A stretch of 60,709 nucleotides of DNA, counting the filler. It is 4 parts of 4 records of this genome, joined end to end, with 100 filler letters (N's around TTAATTAATTAA, not from the genome) between each part and the next. Parts side by side here need not be neighbours in the genome. Positions count along the whole stretch, not along the records: positions 10,141 to 27,512 come from SRR20825019_1780; 3 more parts are not named here. One strand, written 5' to 3'. Position numbers and translations under genes: made by a program. Of this stretch, positions 1-60,709 are shown one piece after another. Within the stretch, counting starts at the first letter, position 1; each line of letters starts with the position of its first letter. Below the pieces are notes generated by a model. The model was given only the letters and a program-made list of their open reading frames with translations. It was not told where the DNA came from and ran no database searches.

Positions 1-855
1 TTCAAATCCGAGGTCTATTTCGTCAACACCACCCGTTTCAACGACCAGAAATGGGGCACCAAGAATCCGATCATGGCGCGCGATCCCGAGTTTGGCCCCG
101 TGCGCCTGCGCGCCTTTGGCACCTACTCGGTCAAGGTTTCGGACCCGGCCAAGTTCCTGCTGGAAATCGTCGGCACCGATGGCGAATTCACCATGGACGA
201 GATCAGCTTTCAGATCCGCAACATCATCGTACAGGAGTTCTCGCGCACGCTTGCAGGCTCGGGCATTCCGGTTCTGGACATGGCAGCCAACACCCGCGAG
301 CTGGGCACGCTCGTGTCGAAACAGATCGCGCCGGTGATTGCCGAATACGGGCTGATGCTGCCCGAGCTTTACATCGAAAACATCTCGCTTCCCCCTGCGG
401 TCGAGGCGGTGATGGACAAACGGTCGTCGATGGGTGTGATCGGCAATCTGTCCGAGTACATGCAGTTCCAGACTGCCGAGGCCATGGGCCGCGAAGGTGC
501 CGGTGCTGCGGCCATGCAGACGGGTCTGGGTGCCGGTCTGGGGATGCAGATCGGTCAGCAGGTTGCCGGCGGTGCAGGCCCGTGGGGTGCGCGTCCGCAA
601 GCGGCGGCGCCGGCCCCCGCCAGCGTGGCCCCGCCCCCGCCGCCTGTTGAGCACGTCTGGCACATCGCCGAAGGCGGCAAAACCACCGGCCCGTTTTCCA
701 AGGCGTCGCTGGGCCGTATGGCCGCCGATGGCGCGCTGACGCGCGACAGCTTTGTCTGGACGGCCGGGCAGGACGGGTGGATGCGCGCCGAGGATGTGGC
801 CGAGCTGGCGCAGCTCTTTACCATCCTGCCCCCACCGCCGCCTCCGGCGGGCTGA
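1..855 (+). CDS. SPFH (band 7, YdjI-like) domain protein with C-terminal GYF_2/DUF4339 domain, 5'-truncated
   Basis: Frame is open from base 1 (FKSEVYFVNTTRFNDQKWGTKNPIMARDPEFGPVRLRAFGTY), followed by IENISLP, a Gly/Ala linker, WHIA..GKTTGPFS...TRDSFVWTAGQDGW and a poly-Pro tail. Confidence 0.85.
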   Translation, partial: FKSEVYFVNTTRFNDQKWGTKNPIMARDPEFGPVRLRAFGTYSVKVSDPAKFLLEIVGTDGEFTMDEISFQIRNIIVQEFSRTLAGSGIPVLDMAANTRELGTLVSKQIAPVIAEYGLMLPELYIENISLPPAVEAVMDKRSSMGVIGNLSEYMQFQTAEAMGREGAGAAAMQTGLGAGLGMQIGQQVAGGAGPWGARPQAAAPAPASVAPPPPPVEHVWHIAEGGKTTGPFSKASLGRMAADGALTRDSFVWTAGQDGWMRAEDVAELAQLFTILPPPPPPAG

Positions 856-858
856 ACC

Positions 859-1173
859 ATGACCGGGATGGAGGCGCTGTTTGCCCCACCACCCGGACAC
901 TGGGGCCTGCGCGGTGACCCGCTTTTGTGGGACGCGTTGCGCAGGCTGTTTGACGGCATGGCAATGCCGGACGATCTGGACGCGCTGAACCGTGCGCTGG
1001 ACACCGGATTTGCCGAACTGACCGGCACGGCGCTGGCCGATGCGCCCGACACCTTGCCCGTGTCGTGGGCAAAAGGCACGCAGGGCGGTATGTCGAACGG
1101 TATCGTCTCGCCCCCGTTCTGGCGCGACGTGGGCTTTCCCATGATCCGCGACCGCTGGGCGGTGCGACAATGA
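859..1173 (+). CDS. Conserved hypothetical protein (WGLRGDP motif)
   Basis: 104-aa ORF starting 3 nt after the SPFH stop; motifs WGLRGDPLLW and GGMSNGIVSPPFW; coding-like GC3. Confidence 0.65.
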   Translation: MTGMEALFAPPPGHWGLRGDPLLWDALRRLFDGMAMPDDLDALNRALDTGFAELTGTALADAPDTLPVSWAKGTQGGMSNGIVSPPFWRDVGFPMIRDRWAVRQ

Positions 1174-1206
1174 AACTTTTGCCGCCTGGCTTGCGTGTCA
1201 TGTGAC

Positions 1207-1779
1207 ATGGTCACAGCCCTCCATATCCCGGCGCGCCTGCGTGCCCGACTGCCAGCGCGGCGGGTGGCGTTGAAATGGCTGCACTGGATCATGGTGCCGC
1301 TTTTCATCTGGTTCCTGCTGGTCCAGCCCAAGGATGTCGTCCCCTTTGGCCCCCGAGCCTTTCAGGTGCATTCCACGCTGGCGCTGGTCTTTGTGTCGCT
1401 GTCGCTGGCGTGGACCGCCGATCTGATGCGGCGCGGGCTGGCCAGCCGTCCGGGGCCGAAACTGCGCGGCTGGATGCGCCCCGCCCATCGGTGGGTGCAT
1501 CTGACCCTGATCTGGGGGCTGTTCTTTGTCGCCTTCACCGGTTTCCTGTTGGGGCTGACCTCGACCGTGCTGCTGAAGGCGGGCGGCTTTCTGCCCATCG
1601 CGCCGCCTTTGGGCTTGCGCACCGCCAACCAGATCGTAGGTACGGTGCATATCGTGCAATTCTACGCCCTGGGCGTGGTGGCGGGCGGCCATGCGCTGTT
1701 CCACATCTGGCGCCATTACCGGTTGCGCGACAACGCCCTGCGGATCATGGTGCCGCAACGGTTTCACCGCTATTTGTAA
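1207..1779 (+). CDS. Cytochrome b561/Ni-hydrogenase cytochrome b family membrane protein
   Basis: Four hydrophobic helices with heme-ligand His pattern (LHW, VHS, VHL, VHI, GHALFHIWRHYRLRDNAL). Confidence 0.8.
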   Translation: MVTALHIPARLRARLPARRVALKWLHWIMVPLFIWFLLVQPKDVVPFGPRAFQVHSTLALVFVSLSLAWTADLMRRGLASRPGPKLRGWMRPAHRWVHLTLIWGLFFVAFTGFLLGLTSTVLLKAGGFLPIAPPLGLRTANQIVGTVHIVQFYALGVVAGGHALFHIWRHYRLRDNALRIMVPQRFHRYL

Positions 1780-1843
1780 CGGCCTCAGCCACGGACACAG
1801 ACACCAGATGACACTCCCGATGATCAATGGCATGGTCTGACCC

Positions 1844-2956
1844 ATGAGCTTTGCAGACGATCCGAACAGCCCCGCCGACGAATTCCGCTTTCCCTGTGAT
1901 GCCTGTGGCGCCGACATGCGGTTTTCGCCCGGTCAGGGGCAGCTGAAATGCGACCATTGCGGCCATGTGCAGGCGCTGGACAGCGCCTCGCCCAAGCGCC
2001 AGGCGATCCGCGAACTGGACTTTCGCGCGGCACTGGATGCGCGCCTGCCCGAGGCCGAGATCGAAGAAACGCGCATCTCGAAATGCCCCAACTGCGCCGC
2101 CGAGGTCGCCTTTGACCCCAAGGTACACGCGACCGAATGCCCGTTCTGCGCCACGCCGGTGGTCGCGGACACGGGGCTGAGCCGTCATATCAAGCCGCGC
2201 GGTGTGCTGCCCTTTGGCCTGACCGAGACCGCCGCGCGCAAGGCGATGACCGAATGGCTGGGCAGCCTGTGGTTCGCGCCGAACGGCCTGCAGGACTATG
2301 CCCGCAAGGGGCGTGCGATGCAGGGCATTTACGTGCCTTACTGGACCTTCGATGCGGACACCAAGACCGCCTATACCGGCGAACGCGGCACGGTTTATTA
2401 CGTCACCCGTACCGTCATGCGCGACGGCAAGCCGACCATGGTGCAAGAGGCCAAAGTGCGCTGGAACCGCGCCGCGGGCCGCGTCGCGCGGTTCTTTGAC
2501 GATGTGCTGGTGCTGGCCTCGACCAGCCTGCCGAAACGCTACACCGATGCGCTGGAGCCCTGGGATCTGGCAGCCCTTGAGCCTTACGCCCCCGAATATC
2601 TGGCAGGCTTTCGCGCCGAGGCTTATTCGGTCGAGCTGAAGGACGGCTATGCCGAGGCCCGCGCCCACATGGACCGCGTGATCGAACGTGACGTGCGCTT
2701 CGACATCGGCGGCGACCGCCAGCGCATTCACAACATGGACACCACGCTGGGCGAGGTCACGTTCAAACACATCCTGTTGCCGGTCTGGCTGGCGGCGTAC
2801 AAATACCGTGGCAAAACCTATCGTTTTGTCGTCAACGGGCGCACCGGCCAGGTGCAGGGCGAGCGCCCCTATTCCGCGATCAAGATCACCATCGCCGTGA
2901 TCCTTGGCCTGATTGCGGCGGCCGCCATCGGCTATGTCGTGGCGCAAAACCAATGA
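1844..2956 (+). CDS. Zn-ribbon membrane protein (YdjG-like)
   Basis: Four CxxC pairs (CDAC, CDHC, CPNC, CPFC), YVPYWTFD, LLPVW, VNGRTGQVQGERP and a C-terminal TM helix. Confidence 0.8.
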   Translation: MSFADDPNSPADEFRFPCDACGADMRFSPGQGQLKCDHCGHVQALDSASPKRQAIRELDFRAALDARLPEAEIEETRISKCPNCAAEVAFDPKVHATECPFCATPVVADTGLSRHIKPRGVLPFGLTETAARKAMTEWLGSLWFAPNGLQDYARKGRAMQGIYVPYWTFDADTKTAYTGERGTVYYVTRTVMRDGKPTMVQEAKVRWNRAAGRVARFFDDVLVLASTSLPKRYTDALEPWDLAALEPYAPEYLAGFRAEAYSVELKDGYAEARAHMDRVIERDVRFDIGGDRQRIHNMDTTLGEVTFKHILLPVWLAAYKYRGKTYRFVVNGRTGQVQGERPYSAIKITIAVILGLIAAAAIGYVVAQNQ

Positions 2957-3636
2957 AGGCTGAGATGACCCAGATCGACACGCTGAACGCAATTATGGAC
3001 GCGCGCTATTCCTGCCGCGCCTTTCGTCCCGATCCGGTGGACCGCGCGACGATTGAAACCATCGTGGCCACGGCGCAAAAGGTGCCCAGCTGGTGCAACG
3101 CACAGCCCTGGCAGGTGACCATCACCAGCGGCGCGGCCACGGACAGCTTTCGCGAGGCGCTTTATGCCCATGCGATGTCAGCCACCCCGGCCCCCGATCT
3201 GGACTGGCCCGAGAAATATAAGGGCGTCTATCTGGACCGCCGCCGCGCATGCGGGTTTCAGTTGTACAACGCCGTGGGCATCGAAAAGGGCGACCGGCCT
3301 GCCGGTGCCAGGCAGATGATGGAAAACTATCGCCTGTTTGACGCGCCGCATGTGGCATTGGTCACCGCCCCTAAAGAGCTGGGACCATATGGCGCGATGG
3401 ATTCGGGCGGCTTTGTCGCGGCCTTTACGCTGGCAGCGGCCGCTTTGGGCGTGGCCACGGTGCCGCAGGCGGCCATTGCCGCCTATGCGCCGATGGTGCG
3501 CGACCACTTCCGTCTGCCGGACGACCGCAACCTGCTGTGTGCTATCTCGTTTGGCTATGCCGACGATGACCACCCCGCCAACAGTTTCCGCACCGAACGG
3601 GCGACGCCCGCCGACGTCATCGACTGGAAAGACTGA
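2953..3636 (+). CDS. Nitroreductase family protein
   Basis: [21 protein letters not shown] and ISFGYAD motifs; ATGA overlap with the upstream gene. Confidence 0.9.
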
Positions 3637-4079
3637 TGCGCGCGCTGTTGCAACGGGTCACCGAGGCTTCGGTGAAGGTAGACGGGGCGCAAGTCGGTGC
3701 TACCGGCCCCGGTCTGCTGATCCTTGTCTGTGCCATGCCAGAAGACGACTTTGACACCGCTCGCGCGTTGGCGCTCAAGATTTCGAAACTGCGGCTGTTC
3801 AAGGATGAGGCCGGCAAGATGAACCTGTCGGTCCTGCAAACCGGCGGCTCGGCCCTTGTGGTCAGCCAGTTCACGCTGGCCGCCGACACGTCACGCGGCA
3901 ACCGCCCCGGCTTTTCCGGTGCGGCCAAACCCGATCAGGCCGAAACCCTGTATCTTCAGTTCGCCCACGCGCTTCGCGATCTGGGCATCGCGACGCAAAC
4001 CGGCCAGTTCGGTGCGGATATGGCGGTGAGCCTGACCAATGACGGCCCCGTCACCCTGTGGCTCGACACTGCGGACTGA
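3636..4079 (+). CDS. dtd: D-aminoacyl-tRNA deacylase
   Basis: [21 protein letters not shown] and NDGPVT signatures. Confidence 0.97.
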
Positions 4080-4390
4080 GCGTGCGGATCGCATTTTCGT
4101 GGTTCAGAAATCCCCGCTGGAGCCGCCCGGACACGGAGGTCAAAACAGGTCACAAACGCAACGCGGGGGCGGTTGGGCCGCTTGCCCTCCACCCCTCACG
4201 TGCCTGCCAATCTGATCTGCCGCGCACCCCGAAAGATGCCACCGTCTGTGCCTGTATCGGACTGAATAATATGATGTTTTTCACTTCGCCCACATGACTA
4301 TAGGCGGCACAAAAGCACCAGTTTACACCGTCCGGGGTCAGTACCGCCGCCCATCTGATGCGGGCTGTGGCGTGATTTGCCTGACTTGAA

Positions 4391-4427
4391 GTGATTCTAA
4401 CCGAATCATGATTCGGCGGATAGAGTC
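4391..4427. promoter_or_regulatory. Perfect 16-bp palindrome CCGAATCATGATTCGG (4401-4416) within a cluster of four GANTC sites
   Basis: GATTC 4393, GAATC 4403, GATTC 4410 and GAGTC 4423 in an intergenic region. Confidence 0.45.
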
Positions 4428-4517
4428 TTTTTGATTTTTTTCATCTTTCCTTGGTGGCTTGCCCTGCCCCTGCGCGCTACCATTGCCGAAACGCGCGGTC
4501 CCAACACCAAGGACATC

Positions 4518-5609
4518 ATGACACGGCTTACAGACCTCTGGCAGATCGGCGTGGATGCAGTGGGCGGCGACACCAGCGTGCGTCAGTCGCTGCGCGCGCA
4601 TCCCATCACCCCGCCCGACCGCATCATCGCCGTGGGCAAGGCGGCCACCGCCATGGCCCGCGCCGCCGCGTCGCTGTTCCCCGATGCCCCGATGCTGATC
4701 GTGACCAAGGACGGCCATGCGGACGGCGCACCCGCCCATGCCCGGGTGATCGAGGCCGCGCATCCCGTGCCCAATGCCGCCAGCCTGAAAGCAGGTGCCG
4801 TGATGCTGGAGGCGGTGCAGGATTGCGGCCCCGGCACGCACCTCTTGATGCTGGTTTCGGGCGGGGCATCGGCGCTGGCCGAAGTGCTTGAGGACGACCT
4901 GACGCTGGACGATCTGGCGCAGCGGACGCAAGCCAAGCTGGCCTCGGGGGCGGATATTCACCAGATCAACGCCATGCGGCGCGGCCTGTCGCGGATCAAG
5001 GGCGGCAAATTGCTGGAGGCCTTTCGGGGTGCGAAAGTGACCACGCTGGCGATTTCGGATGTCGAAGGCGACAGTCTGGGCGTCATCGGCTCGGGCATCG
5101 GGGATGCGCCTGAAGGCCGGGCATTTGCCCATGATGCGCGCATCGTGGCGTCGAACGCCATCGCGCGGGCGGCCATCGCTCAGGCTGCGCAAGCAGATGT
5201 GCGCAGCAACGCCGAGACGCTCTACGAGGATGTCGCAACCCTTGCCCCGCGCATCGCCGCAGAGCTGAAAGCTGCGCCCGATGGCCTGCATGTCCTTGGC
5301 GGCGAACCCACCGTGATCCTGCCCGAAAATCCCGGTCTGGGCGGGCGGAACATGATGCTGGCCTTGCGTCTGGCCCGTGAGATCGCGGGGGTGGACGACC
5401 TGCAGATTCTGGTGGCCGGCACCGACGGATCGGACGGTCCCACGGACGCGGCAGGGGCCATTGTCGACGGAAAAACATGGGACTCCAGCGGCCAGGCCGC
5501 GATAGAGTCCGCCGCCCCCTACGACTGGCTGGCGGCGCGCGGTGCGCTGCTGAAACCCGGCCCGACTGGCACAAATGTGATGGACCTGCTGATCGCGCGC
5601 AAAGGGTGA
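4518..5609 (+). CDS. MOFRL/DUF4147 glycerate 2-kinase (TtuD-like)
   Basis: AVGKAA, AAHPVP, LVSGGASAL, IKGGKL, ISDV, GGEPTV, GGRN, GTDGSDGPT and GPTGTNVMD; AAGGA RBS before the ATG at 4518. Confidence 0.9.
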   Translation: MTRLTDLWQIGVDAVGGDTSVRQSLRAHPITPPDRIIAVGKAATAMARAAASLFPDAPMLIVTKDGHADGAPAHARVIEAAHPVPNAASLKAGAVMLEAVQDCGPGTHLLMLVSGGASALAEVLEDDLTLDDLAQRTQAKLASGADIHQINAMRRGLSRIKGGKLLEAFRGAKVTTLAISDVEGDSLGVIGSGIGDAPEGRAFAHDARIVASNAIARAAIAQAAQADVRSNAETLYEDVATLAPRIAAELKAAPDGLHVLGGEPTVILPENPGLGGRNMMLALRLAREIAGVDDLQILVAGTDGSDGPTDAAGAIVDGKTWDSSGQAAIESAAPYDWLAARGALLKPGPTGTNVMDLLIARKG

Positions 5610-5649
5610 TCGCCTTGACATCCGGCCCCAGACAGGAAAATCAACGCCC

Positions 5650-7665
5650 ATGAGCGACGCATCCAACGCCCCCCGCGACATCACCGAAGACCCTGACCAC
5701 GCCATCGTCATGTCTGATGGCACACGTTTGTCGGCCCGCCTGTGGCGCCCCGAAGACGACAGCGAACAGGTCCCGGCCATCCTGGAATTCCTGCCCTACC
5801 GCAAACGCGACGGCACCTGTCCGCGCGATGCGCTGACCCATCCCTACTTTGCCCGCCACGGCTATGCCTGTGCGCGCGTGGACATGCGCGGCAATGGCGA
5901 CAGCGAAGGGATCATGGAAGACGAATACAGCCAGCAAGAGCTGGACGACGCCGTCGAGGTGATCCGCCATCTGGCCGCGCAGCCGTGGTGCAACGGCAAT
6001 GTCGGCATGATGGGAATCAGCTGGGGTGGCTTCAATTCGCTTCAGGTTGCGGCCATGACGCCGCCCGAGCTCAAGGCGATCATCACCCTATGTTCGACCG
6101 TCGACCGCTTTGCCGATGACATCCATTACAAGGGTGGCAACCTGCTGAACGAAAATCTGGGCTGGGGGGCGACGATGTGGTCCTATTCCAGCCGCGCGCC
6201 CGACCCTGCCCTGCGCGAGAACTGGCGCGAGATGTGGCTGGAGCGGCTTGAGGCCGAACCCTTCCTGCCCTCGCTGTGGCTGCGGCACCAGCGGCGTGAC
6301 AGCTATTGGGAGCACGGCAGCGTCTGCGAAAGCTATGACACGATCAAGGCCAAGGTTCTGGCCGTCGGCGGCTGGGGGGACAGCTACAAGAACACCGTCC
6401 CGCAGATCGTGAAGAACATTCCCGGGTCCAAGGGCATCGTCGGTCCGTGGGTGCACAAATATCCGCACTTTGCCGTGCCCGAGCCGCGCATCGGCTTTCT
6501 GCAAGAGGCCCTGCGCTGGTGGGACCGCTGGTTGAAGGGCATCGACACCGGCGTCGAGGATGATCCCGATTACCGCGCCTATGTGATGGACGGCGTGCGC
6601 CCGGCCACATGGTACACCGACCGCCCGGGCCGCTGGGTGACGCAGGACGGTGCGGTCGCGGGCCGCGAGACGATGCATGAAGAGCCGGTGATGAACCGCA
6701 ACTTCTGGCTGGGCGACGGCGTGCTGAGCACCGACATCGATGTGGCCGACACAACCGTGCAATCGCCAGCGCACACCGGTGCGGATGCGGGGGAATACTG
6801 CGCCATCTGGCTGGGCCCGGAAATGCCCGGCGACCAGCGCCGCGACGACGGGTTGTCGGCGACGTGGACCTCGTCCCCGCTGGACAGCGACATGGACATT
6901 CTGGGTGCGCCTGCCATCGAAATGATGCTGCGCAGTGACGCCCCGCAGGCGCAGATCGCCGTGCGGCTGTGCCATGTGCACCCGGACGGGGCGTCCACGC
7001 GGATCACCTATGGCGTGCTGAACCTCAGCCACCGCGACAGCGCGTCGGACCCAAGCGCGATGCCCGTGGGCGAGGACCAGTTCGTGACGCTGGCGCTGGA
7101 TCACGTCGGCTACCGTGTGCCCAAGGGGCACCGGCTGCGGGTGTCCATCTCGACCGCCTACTGGCCGCTGATGTGGCCCACGCCCACCGCCGCCGCCGTG
7201 CACATCCACCGCGCGCAACTGGGCGTGCCGCTGCACGAGGCGCGCGCGCAGGACGGATCGGTCGCCTTTCCGCCCCCTGCTGCCGCAGAGCCGTGGGAGG
7301 TCGAGGAACTGCGCCCCGAAACCCACGTCCGTCGTCAGGACACGGATATGGTGACCGGCACCACGACGCTGGTGATCGAGGATGATTTCGGCAAGTGGCG
7401 CGACAGCGATCACGGGCTGATCAACGGATCTGTTGCCCGCGAAAGATGGTCGATCCATCCCGACGATCCGCTGAGCGCGCGGGGCACCTGCCACTGGACC
7501 GACGAGATCGAGCGCGGCGACATCCGCCTGCGCACCGAGACCTACAGCGAAATGTGGTCAGACGGGACGACCTTCTACCTGACGGCGAAAGTCGAGGCAT
7601 ATGAGAATGACACATTGATATTCGACAAAAGCGTCGAGGACAGCATAGCGCGTGATCACCTCTGA
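5650..7665 (+). CDS. CocE/NonD family hydrolase (peptidase S15)
   Basis: PYRKRD, VDMRGNGDSEG, nucleophile GISWGG, VGGWGD, GPWVHKYP and PepX-like C-terminal domain. Confidence 0.93.
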   Translation: MSDASNAPRDITEDPDHAIVMSDGTRLSARLWRPEDDSEQVPAILEFLPYRKRDGTCPRDALTHPYFARHGYACARVDMRGNGDSEGIMEDEYSQQELDDAVEVIRHLAAQPWCNGNVGMMGISWGGFNSLQVAAMTPPELKAIITLCSTVDRFADDIHYKGGNLLNENLGWGATMWSYSSRAPDPALRENWREMWLERLEAEPFLPSLWLRHQRRDSYWEHGSVCESYDTIKAKVLAVGGWGDSYKNTVPQIVKNIPGSKGIVGPWVHKYPHFAVPEPRIGFLQEALRWWDRWLKGIDTGVEDDPDYRAYVMDGVRPATWYTDRPGRWVTQDGAVAGRETMHEEPVMNRNFWLGDGVLSTDIDVADTTVQSPAHTGADAGEYCAIWLGPEMPGDQRRDDGLSATWTSSPLDSDMDILGAPAIEMMLRSDAPQAQIAVRLCHVHPDGASTRITYGVLNLSHRDSASDPSAMPVGEDQFVTLALDHVGYRVPKGHRLRVSISTAYWPLMWPTPTAAAVHIHRAQLGVPLHEARAQDGSVAFPPPAAAEPWEVEELRPETHVRRQDTDMVTGTTTLVIEDDFGKWRDSDHGLINGSVARERWSIHPDDPLSARGTCHWTDEIERGDIRLRTETYSEMWSDGTTFYLTAKVEAYENDTLIFDKSVEDSIARDHL

Positions 7666-7722
7666 ACACGGACCGGTACGGCGCGGGAATAATCCTTGCG
7701 ACAACGCCACAAATGCGCAACG

Positions 7723-7738
7723 TTGACTCCATAGTCAA
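7723..7738. promoter_or_regulatory. Inverted repeat TTGACT-N4-AGTCAA upstream of the ABC operon (candidate operator overlapping a -35-like TTGACT)
   Basis: Perfect 6-bp inverted repeat about 75 nt upstream of the SBP start. Confidence 0.4.
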
Positions 7739-7813
7739 TAATAACGCGCGCGACAGTCGGGCGACTGGCTGGATTGCGCTGATGCGCGAAACAATCAACG
7801 GGAGACCTAAAAC

Positions 7814-9418
7814 ATGAATGAACAACTGCAACACATGACACGCGAAGTGGCCAAGGGCCGCATGACACGTCGTGAATTCGTGGGCCGCGCCGCGGCCTTG
7901 GGTGTGACGGCTGTTGCCGCCAACGCCATGCTGGCAGGCCACGCACAGGCCGCCGCACATGAGGCCCCCAAACGCGGTGGCACGATCAAGATCGGCTCGT
8001 CGGGCGGTGAATCCACCAACACCCAGGACCCTGCGCTGACCGCATCCGAAGTTCCGCTGAACAACCTGTATGCCTGGGGTGAAACCCTGTTGGATGTCGA
8101 TCCCGAAGGCAAGATCGAGCCGCGTATGGCCGAAAGCGTCGAAGCTTCGGCGGATGCGAAACAATGGGTGTTCAAGATCCGCAAGGGCATTCCCTTTTCC
8201 AACGGCAAGGACATGACCCCCGAGGACGTGCTGAAAACCATGCAGCGCCACTCGAACGAGGAAAGCAAATCGGGTGCTCTGGGCATCATGAAGGGCATTG
8301 CCGACATGAAAGTGGACGGCGACAATTTCATCGTCGATCTGGAATCGCCCAACGCCGACCTTCCCTATCTGATGGCCGACTATCACCTGATCATCCAGCC
8401 TGACGGCGGCATGGACAATCCGGGTGCCGCGATCGGCACCGGCCCCTATACGCTGGAAATTGACGAGCCTGGCGTGCGTCACGCGTTCAAGCGCCGCGAC
8501 GATTTCTGGGATTCGGAAAACCGCGGCTTTGCGGACGAAGTCGAGATTCTGGTGCTGAACGACGCCACGGCCCGTACGGCTGCCCTGCAGTCGGGTCAGG
8601 TGCACGCGATCAACCGCGTCGACCCCAAGGTTGCCAGCCTGCTGGACCGCGCGCCCAACCTGTCGGTGCAATCGTCCTCGGGTCGGGGTCACTATGTGTT
8701 CATCGCACATATCGACACGGCACCCTTTGACAACAACGAACTGCGTCTGGCGCTGAAATACGCGATCAATCGCGAAGAGTTGGTGGACAAGATCCTGCGC
8801 GGCTATGGCTCGATCGGCAACGATTTCCCGATCAACGCCTCCTACCCGCTGTTCGACGACACGATCCCGCAGCGCGAGCATTCCATCGAAAAGGCCAAGG
8901 AACATTACGCCGCGTCCGGCCACGATGGCAGCCCGATCATCCTGCGCGTGTCCGACGGTGCCTTCCCCGGTGCGGTCGATGCCGCATCGCTGTTCCAGCA
9001 GTCGGCCCAGGCGGCTGGCATCCCGCTGGAAATCAAGCGCGAGCCGAACGACGGTTACTGGTCGGAAGTGTGGAACGTGCAGCCCTTCTGCGCCTCTTAC
9101 TGGGGTGGCCGTCCGGTGCAGGACCAGATGTACACCACCGCCTATCTGTCGACTGCAGACTGGAACGACACACGCTGGAAACGCCCCGAGTTCGACAAGA
9201 TGCTGAACGAGGCGAAATCAGAGCTCGACGACGCCAAGCGCAAGGAAATCTATTCCCAGATGGGTCAGATGCTGCGCAACGAAGGCGGTCTGATCCTGCC
9301 GATGTTCAACGATTTCGTGAACGGCGTCAGCAACGATCTGGGTGGCTGGATCAACGACCCGAACGGCGAAATGATGTCGAACCAGGCCGCGATCAAATGT
9401 TGGCTGAAGTCGGCATAA
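7814..9418 (+). CDS. ABC transporter substrate-binding protein, family 5 (dipeptide/oligopeptide), Tat signal
   Basis: TRREFV twin-arginine signal, FSNGKDMTPEDV, IGTGPY, RLALKYAINR; GGAG RBS. Confidence 0.93.
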   Translation: MNEQLQHMTREVAKGRMTRREFVGRAAALGVTAVAANAMLAGHAQAAAHEAPKRGGTIKIGSSGGESTNTQDPALTASEVPLNNLYAWGETLLDVDPEGKIEPRMAESVEASADAKQWVFKIRKGIPFSNGKDMTPEDVLKTMQRHSNEESKSGALGIMKGIADMKVDGDNFIVDLESPNADLPYLMADYHLIIQPDGGMDNPGAAIGTGPYTLEIDEPGVRHAFKRRDDFWDSENRGFADEVEILVLNDATARTAALQSGQVHAINRVDPKVASLLDRAPNLSVQSSSGRGHYVFIAHIDTAPFDNNELRLALKYAINREELVDKILRGYGSIGNDFPINASYPLFDDTIPQREHSIEKAKEHYAASGHDGSPIILRVSDGAFPGAVDAASLFQQSAQAAGIPLEIKREPNDGYWSEVWNVQPFCASYWGGRPVQDQMYTTAYLSTADWNDTRWKRPEFDKMLNEAKSELDDAKRKEIYSQMGQMLRNEGGLILPMFNDFVNGVSNDLGGWINDPNGEMMSNQAAIKCWLKSA

Positions 9419-9431
9419 GGGCGCAAAGCAG

Positions 9432-10040
9432 ATGCACCCTGTCCTGAAATTGATCACCCAGCGCATGGCGCTGGGTGTCGTTTTGCTGTTCGCGGCCTCG
9501 ATCCTGATCTTTGTTGGCACCACGATCCTGCCGGGCGACGTCGCGCAATCCATATTGGGGCAGTCCGCCACACCCCAATCCCTGGCCAACCTCCGTGCTG
9601 AACTGGGTCTGAACGATCCTCCTGTTGCCCGCTATTTCGCCTGGCTGGGCGGCGTGTTGCAGGGTGATCTGGGCACCGCGCTGACCAACGGGCGTGACAT
9701 TGCCGAAAGCCTGGGCGGGCGGTTTGCGAACACCATGTTCCTGGCCTTCTGGGCCGCGCTGATCTCGGTGCCGCTGGCGATCCTGCTGGGGCTGATCGCG
9801 GTGCGTTACCGCGACCGCTGGCCGGACAAGGTGATTTCGGGCATCACGCTGACGTCCATTTCGATCCCCGAATTCCTGATCGGCTATGTGCTGATGTTCT
9901 TTGTCGCGGTCAAACTGGGCTGGGCGCCTTCTGTGGCGATGATCAACGATACGATGTCGCTGGGGCAGAAACTGAACGCCATTGCCCTGCCCGTCGCGGT
10001 GCTGACGCTGGTGGTTCTGGCGCATATGATGCGCATGACC
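9432..10040 (+). CDS. ABC transporter permease (DppB/OppB type), 3'-truncated
   Basis: LPGDVA, LGLNDP...RYFAWL..VLQGDLG and SIPEF motifs; runs into the spacer. Confidence 0.9.
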
Positions 10041-10140
10041 NNNNNNNNNNNNNNNNNNNNNNNNNNNNNNNNNNNNNNNNNNNNTTAATTAATTAANNNN
10101 NNNNNNNNNNNNNNNNNNNNNNNNNNNNNNNNNNNNNNNN
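10041..10140. other. Artificial contig-joining spacer
   Basis: N44-TTAATTAATTAA-N44 with stops in all six frames. Confidence 0.99.
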
Positions 10141-10459
10141 GATGTTCCAGATGGGCGGCATCGGCCCGATCTTCGGTCAGGTGCACCATTTCAAGCGTGC
10201 CGCGAAAGAGAAAGTGCCCTATGGCATCGAGCGTTATGGCAAGGAATGCCTGCGTCTCTATGGCGTGCTGAACAGCCGCCTCGAAGGCCGCGATTATCTC
10301 GCCAATGACGAGGTCTCCATCGCCGATTTCGCGACCCTGCCCTGGGTCTTCCGGCATGAGTGGCAGGAAGTGGACCTGGCCCAGTTTCCGAACGTGAAGC
10401 GCTGGTTCGACGCCATGATGGCGCGTCCGGCTCTGAGCAAGGGCATGGAACTGCCCTGA
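10141..10459 (+). CDS. Glutathione S-transferase (YfcG/YghU-like), 5'-truncated
   Basis: FQMGGIGPIFGQ, YGIERY, RLYGVL, SIADFATLPW, FPNVKRW and RPA..KG. Confidence 0.9.
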
Positions 10460-10597
10460 TCCGGCATCGGGTTTAAGGTTAAAAGCGGGGTCGTGGCGGT
10501 TTCGCCCGGCCCCGCTTGCGCTTATAGTGCCGTCGCTCGCGCATTCCCCGGGAGGGAGGCGGACGACTTCAAAAGATCAAACCAGGAGGAGAAGGCC

Positions 10598-11233
10598 ATG
10601 ACCATCCGGCTTGGCGATATAGCGCCTGATTTCACGCAGGATTCCACGGACGGCAAGATCAACTTCTATGATTATGCGGGCGATAACTGGGTCATCCTGT
10701 TCTCGCATCCGAAAGATTTCACCCCGGTCTGCACCACCGAGCTCGGCTACATGGCCGGTCTGAAGCCGGAATTCGACAAGCGCGGAGTCAAGGTGCTCGG
10801 CCTTTCCGTCGACGGTCTCGGCGACCACGAAAAATGGGCCGACGACATCAAGCAGACCCAGGGCAACAACCTGAACTTCCCGCTGGTGGCGGACCACGAC
10901 AAGACGGTGGCCGGTCTCTACGATATGATCCACCCGAACGCGAACGACACGCTGACGGTGCGCTCTGTCTTTGTCATCGACGGCAACAAGAAAGTCCGTC
11001 TGATCCTGACCTATCCGGCCAGCACCGGACGGAATTTCGACGAGATCCTGCGCGTGGTCGATTCCCTGCAGCTGACCGACAAGCACAAGGTGGCCACGCC
11101 GGTGAACTGGACCAGCGGCGACAAGTGCATCATCGTCCCGGCTCTGTCGAACGACGATGCGAAGAAGCTGTTTCCGGGCGGCTGGGACGAGCAGCGCCCC
11201 TATCTCCGGGTGGTCGATCAGCCGGGCGCGTAA
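10598..11233 (+). CDS. 1-Cys peroxiredoxin (Prx6 family)
   Basis: FSHPKDFTPVCTTE, TVRSVFVID, YPASTGRNFDE, VATPVNW; AGGAG RBS. Confidence 0.96.
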   Translation: MTIRLGDIAPDFTQDSTDGKINFYDYAGDNWVILFSHPKDFTPVCTTELGYMAGLKPEFDKRGVKVLGLSVDGLGDHEKWADDIKQTQGNNLNFPLVADHDKTVAGLYDMIHPNANDTLTVRSVFVIDGNKKVRLILTYPASTGRNFDEILRVVDSLQLTDKHKVATPVNWTSGDKCIIVPALSNDDAKKLFPGGWDEQRPYLRVVDQPGA

Positions 11234-11250
11234 GGGCTGACCATTTTGGG

Positions 11251-11278
11251 AAAAGGGCCGGTTCGACCGGCCCTTTTT
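11251..11278 (+). terminator. Rho-independent terminator, possibly bidirectional
   Basis: AAAAGGGCCGGT-TCG-ACCGGCCCTTTTT just after the peroxiredoxin stop. Confidence 0.85.
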
Positions 11279-11304
11279 GATTTCTGCACATCATTTTCTC
11301 TGAT

Positions 11305-11386
11305 CGTCATCCCTGCGAAAGCAGGGACCCAGGGATGACGAATACAACTCTATGATCCCTGGGTTCCCGCCTTCGCGGGAATGACG
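11305..11386. repeat. Inverted dimer of CGTC-type REP palindromes
   Basis: CGTCATCCCTGCGAAAGCAGGGACCCAG ... CTGGGTTCCCGCCTTCGCGGGAATGACG. Confidence 0.8.
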
Positions 11387-11510
11387 GTGAGGGGGCGTGC
11401 CGCAAGAACGCTTTAGCGCCATCAAAACGGAATAACACCTTAATAATGTAGCAAAAATCCGGCACTCTTCCGGCAAGTCGACAAGATCGATCGTAGCAGG
11501 AGGGCGGGAC

Positions 11511-12452
11511 ATGAGCGGAAACGATACGGGCACAGAAACGGCAACGGATTTCTCCGTCGGCTTCATCGGCCTCGGCGGCATGGGCCGCGGGGTTGTGAAG
11601 AACATGCTGGTTGGAGGCGCCACGGTCGCGGTCCATGATCTCGACTCGGAAGCGGTGGCGCTGGCCGTCTCGCAGGGTGCCCGCGCCGAGTCGGATCTGG
11701 CGGCAATGGCGGCCGGGGCAGATGTGCTCGGCATCTGCATCACCACGGCGGAGGCGGTCCAGAAACTCGCGCTCGGGCCGGACGGTCTGCTCTCCCATAT
11801 GCGCGAGGGGGCGGTCTTCCTCGATCACACCACGGTCTCGCCCGATCATGTGGACAGGATGCGTGAGGCCTGCGCCGCGCTCAACATCGCCTATTGCGAG
11901 GCGCCGATGACACGGACGCCGGTGCACGCGGACCGGGGCGAGGTTAATATCCTGTTCGGCGGCTCCGGGGATCTGCTGGAGCGGTTGCGCCCGCTGTTCG
12001 AGACCTATGCCGAGAACATCTTCCATGTCGGCCCCGCCGGTCATGCGGTCCGGCTGAAGCTGATCCACAATTACATCGCCTTCGCCAATGTCGCCTCCTG
12101 GTGCGAGGGCTTCGCGCTCGCCGCCCGGGAAGGGCTCGACATGGACAAGGTGATCGGCATCATCTCCGCTGCGGGCGGCAAGTCCGGCATGATGGATCTC
12201 TACGGTGAAGCCACCCTGAAGCGCGACTTCACCCCGCTGATGTCGCTTGCTAACGCGCAGAAGGATGTCCGCTATTACGCGCAGTGGCTGGAACAGGCCG
12301 GGCTGCCGGGTTTCATGGCCGAGTCCGTGCACCAGACCTACGCACTGGCCTCCATCATGGGGTTCGAGGATGAAAGCTGTACGGCGGTGATCAAGGCCTA
12401 TGAAAAGCTGACCGGTGTGGAAGCGCGTTTGCCGGAGGCTTCGGAGGTATAA
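11511..12452 (+). CDS. NAD(P)-dependent beta-hydroxyacid dehydrogenase family protein
   Basis: GFIGLGGMG, DHTT, EAPMT, catalytic LKLIHN and KDV motifs; AGGAGG RBS. Confidence 0.9.
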   Translation: MSGNDTGTETATDFSVGFIGLGGMGRGVVKNMLVGGATVAVHDLDSEAVALAVSQGARAESDLAAMAAGADVLGICITTAEAVQKLALGPDGLLSHMREGAVFLDHTTVSPDHVDRMREACAALNIAYCEAPMTRTPVHADRGEVNILFGGSGDLLERLRPLFETYAENIFHVGPAGHAVRLKLIHNYIAFANVASWCEGFALAAREGLDMDKVIGIISAAGGKSGMMDLYGEATLKRDFTPLMSLANAQKDVRYYAQWLEQAGLPGFMAESVHQTYALASIMGFEDESCTAVIKAYEKLTGVEARLPEASEV

Positions 12453-12485
12453 AGTTACCTTGTCCCAAATTGAGGTGTGTCACTG

Positions 12486-13016
12486 ATGGCGTACGCGATT
12501 TCTCTTTCTGCGAACAACAGAAGCGCGGATCGTGTGCGTCAGCTCTGGCATGATTTTGGTTTGCTGGAGGATGAGCCGACAATGTCACGGCTCAATTACC
12601 CGCCCCATATCACTTTCGCCGTATGGGATGACATAGAAGCCAATGAGGTCGGAGATATCGTCCAGTCTGTATTCCGGGAACGGGCCTGTGTGCATCTGAC
12701 TTTTGATCGTCTCTGTTATTTTGATGCTGACCCTCTCGTGGTCTGGGCCGCTCCATCTTGCTCTAATGATTTAGTTGCGCTTCATGGAGAGATTCACCGG
12801 CATTTGGAGCCTGAATCCTGTCGCGAGCATTATAGGCCCGGAAATTGGGTGCCGCATTGTACGCTTGCTATGGAAGTTGCTGCGGCCAATCGGCAGCAGG
12901 CGATCGAATGGACATCGCACCAGCTTGTGCCAATTGAAGTTGTCTTTGATGCTGCCGATCTGGTTTCATTTCCACCTGTGGATCTGAAAGTTCGCCTGAG
13001 ACTCAAGAAGTTTTAG
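12486..13016 (+). CDS. 2H phosphoesterase (2'-5' RNA ligase family)
   Basis: Two HxT motifs (PPHITF, WVPHCTL). Confidence 0.85.
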   Translation: MAYAISLSANNRSADRVRQLWHDFGLLEDEPTMSRLNYPPHITFAVWDDIEANEVGDIVQSVFRERACVHLTFDRLCYFDADPLVVWAAPSCSNDLVALHGEIHRHLEPESCREHYRPGNWVPHCTLAMEVAAANRQQAIEWTSHQLVPIEVVFDAADLVSFPPVDLKVRLRLKKF

Positions 13017-13044
13017 ATCGATATCCCGTCTGGCCATCCATCTT

Positions 13045-13131
13045 CGTCATTCCGGCTGGAGAGCCGGGACCCAGATGATCGTAGAACATCGCCCTTCGTT
13101 CCCTGGGAACCACATCAAGTGCGGGATGACG
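13045..13131. repeat. Second inverted CGTC-type REP dimer
   Basis: CGTCATTCCGGCTGGAGAGCCGGGACCCAG ... CTGGGAACCACATCAAGTGCGGGATGACG, with the same termini as 11305-11386. Confidence 0.75.
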
Positions 13132-13249
13132 GTTTTGGGGTAGGGAAGAGCTCGAAAACATCACGCTCACGATAGTTTTTGCTGCGCTCGGAAGCACAAC
13201 GGACTAGGCCTTCACCGGTAGGGTTTGTGCGTCTTCCAATGAGGCGGAA

Positions 13250-14248
13250 ATGATCGGGCAGGATAAGGCTGGCAGCAACGGCGCGCAGGCGTTCTGGTCC
13301 CTCGGCGATGGCCGGGGCGAGATCCGGGAGGTCCGGCTTGCCGCGCCAAGGCCGGACGAGGTGCTGGCGGAAACCGTCTATTCCGCCGTCAGCAAGGGCA
13401 CGGAGAGCCTTGTTTTCCGGGGCGGTGTACCTGCCTCCGAATGGGAACGCATGGCGTGTCCATTTCAGGAAGGGCCGTTCCCGGGGGCGGTGAAATATGG
13501 CTATGCCGCTGTTGCGCGTGTGGTCAGTGGCTCCGCGCTGAAGCCCGGCTCCCTGATCTTCGCGCTTTACCCGCATCAGACCCGTTTCGTGCTGCCCGCC
13601 GCCGCCGCTATTCCGATCCCGGAAGGCGTGACGCCGGAGCGGGCCGTGCTGGCTGCGAATATGGAAACGGCGTTGAATGCGGTCTGGGATGCGGAAGCTG
13701 CGCGCACAGGCCAGATCGCCGTCGTCGGCGGCGGCATGGTCGGTTTGCTGACCGGATATCTTGCCCGCCGGTTCTGGGCGGCGGAAGTCTGGGTGTTCGA
13801 TCCGGTGGAAAGCCGGAAAACGGTGGCCGGGCAGCTTGGCCTCCATTATGCGGAAGCTGGCGCACACCCGGAAAAATTCAGCCTGATCTTTCATGCCAGC
13901 GCGACCGAGGCCGGTTTGCGCACGGCGCTCGACCTCGCGGCCTTCGAAGCGACCATTCTTGAGCTGAGCTGGTTCGGGGACCGCGAAGTTTCCCTGCCAT
14001 TGGGCGGCGCCTTCCATTCCCAGCGTCTGACAATCCAGGCCTCCCAGGTTGGTGCCGTGGCACCATCCCGGCGGGACCTGGCGCGGCACGCCGAGCGTCT
14101 GGCCGAGGCGCTGACCCTGCTGGACGATCCCGCGCTCGACATTCTCATCACCGACGAGAGCCCCTTCGAGGCCCTGCCGGAAGTTCTGGCGGGGCTTGTC
14201 GCCGGAGCGCCGGAAACCCTTTGCCATCGCATCCGTTATTCTGACTGA
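13250..14248 (+). CDS. MDR (zinc-binding alcohol dehydrogenase-like) oxidoreductase
   Basis: [43 protein letters not shown] and [10 protein letters not shown]. Confidence 0.88.
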
Positions 14249-14261
14249 CCGGAGTATTTCA

Positions 14262-14660
14262 ATGTACGCACTCACCGTCCGCGACCATGTGATGATCGCG
14301 CACAGCTTCAATTCCGAAACCTTCGGCCCGGCCCAGCGGCTGCACGGCGCGACATACGTGATCGACGTGGAATTCCGCCGTGCGGAGCTGGATGCGGATA
14401 ATCTGGTGGTCGATATCGGCGCCGCGTCGGAGCGGCTGAAGGCGGTGCTGGAGCCGCTCGGCTACCGCAATCTGGACGATCTGCCGGAATTCGCCGGAGA
14501 GAATACGACGACCGAGTTCCTGGCCCGGCATATCTTTGACCGGATGGCGGGCGCGATTGCGGCCGGAGAGCTTGGCGAAGGGGCGAAGGAACTCGATTCC
14601 ATGAAGGTGACGCTGCACGAATCCCACATCGCCTGGGCTTCCTATGAGGGGATGCTGTGA
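14262..14660 (+). CDS. 6-pyruvoyl/6-carboxy-tetrahydropterin synthase homolog (COG0720, PTPS-IV type)
   Basis: [35 protein letters not shown] and LHESH; no CxxxHGH motif of true QueD. Confidence 0.88.
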
Positions 14661-15736
14661 GCGCCGATCCATTCAAAGGCTCGGAGCCGCCCGTCCATTT
14701 CATCGTTCCGGGTCCCCTCGATACCCTGACGGGCGGGTTCATCTATGACCGGCATATGGTCGACGGTCTCCGTGCCTCCGGCAGGTTGGGCGGCGTGCAT
14801 GAGATTGAAGGCGATTTCCCCAGGGCCCGGCCCTACGACATCGCCGCCGGTGCGGCGGTGCTGGCCGGGTTGCCGGACCGCGCGCGCTGCGTGATCGACG
14901 GTCTGGCGCTGACGGCGCTGGGCCAGGCTGTCGCCCAGCATGCGCCCCGGCTCGACGTGATCGCCATGATCCATCACCCGCTGGCGGATGAGACCGGACT
15001 CTCCGAGCGGGAGACGGAGGCCTTCTTCCAGGCGGAGAAAGCCGTGCTGAAAGAGGTCGCGCGGATCGTCGTCTCCAGCCGCCGCACGGCGGAGAGGCTG
15101 GCTGATTTCGATGTACATCCCTCAACCGTTCATGTGGTCGAGCCTGGTATTGCCGATTGGGTGTCGTCAGTCGAAAGGCGCCCGGCGGAAGGGCCGCTGC
15201 GCATTCTCTCGGTCGGCACGCTGACACGGCGCAAGGGGCATGAGAGCGCGGTGCGGGCGCTGGCCAATTGCCGCGATCTCGACTGGCAGCTCGATATTGT
15301 CGGCGCGGCCCACGATGCAGCCCATGCGGCTGAGCTGAGCAGCCTGATCGGAGAGCTAGGTCTGGCGGGGCGGGTAACGTTGCATGGCGAGGTTTCCGAT
15401 GAAGAATTGGCCCGGATGCATGGCGCGGCAGGGCTGTTTCTGTCGGCGACACACCATGAAGGGTTCGGCATGGCCCTTGCCGATGCTGTCGCCGCCGGGC
15501 TGCCGGTTCTGACGACCCATGAGGGTGCGGTTGCGGATGCTGTTCGCGAAGCGGCGCAACTGGTGCCCGCGGGAGACGTGCCCGCGTTGACGGAAGCCTT
15601 GCGCGATGTGCTTGGCAAGGGTGAGCTGCGGGTGCAGATGGCCGGACGCTCTGTCCCGGCGGCGGGCAAGCTGTCTGACTGGGGCAGGGCCAAGGCGGCA
15701 TTCCAGAGGGCAGTGGACGGGGTGATCCTGCAGTGA
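14657..15736 (+). CDS. Glycosyltransferase family 4 (GT-B)
   Basis: TGGFIYD, IDGLA, HHPLA, RKG and [20 protein letters not shown] overlap. Confidence 0.9.
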
Positions 15737-16542
15737 GCGGATTTTCCGACGCCTGGCTCAGTGCCCGCGCGGCCTGGGATGCCCCGGCCCGGAACAGGAC
15801 CGTACAGGATGCGCTGACCGACTGGGCCGGCAAACGCGCATCGACCGGAGAACGCCTCCGGATCGTCGATCTCGGGGCCGGGAACGGGAACAACCAGCGT
15901 CACCTCGCGCCGCTTCTGCCGGTGCCGGTGGACTGGATGCTGGTCGATAATGATCAGGCATTGCTAACCACTGCAGAGCGGACTGCCAGTCTGAAACCAG
16001 AGGATACGCTGGTTCGGGAGATAACGGATCTGGCGCATGCCGATCTGGCAAAATTGATCGCCGGGGCTGATCTCGTTACCGCCTCCGCGCTGTTCGATCT
16101 GGTCTCGCAGGACTGGCTCGACACTTTGCTCGATGTTCTGACAGACGAGGGGGCGGCCCTGCTTGCCGTTCTGACCTATGACGGGCGGATAGAGGCGCGT
16201 GCCGACCAGGAGGCATTGGCGGCCGTCAGGGAGCTGGTCAACCGGCATCAGCGGAAGGACAAAGGGTTCGGCCCGGCACTGGGCCCTGACGCGTCTGGCG
16301 CACTGTCCGCCGGTCTTGCCGCGCGAGCGTATGATGTGCAGGACGGGGAGAGCGACTGGATCGTCGGAATGGGCGATCCGGGCGCGTCCGAGCTTGTCGG
16401 CGGCTGGGTGGAGGCTGCGTCCGAGATGGCGCCGGAGCGGAGCGGTAATTTCGAGGCCTGGGCCGAAGCCCTATACGCGGCGCCGGAAGCCACGATCCGC
16501 GTTGGCCATCGGGATCACTTTGCCGTGCCCCGGATCAGTTGA
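15733..16542 (+). CDS. Class I SAM-dependent methyltransferase
   Basis: WLSARAAWDAPARN, IVDLGAGNG, LVDND, TASALFDLVS, LTYDG, NRHQ and ALGPDA. Confidence 0.85.
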   Translation: MSGFSDAWLSARAAWDAPARNRTVQDALTDWAGKRASTGERLRIVDLGAGNGNNQRHLAPLLPVPVDWMLVDNDQALLTTAERTASLKPEDTLVREITDLAHADLAKLIAGADLVTASALFDLVSQDWLDTLLDVLTDEGAALLAVLTYDGRIEARADQEALAAVRELVNRHQRKDKGFGPALGPDASGALSAGLAARAYDVQDGESDWIVGMGDPGASELVGGWVEAASEMAPERSGNFEAWAEALYAAPEATIRVGHRDHFAVPRIS

Positions 16543-17287
16543 GCCGGCAATCGAACAGGGTGTCCTGTCCGAGTTTGTAGGTGCGGGCCTCGAAACGCCG
16601 TGCGTCGGCGAGTGTTTCGATCTCCGGCAGCTCAAGCCCCGGGCGGCCGGAGCCGATCAGCATGGGGGCAACGGCGATATGCAGCCGGTCGATCAGCCCC
16701 GCGCTCAGGAAGCGTGAAATCGTATTCCCGCCGCCTTCGATAAGGATGGTGCGCAGGTCCCTGTTGCGGAGCTGTTCCAGAAGCCTGCCCGGCGAGACCT
16801 GTTCGGCATCGTCTGCCGGAGCAATGGCGAAGCAGTGTGGCGGCAGGCCGGAAATATCGCGGCTGGTTACCAGCAAGGTTTCGGCGTCGGGTTCCGACAG
16901 CAGGGCATGCTCTGCCGGGACACGCCTTTTCGGATCGATCACCACACGGACCGGGTTCGGCCCGGAGACGCGCCGTGTCGTCAGCCGGGGATTGTCCAGC
17001 ACAGCCGTGTTGGCTCCGACGACCACGGCATCGGCGATGGCCCGGAGCCGATGCAGATGGTCGAGGCTTTCTGCACCGTTGATATAGTGGGAATGCCCGC
17101 TGGCCGTGGCGATCCGTCCATCAAGACTTTGCCCGATCTGGGCGATGACGATCGGCCGTTCCATGCAATCCCGGGCAAGATCGCGGTAGAGCTGCCAGGG
17201 GATGTCGGCTGTGTCCCGGGACGGTGCGGCCTCTTTCTCGCAGTCTTTCCCGAGTGTGGCCAGAATATCGGGCCATTCATCATTCAT
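16535..17287 (-). CDS. RibD C-terminal reductase domain protein (no deaminase domain)
   Basis: GQSLDGRIAT, HRLRA..DAVVVGANT...DNPRLTTR, LIEGG and APMLIGSG. Confidence 0.9.
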   Translation of the reverse strand: MNDEWPDILATLGKDCEKEAAPSRDTADIPWQLYRDLARDCMERPIVIAQIGQSLDGRIATASGHSHYINGAESLDHLHRLRAIADAVVVGANTAVLDNPRLTTRRVSGPNPVRVVIDPKRRVPAEHALLSEPDAETLLVTSRDISGLPPHCFAIAPADDAEQVSPGRLLEQLRNRDLRTILIEGGGNTISRFLSAGLIDRLHIAVAPMLIGSGRPGLELPEIETLADARRFEARTYKLGQDTLFDCRLN

Positions 17288-18089
17288 GGCCGTGCCCGAC
17301 TATTTCACCGTCTTTGACCGGCCAGCCGACAACATCGGAGATCAGCTCCGCAAACTGGTCTGCATAGGCGGCGAGCAGGGTTGCGCCCTGTTCCGCCGTT
17401 GCCAGACTGGCATTGCCGGTCGCTCCTTCCGGGTTCAGATCCTCCGCATTCCAGGCATAGCCCCCGGCCCCGGAAAGCCCCAGGCGCTTTGCCGTAAGGG
17501 CACGGTCTGCCGCCTTGTTCGGAAAGTTCGCGATCTTGTCCTTGCGTACCAGGTCCGGGTGAAGCGTCAGCATCAGGGCGGTTTCGATCTGGCCGCCATG
17601 CAGGCCGAAGGACCGTTCGTCCTCGGCAACCAGGTCCGGCGGCAGGTCGAAGCGGAAGCTGTTCGCCCGCACGGCCAGCATGCCTGCCTCGCTGCGCAGC
17701 CGCTGCACCGCCAGATCGACGATCTGGGGCTGGCCGCCATGGCTGTTCAGGATGATCATTTTGCGCAGCCCGGCCGCAGCGACGGACAGGCCGATCTCGG
17801 TCCAGGAAGCGAGCAGGGTTTCGGCTTCATGCGAGAGCGTACCGGCGAAATTCATATGTTCGGGGCTGAGGCCAACGGACTGGGAGGGGAGCCGGATCAG
17901 GTCGATATCCGGCGCAACCCGTTCGGCCGCGGCCGCGAGAATGCCTTCGCTGATCAGGATGTCGGTCGCCAGTGGCAGGTGCGGGCCGTGCTGCTCGACG
18001 GCACCAACGGGAAGCACCGCAATGGCGCGCGCCGGATCGAGCGCTGCGACATCAACTGTAGTCAGATGACCCCACGTCCTGATTGGCAT
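17280..18089 (-). CDS. Creatininase/FAPy-deformylase family amidohydrolase
   Basis: LPVGAVEQHGPHLPLATD, SPEH..FAGT, NSHGG and HGGQIETA. Confidence 0.92.
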   Translation of the reverse strand: MPIRTWGHLTTVDVAALDPARAIAVLPVGAVEQHGPHLPLATDILISEGILAAAAERVAPDIDLIRLPSQSVGLSPEHMNFAGTLSHEAETLLASWTEIGLSVAAAGLRKMIILNSHGGQPQIVDLAVQRLRSEAGMLAVRANSFRFDLPPDLVAEDERSFGLHGGQIETALMLTLHPDLVRKDKIANFPNKAADRALTAKRLGLSGAGGYAWNAEDLNPEGATGNASLATAEQGATLLAAYADQFAELISDVVGWPVKDGEIVGHGHE

Positions 18090-18131
18090 CCTTTTGAATT
18101 TCCGTTGCTTTTGCTGCTGTGGTCGGTCGAA

Positions 18132-18159
18132 GACATACTGCCGGCATCGAGGCTGTCAA
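18132..18159 (-). promoter_or_regulatory. Candidate sigma70 promoter for the creatininase-ribD pair
   Basis: TTGACA-N16-TATGTC on the minus strand about 45 nt upstream of the start, followed upstream by an AT-rich tract. Confidence 0.3.
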
Positions 18160-18500
18160 GTCGATGCACGGCGGCGTGATAAAATGGTGGTCATAAATAT
18201 GACGCTGAATAGTCATATTTTTAAAGCAAAACATTCAAATAAAATTTCGATCTCGTGAGTTTTTGTTGATTGGCGGTAGTAAATTATAAATAATTATCAG
18301 TTATATTGTTTATGTCCGTGGATGGATGTTTGATTCATGGCGTTTTATTGGCATGTCTTGGCACGGCAGGCGTTGGAACAATGTTAAGCTCACCTTTCCT
18401 TGCGGGAGCATATCTCGGCGTGCGGCGCCGCTGACGGACTCGAAGTCCGGCAGCGCACTGTCATTTTCCGGGATTCCCTGGCGTCGTCGCAGACTGGGCG

Positions 18501-19154
18501 TTAGCCGCAGGCTGGCGGCTCTAGCGTCTGGTCATCCGCGTCATGGATCCGGATAAGGATCCGGCGCGGCAGACTACTTTGCTGCCGGCTGCGCAACCGT
18601 TCGGCACGGCTGCGGCCGAGAGGCTTTATCTCCAGTGGGTCGCCCCGGTCGGCATCTTGTGTCCGGATGCCGAGGCCGAGGTCGTCAAACCCGATCAGAT
18701 GCAGTGACCAGTTTTCCTTCCGCCAGGTGACCCGGGCCGCCGCAGGTGTGGCTACGGGCGGCAGACAGATCTCGTCAGGCTCCCCCAGATCATTGGTCAG
18801 GTATCGCTGGATATTTCCGGCGCTTTTTCTTGTCGCGGCCGCGTGCCGCCGTTCGAGCAGGATCTGTCGCAGCGTGTCCGCAGAGTCGAACTGCAGGTAA
18901 ACGCGGAAGCTGGACCCGAAGGCCTCCATTTCCGGAATGACCAGCCGTCCTTTCAGATGGCCGAAATTGACGCCGGGTGTCAGGCGCTTTGCCTGTGGCA
19001 GGGCATTTGAGGCCGCGCGCGCACTCATGCCGAATTCAAGATGGGAGAATGGCGGCGGCGGGGTTGCATCCTGCTGCGTTGTGGCGACGGCAGGGCCCGT
19101 CGATGCCATCAGCAGATAGATCAGTATCAGTATAGCGGCGGGAGCCGTTCGCAT
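18501..19154 (-). CDS. Exported hypothetical protein
   Basis: 217-aa ORF with a signal-peptide-like N-terminus (PAVA), starting 2 nt after the hydroxylase stop. Confidence 0.65.
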   Translation of the reverse strand: MRTAPAAILILIYLLMASTGPAVATTQQDATPPPPFSHLEFGMSARAASNALPQAKRLTPGVNFGHLKGRLVIPEMEAFGSSFRVYLQFDSADTLRQILLERRHAAATRKSAGNIQRYLTNDLGEPDEICLPPVATPAAARVTWRKENWSLHLIGFDDLGLGIRTQDADRGDPLEIKPLGRSRAERLRSRQQSSLPRRILIRIHDADDQTLEPPACG

Positions 19155-19156
19155 TC

Positions 19157-20278
19157 TTATCTGAGGCCGGCGCGCATCAGGCCGCGTTTCAATCCGCTGA
19201 ACCGGCCTATCGCGGCAAGCCCGGCCTGGCGGATCAGTTTCTGCGGCCCGGACGGGCGGGTGGCGACGCCAGCCAGGGCGCCTATGGCGGACAGCCGCCC
19301 GGCGACGTCGGGCTGACGGCGGGGGGCATAGGAGCCGAGCACCTGCTGGCTGCCGATATCCTCGCCTTTGGTGGCGGCTTCTGTCAGCAGCGACCGCAAG
19401 GTCATGATGTCCCGCACGGACATGTTCCAGCCCTGGGCGGCAATGGGAGGGGCGATATGCGCGCTCTCGCCGATGACGACGACCCGGTCCCGCGCGGGTT
19501 GCGGCGTGAAGCCGAGTGCCAGGGGGAAGACGGCTTTCGGACCGGTGAAGGCTATACGTCCGAAAGTGTCCTGACGGCGTGTCAGCTTGCGTTCGATGGT
19601 TTCGTCCGGATGCGCGGAGAGGGCGGCGATCTCATCCGGGGAAGCAATGGTGATCAGGGAGGCGTCATGCTCTGCGACGGGGATCAGGGTCAGCGTGCCG
19701 GTATCGTCATAACGCTCGATACAGAGCCGTTCGTGCGGGTGTTCAAGCCGGACCGGCACGCACAGCGCGCTCCGGCCGAGCGGTTTTTTGCGCATTCTGA
19801 TACCAGCGGCTTCCCGGGCCAGGGATTGCAGGCCGTCGGCGGCGATAACCAGACGGGCTTCTATCGTCTTGCCGTCATCCGTTGCGATCCGGACGCTGTC
19901 CGCTGAGGGCTGAACGCCGGTTACCGTGGCTTTGTGCTGCGGGACATCGGGCATGACATCCATCAGATCCCGAATGAACAGGTTCTGGGCCAGGAAACCC
20001 TCGCCAGCATCTTCCGCAGTGAACAGTTCCGAGACAATTCCGAACGGGCCGGTTGTCTCAATCCGAAGATCCAGAAGCGGGGTTGCCCTCGTGCGGACAT
20101 CGATGCCGAGCATATCCAGTGATTCAACGCTCGATGGCATCAGGGCTGTGGTGCGCGGGTCGGCGGACCGGTTGGCATCGGGTCCGATCATCACCACACC
20201 CTCCCCGCAATCGCGGAATGCGTGGGTGGCGAGGCGGGCGGTCGGACCATTTCCTATGACGGCGATATCGACGAGCAT
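19157..20278 (-). CDS. FAD-dependent hydroxylase, UbiH/UbiL/COQ6 family
   Basis: IAVIGNGP, DPRTTAL, LVIAADG..S.AR...GI and IGESAHIAPPIAAQGWNMSVRD. Confidence 0.85.
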   Translation of the reverse strand: MLVDIAVIGNGPTARLATHAFRDCGEGVVMIGPDANRSADPRTTALMPSSVESLDMLGIDVRTRATPLLDLRIETTGPFGIVSELFTAEDAGEGFLAQNLFIRDLMDVMPDVPQHKATVTGVQPSADSVRIATDDGKTIEARLVIAADGLQSLAREAAGIRMRKKPLGRSALCVPVRLEHPHERLCIERYDDTGTLTLIPVAEHDASLITIASPDEIAALSAHPDETIERKLTRRQDTFGRIAFTGPKAVFPLALGFTPQPARDRVVVIGESAHIAPPIAAQGWNMSVRDIMTLRSLLTEAATKGEDIGSQQVLGSYAPRRQPDVAGRLSAIGALAGVATRPSGPQKLIRQAGLAAIGRFSGLKRGLMRAGLR

Positions 20279-20742
20279 GACGGTTCCTTAATGGCGCTCT
20301 TCAGTGTCGGCCGGGTGTTGGTAATCTGCAAGTTTTCACCGTGCGGCTTATATGGACCCGCAATGGTTGATGGAGGCGGTGGTTTTTTATGTCGTATTTT
20401 ATCTGTGTGAAGCTCAGAAACCAGCTCTGAGAGCCGCTTGGCGGCAAAATACAATATAGCGCATATTAATAAAAATTCACCTATGACGACCACGTAAAAA
20501 TTGAATGTTACGGCGCAATATTGTATGGTTGCGCATCTGAACGCCAATTGCCCAAATCAATAAAGGCAGCGTCGCTAAGCTTCGGCAAGGCAATGCGCAT
20601 AATGGCGGCGCCTGATCGGGCGCAGCAGAACGCTTTTAGACGCTGCGATTCAGCTTGAGAGGGGCCATCCCCGATCCGCATAGTCGCTATAGCTATACAG
20701 ACTTTTGATTCAGGGACGTCTAAACGGCATGGGGGTGAGGAT

Positions 20743-21285
20743 ATGAAGAACGCGGCTAATCGTCTGATTGACGATCTGTCTGAGGACTCAACGTTGGCGA
20801 CGGATAAGGATGTCGCGGACCGTGGCAAGTCATCTACCTCGAACAATCCGGTCGATGTGTTTGTCGGTGCTCGTCTGCGCCGCCGCCGGAAGGAAATGGG
20901 GATGACCCAGCGCATTGTCGCGCAGAAGATCGGCGTCACCTCCCAGCAATACATGAAATATGAACGCGGCGATAACCGGATCAGTGCATCGCGTCTGTTC
21001 GATGTGGCCTCGGTCCTGAATACGCCGGTTTCTTTCTTCTTCGACGAGATGGACGAGCAGACGATAGCTCAGTCCCCGGCGCGGTTGCTGGGTGGCGAAG
21101 GTATGGCGCCGCCAATGGTCAGCTCTCATGATGTCGAGATTGACTCGCCGCTGGCACGCCGTCAGGCCAGTGAGCTTGTCCGGCTCTGGTGTGACCTGCC
21201 GGAACATGCGCGGACCCGCATCGTCGACCTGGTGCGCACCATGTCGGAGCTGGCTGATCCAGGCCAGGATAACGACCGAAGCTAA
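20743..21285 (+). CDS. XRE-family HTH transcriptional regulator
   Basis: PVDVFVGARLRRRR...GMTQ...IGVTSQQYMKYERGDNRISASRL...PVSFFF. Confidence 0.9.
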   Translation: MKNAANRLIDDLSEDSTLATDKDVADRGKSSTSNNPVDVFVGARLRRRRKEMGMTQRIVAQKIGVTSQQYMKYERGDNRISASRLFDVASVLNTPVSFFFDEMDEQTIAQSPARLLGGEGMAPPMVSSHDVEIDSPLARRQASELVRLWCDLPEHARTRIVDLVRTMSELADPGQDNDRS

Positions 21286-21391
21286 CCACTGGCTTCAGGC
21301 CAAAACCCGGCACTTTGAATAACAAACACTTTGAGTAAATTGCCGCTTTGGCGGCAATTTCTGTTTCCGGGGGATGTACCCGCTTGCCGGC

Positions 21392-21883
21392 TCAGCCCGT
21401 CACGATTGTGTAGGGCTGGGCAAGGTGATGCTCTTCCAGATTATCGCCGGGACCAACCCGGTCGACGATCAGGAAATCTGCGGGGCCTGCCAATGGCGCC
21501 AGGACACCATGCCAGCAATTCATCCTGTACTGGATACCCTGATTGCCGTTCGTCAGGAACGCACGCGGCGTGCCGGGTGTGCCGTCCTCATCTTTGGCGA
21601 CGATAATCAGAAACTGTGTTCCCGCCATCGGTACGAAAGCTTGGCTGCCATGCGGGTGCCGCTCCATCATACCAAGGGAAAGCGGCAGGGTGACGGCCTC
21701 GCTGCGCCCGACGCTCAGGCTTACGGCGCCGTCGGCATCCGTCTCCGGACGGGCGAGATCGTGATGGCGGCCGCAGAGACCGGCGTTGATCATGAAGTCT
21801 GGCGTACCCGTCGCTTCCAGCACGGCGCCGAACGGTGCGAAAGCCTCTGCCGTCAACGGCTGCGCCTTGATAGTTCGGCTCAT
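21392..21883 (-). CDS. allA: Ureidoglycolate lyase
   Basis: PLTAEAFAPFG, MERHPHGSQAF, WH and FLIVDR.GPGDNL. Confidence 0.93.
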   Translation of the reverse strand: MSRTIKAQPLTAEAFAPFGAVLEATGTPDFMINAGLCGRHHDLARPETDADGAVSLSVGRSEAVTLPLSLGMMERHPHGSQAFVPMAGTQFLIIVAKDEDGTPGTPRAFLTNGNQGIQYRMNCWHGVLAPLAGPADFLIVDRVGPGDNLEEHHLAQPYTIVTG

Positions 21884-22737
21884 CGCCCGAACCCGCCGAC
21901 ACCGGTCAGTTTCGGATGCCGGTGCATGTCCTTGTAGAGCAGATAGCGGAACGGCTCCGGCCCGGCCGCGTAGCAGGCCTGCGGGCAGAAGGCACGCAGC
22001 CACATATAGTCACCCGCCTCGACCTCCACCCAGTCCTGGTTCAGCTTGTAGACGCCCTTGCCCTGCAGCACGTAGAGGCCGTGCTCCATGACGTGGGTTT
22101 CCTCGAACGGAATGGTGCCGCCCGGCTGGAACGTGACGACTGTGATGTGCATGTCATGCCGCAGGTCTTCTGGATCGACGAACCGGCTCGTCGCCCAGCG
22201 GCCTTCGGTATCGGGCATGGCATTGGGGGGGGTGTCCCGGTCATTGGCGAAAAGCGGCTCAGGAGTATCGAGCCCGTCCACGGCCTCGTACATCTTCCTG
22301 ACCCAGTGAAACTTTGCCGTCTCGCTTCCCCGGTTGCGCAGGGTCCAGCCCGATGACGGCGGCAGGAAGCCGAAACCGCCCGGCTCAAGCACATGCTCCG
22401 CCCCGCCGACGGTAACGGTGACCGAGCCGGAGACAACGAACAGCGCGCCTTCGGCGCCTGCTTCCGGTTCCGGTCTGTCCGAGCCGCCGCCGGGGCCGAC
22501 TTCCATCACATAGTGCGAGAAAGTTTCGCTGAAACCGGAAAGCGGCCGGGCGATGATCCAGCCCCGGGTCTTCTCCCAGAACGGAAACAGGCTGGCGACA
22601 ATATCGGTCATCACGCCCTTCGGGATCACTGCATAGGCGTCGGTGAAGACCGCTCGGCCGGTCATCAGCTCGCGCTGGCCCGGCAGACCGCCTTCGATGG
22701 CGAAGTAGGACCCTGCGTCCTGTTTTTTGGTGCTCAT
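21880..22737 (-). CDS. allE: (S)-ureidoglycine aminohydrolase, bicupin
   Basis: ETHVMEHGLYVLQG, WLRAFCPQAC and YLLYKD..RH; ATGA overlaps on both sides. Confidence 0.9.
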   Translation of the reverse strand: MSTKKQDAGSYFAIEGGLPGQRELMTGRAVFTDAYAVIPKGVMTDIVASLFPFWEKTRGWIIARPLSGFSETFSHYVMEVGPGGGSDRPEPEAGAEGALFVVSGSVTVTVGGAEHVLEPGGFGFLPPSSGWTLRNRGSETAKFHWVRKMYEAVDGLDTPEPLFANDRDTPPNAMPDTEGRWATSRFVDPEDLRHDMHITVVTFQPGGTIPFEETHVMEHGLYVLQGKGVYKLNQDWVEVEAGDYMWLRAFCPQACYAAGPEPFRYLLYKDMHRHPKLTGVGGFGR

Positions 22738-24149
22738 GGCAGCAGATCCTTCAATCTCAACTCGGTGATGCGTTCGACCTGACGGCACGCTTCCGCTATT
22801 TCCGTCTCCCGGTCATTGCCGATGCGGCGTTGAAAGGCAGTGAGGATGCCCGCCTTGTCATGATCGCGGACGGCGATGATGAACGGGAAGCCGTGCTTGG
22901 CCACATATTCCGCGTTCAGCGCCTCGAAGCTGGTCCGTTCCGCGTCGGTCAGGGCGTCCAGTCCGGCGCTGGCCTGCTCTGATGTGGAATTCTCGGTCAG
23001 GCGTTTGGCTTGCGCCAGTTTTCCGGCGAGATCCGGATGGGCGTTAAGGACGCCCAGTCGTTCCGCTTCGCTGGCCGAGCGGAAGATCCGGGTGAGAGCG
23101 TTGTGCAGGCCGGTTGCCGTGTCGTGCGCCGGGCCGCGTTCCAGATCGAAGGCCTGCTCGGCAATCCAGGGAGAGTTCTCAAAGATGCCGCCGAAGCACT
23201 CGACAAACCGTTCGCGGGACATGGCGCCGGGCCGCTCCCAGCGCTTGTGCGGGAAATTGGCTTTCCAGTGCTCTGCGATCTCGATCCGGCGGGCAAACCA
23301 GACATCGCTATGGGATTGCGCGTATTCGATGAAGCGCTTCAGTCCTGCCGCCCGTCCGGGCCGGCCGGTGAGGCGGCAATGCAGGCCGACGGACATCATG
23401 GCCGGGCGACCGGCTGCGCCTTCCGCGTAGAGACCGTCGAAACTGTCTTTCAGATATTGGAAGAACTGCTCGCCGGTATTGAAGCCCTGCGGTGTTGCGA
23501 ACCGCATGTCGTTGGCGTCGAGCGTATAGGGAATGATCAGCTGATCGTGCTCGCCCGCTTCCATCCAGTAGGGCAGGTCGTCGGCATAGCTGTCCGAGAT
23601 GTAGTCGAAATCGCCCCGCGCGGCGACGAGCCCGACCGTGTTCATGGAGCAGCGGCCGGTATACCAGCCGCGCGGCGCCTCTCCGGTGACTTCGGCATGC
23701 AGGCGGATCGCTTCGACGATCTGGGCCAGCTCCTCCGCCTCGGTCATGTCCTTGTGCTCGATCCATTTGAGCCCGTGCGAGGCAATCTCCCAGTCGGCCT
23801 CCTGCATCGCCTTCACCTGCGACGGACTACGTGCGAGTGCCGTGGCAACGCCATAGACAGTGAGCGGGATGCCGGCCTCGGTGAACAGCCGGTGCAGACG
23901 CCAGAACCCGGCCCGGGCGCCATATTCGTAGATCGATTCCATATTCCAGTGCCGCTGGCCTGGCCAGGCGGCGGCACCGACGATCTCCGAGAGGAAAGCT
24001 TCGGAGGCGTCGTCCCCGTGCAGCAGGTTGTTTTCGCCGCCTTCCTCGTAATTCAGGACGAACTGCACCGCGACCTTCGCACCGCCCGGCCAGGCGGCAT
24101 TCGGAACGGTCTGGCCATAGCCTTCAAGATCGCGCGGATAGGTCCCCAT
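22734..24149 (-). CDS. puuE: Allantoinase PuuE fused to OHCU decarboxylase (UraD)
   Basis: YPRDL.GYG, QFVLNYEEGGEN, YEYGARAGFWR and GLHCRL.GRPGR; C-terminal FENSPW, AHPDLAG, S.SEQASAGL and GFPFIIAV. Confidence 0.95.
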   Translation of the reverse strand: MGTYPRDLEGYGQTVPNAAWPGGAKVAVQFVLNYEEGGENNLLHGDDASEAFLSEIVGAAAWPGQRHWNMESIYEYGARAGFWRLHRLFTEAGIPLTVYGVATALARSPSQVKAMQEADWEIASHGLKWIEHKDMTEAEELAQIVEAIRLHAEVTGEAPRGWYTGRCSMNTVGLVAARGDFDYISDSYADDLPYWMEAGEHDQLIIPYTLDANDMRFATPQGFNTGEQFFQYLKDSFDGLYAEGAAGRPAMMSVGLHCRLTGRPGRAAGLKRFIEYAQSHSDVWFARRIEIAEHWKANFPHKRWERPGAMSRERFVECFGGIFENSPWIAEQAFDLERGPAHDTATGLHNALTRIFRSASEAERLGVLNAHPDLAGKLAQAKRLTENSTSEQASAGLDALTDAERTSFEALNAEYVAKHGFPFIIAVRDHDKAGILTAFQRRIGNDRETEIAEACRQVERITELRLKDLLP

Positions 24150-24205
24150 ACTTCTTCCTCTCATGCCTGCGGGCGCCATCGTTCCAGAGAACCGCCCGGC
24201 GGACA

Positions 24206-24222
24206 TTCAACAAAATTTTGAA
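24206..24222. promoter_or_regulatory. Inverted repeat TTCAA-N7-TTGAA in the divergent puuE/uraH promoter region
   Basis: TTCAACAAAATTTTGAA in an AT-rich intergenic region. Confidence 0.4.
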
Positions 24223-24342
24223 AGAGTCTTATGACAAGCCCCCTTTCATATACAATTCCTAGACAATCTAATTCAGTCAAAGAACGCGGTCGTGCAAAGA
24301 CTGCAACCGGGATCAACCCGGCAAAACAGGGGCAGACTTGCT

Positions 24343-24702
24343 ATGGCGTCAGGACGATTGACGACTCATGTGCTTGATCAGGCGGCAGGGAAACCGGCGG
24401 CGGGGCTGAAGATCGAGCTTTTCCGGCTGACCGGTGGCGTGCCGCAACCTGTCTCGCATGCGGTGACGAACGCGGACGGGCGCACGGACGGCCCGATGGC
24501 GCAAGGCGAAAGCTTTACGCCCGGCGTCTATGAGTTGCTTTTCCATGCTGGCGATTATCTGAAATCGGCGGGCCATGTCGGAGATGGCACCCTGTTCCTC
24601 GACACCATTCCGCTGCGCTTCGGTATCGAGGATGCGGACCAGCATTTTCATGTGCCTTTGCTGCTGTCTCCCTACGGTTACGCGACTTACAGGGGGAGCT
24701 GA
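24343..24702 (+). CDS. uraH: 5-hydroxyisourate hydrolase
   Basis: LTTHVLD, TNADGR, HVPLLLSP and C-terminal YRGS. Confidence 0.97.
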   Translation: MASGRLTTHVLDQAAGKPAAGLKIELFRLTGGVPQPVSHAVTNADGRTDGPMAQGESFTPGVYELLFHAGDYLKSAGHVGDGTLFLDTIPLRFGIEDADQHFHVPLLLSPYGYATYRGS

Positions 24703-24705
24703 CCG

Positions 24706-26157
24706 GTGACGATGGCGCGGGGCGAAATCCGGTTTCTGCTGAACGATCGCGAGATACGTCTCGGGACGGTCGGCGCCGGTGACGCCCTGCTGGATCATCT
24801 CCGCCTCGATCAGCGCTTGCGCGGAACAAAGGAAGGCTGCGCCGAGGGCGATTGCGGCGCCTGCACCGTTCTGGTAGGTCGGCGTGCCGGCGGCACGATC
24901 CGGTACGAGACGATCAACGCCTGTATCCGGCTGCTCGCTTCCGTCGATCTTTGCCATGTGGTCACGGTGGAATATCTGCGTGGCCCGGAGGGCGGGCTGC
25001 ATGCGGTGCAGCAGGCGATGGTCGATCATCACGGGAGTCAGTGCGGTTTCTGCACGCCGGGCGTGGTGATGTCTCTCTACGCGCTCTGGATGGAAGCGGG
25101 CTGCACGTCCGTGGAGGCCGTTGAAACCGCGCTTCAAGGCAATCTCTGCCGCTGCACCGGGTATGAGCCGATTGTCCGCGCCGCACTCGCGGCAGGCAAG
25201 ACCGCGCCGGACGGGGACTTTCTCGCCGTGGAGCGGGCCCATGTGCTCGAACGGCTGGCGGCGATGACTGACGGTGCGCGGGTCATGGTGTCACGTGATG
25301 AGAGCACCGCCATACTGCCGGCGAATGCCGGCGATCTAGCATTAATTCTTACTGAATATAAAGACGCAACCATCGTTGCTGGCTCTACCGATGTCGGGCT
25401 CTGGGTCACCAAGAATATGCGCGATATCTCACCCGCGATCTTCATCGGGCATCTCGACGAGCTGAAGCGGATTTCGGTGGAAGAGGGTGCGGTCACCCTG
25501 GGCGCCGGTGTCAGCTATTCCGATACAGCGCCCGTTATAGCCAAGCATTTCCCGCACTTGCCGGAGTTCTGGGGGCGGATCGGCGGCTGGCAGGTGCGCA
25601 ATATGGGGACGGTCGGCGGGAACATCGCCAACGGCTCCCCCATCGGCGACACGCCGCCGGTGCTGATCGCGCTTGGTGCGGAGCTGACATTGCGGCGGGC
25701 AGAGGGTAGCCGCCGTATTCCGCTGGAAGATTTTTTTATCGACTATGGCAAGCAGGACCGGGCGCCGGACGAGTTCGTCGAAGCGGTGCATATACCGCTG
25801 CCGGCCGTCGGATCGCTGAATGCCGCCTACAAGATTTCGAAGCGCCGGGATGAGGATATCTCAGCGGTCTGCGGGGCGTTTTCCATCACAGTGGAAGAAG
25901 GCCTGGTGGTGCGTGTCCGGCTGGCCTTCGGCGGTATGGCGGCAACGCCGAAGCGGGCGGCTCGTGCGGAGGCGGCTCTCGTCGGTCAGCCCTGGAGCGA
26001 AGCAAGCGTGCGCGCGGCGATGGCGGCTTTGGCCGATGATTTCTCGCCACTGTCCGACTGGCGGGCCTCTGCGGAGTATCGCAGCCGGGTGGCGGCGAAC
26101 CTGCTGCTGCGTTTTTATCTCGCGACCGGCAGCCAGCCGGCACGGTTGAGCGCGTGA
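24706..26157 (+). CDS. xdhA: Xanthine dehydrogenase small subunit (2Fe-2S/FAD)
   Basis: GTKEGCAEGDCGACTV, SQCGFCTPG, GNLCRCTGY, ANGSPIGD and YKISKR. Confidence 0.96.
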   Translation: MTMARGEIRFLLNDREIRLGTVGAGDALLDHLRLDQRLRGTKEGCAEGDCGACTVLVGRRAGGTIRYETINACIRLLASVDLCHVVTVEYLRGPEGGLHAVQQAMVDHHGSQCGFCTPGVVMSLYALWMEAGCTSVEAVETALQGNLCRCTGYEPIVRAALAAGKTAPDGDFLAVERAHVLERLAAMTDGARVMVSRDESTAILPANAGDLALILTEYKDATIVAGSTDVGLWVTKNMRDISPAIFIGHLDELKRISVEEGAVTLGAGVSYSDTAPVIAKHFPHLPEFWGRIGGWQVRNMGTVGGNIANGSPIGDTPPVLIALGAELTLRRAEGSRRIPLEDFFIDYGKQDRAPDEFVEAVHIPLPAVGSLNAAYKISKRRDEDISAVCGAFSITVEEGLVVRVRLAFGGMAATPKRAARAEAALVGQPWSEASVRAAMAALADDFSPLSDWRASAEYRSRVAANLLLRFYLATGSQPARLSA

Positions 26158-27512
26158 TGGATGGCGGACGGCAAGACGCAGGCACGAGAGTGCGGGGCGG
26201 CGTCCACAGCGCTGAGCGGCATGACTCGGCTCACAAGCATGTCACCGGCTCGGCGGACTATATCGACGATATGGTGGAACCGGTCGGCACCCTGCACGCT
26301 TATCTGGGTCTCTCGGAAGCCGCCCATGCGGAAATTGTGTCGATCGACCTGACTGCCGTGCGGTCGGCACCGGGCGTTGTGGATGTGCTGACGGCGGCGG
26401 ATATTCCGGCTGTGAACGATGTCAGTCCAGTCCATGCTCATGACGACCCGGTCTTTGCCGAGGACAAGGTGATGTTCTGGGGGCAGCCGGTTTTTGCCGT
26501 GATCGCGGAGAGTCGGAAGCAGGCCCGCCGCGCGGCGACACTGGCCCGGATCGACTATCGCCCGCTCGATGCCGCTATCGATATCGACGCGGCCATGGCT
26601 GCGGGTTCCGAACTCGTCACCAAACCGCTGAAACTGGAACGCGGCTCCGTCGACGCGGCGCTGGCCGCCGCGCCGCACCGGATTACCGGCAGCATGGAAA
26701 TTGGTGGTCAGGATCATTTCTATCTCGAAGGCCATATTGCTTTCGCCATTCCGGGCGAGGATGAGACCGTCACCATCCATTCCTCGACCCAGCATCCGAG
26801 TGAGGGGCAAAACCTCGTCTCCGAGGTGCTGGGTGTGGCCGCGAATGCGGTCTCCGTGCAGGTAAGGCGGATGGGCGGCGGGTTCGGGGGCAAGGAATCC
26901 CAACCGGCCCTGTTCGCCGCCGTTGCCGCTCTGGCGGCCAAGCGGCTGAACCGTCCGGTGAAGATTCGTCCGGACCGGGACGATGACATGATCGCCACCG
27001 GCAAGCGGCATGATTTCAAGGTCGCCTACGATGTCGGCTTCGACGATGAGGGGCGCATTCTCGGCGTGGAGGGTACATACGCCGCACGCTGCGGTTTTTC
27101 CGCCGATCTTTCCGGCCCGGTAACGGATCGGGCGCTGTTCCACGCCGACAATGCCTATTACTTCCCGCATGTTCGGCTGAAGTCCCTGCCGCTCCGGACC
27201 AACACTGTTTCCAACACGGCCTTTCGCGGCTTTGGCGGGCCTCAGGGCGTGCTCGGGGCGGAACGGATCGTCGAGGAAATCGCCTACGCGCTGGGCAAGG
27301 ACCCGCTGGAAATCCGGAAGGCGAATTTCTACGGCCCGCCCGGCCGGGATGTGACCCCCTATCATCAGACGGTGACGGACTCGATCCTTGACCGGCTGGT
27401 GGGTGAACTTGAAGAGAGTTCCGACTATCAGGCGCGACGCTCGGCCATTCTCGATTTCAACCGGCAGGGCGGGGTTATCCGCAAGGGCATCGCCCTGACG
27501 CCGGTCAAGTTC
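26154..27512 (+). CDS. xdhB: Xanthine dehydrogenase molybdopterin subunit, 3'-truncated
   Basis: HDSAHKHVTG, QDHFYLEG, STQHP, RMGGGFGGKESQ and AFRGFGGPQG. Confidence 0.96.
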
Positions 27513-27612
27513 NNNNNNNNNNNNNNNNNNNNNNNNNNNNNNNNNNNNNNNNNNNNTTAATTAATTAANNNNNNNNNNNNNNNNNNNNNNNNNNNNNNNN
27601 NNNNNNNNNNNN
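27513..27612. other. Artificial contig-joining spacer
   Basis: N44-TTAATTAATTAA-N44. Confidence 0.99.
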
Positions 27613-27700
27613 TGAGAAAGACGCCAAAGATGAGAAAGACGCTAAGGACGAAAAGGACGAGAAGGACGAGAAGGATGAGAAGGATGAGAAGGACGATGAA
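27613..27700 (+). repeat. 9-bp tandem coding repeat (DEK/DAK)n
   Basis: Units resembling GAYGAGAAG at the contig start. Confidence 0.85.
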
Positions 27701-29243
27701 GAAAACGAAGCAGAATCACGAACAGAGCCCGCATGGGAATGGAATGGCCATTTTAGTGACTCGAAGGTCGAGGAGAAGCCTGCGACGACCATCGACAAAA
27801 ACGTGTGGTTGGGCGAAAAAGAGGGAAACAAAACAGTTGGCTTCACGATCACGGCTAAGGTTCTGCCCGCCAAAGGCCCCAACTGGCAAGACATTGCCGT
27901 CCTCGGTGGCTGCGGAGGTTTCCTGTTCGGTATTCACAAGAACAAATGGATTCTGGCCAAGCAATGCGCTTCTGGCAACCGTGAATACGGAGGCCCCGTC
28001 GAGAGCAACGATAAGGCGGTGTATATAACGGCCACGTACAATAACAGCACGGCGCAGTTTTTCGTGAACGGGGACTTGGTTGCCGCCAAGCCGCTTTCAA
28101 ACGTGCTTTACACCAAAAAGAATGACAAGGTAACCACCCTAGCTTGCACAATGACCGTGGCCAGCACTCTGCGTCTTAATTTGCTGACATTTGATGTATT
28201 GTAGGTATTCATTGGTGGAGATCTTGTTGGCGGGAACGAGCACGAGTCATTCAAGGGTGCGATTGCCTACGTGGGTATTTGGAAGGGGGTGTTGTCAGCG
28301 GAAGAAGTCAAATCCACGGTGACCGAGCGTGAGCTAGGTAATTCGAATGATATTTTATGTCCACTGCGATCTTATGTTGACGGCGTCTTTTCCTTCCTTT
28401 TCTCGTTTAGCGGACGGTGAGAATGACAAGATGGGCGCGGTGGAATCTATTCATGCAGCGAATGAGAAGAAGGAAGAAGACGATGGAAAGGGCGAGGAGA
28501 AGGAAAAGGAGAAGGATGATGACCAGGACACCGACATGGACGTTGAGAAGGCCGACACGTCCACTAACAATATCCCAACGCCCGAGCTTATCAACAGGCA
28601 GATGGTCAAGCCTGGCGGATGTCTCGCACAGGAAGGCTCCTCTATTCCCGCGGACATGTGGGGGGGAATGTTCACCCTGGCCGCCAGGGTGACCGTGTCG
28701 AAGCAGGAGGGGTGGCAAGCCATTCTGGCAAGGGCCGACTGCGGCGGTGTGGTGTTCGGTAAGCTCACGTGCTGATGGGAGAGCTCCAGTGACCTAATCT
28801 TTGATCGCAGGGCTCCAGGATATGCATTGGCAATTCGGCCAGCAGTGCCATGCTGAGACCGTAAAGCCTTATGAACACTCCCCCGCGGCAATCGAAGGCG
28901 ACACGTACAACGTGGCTGTCACGTATGATGGCAAGCGCAGCATCTTGTACGTGAATGGCGCCAAGGTTGGCGAGAACGAGGTCCACATTGAGTTTAGCAA
29001 CGCTGATAGCCTGTTCATTGGATGCTCAAGCCCGGAGAGTGAGTTTACTTGGACATTGCGGCCAATTTTCCATCTAATCTTTTGGCTCGTAACGTTTAAT
29101 CAGGTTTTGCCCAGAAGTGGAGGGGGTTCATTTGTTCAGCGCAGGTTTTCCAGGCTGTTTTGACAGATGGTGAAATCGTTAGACTGAACAACTTGATGAC
29201 CAAGGATGGTGCGTGCCCGCTCCAGCCCGCCGTGGCGTGGTGA
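27613..29243 (+). CDS. Eukaryotic multi-exon protein with two LamG/ConA-like domains and acidic repeats, 5'-truncated
   Basis: ITATYN..AQFFVNG and VAVTYDG...LYVNG, plus FIG...FKGAI..V.IW...LS.EEV after splicing GT-AG introns (e.g. 28130-28204, 29039-29103); stop TGA at 29241. Confidence 0.75.
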
Positions 29244-29472
29244 TATACATAAAAATACCATATGAACACTGCTGGAATCATAGGCCTGCACTTCAGGGCT
29301 CAAAATGTATTTTTGCCAGCTAGGTTGCGCCGGTGTTGGGGGGTATCACATCGGGTGCACAGTTTTTTTCTGCACCTGTGTAACTGGATCCAATTCATGA
29401 CTGGGGCTATTGCCATAAGTTGACAAGTCATATATCAATACAAGATGCCCTCTTTGGAGGACATCTGTCACC

Positions 29473-31484
29473 TCACTGAACAGTTCCCTCAGCAAAACGG
29501 ACCCAAGCCTCCAGTTCCGGTGATACTTCCGACGCCATAAGCCCATTGCAGATAGAGTATAGAAGCCGACCACGCTTGGAGAGAACACTCCCGTACACTG
29601 CTGCCGCCGAACCGATAACACCTGACGCTTGGACGATGCGACGGAAGGCGGCGTGGTCATGAAGCGACACAACACGCATGGCAACCAATAGCACCTGATA
29701 AGGGAGCAGGTTGAACGGGTGAAGAGTGTTCTCGAAATCAGTGAGGAGGAATTCGAGTACATCAACCGCACCGTGATACAGCTCCTCCATAGGTTCGTTG
29801 TTAATATATCCCACGACCAATGCCACACCCCTGGCGCATACTCGCGTAAAATTTACGCGGCAAACGTTGGGCGGGATGCCCTCTCCCGACTCGAACACTT
29901 TCTGCAATATGCCATGGTCCATCAATGCCTCCGATTTGATCCCGTCTAGCATCAGAGAGGCCATGTGGTCACCGCTGTCACCACGCTTGAAGAGGAAGAG
30001 GAATGAGTCGAGATAGTCGCCACTGGGTGTAGAGTTCGGGGGAGCACAGAGGACCTCGAGGGTGAACAACGAGGACACCACGCTGCCTCGCACACGCCGA
30101 AGGTCCTGGGCGAACTTTTTGTCCGCCAACGTGACCTCCAAGCGATCAAATACAAGGTCGCGGGTCCGCTCCCAAGGGTTTGGTAAGCCGCTGAAGAATA
30201 TACAAGAACACATTGCCCTGGTAAGTGACGGTCAGTCAGAGCATACAGTGAGAGCAGGAATTGACACAGAAAAATATCAATAAACACCGGGATCCGCGAA
30301 TGAGAGACAAACATCAACTAGGCATATCCTTACGTGTAGTAGTCTGGGAAGGAGGCTTTGTCCGTTGAAGGAGAGGACAGGACATCATAGAGGCCCCGGT
30401 ATACTGGAAGCATCTTCATGATGTGTGTGCTATCGAGGTGCTCTACGAGGACCCCAACCAGGCAGATGGAGCCGAGAAGTTCGGGGGTAAGAGCAACATC
30501 GCCGCTGAAGACGTGTGGCATCAGCATCACGAACTCCTCCACGGTCAGGACGGCAAGGTGCCTGCAGAGCGACAGAGACTGTGGCATTCGTGTGTCAAAA
30601 ACTCGCCCGGAAGGTCGCAGTGCTGACTCACCGTCGTGAAATTCATGTACAAGCTTGCGTGAGCGACGGCTGAGAGCAGCATAAAAGACTCCAAGAGCCC
30701 CATGCTGCCCGGCACCCCTCCTTCCACTGTGGTGGGGAGCGTCACATCCGACCATCCTCGCCCGTACCGCATAAACCTCGTCCACTCGTCAAAGCTCTCT
30801 CTGATACCCGCAATGGAGCTGTCGTAGGCCCAAGTCAGCACAGAAAGAAGTAACAAGGGGTCAAAACGGCTCTTACACTCCAAATGTGGCCCCCACCCCT
30901 ATCACGCGACCAGCGACGCCAATGGTTGCCTCGAAGTAAAGCCTTTCTGATGACACCGCTGCAGACATTTTCAAGATCCCTGCCTGATGTCTCAACAAGA
31001 TTGCGTGCGAGCTCTTGCGTGCATTCTTCTTCTTCGAGACAATGGTATTGCGGCGCTCATCCCACTTGCAAAGATGGTCTTGGCCAAGCGCCCGGCACTG
31101 CCCGCACACCGGCTGCTGTCTATCGCACCTGGACAAAGTCACGTCTTAGCCACCCCTACGCACGGTCCAACCAGCAAAAACCCACTTTTTTCTTCTGTTG
31201 CGACAGTTGAAGCACACGAGAACCGGCCTATCCCGGGGGCCCTTGCGCGAGGACCGTCGTCCTTTTGCGGGGCCCGCCTCCCCATTTATCACGTCAGTTG
31301 TGTTGTGTGAAGATACATTATCACTGGAGGGAGTGCCGCTGCTATAGGGCGAGAAGGAGGGGGACTGGCACTCGGGCTGTAGGGGGTGTGGGTCCTCCTC
31401 CAAATGAGACCAGGGGATGTCTCCCGGAGCCACTTCCCAGTCAAAGTCCAAGTCGTCAAAACATGATGCAACCGTAGTTTCCAT
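29473..31484 (-). CDS. Zn(II)2Cys6 binuclear-cluster transcription factor, multi-exon
   Basis: Removing the 57-nt intron 31129-31185 gives CFNCRNRRKKCDRQQPVCGQCRALGQDHLC; three further GT-AG introns link the downstream ORFs in frame. Confidence 0.8.
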
Positions 31485-32953
31485 TAGAATGCTCAAGGGT
31501 GCAGGACTCGTTTTCCAGTTCTATCGAGGCGTACTGTTCTTGAAGAGATTGATTACGTGCGCACTGGTACGTATACATAACATCAGGGTTGGAGCTCCTG
31601 ACCGGCTTTGACCGGCCAAGGTCACCCCACCCCACAAAGGATTGCCCTCTCTCGGCACAACCAGCGCTCAATTGATGTGGTCTTGTTCTGTAGTCCTCCG
31701 AGTGCTCATCCGAGATAACGACGAGGGATGCTGACTATTGGCCTTTGCTCAAGCAGTCGTTGGTGTCTGCGAAGTTGCGCCCAACTGACAGCGTCGGCCG
31801 GTGTGTCGGAGTGTAGCGTGCGAACTCGAGAGTCTGAGTCCACACCTCCACCGAATCACTGGGCTGTTTGCGGACAAGGGGCCCGTGAGTGCGGTATCAC
31901 TGCGATCGGCCGGGAGTCATAGCACTGCGTCCGTACTGTTCACCAGTGGCAGGTCAGTGATGAGGAGGGTTTATTTATAGTATACACACTCACATTCCCG
32001 AGAGGATAGCATGGGTTTGCAGTTCACCTGCACCATGCCGGCATGCGCACCCAGACCGTGATCAGTACATCAGGCGTGGCTTTGGCGGAGTTAGTCGCGT
32101 AGTCCGAAAAAAGCACTGCTCATCCGGGAGGGAGCTCTGAGGGCACCCAGCACCTCGATAGTCCCCATTTGGGGAGTATCATTAGTACTTCACAGTTTCG
32201 GGGAGGATCGTTGAGTGTCCTCGGACCAAGTCTCGAGCCGTAACCCCGCAATGGGCACGTGCCCATGCAGTCACCGGTCATGAACGGCATGAATCCGGGT
32301 GCCCAGTGCCGGATCCCAGCGTTGAGTCGCCGACCGCCTTGTCACGGGCTCACGAATCCAGAATCTGTTGGCTAACAGTCGTGCCAGGATACGGGCAGCA
32401 GCAGTCGTGGGACGGCGGCCCTCGGCCCTGCCCTCAGTGCGGACTCACGTGCGGGGCAAAGTTGGCCCGGAAGCCGGACAGTTCGCCCGGAAAATAAGGC
32501 TGGGGGGCCACTAGCGGCTGCGTTGGCCCGGCAGCGGCTGAGGCTGAACATGGCCAGGCATGCGCTGGAGCGGAGAGGTCAAGTGAAGGGGGCGCAGTCG
32601 ACTGCTGAGTGCTCACGGGTGGCGACGACCGGATCGTTAGTGGGGCCTTGTCAACGCTCACTGCCCTGTGTTCCCGCCCTCACGTCCCACGTCAGTGCTC
32701 TCTCCGTAACTCCCCCCCCGCCACCGTATTGATCAACCCATCAACGGCTCCATCTCCGCCGCCAGTTTCATTCGAACCGATGAGGGGCCAGCCCCGTTCC
32801 TCCCTGCCCGGGCACTGTTGAGCTGTCTTGTCACAGCTCAACACCATGCCTACACTTGCAAGGTTCTTCTTCCAGCAAGCCTGTGCAAGCTTCGTCACTC
32901 ATATTCAAATAGACATCTGCGATCATCCACACTCCCCGCACACCTTAACAAGT

Positions 32954-35900
32954 ATGATTAGGTGGACACACGGCGCCGCGCACGCGGCGACTCGGGCGGC
33001 CGTCCGTGGTCTCTCGACCCGGGCAGCAAAGGAGCTTCCATCTTCTGCCGAAGTTGTCATCATTGGAGGAGGGTCTCTCGGCGGAAGTACGTTCTACCAC
33101 CTCGCCAAGATGGGTGTCGACGTGGTGCTAGTGGAGAAGAACCGCCTTACTTCAGGGACGACTTGGCACTCCGCGGGCCTGCTGTGGCACATCTACGGCA
33201 GCACCGACACTGACATCGAGCTCATTCAATACGGCAAGCACCTGTTCCAGGACGTCATCGGGGCCGAGACCGGGCTGGACTCTGGCTGGATCAACAATGG
33301 TGGGCTCTTCGCCTGTACCACAAAGGAGCGCTTCGAGCATCACCGCAGGGTGGCCTACTTGGCACAGATGTACGGAACCGAGACACACTTTCTCACGCCT
33401 GAGGAAGCCAAGGGCGTCCACCCGCTCATGAACACCGACGACCTCTATGGCGCAATATACTCACCCGGAGATGGGACCATAGACCCGGACAGCATCGTCA
33501 ATTGTTACGTCAAGGGAGGGAAGATGGCCGGCGGCCGAGCCTTCGAGATGACTGGCGTCACCGGAATCTCCACCCGTGACGGCGCTGTGACTGGCGTGAC
33601 GACAACTGGAGGCCACATTGAAACAAAGAAGGTCGTCAACTGCTGCGGGAGCTGGTCGCAGATGGTGGGCGACTTAGCCGGGGTAAACGTGCCTTTGATG
33701 ACTCAAAAGCATGCCTATGTCGTTACCGAGAAAATTCCAGGTGAGTTCAGATGCCGCGCTTCCCTCTCCGATAGCAAGCTGAGAGTCGCTTGATGACGGT
33801 CGGACCCACCCACTTGGCCCCGCTCGCACGACTGACTCCTACCCACAGGTATCCAGGGCCTCCCTAATGTACGCGACTTCAACGCCGCGGTGTATATGAA
33901 GCTCCAAGGCGATGCCCTCGCCATCGGGGGTTACGAAGAAAACCCGATCGCCTGGGAGCCGCAGGAGGACTTTGCGTTTGGTTTGTTTGACCTCGACTGG
34001 GACGTAGGTGCTATGCGGAGGCTGGTTCGACGTGCGGTCCTGACCTTTTATTTTTTTTATTTATCTTCGGCAGACCTTCAACCCCCACATCGAGGCCCAC
34101 ATCAATCGCATTCCTGCCATTGCCGAGTCCGGCATCAAATCCACCGTGTGCGGCCCGGAGTCCTTCACCGCAGACCACAAGCCCCTCATGGGCGAACACC
34201 CGCGCCTCCAGGGCTTCTACCTAGGCTGCGGCTTCAATTCGGCCGGAATGATGTTCGGAGCCGGATGTGGCCGTGAACTGGCCAAGTGGATCCGCAATGG
34301 CCGTCCAGACCTGGACATGTTCAGGTGCGCGCCAGTCTCGTTCCGAGGGACCGCCTGACCTGAAATGTGCCTCTTTCCACAGCTATGACATCCGGCGGTT
34401 CCATGACTCTTACACCAACAACAAGAGGTGGCTGACTGAGCGCTGCCACGAGACCTATGCAAACCAGTCCATTGTGCCGTGGACGCACGATGAGCCGCAG
34501 GCAGGACGGAACCTGCGCAAGTCACCGATCCACGATGATCTGTTAGAAGACGGATGCATCTTCGGGGAGCGACACGGATGGGAGAAGCCCAACTATTTCG
34601 CGCGTCCCTTCAACGGCCGCGCGGACGTCGAGGTCCGTGACTATGACTTCTACGGATATTATGGACACACCAAGCACTCGGATTATGGCTATCTCAAGCA
34701 CCTCAGCGACCACTATTGCTTCGAATACCCCAAGTCCCACGACGTCATTGCCGCGGAGGCCCTCGGATGCAGGTAAGGATGTGAAAATGACCCCCATTCG
34801 GGATGTGACTGACCGTCTTTCAGGGACTCCGTGGCGGTGTTTGAGCAGTCTTCGTTCGGTAAGCTCTTCGTCGAAGGATCTGACGCCGCGGCCCTTCTGG
34901 GCTGGGCCTGCACAGCCAACGTCAACAAGGCCCCAGGAGCCACCACATACACTGCGATGTGCAATGATGCCGGAGGCACCGAAGCGGATTTCACCGTGAG
35001 CTGCATCGAGCCTTCAAAGCAGGGCGAGCCACGATTCTACATCACCACCGGTGGCGCGTCTTGCCAGCACAATATTAGCCACCTTGAGACCATTGCTCGG
35101 TCGATGGGCCTGAAGGACGTGTCCATCCGGGACGAGTCCGAGCAGCACGCCGTTCTGAGCGTGATGGGGCGCCACAGCCTGCCCATCCTCCAGTCTCTCA
35201 GTGACGACGACTGGTCCCTCGACGCATTCAAGTTCTCCACCAACCGCACTGTCACCGTGGCGGGCCATCGCCTCCGGGCCCTGCGCCTCACCTTTGTGGG
35301 CGAGCTCGGGTGGGAGCTTCACATTCCCAATGAGTCGGCCCCGGCAGTTTACCGTGCGATCATGGAGGCCGGCCGCCAGTACGACATTCGCAACGCCGGA
35401 TACTACGCGATCAACTCCCTCAGCGCCGAGAAGGGCTACCGCCACTGGCATGCCGATCTGCGTGCCGATGACACCCCTCTGGAGGCCGGCATTGGTTTTG
35501 TGGCTCCGCTCAAGTATGCCTTTGCTGTGACAAGTTCCTTTTGTTGCCTCATCTGACGTATTTCGCAGATCCGACAAGAAGTTCCTGGGCAGGGAGGCTC
35601 TCGAGCGACAGAAGGCGGAGGGGCTGAAGAAGCGACTTGGCTGCTTTGTGATGGAGGACCCGTCGATACCCTTGTGGGGAATGGAGGTTCTCTATCGCAA
35701 TGGTGTCCCGTGTGGTCACATTCGCTCCGCCGCATACGGTTTCAGCGTCGGCAGCAGCATCGGGTACGGATATGTGAGGCATGCCGAGGAGGCTGGCGGC
35801 GTCGTGACTCCAGGTAAGTGTGAACGGGCGAGGCGGGGCGCGGATGGGACTGACCGGAGGTGATAGATTATATGCGCGAGGGTGATTGGGAAGTGAAGAT

Positions 35901-35994
35901 TGGCCACGGTGATGGTGGCCGCCACCGCGTGCGGTTTTCTCCAAAGGCGCCATTCGACCCTTCGAACGAAAGGGTGAAGGGCATCTACGAATAA
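32954..35994 (+). CDS. SARDH: Mitochondrial sarcosine dehydrogenase (GcvT-family FAD oxidoreductase), multi-exon
   Basis: Transit-peptide-like N-terminus, [53 protein letters not shown] and C-terminal [13 protein letters not shown]. Confidence 0.9.
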
Positions 35995-36067
35995 ACGAGC
36001 CACCATGAAATTTTTGACAACACATAGTGAACAAGCGGTTGGACACAAGGGTCACCAAGGCAGCTTT

Positions 36068-39000
36068 TTATTTGGTTTCTTCACGGCGTGCCTTCTTCAC
36101 CAGGAATTTCACTCTTCCAATAAATATCTGGATCTGTTCGTACATGACATGTGCACTGTCGTACGTTAATAGGCCCATGATTGCCGAGATGACCAGAATA
36201 TCCAACCCGATCACCACCGCGGAGAAGATGTCCCGCTGCTCTCCGGGTACCTGCAGTGTCCGCAGAATTCCGAGCGACATGGTGAAGTATGTGAGACAGA
36301 GCATCGCCCCCTGGATGAGATTGGACACGTGGTTGGAGCTGGGCAGGCAGTAGAAGTGTGCCACAGTGAAGGCAAACATCACTGCCATTGCAACGGTGAC
36401 CTGAAACGTCGACGACCCGGAAAGGATCACGACGGCTCCTCCCACAATTGTCTTCCGAATCATCTCGAGGGCTTCCCAATACACATATTCCTTCTTGTAC
36501 GGTCGGTAGATGTGGATGAGAGGACCCACTTTGGTCTCATCGTGAATGACCTTTCTCCTTGCCAGAGCATACAGCACAATGAACAGAGGCATGCCGAGTG
36601 TACACACCACCACAGTGACAAACGCCGCCGACGCAAACTGCCAGTACGAGGCGTCATAACACCTCGTGGACAGGTCGTAGTGGATATAGAAGGTCTCACC
36701 GTCGTCAAAAGAGACGCAGTTGAAGAACTGAATCGCTCGATAAGACAACGGGAGGTACGACAGCTGCCACACAAGGAGGTTACAATGTGTACAGGTCTCC
36801 TTAAATGCGACAAGATTGATGCGCATATTCCGCCTTATGAGCTGAACCTTCATGGCGGCTCGCATCCCCCAGTAGCACGCGATGAGGCACACCGTGGCGC
36901 CCATGGGGATCAATGATGACAGCACCATCTTGTGGCCGTACCCGAAGCCCGCAGACTCCACAGTCTCACTCGCGCTGGCGTTGCTGTGGAAAGACACCAG
37001 CTCCCACACGCATTCCAATGATGTGGCGCGCATAAGGTCCAGGTTGACCCAGCCGAAAATCCCATCCAAGATGTTGATGCATGACGGCCACTCGAGATCA
37101 AACGTTACATCGAGACTCGTGATCACCTGGAGAAAGCCTACTCCAACCTTGAGAGACGTGGACATGGATCCTCGGACATCGCTCAGCATGGCCTTGAGCT
37201 TCATCATGCGGTTGTCCCTCTTGATTCCCTTCGCGTGGCGCTTCTGAAGCAACGAGGCCGCGGCCGCAAAGAAGGCGAACGCCATGGCCACCATTCCCAG
37301 CACGGCAAGGCTGAAGAAAATGATGCTAATGTGTGGCTCGGGGCTGCAGGGGACGCGAGTTAGCACAGGGGAGAAAAACGCGAAGGGGGCAGGCCGCCCG
37401 TTGTGACTCACCATTTGGTACAAGAGTGTGCGGCATCAGCAAAGTACCCGCTCGTGCACTCCCCGCAAACCACCCCGCTGTACCCGGCATTGCACTCCGA
37501 CGACTCGCCTCCCGCGCACGCCTTGGGATTCGAGCAAGAATGAACCTCGGAGCTGTCTTCGGAGCTCTTCCAGTACCCCGGCTTGGGCACAACAGTCAGC
37601 CCGTTGCAAACGGCACCCTGGGGGCAGACGTCGCAAGCAAAATTGGCCTCGTCATCTCCGACATCACCGCCAACAAGCCTGGCGTGGAAACCCCTATTGC
37701 ACGTAAGCTCATCCATGGTGCAGACGGCGGCATCAGGGCAGGCGCGACAGCGGTTGAGGTCAAGCGGATCCCGATAAAGCGACCCCTCGCAATAGCACGT
37801 TGCCAACTCTATTTTTTTCCCGTTGTTCTTGAGCCCCCACACATCGCAATTCTGGAGGGGGTCGTTGAGCGGTGAATCCACGTAATACTCGTAGGAAACG
37901 CGCTTTCCGATGAAATCTCCCGTCAGGTTCCTGATCTTCTGGGAGAGCAAGGGGAAGGTTTCTAGCGCGGCATCAGCCTCCTTCCCAGACCGAAGGAACT
38001 TTAGGAGCTCCTTGCTTTCGTCCTCGGTCACCATTGGGTCCACGTGGCGCAGTGAGTAGTCGCTTATCCGCACGGTCGTCTGCGAGGTAAAGCTGAAATG
38101 TGTGAAGTCATGGATGTTGTTCCCCATTAGATCCAGATATCCCCATTTTGTGAACTGCGAAAATATCACGGAGAAACTCTCTGATACTGAGGAGAGGTTG
38201 TTGAATGATAGGTCTAGATTTCTTTGGGTAATTTTTTTGACACCCCCTCCTTCACGCCCAGCAGCCTCGCCCGGTGCTATTGTCAGTGCGACCGTATCCT
38301 CCAACGAATTTCGGGACATGTTCAACCACGTGATACCCTAATACAGCATGGGTCAGCCCAACATCATGGTGATACCTGCTAGAAACAAAACTAACCGAGC
38401 TCGCCCAAGAGTCCATATCAAACGCCCGAATCTGATTGCCTGCCAGGTTCAGATAGTTGTAGTAATGACCGGAGATAAGGGACTGGGGGAACGAGGTGAA
38501 CCGATTGTTCTCCAGAATGACGCTCGCGGCATTATTGAATTCCCATTCGCCATCAGCATTGTCAATGGCACAGTCGGTGAACCGGATCTTGTTCCACTTG
38601 TCCAGTCTAGCTAATTTTGGGAAACGCGTGATGCCGGGATTGAAGCTAGCGTCAAGCGTGCGGTTTTGGTAACGAACAGTCTTAGCCGTTATTAAGCCGT
38701 CGACTCCTTCACTTGTCAGCTTGTTATGAGTCACATCCAAGAGTGTGAGACTAATCAACCTACGCTAGGGTGAGGCCCAGATCATCAATCAACATGGCAA
38801 GCACTTACGACGACAAGTCCTTCGGCACTTCAGTCAGGCTATTTTTGGAAGCAATCAACTTCCCCAGATTCGGTGTGTGCAGGAAAACCGTCGAGGGCAG
38901 TTTCGTTAACTGGTTACCCGACACGTCAACTTCTTCAATTGTATTCGGCAGATGCAACGAGGTCAAATTTCTCAACAGGTTGTCACCTGAACAGTCAGTC

Positions 39001-41015
39001 CATCAGACATAGAACGCAATCATTGAGTGTAAACCCCTCTTACTCATGTGCAATTTCTTGAGTTTCTTCATATTCGAAAGGTCCTAAAAATAGAAATACA
39101 GACCTGGTCAGTTACGGAGACAATCACCCACCCACGAGGCCCATACCGGTGCTTCTTTGAGCATGTTGTCACTCACGTCCAAGACAACAAGATTGACGAG
39201 GGCGAGCGCAAGCTCTGCCGGGAACTCGGATATCCCGTTTCCACGGACATTGAGCACCCTGATGGTCGGGGCGAATGGCAGGAGCTCAATCGGGATGCGG
39301 CCCATGGACAGGTACGGCAACACCACAGAGATCATGTCACCTGTCACAGGGTCGCACGCGATGTCTTGATCGATCAATAGAACGGCAGTGCAGATGTCTA
39401 CGGCTTTGCGGATTCTGACTTGAGAAATACCCTGGAAGTACCGAGCTAGTACACCCGCCAGGCGCTGGACCGGCTCCAAGCCAGCGTTCGCATAGGGGTT
39501 TCCGTCGATGATGATACGAGGCGACCCCCTCTTGATCATGGTCTCAATCGCAGGGCTAACGCGCGATATGTAATTGTCTCGGACACTCAGGTACTCAAGC
39601 TGTTTCAACTGCTCAACATCTTCCGGCACCTCAGTCAGGCCGCAATGTGTCATCTTCAAAGTCACCAGGGTAGACGCGTTGCCAAGGTTGGCAGGGGCCC
39701 GTGTCAGATTGAAACCATGCAGTGCGAGGTAGCGCAGCGTGCTGACGGAGGGCACCCTAGGCATAGTCCACCCAGATCCCGGGGGAAGGTAAAAATGAAA
39801 CATCTTCAGCCCACTATATGACGTTAACGCGCTGGGTAGGGTGCTATTTTTCATGCGGTCATCCAGCTTCAAGACGCCGACTGACACCGAGGTCAGTGCC
39901 GGTGCTCGCTCCAGCCCGTCCCAGAAGTCCTCAGATGGGCATACGTGGTTGACTTTGATCTTGCGCAAAGCCTTCATGTCTCCCCATCGCATGGCGCCCC
40001 GGTGCACCAAAACGGGGGAACCGTTGTTGGCCAAGTGCAAATCCTTGACACTGCGTGGAAGCGTCGGAATAGTCAGATCCGCCCCTGTGCTGTGGCCATG
40101 AATATCCTTATGGATTATGTAGACCTGAACAACTGAAGCACGGTCGAACCCTTGAAACGCAGGGCTTCCCCAGTTCATCCTCACCACAGATATAGGACCG
40201 GCCTGCCCCCAGTCCACGGTCACGTTCGCTTGAGCATCATGAAATTGCCACAACCGGAAGCCATTTAGCCCCTTCTTGGGCAGCCCCAGGATGCGGCAGC
40301 CGGCAGGGGCCCCGCCCTGCTTCACTGAGAGCCTGATGCTCCGGACTCCGCAAGGCCGAAAGTCCAGCCGTGGAGGCACTCTTACGCTGACCATTGTCAG
40401 AACGCGCAAATTCGGGAACCAAGTGGTCGCATCCACCATCTCCTGTGTCACCATGAACCTAAATTTGATGTGTACCACCCGGCCACTCTTGCAAGTAATG
40501 TCACGCCAGGTGCACGGCGACTTCATCGAGTCGAGTTTCCGCTCCATGATTTTGCGATGCCTGGCCGAGGGCAATGCCCGTAGGTAGATTTCCCGCAACC
40601 GCACCAACGCCTGATCATCGAGACCCGCCTCGGTCGTGTTCTTGTGCGGCGACGTTGCGGCCACTTGAGGCACAGAGCCATTGCCAGGGGCGGGTCGTGC
40701 TCCACTGGGCTTTCCTTCCTCCAGCTCCACCTGGGCGCTCTTATTCAGCATATTGCCCGCGCCGTGGGACACCGCACGGTAGCCCCTGCCGCACGAGCAG
40801 CGTTCCGCCGACGTCGCACTCTCACGGCAGCGCTGGTAGAGCGCGGCCAGGCGCTGGTTCTCCGCCCTCAACTGGCGCACCTGTCTCAGGAGGGCCACGT
40901 TCAGTGTTGTGCCGGAGGTGGCGTTTGCCCGTGGTTCGTCGTGGTGGCGCGGCGTCGCGGAACTCAGGAGAGTGCACAGCAGTAGCGCCCACCACAGACT
41001 GGCACACCAGCCCAT
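36068..41015 (-). CDS. LRR + Cys-rich + multi-pass TM receptor-like protein, multi-exon
   Basis: Signal peptide, many LxxLxLxxN repeats over several exons, CPQGAVC...PGYW...C..GY.G..CG.C..GY, then a multi-TM domain (FLQV, Y.PYK...YWE.LEMIRK). Confidence 0.8.
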
Positions 41016-41169
41016 CTCGTTCGAAATCTTGCGACAACGTCTGCTAGATTCTTTCCATATTCAGTGGTATACTTACACATGACCCTCCGTTCGCCAGCCG
41101 GGTGGTCATTGCTCAAAGGACTAGGAGCCTTGGGTCGGGGCCCACCAAGTCGAACACCAGTCCTGGGCA

Positions 41170-41820
41170 ACGTCAGTCACCGGCTGCCCGGCAGGCTGGG
41201 GGGCGAGCGCCGCCGTTCGGGGCGGTATCAAGAGTGTCGGGCGAGAGTCCCCTAGACTGACTCGGTGGCGCCGGCAGGCTGGCGGCCCGCCACCCGGCCG
41301 GCCCGGCCGCGCCGCGCCCGCTCGCCGGACGCGCCGGTGCCGGGGCGGCGGCGCCCAGCGGTCATCGAGACGGCGGCTCGCGGCGGGGAGTGTGGGTCGT
41401 CCTCCGCCGCCGGGGCCGTCAGAGTCATGGCCAGCACCGGTCTGGCATGCCGCGTAGGTACCGAAATGAAGAACTCTCCGGAAATTGACGGTTACACCAC
41501 TCGATCAGAATAGTGAACCGGCCCGGGCGACTGAGCTCACCCGGCCGCTCACTCAAGCGCGCCCGGACTGACCCCCGCCCGGCGGCCCCCGGCCGGCAGC
41601 CGGCACGCACGGAAGGGCGGGCCGGGAAACGTGTGAACTCCGGGCGCCACTCCGACTCCCGGCAGCCCGGCCAGGTTGGCCCTGCCGCTGCCTGGACGCG
41701 GCCCTCGCGGCTCTCGGGTGTGAGCGACCGCTCCGCACGCTAACTTTCGCCCGGCTGACCAACCGGAGTGACCAACACCAAGAGTGCTCACCCCAGGCTA
41801 ACACTGAGGAGCCGGCAGCA
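41170..41820. promoter_or_regulatory. GC-rich upstream island
   Basis: Dense CCGG/GGCC and TCAGTCA/ACTGACTC motifs 5' of the LRR gene. Confidence 0.45.
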
Positions 41821-41939
41821 CTGTTCAGTTATTTTAGTATAGAATCCAGACTTTGATGTAGGTTAGTCAGAAAGAAGCAGCTTGCGTTGTGATGTCTCTG
41901 GGTGACGAGGTCTTGTTGCCCTATGGAACCGAGTCCAAG

Positions 41940-41965
41940 GAGGACGTCTAAAGAGGACGTCTAAA
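41940..41965 (+). repeat. 13-bp tandem duplication GAGGACGTCTAAA x2
   Basis: 41940-41952 is identical to 41953-41965. Confidence 0.9.
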
Positions 41966-43248
41966 TTGCCGCTGAAGACCCTCTGCCAGTGCTGCCCCCG
42001 AAAGGCAAGATACAGAGTTTTTCACGGCGAGGACATTACAGTTGCTAGTCCAGATGCACTCTTTCAGTTCCCGCTATGGCGTTTTCGAGTGTTCGCTTGC
42101 CTCTTGGGGCCCATAAGCTTCATAGTCTGGTGCATTCTCCCACTATGCTTTATTGGCATAGTTGGCGTCAGGTTGTATTCCATTAGCATCCCTTTAAGGT
42201 TGAATCCGTTTATGTCGAGCCTCTTCCCGTCAATGCTAATGCTTGGGTTGGAAATCCTGTATTTTTTAATGCTATTTTCATTCGTGACCACCTTGTTCAA
42301 GCCATTCATGTGGGGTGCATGCTTTGTTGTGGGTTATATTCGATGGGTAAACCCCGGGTAAACCGTGGCTGTACACCGGAGGAGGCTGCCCACTTTGTGA
42401 ATGAACGACGGTACAATCGGCGCATATTATCACTCCAACCCTGCGATGTCTCAAGAAAATGCCAGGGAGATCGCAGCCTTGCTCGAGTCTGGAACGGAGA
42501 AACGGGTTGCGGAGGAGTGTGGGCGGCTGCCAGCGGGAGGCCCTTAAGAGCGCCGTGGGGAAGGTGAGCAAGCTCCACAAATGACTCAGTGGATTTGTGC
42601 CTGATTTACTGGCAATGCTTAGCGGGAGTGGCACGGGGACGGAGCTCAAGAGTTGGGAGGAAGGACTGCTCGAGGGGGTGACCTTGGCAGATTTATTTCC
42701 CATGGAATCATGCACCAGTGACACTGATAGTACCACCATCCGGTGGTACCGCCAAGCCTCAGTTCACTACAAGTATGTAACAACTGCAGGCAGAGATGAC
42801 CTTCAACCGATTGTTGAGCCTTCGTGTCGGCTTCACTCGCGCCGATCTCGCATTACAAGCGACAATTCCCTATTATTGACCTTTCATGGTATCACTAGGG
42901 GCGATTCTAACTTATTCATTGCAATTTGCCACTGTGGCGTCACGTACCCTGTTTTGTATTTATTCTTGTCTAGTAATAGTGAGACGCAATGTTGAATGTG
43001 AATAAAGTCCCCAGCTTACCTGTGCTTGAAAATTGACTTCGAGTGGACTGGTCCTAGTTTGTCGGTCGGACAACAATGTGATCGCAGTAACTGGTCCGAT
43101 TTGTACAGCAAAAGGGCAGCGCTTCGACCAGCCAGCCTTTTTGCGTGGTTCGGTGTACTGATGACATCCCGTCATTTGAGTAGGATTGTAAAAAAAAACA
43201 ACTTGCACACACAAGGTTTAGCCAGCGAAAACAATAAAGCTACCGAGG

Positions 43249-43348
43249 NNNNNNNNNNNNNNNNNNNNNNNNNNNNNNNNNNNNNNNNNNNNTTAATTAA
43301 TTAANNNNNNNNNNNNNNNNNNNNNNNNNNNNNNNNNNNNNNNNNNNN
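43249..43348. other. Artificial contig-joining spacer
   Basis: N44-TTAATTAATTAA-N44. Confidence 0.99.
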
Positions 43349-43506
43349 GGGGGGGGGGGGGGGGGGGGGGGGTTACTTGGTACGAGGCCAACTCGCGCTG
43401 TGCTGAGAGGGGCGGGAACACGAAGGGCGCAAATCAAGAAGAGATCTTCCACAGCCTATAAGTGATCACTATAACACTCTCACAGCCTTTGTGGATACTA
43501 TCGAAG

Positions 43507-44262
43507 ATGTTCACCCGTGCCGTCGAGTCATCAAAGCGCTTGTTCACTTCGCATTCATTGCAAGTACGCAACTTGAACCTGCTCTTCCTTGGAGCGCCGG
43601 GTGTTGGGAAGGGTACGTATGCTTCTCGCCTTAAAGGTGTGCTTGGCATCCCCCATATCTCCACTGGCGACATGATTCGTGACGAAATTCGTGCGGGAAC
43701 GCTGCTTGGTCACCGGATTAAAACCCTCGCTGAAGCGGGTGAGCTTGTAGACGATGACACAGTTGTTGGCCTCGCGAAAAACAGGCTTACGAAGGATGAT
43801 GTGAAGGGTGGCTTCATCCTTGATGGATTCCCTCGGACTGTTGGTCAAGCGAAAGCCTTGAAGGACTTCGCTAAGATTGACCTTTGTGTGAACTTAACTC
43901 TCCGCCAAGATATTTTGGTAACCAAGATCGGTGCCCGTCGTAGCTGTGAAGACTGTGGCCGAAGCTACAACATCGCCCATATTAAGGAAGAAGGAATCGA
44001 CATGCCTCCCTTGTTGCCAGACTGCCCTGAGGGCAAGTGTGACGACTGTGGTGGTCACCTGGTTCAGCGAAGTGATGATCGTGAAGAAGTTGTGAAGAGG
44101 CGCCTCGATGTTTACGACAACGAGACTGCTCCGCTGGTTGACTTTTACACACAGGAAGGCATCCTTCGTGATTTCCATGTGGTGGGAGGGGTTGAAGAAC
44201 TGATGCCTAAGTTTGTCGAGTTCATTCATACAGAGAAGAACGCAATCGACAACTCTGTTTGA
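43507..44262 (+). CDS. Adenylate kinase with Zn-lid and probable mitochondrial presequence
   Basis: GAPGVGKGT, HISTGDMIR, FILDGFPRT, CEDC...CDDC lid and QRSDD. Confidence 0.95.
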   Translation: MFTRAVESSKRLFTSHSLQVRNLNLLFLGAPGVGKGTYASRLKGVLGIPHISTGDMIRDEIRAGTLLGHRIKTLAEAGELVDDDTVVGLAKNRLTKDDVKGGFILDGFPRTVGQAKALKDFAKIDLCVNLTLRQDILVTKIGARRSCEDCGRSYNIAHIKEEGIDMPPLLPDCPEGKCDDCGGHLVQRSDDREEVVKRRLDVYDNETAPLVDFYTQEGILRDFHVVGGVEELMPKFVEFIHTEKNAIDNSV

Positions 44263-44442
44263 GTAACTCAAGTTACATGGGTTCATTTAGATAGCTGTAT
44301 TATATAAACACAACAGTGTCAGTGCACAATGTTGCTCCAGCATGTCAAAACATGAAGGGATCCCCAGCGTGCAGTCACGTGCTCAAAATCACACCGCGAA
44401 ACTAGGGAGGCGGAATTGCAGGCAATAGAAGCGAAAAAATGT

Positions 44443-45529
44443 CTACCATATCACACCACCAAAGATCACAATGAAGACGAACAGCACGGCAAACACTTTT
44501 GCGATCAACCACCGATTGCTGGAAACACTGTTCAGATACTTCAGCAGTTCCTGCTCTCCCCTTTGCACATTGGATATAGTATCGTCCACATTGGCGTCGA
44601 TTCTATGAAATCACCAAGTAAGCAACCATCTGGCCACAAGAATCCACTAAGTCACCTTTCTACTTGCTCCCGCTGTTCCTCTATCATTGTTGCCAACCGG
44701 TTGAAGATGGTTCCCAACTCTGCAATCGTGCTTTGCACATTTTGAACAGCCGCCGCGCGATCATTGAGATAGTTGGTTTCCTGCCCCATTACTTGGGCTT
44801 GGGCTTGTTGGGGAATATTGATAACCACGTCGCCTTGGCTGCCATCAGGGTTGCTATTCTGCCTTTGATACATGGGATTATTCGCGGATATTCTCCCTTG
44901 CGTTGTCCCGTAAGAAAACTGATTCTTGCGTTCGTTTTGCTCCTTGAGAGTCTATAGACGGTTTAGAACCCAAGTTCTGCAAATGCGTGGACGCACATTA
45001 CCTCGGTGCGAGTTTCCAGAGCACTCTTGAAGTCTTTCGTTGTATCCGCCAACTTGCTCTTCAGTGAGTTCACAACATTGTTATGATGAGCCGAGACGTT
45101 GTCTCCGCCAGCTTTTTGATTGAGTGACCCAAGGAAGTCAATTTTTTGATTCATTCCTTGAATATCTTGTTTGATCACATAAGTTAGTTCTTGAATGTCG
45201 GCCGCCGGGTCGTCAAATATGGAATTTTTCTGTGTAACTAGACAAGGCTATTAACTCCTACTCGCCATTCAAATTGAAATGGTCATACGCTTTGTGAGTT
45301 TTGCCAGCTTTTGAGAAGTCATGTGAATATCACGTCCAATCTCAGCCGCTACGGACGTGAACTGCGATTTTTGCTGGTTGGGCCGCGAAGGTGCCTTGAT
45401 TGCGCCAGTGCCCATTCGATTCCTTGCATTCTGCACACCTCATAAGCTTAGCCAACACAAGAAACCCAAAAGCCGGACCTCAGCAATAGAAAAGAACTCG
45501 GATGTCCGATCTTTAAATGATGTAGCCAT
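44443..45529 (-). CDS. STX5: Syntaxin-5 (Sed5), multi-exon
   Basis: N-peptide KDRTSEF, IFDDPAADIQELTYVIKQDI, STIAELGTIF and ELLKYLNSVSSNRWL + TM anchor. Confidence 0.93.
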
Positions 45530-45589
45530 CCTAGACTTGTAGGTCAGCACTCATGCGGCTTGTGCGACCTATTTATGGGCACAGTACGC

Positions 45590-46740
45590 GCCGTCGAAGC
45601 AGGACCCGGCGCGGGCGAGATTGGCGGCTCAAACAATAGCAAGCTTCACAGCCTTAGTGAGTGGTTTTCACTTTGGAACGCCGGGTCCGCGGGACGGTAC
45701 TCACTCACTACTCCTGAGGCAGAGCCGGCCGTCAGTCACGGTCGTGCTGGCGGGTTCCTCACTCAGCCCGGTCCCGCGGCTGGCCGACGGAGGGGAGCTG
45801 GAGGCGGGGGCGGTGCCGTGCAGCCGGCGTGACTCGGTTCGTCAGAGACCGGACGGGCCAGCTCGGCCGGCCACCCACTCAGTTCAGCCGAGGCCTCACC
45901 ACTGGCAGGCCATACCCCAGTCCCGTCGGACGGGCTGAGCGCCAGCCACGCTGGCGCCACTCCTGAGCCGGCCGGCCGCCTCAGGTTGGCACCCGCCGGG
46001 CCCGGGGCGAGCCTCCGGCGCGGCATGCATTCCGAAATGACCCGGGCCTGCGGCGGGTCGTCGTCGTATGTCCAGCCACCTGGCCGCGCGGCCGCTACCA
46101 CGACGCCGCCGGCCGGCCGCGGCACCCGGCGCGGCGCTCGCCTCGCCGGCAGCCCGGCGGGCCAGGCCGCCGGGCCCCCGGCGAGCGCCGCAGCGTCGGC
46201 GTTGATCCGTAAGTTTTTGTTTTGGGGAAAGCCCACTTGCTATTGGTTGTCATGTGTCTACATGAAGAGGGTGGCTTTTATGGTGTGATCCAAAAATAAA
46301 CCCTGGACTCCTGGCTGATCTGTTGATATCAGATCAACAGCTGGCCGCCACCAGGCCGACCGGGCCTCGCCCCCCCGCGGGCCCCGCCTGTCAGCGGGGG
46401 CCGTGGTCGTGAATCGCCTGCGCCCCGAGCATGATTGCCGGGGTGGCAACGGGTGTCTCCGGCACAGCAGGTCGGCCTTCCGCCGATTCATCAGCCGGCT
46501 CAGCACCCCTACGGTCCCCTCGTTGTCCGGGTCGGGGCGCGGCACTGCCCGGTCAGGTCTGACCCCCGCCCGGCCGGGGCAGTACTGATGAGGCACGGCC
46601 GCTGACGCCGGCCCCCCCCCAAGGCCCCGCCGGCCTGCCGTGCCGGGGGGTGGCGGAAGGCACGTCGCCGGTGAGCGCTTAGCACACTAACTGACGCGGC
46701 ACTCGCCGGCCCCTGCCGCGCTATGCATTGGGCCTGTCCA
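45590..46740. promoter_or_regulatory. Bipartite GC-rich island between divergent genes with an AT-rich core (about 46200-46340)
   Basis: Sharp composition shifts; CACTCA/GTCAGTCA motifs; 8-bp inverted repeat CTGTTGAT-N5-ATCAACAG at 46320-46340. Confidence 0.5.
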
Positions 46741-46894
46741 ATGACAGTTGTTATTTCACCATTCACTAGCAAGTGTTCGCGACGCTCCCCCTGAAACGTC
46801 ACGTCGTTCGTCCTTACACCGCCGGCTGAGGCAACAAGGTTCACAACCCCAACTCCCTGAGATGGTTTCCGTGAAATAATGGTGGAGCTTTCCA

Positions 46895-47851
46895 ATGCTT
46901 TTATTGGGTTCGTTCGTCATGACTGCAGGCCAGTTCTGCCTTCCTGGCATACGTGTGAAAAGGCCCGATGGGTCTTATCTTAATGGTGACTATTTCTGTA
47001 CCGAGTCGATATCGACGCTTGCCATATGCGCTGTATTTTTCTTCACGTTTCGTTTGCTGTCACGAAAGTTGTCGCGTGCTATGTTCCCCGGTTATAAGAA
47101 ACTCGCGGAACACGACAAGATTCAGTTTGATGATCGGTTGACGTCTCAACTGCATGCTTTTCTCGTTATTCCGGGGGCTGTTTGGTGTACCTTCAAGCTG
47201 TATCACAAAAATTTTAACTTTATTCTGGACGCTCAGTCTAGCGCATGTGACGTGTACCTACTGATGACACTGGGTTTTATGGTTCAAGATTTGCTTTTTA
47301 TGATATGGTATTATCAGCACCTGGGTAGTATTGCCATGGTAGTGCACCATTGTGCAACAATATTTGCGATGTACCTTGTTGTCGCGTATCGGGTAGCTCA
47401 GTTCTATGCTATGTTTGGGCTGATAACGGAAGCATCAACCATATTTTTGAACATGCGGTGGTTTTTGTGGAAGATGAAGATGCAAGATACAAAGTTCTAC
47501 ATGTATAACGGGCAGCTTTTGTTTCTTGTGTTTTTCGTAGTGCGGGCGCTGGGTTTTTTGGTTGTGGAAATTCACATAGCCGTGTACCACAAGGTTATTG
47601 CCACATTACCTACGGTATCAGTTTCCTTATTGGTCATTTCAGTCACGATATTCTTGCTGCTGAATTGGTATTGGTTTTCTCTAATTCTGCGAGGGGTTAT
47701 TCGAGAGTTTAAGAGAAGGGCTAAGAGCCAAGAAGAGATTGAAGAGGAGCAAGAGATCCTTGAGGGTGAGACGGCTGGTGTTGGTGTAGTGAACATGGAT
47801 TCTCCAGGTAGGTCGTGTGAGAATCGAATGTCCGCATCATCAAACGTATAA
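46895..47851 (+). CDS. TLC (TRAM/LAG1/CLN8) domain protein, TMEM56/TLCD4-like
   Basis: SQLHA, DL, VVHH, TEASTIFLNMRWFL, NG..LF..FF.VR and LNWYWF. Confidence 0.9.
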   Translation: MLLLGSFVMTAGQFCLPGIRVKRPDGSYLNGDYFCTESISTLAICAVFFFTFRLLSRKLSRAMFPGYKKLAEHDKIQFDDRLTSQLHAFLVIPGAVWCTFKLYHKNFNFILDAQSSACDVYLLMTLGFMVQDLLFMIWYYQHLGSIAMVVHHCATIFAMYLVVAYRVAQFYAMFGLITEASTIFLNMRWFLWKMKMQDTKFYMYNGQLLFLVFFVVRALGFLVVEIHIAVYHKVIATLPTVSVSLLVISVTIFLLLNWYWFSLILRGVIREFKRRAKSQEEIEEEQEILEGETAGVGVVNMDSPGRSCENRMSASSNV

Positions 47852-47888
47852 AATGTACATAGTCACTTTACGTGTGTTGGATTGACGT

Positions 47889-49197
47889 CTACTCTGCTTT
47901 CCCACTAAGGAGAGGATCGTTTTCTCCAGTGGAATATGGTGGAGGTGCGTCAGCAACACTACTTCTCTTGCGCGGAAGCACTGGACCAGTAGCCACGCGA
48001 CCAATATGATTGAAGTCCTCCTTCTTGTGATCCCGGATATCACCTACTCCATTCGCACGATAATGCTTCTCGCATTGACGTTGATTATGGCACATTGCTA
48101 CCAGGCCACAAATACCAAAAAGGAATCCCCAAGCACCACCCCATTGCCCCAACAAGTCGAGAATTGTCTCATGCACCTGCTCTTCCACAACCAAGTCTTC
48201 CGCAAGTAAGAAAATGATATCAGCGTACAACGAGTCATAGTCAAGCACGTAGTCTTGACGATATGAAAAATGGAGTGAAGAATACTTGTCCATAAAATGA
48301 TCCTGGAATATATAAGGCATCACCCGTGAATGGATTGTGATTTGCTTCTTTGCAAAATACAGATTGCTATGGGTAACATTAGAACATACAGGAACCATCC
48401 TCTGCGATAGAACATGCAGCAATCTCTTACCTGTGCACAGTTCTCCCCTTTGAGAATATCCACGTGAATGCTCTATCTCTTCTAGTCTTCTTCACCTTAA
48501 CTTGAGGCGTCTCTAACTTTCGTATGCTTCTGTGCTGCCATCGTAGAAGCTCCTCCTTGAAGTGCAAGACTAGTACCCCATCCATAACGACCTTGTCAAT
48601 TTCCTCGGGAGACTTGCAGTACGGCTTTCCCGTGCACCGACGCATCTCTACGTTGATCATAACTTGATCTGGAAGCTCTTCGGCACCGTACAAATAACCC
48701 CAATCCTGAGAAGAGGTCAGACCAGCCCGTGGCTACGTGGATACCAAATACCTCTGGACATTTTGCATCAGCATGATACTTCTCCGTGTATTCACTAACG
48801 TAAGAACAGTTTCGTAACCCTAAGTCTATATATTTTTGCCCATCCTCTGCTCCCTTTTTGAACAACTTATACTTAAAAGTGAAGTAGCGCTCGTCGTAGA
48901 AGGTGTCCCCTTCAATACAGTTAGCTCAGTGACAACGCACTGTGCGAGCCACATACCTCCCAGATAAAAGAACAACTTCCAGCTATCCAGCATTGGAACT
49001 GGTTCATCGTCCATAGGCAATGAGGCCGTGAACATTCGTGGAGGGTCGTAGAGAAAACGGTGGGTAGACTTGGCCATGTAGAAAAACATAGTAAGACCTA
49101 TTACTAACGTCCATAAAAACCCACACCATGACTTGTATGAGGGAAAATGATACGTGGGATCGTATCCAAACGCATCAAAGCGTCTCGGATCGCACAT
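47889..49197 (-). CDS. Two-TM protein with large Cys-containing loop (DEG/ENaC-like topology), multi-exon
   Basis: N-terminal TM (CGFLWTLVIGLTMFFYMA), loop with C...C.SPEEI, C-terminal ETILDLLGQWGGAWGFLFG; the ORFs join in frame via GT-AG introns. Confidence 0.7.
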
Positions 49198-49319
49198 CCC
49201 CCTCCCCACAACTTTGGGCGTTACTGTTTTCGGAGTATATTAATAGTGCCTCTTCTTTTGACGGGCTCTCACGATTGACCCGAGTACGCGCAAGTGAACG
49301 AAAAGGTCTCACGGGACGA

Positions 49320-50160
49320 CACGAGCCTCACTATTTCGTAGGCTCTGGGCCGCGCCCGTCCGTCGTACCTCCCACCTTCAGCTCACTCCATTGCGGTGGT
49401 CATGCGCGAGGGCCAACTTCTGTCAAGTGCCTTGGACCGGCTCTCGCCGGCCCGACCCGGGCCTTGCCCAAGTCATCGCCGGGCCGGGCGGGCGGGGGCC
49501 CAAGCCGGCCGGTCAGTCGCGCCCGGCACCGGCCCCTCGCTGACGGCCGGCCGGGACTCCGGGGGCCGGGGGCCTTGAGGTCGTCCGCGGGCGGGACCGC
49601 CCCACGGCCGGCGGCCGGACTGGCCCTACGCCGGCTCACCGGGGGGGCCCAGTCATTGAGTGATGAGCCGGTGCCGAGCCTCTCGGAACAGGTACAACTC
49701 CCCACACATTGGTACAACCAGAAGATCAACTCTAGAAACTCACTGTAGACATAGCGTAGTTCGTTAAATTGAGACATATCCGAAATTGTGTAGATTTGAC
49801 TTCGTAGGCGTAGGCAGCTGGCTGCGCGGGCGGGCCAAACCCGCGGCATGAGCACGTCGCAGTCGCACCCCCGCTGACACTGGGCGGGTTGCGCCGGCGG
49901 CCCCTTCGCCCCGATTGCTGCCCGCCGTCGTCCCTCCGGCCCGACACTGATAGATGGTCAGCAGGCCGCCCTCGCCGGTCCGGCCGGTCCCGCCCAAGCG
50001 TTGTTACTCACATCCTGCGACGCGGTGCGATAGCCGCGGCAGGCTCGGCGACTGGCTGGCCACCATCCGGACGGGATGGACCGTCCGTCTCCAGCGATGC
50101 CGAGTTCAGGTTGCAGGTCACCATACCCAAACACACCTAACACAACAAGCCCGGCCGACA
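49320..50160. promoter_or_regulatory. Bipartite GC-rich island between divergent genes with an AT-rich core (about 49690-49810)
   Basis: Same architecture as 45590-46740. Confidence 0.5.
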
Positions 50161-50278
50161 CATCACCAACCGTCCGTGCTATTCTGGAAAAAGCACGCAT
50201 ATATGCCCGTGCTCACATGCAATGAGAGTTTCAGACAACAGCCTCAACTCCGCGGTGAACTTCACTGGGCAACTCACA

Positions 50279-51727
50279 ATGAGAATGGTAGCGGCCGTAA
50301 GGCCAGCTCCTGTTTTGGTGGGAATATTGCTCATGCTGTCGTGGCATACATATGCCGCGCACAGTGAACCTGAAGGGGGTACTGAGGACTCCGGGGGAGT
50401 TGTAACTGGGCGGGTGGTCTATGACCATGGGAAGGGGCGAAACAGATGGGCATGTTCCAGAGGGGGCATTGGGCTATTCCGTCCTGAGAACTGGAAAGTA
50501 GCTTCGCGAGACTTGCGACAGCACAGTCCAGTTGCTGGGTTTCCTATACTGGGCAGAGATCTCAACGGGTTTTTAGGCGCTGGACTACCGACGGGAAAGT
50601 TTGTGATTGCTGCTGAACTGCGGTGCTTACCTAGGACTGGAGGGCACGAGGTCATTCTGCGTGGGACATATGGTAGTTGGAATAATCCGAAAGTTATTTC
50701 GGTAAATGCTGGCGTGGGGGTTCATGATATTGTTATCCATGTTAGCCGGCATCCTGAACGGATTCAAAATGCTGCTGAAAAGGTGATCGTGCCCATGGAG
50801 TTCGACGAAATTGCACGCAAAGCCAACTCGGAAGAAAAAGCATCTCACACAAACCTTGGAGTTGCACTGGCGAAGGAGTCCGAAATGGAGGCGTATTCTA
50901 ATCTGGTGGAAAAACAGCTGGAGGCTGAGAGTAGTGTTCCTGCTCCAAGTTCTTTGCAACAACCTCGACGTCAGCTTAGACACAGCGTGGCATCAGACTT
51001 GACTGAAAATACGCCAACGACGGGAACAACAGGAGAAGCAACTGTAACACCAGAGCCGTCTGGGTTTGCAAATTCCACAGGGTCTGTGCCTGAGGTTTCT
51101 CCTGTAGAGACACCTGCGAATACGGGTATAGGAGGGGAGGGAAATAATGCCACTGTGCCGCACAGTCCTGCATTGCCAAGGCCAGGGGAAGTCGAAACCC
51201 CGGTAGACGGTGCGGCAAGGGCTGAAGAGCAGGCCAAGGGACTGGTGGAAGAAATGGCCAAGAATGCAACTGAATCTGCACGGCATAATGAGACCGAGGG
51301 AGCGAGCACCCCGACTGCGTCTGAAGTTGATGCAGCCGCGGCCGCAGCAAACCGCACTGCTCGTCAGGAGCACAGGGAACTTAATGGACAGGCAGGGCTG
51401 GCTGTGTCCAATGGCACTGACGGTATTGACGAGCTTGCGGGGGCAGTTGCTACTGCGAATGTTTCACGGGATGCACTAGGGGCTTGGGCAACACCTGAGG
51501 AGCCAGTTACTGGGGGGTCAAGTGCTGAACAACAGATGGTTCAGCTATTTACAGCTTTGCTTGAGTCACACGTTGAGTATGCCAAGAGCCGGTTACTATT
51601 CGAGGCATATGCAGTCAATGGAATCAACGAAGACATTGGGATGGTGAAGCAGTTTGAGACGGTCCTTAATGGATTTGTGATGGATGCATCGGATGACGAA
51701 AGCGTGACTCCAATTGCAGAGCTTTGA
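50279..51727 (+). CDS. Secreted hypothetical protein with a low-complexity T/E/A/P-rich region
   Basis: Long intronless ORF; signal-like PVLVGILLMLSWHTYAA; several NxS/T sequons; the ORF could start at 50222. Confidence 0.65.
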   Translation: MRMVAAVRPAPVLVGILLMLSWHTYAAHSEPEGGTEDSGGVVTGRVVYDHGKGRNRWACSRGGIGLFRPENWKVASRDLRQHSPVAGFPILGRDLNGFLGAGLPTGKFVIAAELRCLPRTGGHEVILRGTYGSWNNPKVISVNAGVGVHDIVIHVSRHPERIQNAAEKVIVPMEFDEIARKANSEEKASHTNLGVALAKESEMEAYSNLVEKQLEAESSVPAPSSLQQPRRQLRHSVASDLTENTPTTGTTGEATVTPEPSGFANSTGSVPEVSPVETPANTGIGGEGNNATVPHSPALPRPGEVETPVDGAARAEEQAKGLVEEMAKNATESARHNETEGASTPTASEVDAAAAAANRTARQEHRELNGQAGLAVSNGTDGIDELAGAVATANVSRDALGAWATPEEPVTGGSSAEQQMVQLFTALLESHVEYAKSRLLFEAYAVNGINEDIGMVKQFETVLNGFVMDASDDESVTPIAEL

Positions 51728-52659
51728 TTGGTTGATCTTGGTTTCTAGCGATGATACTCTACTGGTTTGTAAATCAGACCTGCTGTGATTTATGAGTGTG
51801 GAAATATGTGAAGCTTATTAGATAGGTGGCTTGGGCACGGAGAGGGGGGGTTCCAATATTTTGCTGTGACTTGAAAGTGGGCAGGAAGACGTGGTTATAT
51901 GCCTGTGATGATCCTGCGCAGTCTCATTACATCTTTTAGGTCAAGTCGCTGTTAGTGTACTGGCTGTATCATATAGCCCGGCAAGTAACTCAGTATCAGT
52001 AGGTAGGGGATGCGTGCACTGCCGTTGCTAAAGGTAGGAAGGGCGGCCCGCTCAGCCTGTCGGCAACTCTAGTCAACTCATCTGTTTCAGTGCATTTGCC
52101 ACAACCTCAGCATTATCCAAGTCTCACTCAGCACGGCACAGCCACGGACACCAAGTTCTGACTGCCACCGAGGCCCTCCCCAAGGCCCCATGGGGCCCAG
52201 CGCCCTCGAGTGAGACCGCGAGTCGATCAGTAGGGTGACTACTCTCAGTCACCCTCGTCCGGGGCAGCCGTTTCTCAACTTGAGCCCGAGGCTTGGCCAC
52301 ACTTGCTGGCACCGTGCAGTCATCGCAAGCGGCAAGGCGCCGAGCGCTCGCCGGTCAGGGTCCCCGGCGCTGGGTCCGCCCCGCAGCAGGCTCGTCCGGG
52401 GGGCCGCCCTCCGATCCCTGGTGACGCTCGCCCCCGCGCCGCGCCCCCGTCACGCTCCAAGCGGTGGTCGCCGGCCCAGCCCGCAATGACACCGTGTCAG
52501 AGTTCCCGCAATCTATGGTGAGGGGTACGTCAACACGCTGGCAATCCATCGGCACTTCCCGCCAGCTTCAGTATATATCTGCCTGTTGTTATGCACACAC
52601 TGAGAAGGCATAGAGCAGTCACTGTTGCAGTTCAAGAAGGATAGAGAACGTGGGGTGAT

Positions 52660-54921
52660 ATGGACATACACACCGATCCTCTCACGAAGGCGCTCCTGTG
52701 TAGCCGAAGGTGCCAGCGGGAGGCACTCCGCCAACTGTTAGGAAAGACTGGATCAAGTAGTGGCGGTGTTGCAACAACTGGAGAAGATGTAACAGCGGAA
52801 ACTGTAGACATTTTGAAATTTGCACAGTCTGGCAAGGACAGTGGGCGCGCGATGGCGGCTGCGGAGGCTTCACGCGCGTTCAGAACAGCGGAAGTGCAGC
52901 CACCAATGGAAGATGAGGCAGGATCTCCGGAGCGCAGGTCACGCTCCAGCACTGCAATATCTGGGGAGTTGACACCTGGGGGAGAGGCTAAAGGGAAGAA
53001 ACTCAGCATGGCAGGGCATGAAATTGGAGAAGAGCGAGGGAAAGTAGTCGGAGAAACTGAAAGTATACAAATGGAGGTGAAGTTTGCATCAGAGTTTGCT
53101 CAGTTAGTGAAAGATACCCTGCCGTCCGAAGACATGGCTTCACGGTCTCCTCATCAGCCTCCACCCCGTAGTCGCGGCCGTAAGTCATCTGTTGATAGCC
53201 AGACTAGTGTTGTGGAGGCAAGAGAGCATGCACAGAGACTTCAGGCCACATCACGTAGTCGGAACTTTGGGAATGTAGGGCCTTCCTTTTGTTTAGTGGA
53301 TTCCAGAGAGGCAGTGAGCGAGGTTGCCCTGCTGTCGAGAGTGAATGCAGTCATAGAAGTAATACCCGGGCAAGAAAATTCAATGGTCGTGCCCGAAGAA
53401 TCGAGCGATCGCCATGAGAAGGCATTCAGCGACACTGATGATGATTCAGAGGCAGCACAGAATGGACCCTCGCCTAGTGATTGGAACAAGCGCACTGCGG
53501 CTCGCAGTGATCCGCAGCAACACCTGTTTGCCCCCGAGGACATCCTGCGTGGATTATATTATGGGCGACAGGTCTTGACGGCGCAACCGAGTCGTGAGAA
53601 GATTCTTGTTATTGTTACGGACTGTGCGAGTATGTGGATAGGCGTGGTGATCCGCTCTGCACTGATGAACACGAAAAGATCTTCTGCTGTTGGCACGCCA
53701 AATGCACGCTTTTCGGCGGCTTTGAATATTGCGATTGGACCGACTGCCCTTGCTCAAGCATTGGCAAACAACGGATCGATGCTACAGTATCGCAGTACAA
53801 GCTGTGTCCGTGAGCCAGATGAAGGCTTGTCCATTGTTGAAGGCCGCAAGATCCTCGCTGGTCTCATTGCGATGACATCCACGGAACTAGGACGAGAAGC
53901 TGTTCCAATCATACATGCAAGCCAGGGTCTCGATGTGGCGAAGAAGGACAAATGGTGGGCGCGCCTCCTTGGAGGACGGAATCGGGGCCAAAAGAACATT
54001 ACGCCCCTTCATTGCCCTGTAGCCTTGCGGATGTTGGGCAGCGGCGGCACGGCGGGTGTATTTGAGGTGTATGAATTATTGCCAGGACATTCCAAGGTTG
54101 CGGGACATGACAGCTTTTCCTCTGATCCGCGCACTCCAATGAGCACCATGCCTATTAGTGACCATGGTGGTTCCTTGGACAGTGAGCCCTGGTGGCTTGG
54201 TGGAGCTAGCGAACCTGTTTCAATACGGACATGTGCATTGAAGGTATTCTTTGGGCAGCGTTGCTTGGAGAGAAGGGATAGCGAGGTTCAGCTCATGAGT
54301 GATCTTGCAAACAAAGGCGTGCCATCCATACCAACCATAATATCCACGGGATCGACATCATGGAAGGGAGAGGAACAAGCGCCATACATGGTGTTTGAAC
54401 CTGTGGCGGAAGAAATTGACACGCTGAACCCGCGAATGCTATTAGATGTGATCAAAGCGTTGAAATCTTGCCACAAGGCTGGCATCGTTCACTGCGATGT
54501 GTCTCCCTCTAACATTATGATGCATGATGGGAAGGCGATATTGATTGATTTTGGACTCTCACGGAAGGTGGGAGCTACCCTTGACCTCGCATCGACTCCG
54601 CAGTTTGCGGGCAATGATCATATAGGATCCATTGAGGCAGGTAGGCCACACAAGTACATGCCGTTTGATGACCTTGCGGCACTTGTGAGGAGTGTGATGT
54701 ATTTCCAGTTCCGCTATGCTCCTGAGGAGGACGGATCTGACTTCGTCAAGAATTACTGGAACAGTTTGCTTAGCGACAACGCATTTTCGGGCCAGAATAT
54801 GGACCATCTCGCGAAGGAGTGTGATTACGCTGGACTGTATGAAGCGCTGCAAAAGTACTGTAGGCTAGATGAGGATGACGTCATTACGTCAGCCAATGTG
54901 AAGGATGCGCTGGGTTTTTAG
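52660..54921 (+). CDS. Protein kinase with N-terminal extension (FunK1/Crinkler-like)
   Basis: LGSGGTAGV, ALK, HCDVSPSNIM, LIDFG, TPQF and DDL; upstream YGRQVLTAQPSR...VTD. Confidence 0.8.
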   Translation: MDIHTDPLTKALLCSRRCQREALRQLLGKTGSSSGGVATTGEDVTAETVDILKFAQSGKDSGRAMAAAEASRAFRTAEVQPPMEDEAGSPERRSRSSTAISGELTPGGEAKGKKLSMAGHEIGEERGKVVGETESIQMEVKFASEFAQLVKDTLPSEDMASRSPHQPPPRSRGRKSSVDSQTSVVEAREHAQRLQATSRSRNFGNVGPSFCLVDSREAVSEVALLSRVNAVIEVIPGQENSMVVPEESSDRHEKAFSDTDDDSEAAQNGPSPSDWNKRTAARSDPQQHLFAPEDILRGLYYGRQVLTAQPSREKILVIVTDCASMWIGVVIRSALMNTKRSSAVGTPNARFSAALNIAIGPTALAQALANNGSMLQYRSTSCVREPDEGLSIVEGRKILAGLIAMTSTELGREAVPIIHASQGLDVAKKDKWWARLLGGRNRGQKNITPLHCPVALRMLGSGGTAGVFEVYELLPGHSKVAGHDSFSSDPRTPMSTMPISDHGGSLDSEPWWLGGASEPVSIRTCALKVFFGQRCLERRDSEVQLMSDLANKGVPSIPTIISTGSTSWKGEEQAPYMVFEPVAEEIDTLNPRMLLDVIKALKSCHKAGIVHCDVSPSNIMMHDGKAILIDFGLSRKVGATLDLASTPQFAGNDHIGSIEAGRPHKYMPFDDLAALVRSVMYFQFRYAPEEDGSDFVKNYWNSLLSDNAFSGQNMDHLAKECDYAGLYEALQKYCRLDEDDVITSANVKDALGF

Positions 54922-54963
54922 CAGCGGTGCACTTCAGCGGCATTCACATATACGCGTTTATGT

Positions 54964-56239
<1,276 letters not shown>

Positions 56240-57228
56240 GTTGGCTAGATAAATATGTATAATAAGTGAGTATTGCTCGCTTAAATAAGTGTGAGTTAGC
56301 TGGGTCTCTTGGTGGAGACGATGCGCGTAGACACTCAGCCAGTAACCGCCAGAGCCGGCGGCGAACCGGTCACGACCACTCGGACGATCGAACTCTCTTA
56401 CTGGGTTCTCGTGAGAGAGTTCCTTGGGAGTGAATGGAGGCTAACGAAAGAAGTCTGCCGGCCGAAACACCGCTGGTGACCTCTCCACGCGCTACTTCGG
56501 CCCGGTTGTGGCCTATTGAGGGCCGGCCGCTGGACGCAGCTGGTCCGGGTCTGGCCGCTGCGGGGATCGTCACGGTGGGCCGGGTGCGGCGCCGGGCAAG
56601 GGCGGACCGAGGGGCCAGTCCGGGTCCTGCGGGAGTGAGGGCGTCGATCAGGGCCCCCACTGGTTCCGAGAAAGAACGGCCTATCTTGATTAGTAGCACT
56701 TGTAGTCACATGTGTAAATGTATCTACCGCTATTATTCTCTTATATTCCAATTTGTGAAGATAATGGTCGCTAAGCTATGCGGTGAACGCTTGGAAAACT
56801 GTGGGCATTTGGTCATCTGTTACACGCCCTTAAGTTAACGACTCTCTATCTCACTTCCATCTCCCGGATAAGGACTCTTATCCGCTTGCTTCACGAAATC
56901 AACGGCGGGTTTCGTATGCACACTTGAAATCGATACCTAGAGTCAGATCGTCGGTGACGGCTGAGGTTCGTTACCATGCAGCAAGCCACAGACAGTAAAA
57001 CGGTCAGGGACCGGGGTGTACTGGTGCTGTGACAAGAGCAACCTCTTCGACCGTGAGGGCTTGCAAGAAGAAGGTATCTGAGCGAGCCTCTCTCTTGCAG
57101 AGTCTTGTTTCAGGGAGGTCATAAGGCGGATTCTTGGCACCCTATACATATATGTGTCGGATTAATTAGTGAGTATTCACACCCCTTCATTCTCTCTAAC
57201 CCTAACCCTACGCACACACCTGTGCATA

Positions 57229-59055
57229 ATGAATGTTTTGGCTGCTCCCTCGACTCACACAGGAAACCACTACTACGCGCACATGCCCTATGGTATGGCC
57301 TCGGCGCCGGCTTTCGTTGACACCAATCCAATGCCTATCGATGTGAAGCAACAACCAAAGCAAGACCCGGGGATGTATGCCTACGCCGATGGAAGCATGA
57401 GGGCCAATAACATGGGATATCGTTCTGCCCACCCTGAGTGTAAGTAACCATGAACAAAGTGCCGTTGGAGTGTAGCTACTAATACAACTGTAGATGATGG
57501 ATCACGTAGAAAGAGAAGGCCTAGCAAGTCGTCTTCTGATGATCAATCTGAGCCAATGCTTGGCGCTGAGGAGGCTCAACAGCTGCTTTCGGAGTTGGAT
57601 GCCGTAAACAGCCGACTGCAAATGGCCCTTCATGGGGATGGAATGTACGGAAATGCGCCGGCCTCTCCTCGTCAAACTGATGTGAAGCTCTACCGTACTC
57701 GAGATGAACTGCTTAACAAGGCTGTGAAGAGGATTCCCGGCTTCGTTCCCCCAGCAGATTTCAACCCTCCTAAAAAGCTCATTCGCAAAATTTATGTTCC
57801 TGTTAGGGAACACCCCAACTACAACTTCATGGGCGCATTGCTAGGACCACGAGGAATGACCCAGAAGAAGTTAGAGCAAAGCACTGGTGCAAAGATTGCA
57901 ATTCGCGGGAAGGGATCGATGAAGGAAGGCAAAGGTCGTCGCGACGGCAAACCTGTTGAAGGCATGGATGACGAACTTCATGTAGTAATATCCGCTGAGA
58001 GTGAGGAGTCGCTTGATGCGGCTGTCGCGGAGATCGAAAGGCTTCTTGTTCCTATTCCAGATGAGGAAAACCACCACAAGCGCCTGCAATTGGCCGAGCT
58101 TGCCCGACTTAACGGAACGTACCGGGACTTCGGCGCATGCGGAACATGTGGTGAAAAGGGTCATTCAACTTTCAAATGTCCCAAAGTCCCTCCTCAGGTG
58201 GCTGCGATGGCCGCAAGTGGTGCTGAGCACGCTGTTCATACTCTGACGAAGACTTCAAGTCATCACAGCCTGAATGATACTATGTCTTCGATTCATGGAG
58301 CTGAGAGTGATGGCAACTCAAGTGACGGTTCATCTCAGGAAGGACGACGTGCTCCCCAGCTCCGCTCTGGAGCATTCAAGTCGTCCACGGGTGGACTTCT
58401 TGAAACTCCGATGATCCCGGCTGCCTCAACATCTTCGAGTCACTCTAGTGGGCAGTCTAACGGTGCCATTGGTCCCAATGCGACTACTGCTCCCGTCACT
58501 ATGCCTGCAGAGGTTACCACGAGTTCACTTTTCCTAACTCCTGCTCGTCCTAAGGGCGAAAGAATGACTGGACTGGGAACCTACGAAAATCCGGAGACTC
58601 CGCAAGTTACAAAGACTAAGACCAATATCCCCGCTGAATCGCCTGGGGAAATACCAGCCGTCGTTGCGGGTGTTGTTGCCGCTGGTCTTACCAGCCCAGC
58701 TACCCCCGACATGGACAAGACTGAATGCCCTGCTGCCTTGGACTATGCGCAACTGTATGCTCCATTTGCGACGGGATACTCCGGATTCTACCCCCAACAA
58801 GCCCAGGCACAGAGCACCAACAGTTCTTGGTCTCAAGCAAGTCTCTTCCAGCAGAGTCAGCAGCACTTCTTCCAAGCGCAACAGCACGCTGTTGCTTCAT
58901 CGGCCTCGACTTCTTCAGCGGGGACTGCTACACTACCACAACAATCATATAACCCAGTGCAAACTAATCAACAGCATTTTGGATTCTCAGCCCAGCAATT
59001 TTCCTTCAGTAAGCAATGGGGCGAGCAAGACCTGGGCGGCCAGGTTGTCCTGTAG
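57229..59055 (+). CDS. SF1: Splicing factor 1/branchpoint-binding protein-like (KH-QUA2, CCHC knuckle)
   Basis: PPADF, HPNYNFMGALLGPRG.TQK, GAKIAIRGKGS, QLAELARLNGT and CGTCGEKGH...C; intron 57440-57493. Confidence 0.85.
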
Positions 59056-59156
59056 AAGGCACCCTTTGAGCTAATAACCCAGGCATATGTGTACTATTCG
59101 TAAATACAATAAAACTGACACAAAACTGACACAAATTATTCACTAATTGGGTTTAA

Positions 59157-60209
59157 CTACAACCGCGTCTCTGAGTTCATGACCACTGATGGCCCATGGT
59201 CCCCAAATGTTTCTTCTCCGAATGTCATTGTGCGACATTCCACAGGTGCATCTAACAAAGCGCTGATCTCTTTTCGCACATTTTTGTACTGCTTGCTGAT
59301 TCTATGCATGGCCAGAGCATCACTTCCCCAAAGAGAAAACACCTTGTACCTGCCCTTGCCTCCCCTCAACTGAATGTTGTGGCATCCCGCGACTGTACGC
59401 GCCCATATCATGTATGACTCCATAACGCTACTGAACTTTGATTCGTTGCCTTCTTTCACAATGTATTTTTCACACCCATAAACATATTCCGTTTCATTTT
59501 CTTCACCATGTTCGTTGACAAGAGCACTGGTTCCATCAAAGTCAGGTTGGGGCATATTGTTGTCTCCTTCTACTTCTTGTAGTGAGGCTTTCCTCCTCGC
59601 TGCACGCCTCCCTGCTCTTGTGGTGAGATTTACGTCGCTCTCAATGTTGCCAGCATTCTGAGTCCTGTAGTCCGTACCCCTGGTAAAGGAATCTTCAGGA
59701 GCCACACTCTCAGGAAATGTCCCTGGGTGACCTCGTGACAAATCTTCCATCTTATGGGTTGCTGTCTGGTATACCATTGACAAAGACTCAATCGCTTCAT
59801 GGGCACAGTTGAGAAGCACCCGGTCGCGGAATTGGTCGGTACTGCTGCTTCCCTCATATTCCTTAAAACTTTTAGTCAGGGCCTCATTAGTCTTGTCGCT
59901 GACGTCTTCAATAAGCTGGAAGACCGGGCCATAAGTATCAAAACGGCACATAAAAAATTCACAGAGTTCATCCACACTGACAGTACCATTACCAGCAGTG
60001 TCAATCTTTGAAAATACTTCAGTTAGCTCTTCATCAGAGAGTACCGATGACTGAAAATATGAGCAAAACTCTTCAGAGTCAAGGCTTCCGTCATCATTTT
60101 TGTCAGCACGTCGGAAAACATCTGAAAACAATCGAATTCCTGGCAGTCCGTCGACTACTCTGCGTGCAACATCATAAAATGTACGGCTATCGGTGGTGGA
60201 GTTGTCCAT
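59157..60209 (-). CDS. NECAB-like protein: N-terminal EF-hands plus C-terminal ABM domain
   Basis: FRRADKNDDGSLDSEEF, IDTAGNGTVSVDELCEFF, NECAB-homology helix (KEYEGSSSTDQFRDRVLL) and ABM-like GCHNI...YKVFSLW....H. Confidence 0.85.
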   Translation of the reverse strand: MDNSTTDSRTFYDVARRVVDGLPGIRLFSDVFRRADKNDDGSLDSEEFCSYFQSSVLSDEELTEVFSKIDTAGNGTVSVDELCEFFMCRFDTYGPVFQLIEDVSDKTNEALTKSFKEYEGSSSTDQFRDRVLLNCAHEAIESLSMVYQTATHKMEDLSRGHPGTFPESVAPEDSFTRGTDYRTQNAGNIESDVNLTTRAGRRAARRKASLQEVEGDNNMPQPDFDGTSALVNEHGEENETEYVYGCEKYIVKEGNESKFSSVMESYMIWARTVAGCHNIQLRGGKGRYKVFSLWGSDALAMHRISKQYKNVRKEISALLDAPVECRTMTFGEETFGDHGPSVVMNSETRL

Positions 60210-60709
60210 AAAAAGATTGAAAAGGAAGTGATAAGACACCAATTTTTCACTACTACGGTTGTGTATACTTGTGCTCAGTGACATGAAAGTCTTATGAGAG
60301 TGAAGGACCCACTGCAGCACTCTTTCTGGGGCCGGTACTGATCAAACGGAGACGAGACCAATAGACGCTCCCTACCACACAACGCGCTTGGTCGACTGGT
60401 CTGATTGATGTCGGCGTTCCGGGCACAGTCCGGTCCGCACCTTGGGGGGGCCGAACCGGTGGCCCAGCGCGGACCCGGGCGGGGGGTGCGGGGCGGCCCG
60501 TCAAAAGCTCCGACAGCGCTCACCACTGACTCGCAGGGATGCTAGCTACCGCCCCAACCCCGCTCAGCTCCTCACTTCGGCCCGAGCACCCACGGGCCGC
60601 AGACCAGTGAGGGGAGACCTTGGGTGTTTCTTTAAATAGGACTCTCATCAGTGAGTCACGTTTGTGGTAGTTTGGTTTGGAAGTGTCGAAAAGTAATCTT
60701 TGCAATTTT

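Follow-up and report, generated by a model that had tools for sequence, protein, structure and literature searches.

What is made by six closely packed genes around a PTPS-IV (SCO6650-type) protein in a marine Nisaea bacterium? The genes lie in a window of 60.7 kb, the whole stretch of DNA analysed, which consists of four contigs with artificial spacers between them; all six fall within the second contig (10141–27512). An ORF check recovers them as two converging operons (Table 1): a + operon of dehydrogenase, PTPS-IV, GT4 and methyltransferase genes, and a − operon in which a creatininase-family hydrolase gene is followed by that of a RibD_C reductase. A gap of 13 nt separates the dehydrogenase and PTPS-IV genes, start/stop overlaps of 4 nt join PTPS-IV to GT4 (14657–14660) and GT4 to methyltransferase (15733–15736), the two operons overlap tail-to-tail by 8 nt (16535–16542), and so do the RibD_C and creatininase genes (17280–17287). 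This layout agrees with an earlier note on the same DNA, which described six closely packed genes, four on + and two on −. Sigma-70-like sites in the region, one of which is tabulated, are not in excess (two found, 1.0 expected from shuffles).

Table 1. Features of the six-gene locus (window coordinates)
Feature	Position	Strand	Details
MDR-fold dehydrogenase, NAD(P)-type; first gene of + operon	13250..14248	+	332 aa
PTPS-IV, SCO6650-type T-fold protein of COG0720	14262..14660	+	132 aa; PF01242 PTPS, E 1e-24
GT4 glycosyltransferase	14657..15736	+	359 aa; PF00534, E 4e-26
Class I SAM-dependent methyltransferase; last gene of + operon	15733..16542	+	269 aa; predicted fold
Stand-alone RibD_C pyrimidine reductase	16535..17287	−	250 aa; PF01872, E 1e-42; lacks deaminase domain
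Creatininase-family metal amidohydrolase, candidate formamidase	17280..18089	−	269 aa; PF02633, E 7e-67
Tentative sigma-70-like promoter upstream of creatininase gene	18283..18312	−	10/12 consensus matches; candidate only

The reading that we favour, with a probability of about one half, is a compact, membrane-gene-free PTPS-IV (SCO6650-type) biosynthetic cluster of two modules with a GTP-derived, soluble product. Starting from a precursor derived from GTP, the cluster probably makes a small molecule that carries a sugar and a methyl group. No product of a PTPS-IV cluster was found in the published literature, in keeping with the earlier statement that the end product is not established. For all statements about the host genome, four genomes of related Nisaea serve as stand-ins; cultured Nisaea strains exist, so the cluster could be tested there.

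The PTPS-IV protein and its partners in the + operon

The PTPS protein matches SCO6650 of S. coelicolor (PDB 3d7j) over its full length (E 9e-52). It carries the motif FGPAQRLHG, and FGPAQ is described as the PTPS-IV signature in PMC5445326. The QueD Cys is absent; other residues stand where PTPS/QueD have the catalytic Cys, the Asp-His pair and the third zinc His. Identity across phyla is 65–73%, and all of 25 sequences keep the C-terminal Glu as well as the His of HG. The assignment of this COG0720 protein to PTPS-IV, made in the earlier note from FGPAQxLHG and the missing Cys, is thereby confirmed, while the cyclisation into a pterin or lumazine that it was also given is still pure conjecture for a protein without the PTPS/QueD catalytic residues. 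Since the known catalytic machinery of the family is missing, PTPS-IV may, judging from its sequence, be a binding subunit rather than an enzyme.

Could the protein instead be a QueD, stand in for FolB (PTPS-III) or take part in F420 synthesis? Plasmid relatives are annotated as '6-carboxytetrahydropterin synthase', the gene is the sole PF01242 member in each of the four Nisaea genomes, three of which encode QueC, and PMC5041015 mentions an F420 role for PTPS-IV as unpublished work. However, the protein scores 44.1 on the NCBIfam QueD model (equivalog cut-off 89.25), with the residue replacements listed above. A QueE-type gene was found in 0/4 Nisaea genomes with a model that matches in nine control genomes, so there would be no de novo queuosine route in need of QueD. 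FolB occurs twice in all four genomes, and cofH in none of them. QueD, FolB and F420 roles are thus unlikely, and we give them next to no weight.

The partners are best placed by structure. The dehydrogenase has no Pfam match at E<=0.001 and only weak NCBIfam matches (BchC best, 50.9 bits vs a cut-off of 291; also threonine dehydrogenase). Its AF2 model (pLDDT 88) adopts an MDR dehydrogenase fold and, in Foldseek, superposes at TM 0.70–0.77 on sorbitol, xylitol, idonate and arabinitol dehydrogenases and on TarJ. The methyltransferase likewise matches Pfam weakly, under the gathering scores; its DLGxGxG motif is invariant in 25 homologues, and its AF2 model (pLDDT 95.6) has a class I SAM fold for which Foldseek returns generic small-molecule methyltransferases only (TM up to 0.6). 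These two predicted folds hint at a substrate at class level only. Among solved structures, the GT4 protein comes nearest to MshA (7qsg, E 2.5e-14) and to a sucrose-phosphate-synthase-like protein (6kih, E 1e-13); its score on the MshA equivalog, 57.3 bits, is far under the cut-off of 462.5 bits.

Gene fusions connect these proteins. At E<=1e-10, 326 long proteins match PTPS-IV; among the 17 covered by a domain scan are dehydrogenase-PTPS, PTPS-GT4 and PTPS-GT4-methyltransferase fusions, which count in favour of functional coupling of the core genes. They also bear on a different kind of pathway, namely one that breaks down, salvages or repairs pterin, flavin or polyol compounds (e.g., an IolM/IolN-like pair of inositol breakdown). 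The dehydrogenase and creatininase weakly match IolM (E 2e-5) and IolN (E 1e-12), respectively, and creatininase-family enzymes are hydrolases, but both matches fall far under the curated cut-offs, fusion or co-transcription of PTPS-IV with a GT4 and a SAM methyltransferase is what one expects of biosynthetic tailoring, and the neighbourhood survey found no transporter or regulator conserved with the cluster. We therefore hold such a route to be very improbable.

A constant core and a separable pair

The cluster type is common, not rare: it occurs in at least 512 species genomes and in 40 of the 63 genomes of the host's order. Neighbours were counted at the 80 highest-ranking loci from other species, by likeness to the window's PTPS gene. 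The dehydrogenase is the tightest partner, adjoining PTPS-IV in 78 of these loci, followed by GT4 (69), methyltransferase (64), RibD_C (53) and creatininase (23). Gene order in the cluster is conserved. The six-gene grouping is far beyond chance, and the claim that the cluster is a recurrent unit is upheld both here and in 20 loci of the host's order. In the latter, the four-gene core is always present (20/20), RibD_C is found in 13/20, and creatininase in 9/20, in each case alongside RibD_C; seven of the 20 have the core without the pair. The constant core thus consists of the four + genes, a point that is new here. Given that the neighbourhood lacks RibD_C in 27/80 and creatininase in 57/80 of the best loci, the core can exist without them as neighbours.

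The RibD_C protein passes TIGR00227 (153.3 vs a cut-off of 150.15). Among solved structures it comes nearest to 6p8c (E 9e-31) and 2azn (E 1e-25), with bacterial RibD at ~2e-20; its closest kin are archaeal enzymes that reduce the 2,5-diamino (non-deaminated) substrate. The housekeeping RibD is its paralogue: a second, full-length RibD lies in the rib operon of each Nisaea genome. The creatininase, the only family member in each of the four Nisaea genomes, aligns with creatininase in its EQHG..H..D, HGG and HGGxxE stretches and scores better on the MftE and creatininase models than on ArfB (20.7 bits vs an equivalog cut-off of 180). In a tree, 33 cluster-linked and four unlinked creatininases fall on one side (SH-aLRT 84), two further clades of paralogues from the order lie away from them, and the creatininase of the locus lies within this PTPS-IV-linked clade. 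This subfamily was seen only in genomes with PTPS-IV (37/37 rows), which is likewise new here, and three sampled order genomes without PTPS-IV carry only another creatininase paralogue clade. In two genomes where the core lacks these neighbours, the same creatininase subfamily is found at another site with RibD_C directly after it. Creatininase and RibD_C are therefore a separable two-gene module, paired even if unlinked from the core; this, too, is new here.

Separability invites the question of whether the locus holds two unrelated units side by side: a pair that forms a BrbF-type riboflavin branch, and a core that acts on another substrate, e.g., dihydroneopterin triphosphate, which FolE makes and which is of the class that PTPS-fold proteins usually bind. 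FolE is encoded in 4/4 Nisaea genomes, and the core without the pair, the pair away from the core and the sole creatininase per genome all fit this picture. BrbF itself is reported in PMC9478397 as a creatininase-family formamidase of Alphaproteobacteria (S. meliloti, Brucella) that deformylates the formylaminopyrimidine nucleotide and is essential for riboflavin; it belongs to the same family as the Nisaea creatininase. However, a second riboflavin branch would be needless, given the canonical RibA and the full-length RibD of Nisaea. Against two units, too, are the appearance of the creatininase subfamily in PTPS-IV genomes only, the other clade in the three genomes without PTPS-IV, and the presence of RibD_C with PTPS-IV at 53/80 loci across phyla. 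Two unrelated units thus seem to us rather unlikely.

Cyclohydrolases and the probable link to GTP

Each of the four Nisaea genomes encodes a single canonical RibA, which has both the Cys motif and Tyr, and also a RibBA with no Cys motif in its cyclohydrolase domain. The search for a second ribA that had been proposed for the host thus returned no variant ribA in any of the four stand-ins; GTP cyclohydrolase III is found in 0/4, and no cyclohydrolase II gene lies at the Nisaea locus. Across cluster loci generally, GTP cyclohydrolase II genes are found at 24 of 81. Where the cluster-linked RibA has His or Met for Tyr, a creatininase gene is at the locus in 10/10 cases, vs 4/14 where Tyr is kept. 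These two counts, the archaeal affinity and TIGR00227 score of RibD_C, and the invariant Glu and His of PTPS-IV all count in favour of a GTP-derived substrate. Nisaea and its order lack the variant RibA that accompanies the cluster elsewhere, a further new observation. Because variant ribA and GTP cyclohydrolase III are absent from the four genomes, a deformylase substrate has no known source in Nisaea. Deformylation of a FAPy nucleotide by the creatininase homologue, as earlier suggested, keeps its precedent in BrbF (PMC9478397) and loses its known substrate supply in Nisaea; with no known source of a formylated intermediate in these genomes, the enzyme may act on another amide.

Two known systems frame this difference. 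The first is SCO6650–SCO6655 of S. coelicolor, where SCO6650 (PDB 3D7J) is likewise a PTPS-IV with FGPAQ, and SCO6655 is a GTP cyclohydrolase II paralogue; in contrast, the Nisaea locus lacks cyclohydrolase II, and related Nisaea genomes lack the variant RibA. Both loci are orphans in function, and both have a RibD_C gene nearby, an association noted for PTPS-IV in PMC5445326. The second is the archaeal route through the first riboflavin steps (ArfA, ArfB, ArfC), in which ArfB and ArfC show the same pairing of a creatininase-family hydrolase and a deaminase-less RibD_C. Unlike in the Arf pathway, ArfA/GCH III is missing (0/4 Nisaea genomes), the ArfB equivalog level is not reached, the genome has standard RibA and RibD, and the pair travels with PTPS-IV rather than with rib genes.

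Membrane genes and a proposed route

At 38 of 50 fully covered loci, at least one membrane gene (CDP-alcohol phosphatidyltransferase, LPG_synthase_TM or sulfatase-like) accompanies the cluster, so that a lipid or envelope reading suggests itself in most other lineages. Actinobacterial loci carry such genes; the Nisaea locus does not. Hypothetically, the Nisaea product could still be a head group, which membrane enzymes that are neither linked nor orthologous would attach to a lipid of the membrane or a polymer of the envelope, as the long fusion protein P0119 (PTPS, GT4 and LPG_synthase_TM) and LPG_synthase_TM paralogues at other Nisaea sites might suggest. However, these paralogues are ~30% identical and sit in LPS-type contexts (beside a heptosyltransferase or DegT aminotransferase), single-protein queries found the cluster-type CDP-alcohol transferase in 0/4 Nisaea and 2/63 order genomes and the sulfatase-like protein in 0/4 Nisaea genomes, and none of 20 order loci has the membrane genes within 10 kb. 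A head group is thus a doubtful proposition in Nisaea. Nisaea and its order lack the cluster's membrane genes (CDP-alcohol transferase, flippase-like, sulfatase-like), which is again new here, and the Nisaea locus is a trimmed copy of a widespread orphan gene cluster. From this absence, together with the core and module findings, its product is most likely soluble and GTP-derived.

In the scheme that we infer, for substrates, order of steps and product alike, the − strand genes would form a precursor module acting on an early GTP-derived intermediate of the riboflavin pathway, which in Nisaea would have to be supplied by the single housekeeping RibA. A formyl group, or an acyl group like it, would be taken off by the creatininase-family hydrolase, and RibD_C would then reduce 2,5-diamino-6-ribosylamino-4(3H)-pyrimidinone 5'-phosphate from the ribosyl to the ribityl form without deamination, as archaea and fungi do. 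In the core module, binding of the 2-amino-4-oxopyrimidine moiety would fall to the PTPS-IV T-fold, and oxidation or reduction of the side chain to the polyol-dehydrogenase-like MDR enzyme. The MshA-like GT4 would then place a sugar onto a hydroxyl of the polyol-phosphate chain, and methylation would be the task of the SAM enzyme. Such a pathway would yield a soluble metabolite, pyrimidine- or pterin-like, that is both glycosylated and methylated.

MshA (mycothiol) and sucrose-phosphate synthase, both of family GT4, use small polyol- or sugar-phosphates as acceptors. By analogy with these nearest solved relatives, and with the polyol-dehydrogenase-like model, a small polyol-phosphate acceptor is favoured; glycosylation of a phosphorylated polyol chain would fit, at a score under the MshA equivalog level. 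Pteridine glycosides occur in cyanobacteria and Chlorobium; to our knowledge, neither their pathways nor those of vicine and convicine involve PTPS-IV. The proposed product would share a class with these glycosides and with the faba-bean compounds vicine and convicine (bioRxiv 10.1101/2020.02.26.966523): a pyrimidine or pterin made from GTP that bears a sugar and branches off at the first riboflavin step.

TarJ/TarI activate ribitol-phosphate for teichoic acid. The dehydrogenase model superposes on TarJ (6xh9, 6xhk; TM 0.70–0.76) and equally on other polyol dehydrogenases, a likeness at class level only. In the metagenomic protein P0023, a cytidylyltransferase-type domain is fused to PTPS-IV.

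Layout of the six-gene cluster

Six tightly packed genes lie at 13250–18089, on the strands that the earlier note had claimed: the open reading frames (ORFs) are present and form two converging operons. The + strand operon (the core) consists of dehydrogenase, PTPS-IV, GT4 and methyltransferase genes, and the − strand operon (the pair) encodes a creatininase-family hydrolase and a RibD_C reductase. Neighbouring genes show start/stop overlaps or a 13 nt gap, and the two operons overlap by 8 nt, tail to tail. Families were assigned using Pfam and NCBIfam profiles.

Our main reading, to which we give a probability of about 0.5, is that the locus is a two-module biosynthetic unit acting on a GTP-derived compound, to which a sugar and a methyl group are added. 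Under this reading, (i) the pair would draw off a ribosylaminopyrimidine phosphate made from GTP and convert it to the ribityl form, (ii) PTPS-IV would bind the ribityl intermediate, (iii) the dehydrogenase would change the oxidation state of the polyol chain, and (iv) the GT4 enzyme and the SAM methyltransferase would add the sugar and the methyl group, respectively. Family memberships, residue losses and comparative genomics are observed; all of this chemistry is inferred.

Genes of the cluster and two neighbouring features, with positions in the window
Feature	Position	Strand	Basis or remark
2H phosphoesterase gene	12477–13016	+	LigT-like, PF13563
Dehydrogenase-like protein, 332 aa	13250–14248	+	ORF; MDR fold in AF2 model
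COG0720 protein (PTPS-IV), 132 aa	14262–14660 (conserved start 14262)	+	ORF, PF01242
GT4 glycosyltransferase, 359 aa	14657–15736	+	ORF, PF00534
Class I SAM methyltransferase, 269 aa	15733–16542	+	ORF, fold of model
RibD_C-only reductase, 250 aa	17287–16535	−	ORF, PF01872
Creatininase-family protein, 269 aa	18089–17280	−	ORF, PF02633
Xanthine-dehydrogenase-type genes (2Fe-2S/FAD subunit, molybdopterin subunit)	24706–27512	+	cut by contig end

A promoter/terminator scan returned one promoter-like site upstream of the creatininase gene, with site counts not above those of shuffled sequences. At Rfam gathering scores the window contains no riboswitch or other RNA family; the one match near the cluster is at chance level (E 0.2). 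Contigs from two runs labelled metatranscriptomic span nearly all of the cluster at 90–99% likeness (most pieces 90–95%); these runs are probably DNA, and so do not show expression of the cluster. In run X20, two contigs identical to the window (13217–13409 and 15246–15454; depth ~2) start with loose letters, which we take to resemble the end of a cDNA template-switching adaptor. If these contigs are RNA-derived, position 13217, which precedes the dehydrogenase start by 33 nt, may lie close to a 5' end; the contigs cannot prove a start.

The second piece of the window (10141–27512), in which the cluster lies, is 75–92% identical to four Nisaea genomes (G001–G004), and this likeness ends exactly at 27512. 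The last two pieces (27613–43248 and 43349–60709) have a lower G+C content, about 0.45–0.6, and their ORFs encode eukaryote-type domains (TLC, BBP-like KH, protein kinase, EF-hand, LRR). Bacterial and eukaryote-like DNA thus occur together in the source assembly. Each of the three spacers (10041–10140, 27513–27612 and 43249–43348) holds a twelve-base six-frame stop linker with 44 N on either side.

PTPS-IV and its core partners

The Streptomyces coelicolor locus encoding the PTPS-IV protein SCO6650 (PDB 3d7j) has been known since 2006–2008. The COG0720 protein of the window matches SCO6650 over its whole length (E 9e-52), and PF01242 with E 1.1e-24 (87.2 bits against a cut-off of 22.4). In an excerpt of PMC5445326, the FGPAQ signature is the mark of PTPS-IV. 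The ORF contains FGPAQRLHG, and F21, G22, P23, A24 and Q25 are invariant in 25 homologues. Alignment of the 25-homologue profile to solved PTPS/QueD chains (2g64, 1b66, 4ntk) revealed three differences: the column of the catalytic Cys holds Pro or Ala, HGH is changed to HGA, and the Asp-His of LDHKNLD to Gly/Asn-Tyr. We take the aligned Cys, the HGH His and the LDHKNLD Asp-His to be the catalytic and zinc-site residues of PTPS/QueD; PTPS-IV has neither the catalytic Cys nor the full zinc site. The first His, the His of HG and a C-terminal Glu are invariant among the 25 homologues. The SCO6650 match, the motif and the alignment thus agree with the earlier assignment of this protein to PTPS-IV, with the FGPAQ motif and without the QueD Cys. 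PTPS-IV identity stays at 65–73% across Alphaproteobacteria, Actinomycetota, Acidobacteriota, Gemmatimonadota and one haloarchaeon, while the GT4 and methyltransferase proteins encoded beside it fall to 28–48% outside Nisaea. Identification as QueD (TIGR03367) was rejected: the score is 44.1 bits against an equivalog cut-off of 89.25, and the CxxxHGH motif is absent.

Genome-wide questions were addressed in the four Nisaea genomes, which are relatives of the window rather than its own genome. PTPS-IV is the sole PF01242 match in each, a circumstance in which a classical COG0720 role (QueD, FolB or F420) has to be weighed; we give such a role next to no probability. A QueE-type gene was found in none of the four genomes, using a model that was positive in nine control genomes, and there is therefore no de novo queuosine route needing a QueD. 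Each of the four has two copies of FolB and one of FolE. A link between PTPS-IV and F420 is mentioned as unpublished in part of PMC5041015; the F420 gene cofH was found in 0/4 Nisaea genomes, which argues against such a link, at least in this lineage. QueC is present in three of the genomes (G001–G003; e.g., L097:1489–2217 in the compared locus L097) with neither a QueD nor a QueE-type gene found in them, suggesting that 7-carboxy-7-deazaguanine is salvaged or that the route is non-orthologous. The fourth, G004, has no QueC yet carries the PTPS-IV cluster.

The dehydrogenase has no Pfam match at E ≤ 0.001. Its AF2 model (pLDDT 88) shows an MDR dehydrogenase fold and is nearest to polyol dehydrogenases and the ribulose-5-phosphate reductase TarJ (TM 0.70–0.77). 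That the cluster is catabolic, rather than biosynthetic, we consider very improbable. The GT4 protein scores 92.2 bits with PF00534 (cut-off 26.4) and is closest to MshA and sucrose-phosphate-synthase types; it reaches no curated equivalog. For the methyltransferase, Pfam matches lie under gathering scores and a sequence comparison with solved structures gave nothing useful. D46, G50 and G52 are invariant, and the model (pLDDT 95.6) finds SAM methyltransferases in Foldseek with E down to 1e-12, generic ones only. Judged by this model, the protein is a generic class I SAM enzyme, with a Rossmann-type fold and a glycine-rich motif I.

Fusion proteins bear on whether the core genes belong together. 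Among 326 proteins of at least 232 aa that match PTPS-IV at E ≤ 1e-10, 17 were scanned for domains; these include (i) ADH_zinc_N followed by PTPS, (ii) PTPS-GT4, and (iii) PTPS-GT4 with a weak methyltransferase match. Gene calling in metagenomes may have created some of these fusions artificially; that they are numerous and consistent still supports the + strand genes working together. More unusual metagenomic fusions were also seen: proteins of about 1250 aa in which ~500 unassigned residues separate three tandem PTPS-IV-like domains from a dehydrogenase domain behind them (P0001, P0002 and P0029), a cytidylyltransferase-type domain with PTPS-IV (P0023), and PTPS with GT4 and LPG_synthase_TM (P0119; 1155 aa).

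Distribution and the membrane module

A scan of one genome per species detected a PTPS-IV relative in at least 512 genomes, and the best 80 loci were kept. The cluster ranges over Proteobacteria, Actinomycetota, Acidobacteriota, Gemmatimonadota, Myxococcota and haloarchaea, placing it among the more widespread orphan gene clusters of bacteria. Recurrence in the 80 loci was scored with tblastn, requiring E ≤ 1e-5 and coverage of half the query or more. The gene-neighbourhood survey proposed in the earlier note bore out the grouping: the dehydrogenase recurs in 78 of the best 80 loci, GT4 in 69, the methyltransferase in 64, RibD_C in 53 and the creatininase in 23, proportions that are no unbiased census since the 80 were selected for likeness to the Nisaea protein. 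The genes flanking the cluster in the window recur, among the same 80 loci, only in Nisaea. The 2H phosphoesterase gene lies directly upstream and has a homologue at that place only in locus L001 among the 80 and in 0/20 loci of the order (the order of Nisaea genome G001); it is probably not part of the cluster. The xanthine-dehydrogenase-type genes downstream show no conservation with the cluster outside Nisaea. In a plasmid collection only partial, distant matches were found, such as Methylosinus trichosporium OB3b plasmids (12% of the query covered); the locus is no known plasmid segment.

To look outward from PTPS-IV, ORFs within about 9 kb of it were clustered across the 80 loci and the window, and representatives were scanned against Pfam. 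Several recurrent genes have no counterpart in the window: a CDP-alcohol phosphatidyltransferase (44/81 loci), a 586-aa membrane protein with a weak sulfatase match (37/81), the flippase-like LPG_synthase_TM (34/81), GTP cyclohydrolase II (24/81), an FkbM methyltransferase (11/81) and cytochrome b561 (9/81). Seven ORF clusters (c16, c21, c22, c24, c26, c30 and c33) gave no Pfam match in their representatives; being Arg/Pro/Ala-rich and overlapping real genes on the opposite strand, they were treated as shadow ORFs and dropped. The ADH-shadow ORFs belong to ORF clusters 2 and 4, which stood outside the Pfam scan.

The first three of these recurrent genes make up a membrane module. At 50 loci the sequence extends 8 kb or more to each side; of these, 38 contain at least one of the three genes and 12 contain none; five of the 12 are Nisaea, the window included. 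No membrane-module gene has a tblastn match in the window. Within the order, PTPS-IV (E ≤ 1e-30) occurs in 40 of 63 genomes, those without it being mostly small, and about 20 kb around the PTPS-IV gene was compared in 20 of the 40. Dehydrogenase, PTPS, GT4 and methyltransferase genes stand in the same order in 20/20 of these loci. RibD_C converges on the core in 13, and in nine of these it is accompanied by the creatininase, at identities down to 42%. None of the 20 stretches contains cyclohydrolase II (PF00925), the CDP-alcohol transferase, LPG_synthase_TM, the sulfatase-like protein, FkbM or cytochrome b561.

The membrane-free form is therefore the rule in the order, which favours a soluble product here. 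An envelope-linked product could still arise if the membrane genes were unlinked; we regard this as improbable. Searched with single proteins, the cluster-type CDP-alcohol transferase was found in 0/4 Nisaea and 2/63 order genomes, and the sulfatase-like protein in 0/4 Nisaea genomes. LPG_synthase_TM does have Nisaea matches, at about 30% identity, and these adjoin a heptosyltransferase or a DegT aminotransferase.

Of the forms seen, that of Nisaea is the smallest that is still coherent: six genes, without membrane genes and without a dedicated cyclohydrolase. Of the two neighbours that go with PTPS-IV of the SCO6650 type, RibD_C (PF01872) and GTP cyclohydrolase II (PF00925), the window has the first and not the second. 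The association of PTPS-IV with GTP cyclohydrolase II and RibD_C is already in print (an excerpt of PMC5445326). This kind of cluster is thus itself already known, its product an orphan; literature searches on the product and on the locus tags of S. coelicolor returned nothing relevant, in a collection that mostly leaves out subscription journals, where a product may have been published. What is added here is (i) a whole order in which the membrane-free, six-gene form is the norm, (ii) the two-module structure, (iii) a dedicated creatininase subfamily, and (iv) a presumed formamidase substrate without a known source. The cluster is present in cultured strains (N. denitrificans DSM 18348 and N. 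nitritireducens DSM 19540), so that the question of the product can be tested directly.

The creatininase/RibD_C pair and its presumed substrate

The creatininase-family protein matches PF02633 with E 7e-67, and its EQHG.H...D, HGG and HGG..E stretches align with Pseudomonas putida creatininase, in keeping with the fold and metal motifs of the family. It does not reach the equivalog of ArfB, an archaeal early riboflavin enzyme (NF033501; 20.7 bits against 180). The MftE (112.8) and creatininase (88.1) models outscore the ArfB model, yet are also under their own cut-offs. The RibD_C protein reaches TIGR00227 (153.3 against 150.15) and PF01872 (E 1e-42; residues 45–229 of 250) and has no deaminase domain. 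It falls short of TIGR01508, the archaeal/fungal 2,5-diamino-6-ribosylaminopyrimidinone 5'-phosphate reductase (110.2 against 186.45 bits). Its best solved relatives are archaeal reductases of non-deaminated substrates (6p8c, E 9e-31; 2azn, E 1e-25), with bacterial RibD at ~2e-20. Full-length RibD is also present in the Nisaea rib operon, making the cluster reductase an extra copy.

Of the 63 order genomes, 58 have creatininase-family genes, and often at least two of them; Nisaea has one, that of the cluster. A tree was built from 51 proteins. Of these, 33 are cluster-linked and come from all loci; the other 18 represent 20 regions picked among roughly 100 other creatininase-family matches (two of the 20 gave no entry). 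All 33 linked proteins, together with four unlinked ones, fall on one side (SH-aLRT 84), and within this sample their subfamily is found only in genomes with PTPS-IV. A RibD_C gene comes immediately after two of the four unlinked creatininases, in genomes where the core has neither neighbour; the pair is therefore a module in its own right. The remaining 14 proteins form two long-branched clades. The first, which includes three genomes without PTPS-IV and occurs even in small ones, sits among genes for RsmB, ribulose-phosphate 3-epimerase, a heparinase II/III-like protein, an MraY-type glycosyl transferase and an epimerase; the second adjoins cytochrome b561 (paralogue loci: L132, L137, L139, L141–L143; L124–L126, L129, L131, L133, L136, L138).

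Could the two operons be adjacent but separate units, the pair belonging to a riboflavin branch? According to part of PMC9478397, the creatininase-family protein BrbF of Sinorhizobium meliloti and Brucella deformylates a formylaminopyrimidine nucleotide and is required for riboflavin, which brings up this alternative. Either of the two paralogue clades could itself be the BrbF counterpart in the order. We judge the riboflavin branch unlikely, although it is the strongest competitor of the two-module unit. The two-module reading separates two questions: what the core makes, and why a formamidase-like enzyme travels with a reductase in the absence of a known formylating cyclohydrolase. The latter gap in Nisaea parallels S. 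meliloti, where, in the same part of PMC9478397, the enzyme that makes the substrate of BrbF is unknown.

A more specific version of the two-module unit, which we hold to be improbable, is a split pterin route that dispenses with GTP cyclohydrolase I. RibA would open the guanine ring, the creatininase-family enzyme would clear any formylated intermediate, and RibD_C would reduce the ribosylamine. The TarJ-like dehydrogenase would then re-oxidise C2' of the ribityl phosphate chain, a net Amadori step, and PTPS-IV, as a catalytically re-tooled T-fold protein, would close the second ring to give a neopterin-phosphate-type dihydropterin. Glycosylation and methylation would yield a new, soluble pterin glycoside. 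If so, the glycoside would be found widely among marine and soil bacteria, and other lineages would pass it to membrane enzymes as a lipid head group.

More generally, the cluster probably takes its starting material from GTP, alongside the riboflavin pathway. The four Nisaea genomes each hold two PF00925 matches: a rib-operon RibBA with a cyclohydrolase domain that has lost the Cys motif, and a 407-aa RibA with an HSEC...CDC motif. The earlier note proposed a search for a second ribA; a variant ribA was found in 0/4 genomes, and the sole Cys-bearing RibA keeps a Tyr at the aligned position that we take to decide formate release. GTP cyclohydrolase III (PF05165) is likewise found in 0/4, and FolE2 in 1/4. 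Judged from these four related genomes, the presumed formamidase substrate has no known source in Nisaea.

The Nisaea RibA was aligned with 24 cluster-linked RibAs of other species, 14 of which share its Tyr. In the other ten the Tyr is replaced: by His in nine (Pseudonocardiaceae and Actinomadura; loci L007, L012, L036, L037, L038, L058, L063, L065 and L078) and by Met in one (Streptomyces pacificus; L055). A creatininase gene is present in the locus of 10/10 Tyr-replaced RibAs versus 4/14 Tyr-bearing ones, which fits a formyl group left by the variants being removed by the creatininase-family enzyme. We know of no description of the His variant, nor of a loss of the motif's Glu. The latter is seen at 11 other loci, where 11 of the 14 Tyr-bearing RibAs read HSAC or HSSC in place of the usual HSEC.

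Follow-up and report, generated by a model that had tools for sequence, protein, structure and literature searches.

The NECAB-like reading frame on the minus strand of the stretch of DNA analysed here (60,709 nucleotides, hereafter the window) is genuine and intact, and its product, P0001, is a full-architecture homologue of the NECAB family and more than an EF-hand protein. Judged by its sequence, P0001 is a very divergent member of this already known family. Our best explanation, which we hold to be probable, is a genuine, intact and highly divergent NECAB protein from a compact-genome eukaryote that most likely lies outside the animals. An earlier note, made from the letters of the window, had proposed an EF-hand, a second EF-hand, a helical region and a C-terminal ABM-like domain in one intronless ORF, and the translation, Pfam, a structure model and a family profile bear this out.

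The gene and its contig

The window does not hold up as one stretch of a genome, as the earlier note had treated it, but consists of four unrelated contigs joined by identical artificial linkers (N44 + TTAATTAATTAA + N44). The first 27.5 kb are bacterial, two of the four contigs are Sulfitobacter-like, and only the contig at 43349-60709 belongs with the NECAB-like gene. Because the first 27.5 kb are bacterial and the GC3 of the third contig is clearly different, markers outside 43349-60709 cannot be used to place the gene. The contig itself is gene-dense, carrying seven genes or more within 17.4 kb, and its introns measure 51-58 nt (Table 1). Pfam sweeps covered stop-to-stop ORFs (29/114 of at least 150 aa, 86 ORFs of at least 70 aa on the fourth contig and 47 ORFs on the third); no syntaxin to match the STX5 of the earlier note was found among these swept ORFs, small exons lying outside such a scan. 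Rfam, at gathering thresholds, matched nothing anywhere in the window, nor did it at E<=1 over 60200-60709, and the tRNA scan returned no genes.

The reading frame of P0001 is open upstream as far as 60320. Since its relatives align collinearly in one stretch, from aa 23 to about 330, the gene is read as intronless. Contigs of sequencing run X1 span 59142-60237 and those of run X2 span 59143-60241, free of indels, with a single difference from the window ORF at 59562 (D216E, in the linker); as both runs are from one sample, possibly the window's source, this cover does not count as independent support. Positions 60277-60400 are uncovered and 59116-59141 are spanned by none of the X1/X2 contigs, and no inference is drawn from such gaps.

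Table 1 Position of the NECAB-like gene, its protein domains and neighbouring features along the window
Feature	Position	Strand	Evidence or remark
NECAB-like protein P0001, complete CDS	59157..60209	-	350 codons + stop, uninterrupted, without intron
EF-hand pair, aa 26-87	59949..60134	-	Pfam EF-hand_7/6/1/8/5, PDB sequence matches, structure match
EF-hand loop 1, aa 36-47	60069-60104	-	D36-K-N-D-D-G-S-L-D-S-E-E47; canonical at all ligand positions
EF-hand loop 2, aa 70-81	59967-60002	-	D70-T-A-G-N-G-T-V-S-V-D-E81; Ala at loop position 3
NECAB-homology-type helical region, aa 90-158	59736..59942	-	two long helices, 90-118 and 123-158; block pLDDT 87-97
Charged low-confidence linker, aa 159-240	59490..59735	-	sits where the family coiled-coil segment lies; motif lost
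ABM-type domain (dimeric alpha+beta barrel/ferredoxin-like), aa 241-338	59196..59489	-	predicted fold, structure matches, family profile
SF1/branchpoint-binding protein (BBP), KH domain	57556..59055	+	Pfam KH-I_KHDC4-BBP E 7.8e-20, homologue search, tree; convergent neighbour of the NECAB-like gene
MAPK-like kinase gene, neighbour	55066..56236	-	Pfam Pkinase on three ORF pieces
Introns of the MAPK-like gene, 54/51/58 nt	55833-55886, 55655-55705, 55321-55378	-	frames and junctions; each GTATG...AG
Artificial linkers	10041-10140, 27513-27612, 43249-43348	.	all identical; the last marks the start of the gene-bearing contig, 43349-60709

Domain architecture of P0001

Pfam places the EF-hands at aa 28-87 (EF-hand_7 with E 1.1e-11, EF-hand_6 and EF-hand_1 each matching two stretches), the E-values of the EF-hand models ranging from 1e-11 to 7e-8. 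The PDB sequence matches of this part are CDPK, calmodulin and recoverin, and model residues 20-93 are matched by VIA to troponin C and calmodulin-derived chains with Z 10.4-11.3. The EF-hand motif quoted in the earlier note corresponds to loop 1, from D36 to E47, while EF-hand 2 offers no side-chain ligand at the third position of its loop. Each position of the motif F-R-R-A-D-K-N-D-D-G is shared by 19-28 of 29 relatives, the longer flank F-x-D-V-F-R-R-A-D-K-N-D-D-G is family-specific, and the flanking motif of the family (F.DVFRRADKNDDG...EF..YF) is present in the EF-hand pair of P0001.

The EF-hands are followed by the conserved helical region, which forms the first part of the NECAB homology region. 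P0001 keeps Y118, Q126, F127, R130, L133 and A150, which match positions that 24-29 of 29 relatives share (26-29 of 29 for the signature residues Y118, Q126, F127 and R130), and carries C and A in place of the family E135 and Q139. Elephant NECAB3 is 39% identical to P0001 over aa 24-163, that is, past the EF-hands (BLASTP 6e-26). The central coiled-coil segment, with the family consensus L..QV.RL..L.D.LE, is not conserved in P0001: five of its six signature positions are replaced, the family residues L199, Q202, V203, L206 (29/29), L209 and L213 corresponding to A, R, A, R, S and V. This region is modelled at pLDDT 35-56, and within the linker pLDDT falls below 50 at aa 163-196 and 215-236.

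The C-terminal domain escapes Pfam: PF03992 (ABM; cut-off 23.1 bits) matched neither the whole of P0001 at E<=1 nor aa 237-345 alone at E<=10, and a PDB sequence search with the domain returned Rv0793 as the sole match (E 0.28). In the structure model, aa 241-331 are predicted to form beta-alpha-beta-beta-alpha-alpha-beta with pLDDT >94. Foldseek gave 112 PDB matches at E<=1e-3 with ABM proteins first (top 1y0h_A, E 4e-8, TM 0.82), and the best VIA match, 2gff_A, superposes on model range 242-334 with Z 14.6 and rmsd 1.7 over 93 residues; the VIA top ten (Z 14.6-13.3, model range about 238-338) are all ABM, LsrG or related chains. The C-terminus is thus predicted to adopt the ABM fold by superposition of an alignment-dependent model on solved ABM proteins; the confidence in this fold depends on the alignment of homologues, because the single-sequence AlphaFold control of P0001 folded poorly (mean pLDDT 40.6, beta-sheet domain absent). 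A profile HMM of the ABM region, made from 29 other aligned proteins with P0001 left out, scores the P0001 C-terminus at 44.0 bits (E 1.7e-12), compared with 8.4 bits for the best of 2000 shuffled controls, 1825 of which were reported at all. Profile and fold together argue for homology of the domain to the ABM of other NECABs. Among its conserved residues F259, Y266, C276, W294 and H302 are kept, while E292, P331 and W334 are changed to S, G and T, respectively, and the C-terminal P..W motif is absent. A complex prediction with two copies of aa 237-345, run with neither alignment nor controls, scored 0.01 and counts neither for nor against pairing.

Family membership, host organism and competing explanations

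Database searches consistently lead to NECABs. All three word-index matches are named NECAB, full-length matches named NECAB1-like come from a mollusc, a lancelet, a sponge and a shark, and it is to the NECABs, not to another EF-hand family, that the nearest relatives belong; the best of them are NECAB-like proteins with 25-33% full-length identity. The BLASTP and HMM searches suggested in the earlier note recovered the EukProt NECAB-like protein P0002 (3e-30, aa 27-330) and, by exhaustive HMMER search, 690 relatives at E<=1e-3 (122 of them at E<=1e-10), many covering aa 23-330. EF-hands together with PF03992 at E<=0.01 occur in 27 of the 27 relatives aligned full-length to P0001; PF03992 lies above the Pfam cut-off in 24 of them and scores 17-22 bits in the other three. 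The nearest language-model clusters are NECAB3 and NECAB1 (0.93, with 196 of 256 features in common).

In the gene tree of 33 rows, all named animal sequences fall into one clade of 16 rows with 100/99 support, and P0001 lies outside it, as do the proteins of Mantamonas, Gefionella and Anaeramoeba. The P0001 branch is the longest (3.11 changes per column), its grouping with any protist protein reaches 60/82 support at best, and an AU test did not reject P0001 joined to 14 animal-clade rows (delta lnL 6.94, p 0.248). The phylogeny called for in the earlier note therefore separates P0001 from the supported animal clade but does not reject an animal affinity. That the EF-hand + ABM fusion predates animals, as the note had suggested, is supported by sequence comparison through Mantamonas, Gefionella and two Anaeramoeba species, the same-architecture proteins of the latter being encoded on contigs of 1.2-17 Mb, and not by this contig alone; since this architecture is already in the databases, a pre-animal origin draws its support mainly from these proteins.

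Regarding the host, the SF1/BBP tree places the contig's BBP outside an opisthokont clade with 99% SH-aLRT support, and its best matches (51-59%) are plants, a streptophyte alga, heteroloboseans and diatoms, the only animal SF1 among the matches listed reaching 40%. Adenylate kinase, proposed as a further marker, failed to place the contig: its best matches reach 48-57% identity, and those ranked highest among the named ones carry archaeal MAG labels, so this protein is uninformative as a taxonomic marker. The best identities of the three proteins searched (P0001, adenylate kinase and BBP) are 33%, 57% and 59%, with no close relative, and the placement in both single-gene trees is unreliable because the window sequences sit on long branches. 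The unicellular, non-animal host of the earlier note is favoured, though not demonstrated, by the compact contig, its short introns and the position of BBP, but is weakened by the AU result and the lack of close relatives; on balance we take the organism to be most likely no animal. That the contig instead stems from an animal, either a small or fast-evolving one or one whose DNA was present in the sample, and that the gene is an ordinary if divergent invertebrate NECAB-like one, appears distinctly unlikely to us. The AU test and the uncertain placement of so long a branch would accommodate an animal source, and some animals do have compact genomes with very short introns. Against it stand the exclusion of P0001 from the clade of all named animals, the BBP with its non-animal best matches, and a near-canonical EF-hand 2 as in the protist relatives, whereas most animal rows are of the D-T-H-N-T-N type.

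The divergence of P0001 also bears on whether it still works as a NECAB. It departs from its relatives at sites conserved in 27-29 of 29 (D54S, E135C, L206R, E292S, P331G) and at W334T (26 of 29), and because near-invariant positions are substituted, its function may have changed or be decaying. A relic or neofunctionalised copy, with folds kept but NECAB-type function lost and possibly no catalysis or pairing, would fit these changes, the longest branch of the tree, the loss of most coiled-coil signature positions and an ABM domain undetected by Pfam. We regard such a copy as unlikely, given that the 350 codons run uninterrupted both in the window and in the contigs of two runs, with D216E in the linker as the only difference, that the core residues F259, Y266, W294 and H302 and the entire EF-1 motif are kept, and that the family ABM profile still yields 44 bits. 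A convergent origin outside the NECABs, in which a generic EF-hand pair was joined independently to a bacterial-type ABM domain, is highly improbable: both domains are ancient and widespread, and the ABM part, missed by Pfam, is 10-22% identical to solved bacterial ABM proteins, yet aa 90-158 between the domains are themselves homologous to NECABs, the EF-1 flank is family-specific, the NECAB ABM profile reaches E 1.7e-12 where a bacterial ABM sequence reaches only E 0.28, and the alignments to relatives are collinear over the whole length.

For the preferred reading, a divergent but intact NECAB protein, P0001 would act as a cytosolic calcium sensor. Judging from the loop sequences, Ca2+ would bind the canonical EF-hand 1 and perhaps, weakly, EF-hand 2; binding could change the packing of the EF-hand/helical module, which in turn might alter the behaviour of the ABM domain on its flexible tether, be it pairing with another ABM domain, as in bacterial ABM proteins, or binding a small ligand or partner. 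As a disordered charged linker replaces the coiled coil, any self-association would have to run through the helical region or the ABM domain. A 2024 review puts forward Ca2+ as a possible control of dimerisation or partner binding by the ABM of NECABs, and according to it none of the NECAB ABM domains has an established biochemical function (PMC11624857).

Literature context and comparison with known systems

The same review lists NECAB-like proteins in cnidarians, chelicerates, echinoderms and the lancelet (PMC11624857), so the statement of the earlier note that this architecture defines vertebrate neuronal NECAB1-3 is too narrow. Another article describes NECABs as conserved in vertebrates and missing from fly and worm (PMC9326220), and ABM domains outside NECABs are limited to bacteria and green algae according to a preprint (bioRxiv 10.1101/2021.02.15.431234). 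The literature searched (subscription journals and supplements being outside the search) contained no report of protist or choanoflagellate NECABs, did not trace NECAB-like proteins deeper than cnidarians and gave no match for an EF-hand + antibiotic biosynthesis monooxygenase domain architecture in eukaryotes; in two NECAB papers the word "unicellular" refers to green-algal ABM haem oxygenases. Prior documentation of protist NECABs, which the earlier note would have counted against its reading, exists as database entries but not as reports in this literature.

We give about even credence to the view that the NECAB design is an ancient eukaryotic calcium-regulated ABM protein, dating from near the last eukaryotic common ancestor and not an animal or neuronal invention, and that the contig represents a fast-evolving, poorly sampled protist lineage which kept the two folded modules and dropped the coiled coil. 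If so, the design would span CRuMs, malawimonads, Anaeramoebae, animals and the organism of this contig, and its core biochemical function could be approached in unicellular organisms, in which neuronal partners play no part. NECABs have been studied as neuronal proteins; the deep-protist relatives and P0001 shift the question away from "NECAB in neurons" and offer natural variants, such as P0001 without its coiled coil, that indicate dispensable parts. The gain from this window is modest, namely one further, very divergent NECAB-family sequence.

Compared with vertebrate NECABs, P0001 has the same order of parts, the EF-hand flanking motif, the C-terminal ABM domain and a similar length (350 aa versus 351-396 aa according to PMC11624857). 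It differs in a full-alignment identity of only 21-24%, in the lack of the conserved coiled-coil and C-terminal P..W motifs and in its intronless gene, and the neuronal partners of the vertebrate proteins cannot be assumed for it. According to the same review, NECAB1 and NECAB3 have lost the second functional EF-hand (PMC11624857), whereas EF-hand 2 of P0001 is near-canonical. Invertebrate NECAB-like proteins (sponge Oscarella, annelid Capitella, mollusc Ruditapes, lancelet Branchiostoma and EukProt Seg2114.4) are of the single-copy type, 317-351 aa long, and share EF-hand + ABM with P0001, to which they align over aa 23-330; the 100/99 clade they form with vertebrate proteins excludes P0001, although the AU test does not reject its joining them.

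The protist EF-hand + ABM "hypothetical proteins", from Anaeramoeba ignava (KAJ5072269), A. flamelloides (KAJ3441369, KAJ6246276), Mantamonas plastica (EP00003_P026767), Gefionella okellyi (EP00698_P008539) and one MMETSP transcript, resemble P0001 in architecture, size and position outside the animal clade. An Anaeramoeba protein has the highest identity to P0001 in the tree alignment, at 26%; no protist protein is close, and unlike P0001 the protist proteins keep both the coiled-coil and the C-terminal P..W motifs.

With regard to the C-terminal domain alone, the IsdG/MhuD/LFO1-type ABM haem oxygenases have been proposed as a functional analogue of the NECAB ABM (PMC11624857; bioRxiv 10.1101/2021.02.15.431234). 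The 50 VIA matches listed include no IsdG-type chain, which in itself does not speak against such a resemblance. Enzymes of the IsdG type carry a catalytic Asn/Trp/His triad in the haem pocket, and a Trp and a His are kept in P0001 and its family (W294, H302), which may or may not be the counterparts of those in the triad. The stand-alone ABM proteins of bacteria and archaea (Rv0793, 1y0h; LsrG, 2gff/3qmq; MM_1583, 4dpo; YgiN, 1r6y; SnoaB, 3kg0; ActVA-Orf6, 1lq9) differ from P0001 in being single-domain proteins of about 100 aa with 7-21% identity to its domain, and since their activities differ among themselves, the ABM fold alone predicts no substrate; they share with the model of P0001 a fold over about 90-98 residues, with Z 10.6-14.6 and rmsd 1.4-4.0.

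Architecture and family membership of the NECAB-like protein

The NECAB-like gene has a reading frame that stays open upstream of its start as far as 60320 on the minus strand. Pfam places an EF-hand pair at residues 28-87 of its product, P0001 (EF-hand_7, E 1.1e-11), with EF-hand_6 and EF-hand_1 each matching two stretches, and a PDB sequence search returned calmodulin-like sequences over the same region. Read from the translation by the general rule for ligand positions in EF-hand loops, loop 1 (D36-E47) has the canonical ligand pattern and loop 2 (D70-E81) carries Ala at the third position. In the structural model, the EF-hand pair (residues 20-93) has its own matches, to troponin C and to calmodulin-type chains (VIA-align, Z about 10.4-11.3).

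A word-index search with P0001 returned three proteins, each of which bears a NECAB name. BLASTP aligned residues 27-330 with the EukProt NECAB-like protein P0002 (28% identity, 3e-30) and residues 24-163 with elephant NECAB3 (39% identity, 6e-26), the latter alignment extending well beyond the EF-hands into the helical region; judged by such alignments, P0001 is far more than a generic EF-hand protein. In an exhaustive HMMER search of 1.84 billion representatives, 690 relatives passed E<=1e-3 and 122 passed E<=1e-10; no E-value was as low as 1e-30, the best being 4e-26 at 30% identity. Many of these relatives were about 300-350 aa long and aligned in a single stretch over residues 23-330. At E<=0.01, each of the 27 relatives scanned with Pfam matched PF03992 (ABM) as well as EF-hand models; 24 of them passed the 23.1-bit ABM cut-off, and the other three scored 17-22 bits. 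Source names were looked up for 20 representatives, seven of which had no name at all; the set included animals (Ruditapes, Branchiostoma, Capitella, Oscarella, sharks), protists (Anaeramoeba ignava, A. flamelloides, Mantamonas plastica, Gefionella okellyi, an MMETSP transcript), a JGI protein with 'quinol monooxygenase YgiN' as its sole name, and a single EukProt transcript. The Anaeramoeba relatives are encoded on contigs of 1.2-17 Mb. In the language-model Atlas, the nearest clusters to P0001 were NECAB3 and NECAB1 (0.93, 196/256 features).

The Pfam ABM model itself matched neither the whole of P0001 at E<=1 nor residues 237-345 alone at E<=10. A NECAB-type ABM HMM was built from the ABM columns of the 29 other rows of A1, our 30-sequence alignment, with P0001 left out; it scored residues 237-345 at 44.0 bits (E 1.7e-12), against a maximum of 8.4 bits among 2000 shuffled controls. 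AlphaFold2 with A1 gave a model of mean pLDDT 78.7, in which residues 241-331 form a beta-alpha-beta-beta-alpha-alpha-beta unit at pLDDT above 94. Foldseek matched 112 PDB chains to the model at E<=1e-3. Rv0793 (1y0h; E 4e-8, target TM 0.82, rmsd 1.7 over 93 columns) ranked first, with LsrG and annotated ABM proteins among the other leading matches, and VIA-align gave Z 14.6 for 2gff_A (model residues 242-334) and 14.2 for 1y0h_A. Rv0793 was also the sole, weak match of residues 237-345 in a PDB sequence search (E 0.28). As a single-sequence fold was poor (pLDDT 40.6), the fold evidence depends on the homologue alignment. The family HMM, the predicted fold and the weak PDB sequence match together say that the C-terminal domain is a NECAB-type ABM, so that the ABM-like domain proposed in the earlier note is borne out by the 44.0-bit score and the Z 14.6 fold match.

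Make-up of the window and possible transcript

The window had been read as one genome stretch, a view that three identical linkers contradict, since they mark four concatenated contigs. Contigs 1 and 2 (1-27512; GC 0.64 and 0.62) carry long uninterrupted bacterial-type ORFs, including an S15 peptidase that shares 94% identity with a Sulfitobacter MAG and 90-93% with Pseudosulfitobacter, and probably derive from a marine roseobacter whose DNA was assembled along with that of the eukaryote. The ORFs neighbouring the peptidase encode an SBP_bac_5 transporter protein, domains of xanthine dehydrogenase and a fusion of OHCU decarboxylase and deacetylase. Genes of eukaryote type, split into pieces, lie on contig 3 (27613-43248), among them a DAO/GCV_T dehydrogenase in several exons and an LRR protein; GC3 is 0.69-0.76 in its genes versus 0.45-0.61 in those of contig 4, and the two may represent different organisms or genome compartments. 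With two bacterial contigs and a third of other GC3, the gene can be placed from contig 4 (43349-60709) alone.

Features of the window
Feature	Position	Strand	Remarks
S15 peptidase	5593-7665
Artificial linkers	10041-10140, 27513-27612, 43249-43348	.	44 N + TTAATTAATTAA + 44 N
G run	43349-43372		24 G, start of contig 4
Adenylate kinase	43507-44262	+	contig 4
TLC-domain gene			contig 4
Long ORF	50141-51727	+	528 aa; no Pfam family
Long ORF	52645-54921	+	758 aa; partial Pfam match of ~60 residues, kinase catalytic loop region
MAPK-like kinase gene	55066-56236	-	introns of 54, 51 and 58 nt, all GTATG...AG
SF1/BBP gene	57556-59055	+	contig 4
NECAB-like ORF	59157-60209	-	contig 4; 350 codons, single open frame (translation)
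GC-rich island	60390-60620		GC 0.71

Contig 4 is 17.4 kb long and carries seven genes or more. The G run at its start resembles a contig-end artefact of sequencing or assembly, and the MAPK-like kinase has a T-Q-Y activation-loop motif. The GC-rich island (contig 4 overall, GC 0.525) lies ~180 nt upstream of the NECAB-like ATG; Rfam gave no match to it at E<=1, and none of its ORFs has a Pfam family.

Contigs from X1 and X2, two small sequencing runs of one sample, span 59142-60237 and 59143-60241 and thus cover the whole NECAB-like ORF without indels, differing from the window only by G>T at 59562 (D216E, in the linker); as this sample may be the window's source, they are not independent support. 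Among sequencing runs recorded as RNA, none contains the gene. Both contigs run past 60237 and 60241 into identical adapter-like letters and stop at 59142 and 59143, while a separate X1 contig ends at 59115 on the side of the convergent BBP (branchpoint-binding protein) gene. Such ends, which we take to resemble full-length cDNA with a template-switch adapter, cannot prove RNA ends. If they are cDNA ends, they point, as a lead only, to a transcript of 1.1 kb with 28-32 nt of leader, whose first ATG would be that at 60209, since 60210-60241 contains no ATG on the minus strand.

Divergence and source organism

P0001 is 18-26% identical to the other 29 rows of A1 and is not very typical of the family. 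It keeps the EF-1 motif, Y118, Q126, F127 and R130 in the helical region, and F259, Y266, C276, W294 and H302 in the ABM domain; changes at positions common to 26-29 of the 29 relatives are D54S, E135C, E292S, P331G and W334T. The main departure is the central coiled-coil motif, where R replaces L206, a residue common to 29/29 relatives, and A, R, S and V stand in place of L199, Q202, L209 and L213, respectively. This segment and its surroundings were modelled as disordered (pLDDT below 50 at residues 163-196 and 215-236).

None of the contig 4 proteins searched has a close relative. Adenylate kinase reaches 57% identity at best; its nearest relatives include several labelled Aenigmarchaeota MAGs, odd for a eukaryotic contig and labels that may deserve a check, and its eukaryotic matches (Vitrella, an oomycete, a cercozoan) rank lower. 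BBP is at most 59% identical to anything found, the best named matches being plants, Spirogloea, two heteroloboseans, Syssomonas and two diatoms, and in a quick tree its branch is long (2.38) and attaches outside a clade that unites fungi, Syssomonas and a nematode with 99% SH-aLRT support. The source is probably a fast-evolving, poorly sampled eukaryote that is not an opisthokont.

An animal origin of contig 4 would be quite improbable on this placement of BBP and on that of P0001, whose terminal branch (3.11) is the longest in a 33-row ML tree and which falls outside the 100/99-support clade containing all named animal sequences, joining the Mantamonas/MMETSP group weakly (60/82). Forcing P0001 with the 14 animal-clade rows lowers the log-likelihood by 6.94 units, a grouping that the AU test does not reject (p 0.248); the gene tree leans away from animals, though not decisively. 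The non-animal source inferred earlier agrees with both trees, whereas the AU test leaves room for an animal affinity.

Age of the fusion and comparison with known NECABs

NECABs are described as vertebrate-conserved and missing in fly and worm (PMC9326220), and single NECAB genes are reported from cnidarians, some chelicerates, echinoderms and lancelets (PMC11624857, section 17). According to a preprint, ABM domains outside NECABs are confined to bacteria and green algae (bioRxiv 10.1101/2021.02.15.431234), and in the NECAB papers covered, 'unicellular' refers only to green algae; the literature searched yielded nothing pairing NECAB with choanoflagellates, protists or Holozoa. Since databases already contain full-architecture EF-hand + ABM proteins from three deep protist lineages, the suggestion that the fusion pre-dates animals gains support from those proteins, but contig 4 only adds one divergent, unplaced example: P0001 is, on present alignments, one more and very divergent instance of a known NECAB design. 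An ancient eukaryotic Ca2+-sensing ABM protein may have been taken wrongly for a neuronal invention, which merits a proper survey.

By analogy with NECABs, proposed as calcium sensors (PMC11624857), P0001 would most likely act as one: Ca2+ would elicit a response of the EF-hand/helical module, and this would alter how available the ABM domain is for pairing, or the helical region for partners. A haem-oxygenase idea for the NECAB ABM also exists in the literature. With the coiled coil gone, the model suggests two folded modules tethered by a flexible linker of ~80 residues. In NECAB2 of zebrafish, the helical region associates with itself, as does the ABM domain, and mGluR1 is bound by the helical region (PMC9326220).
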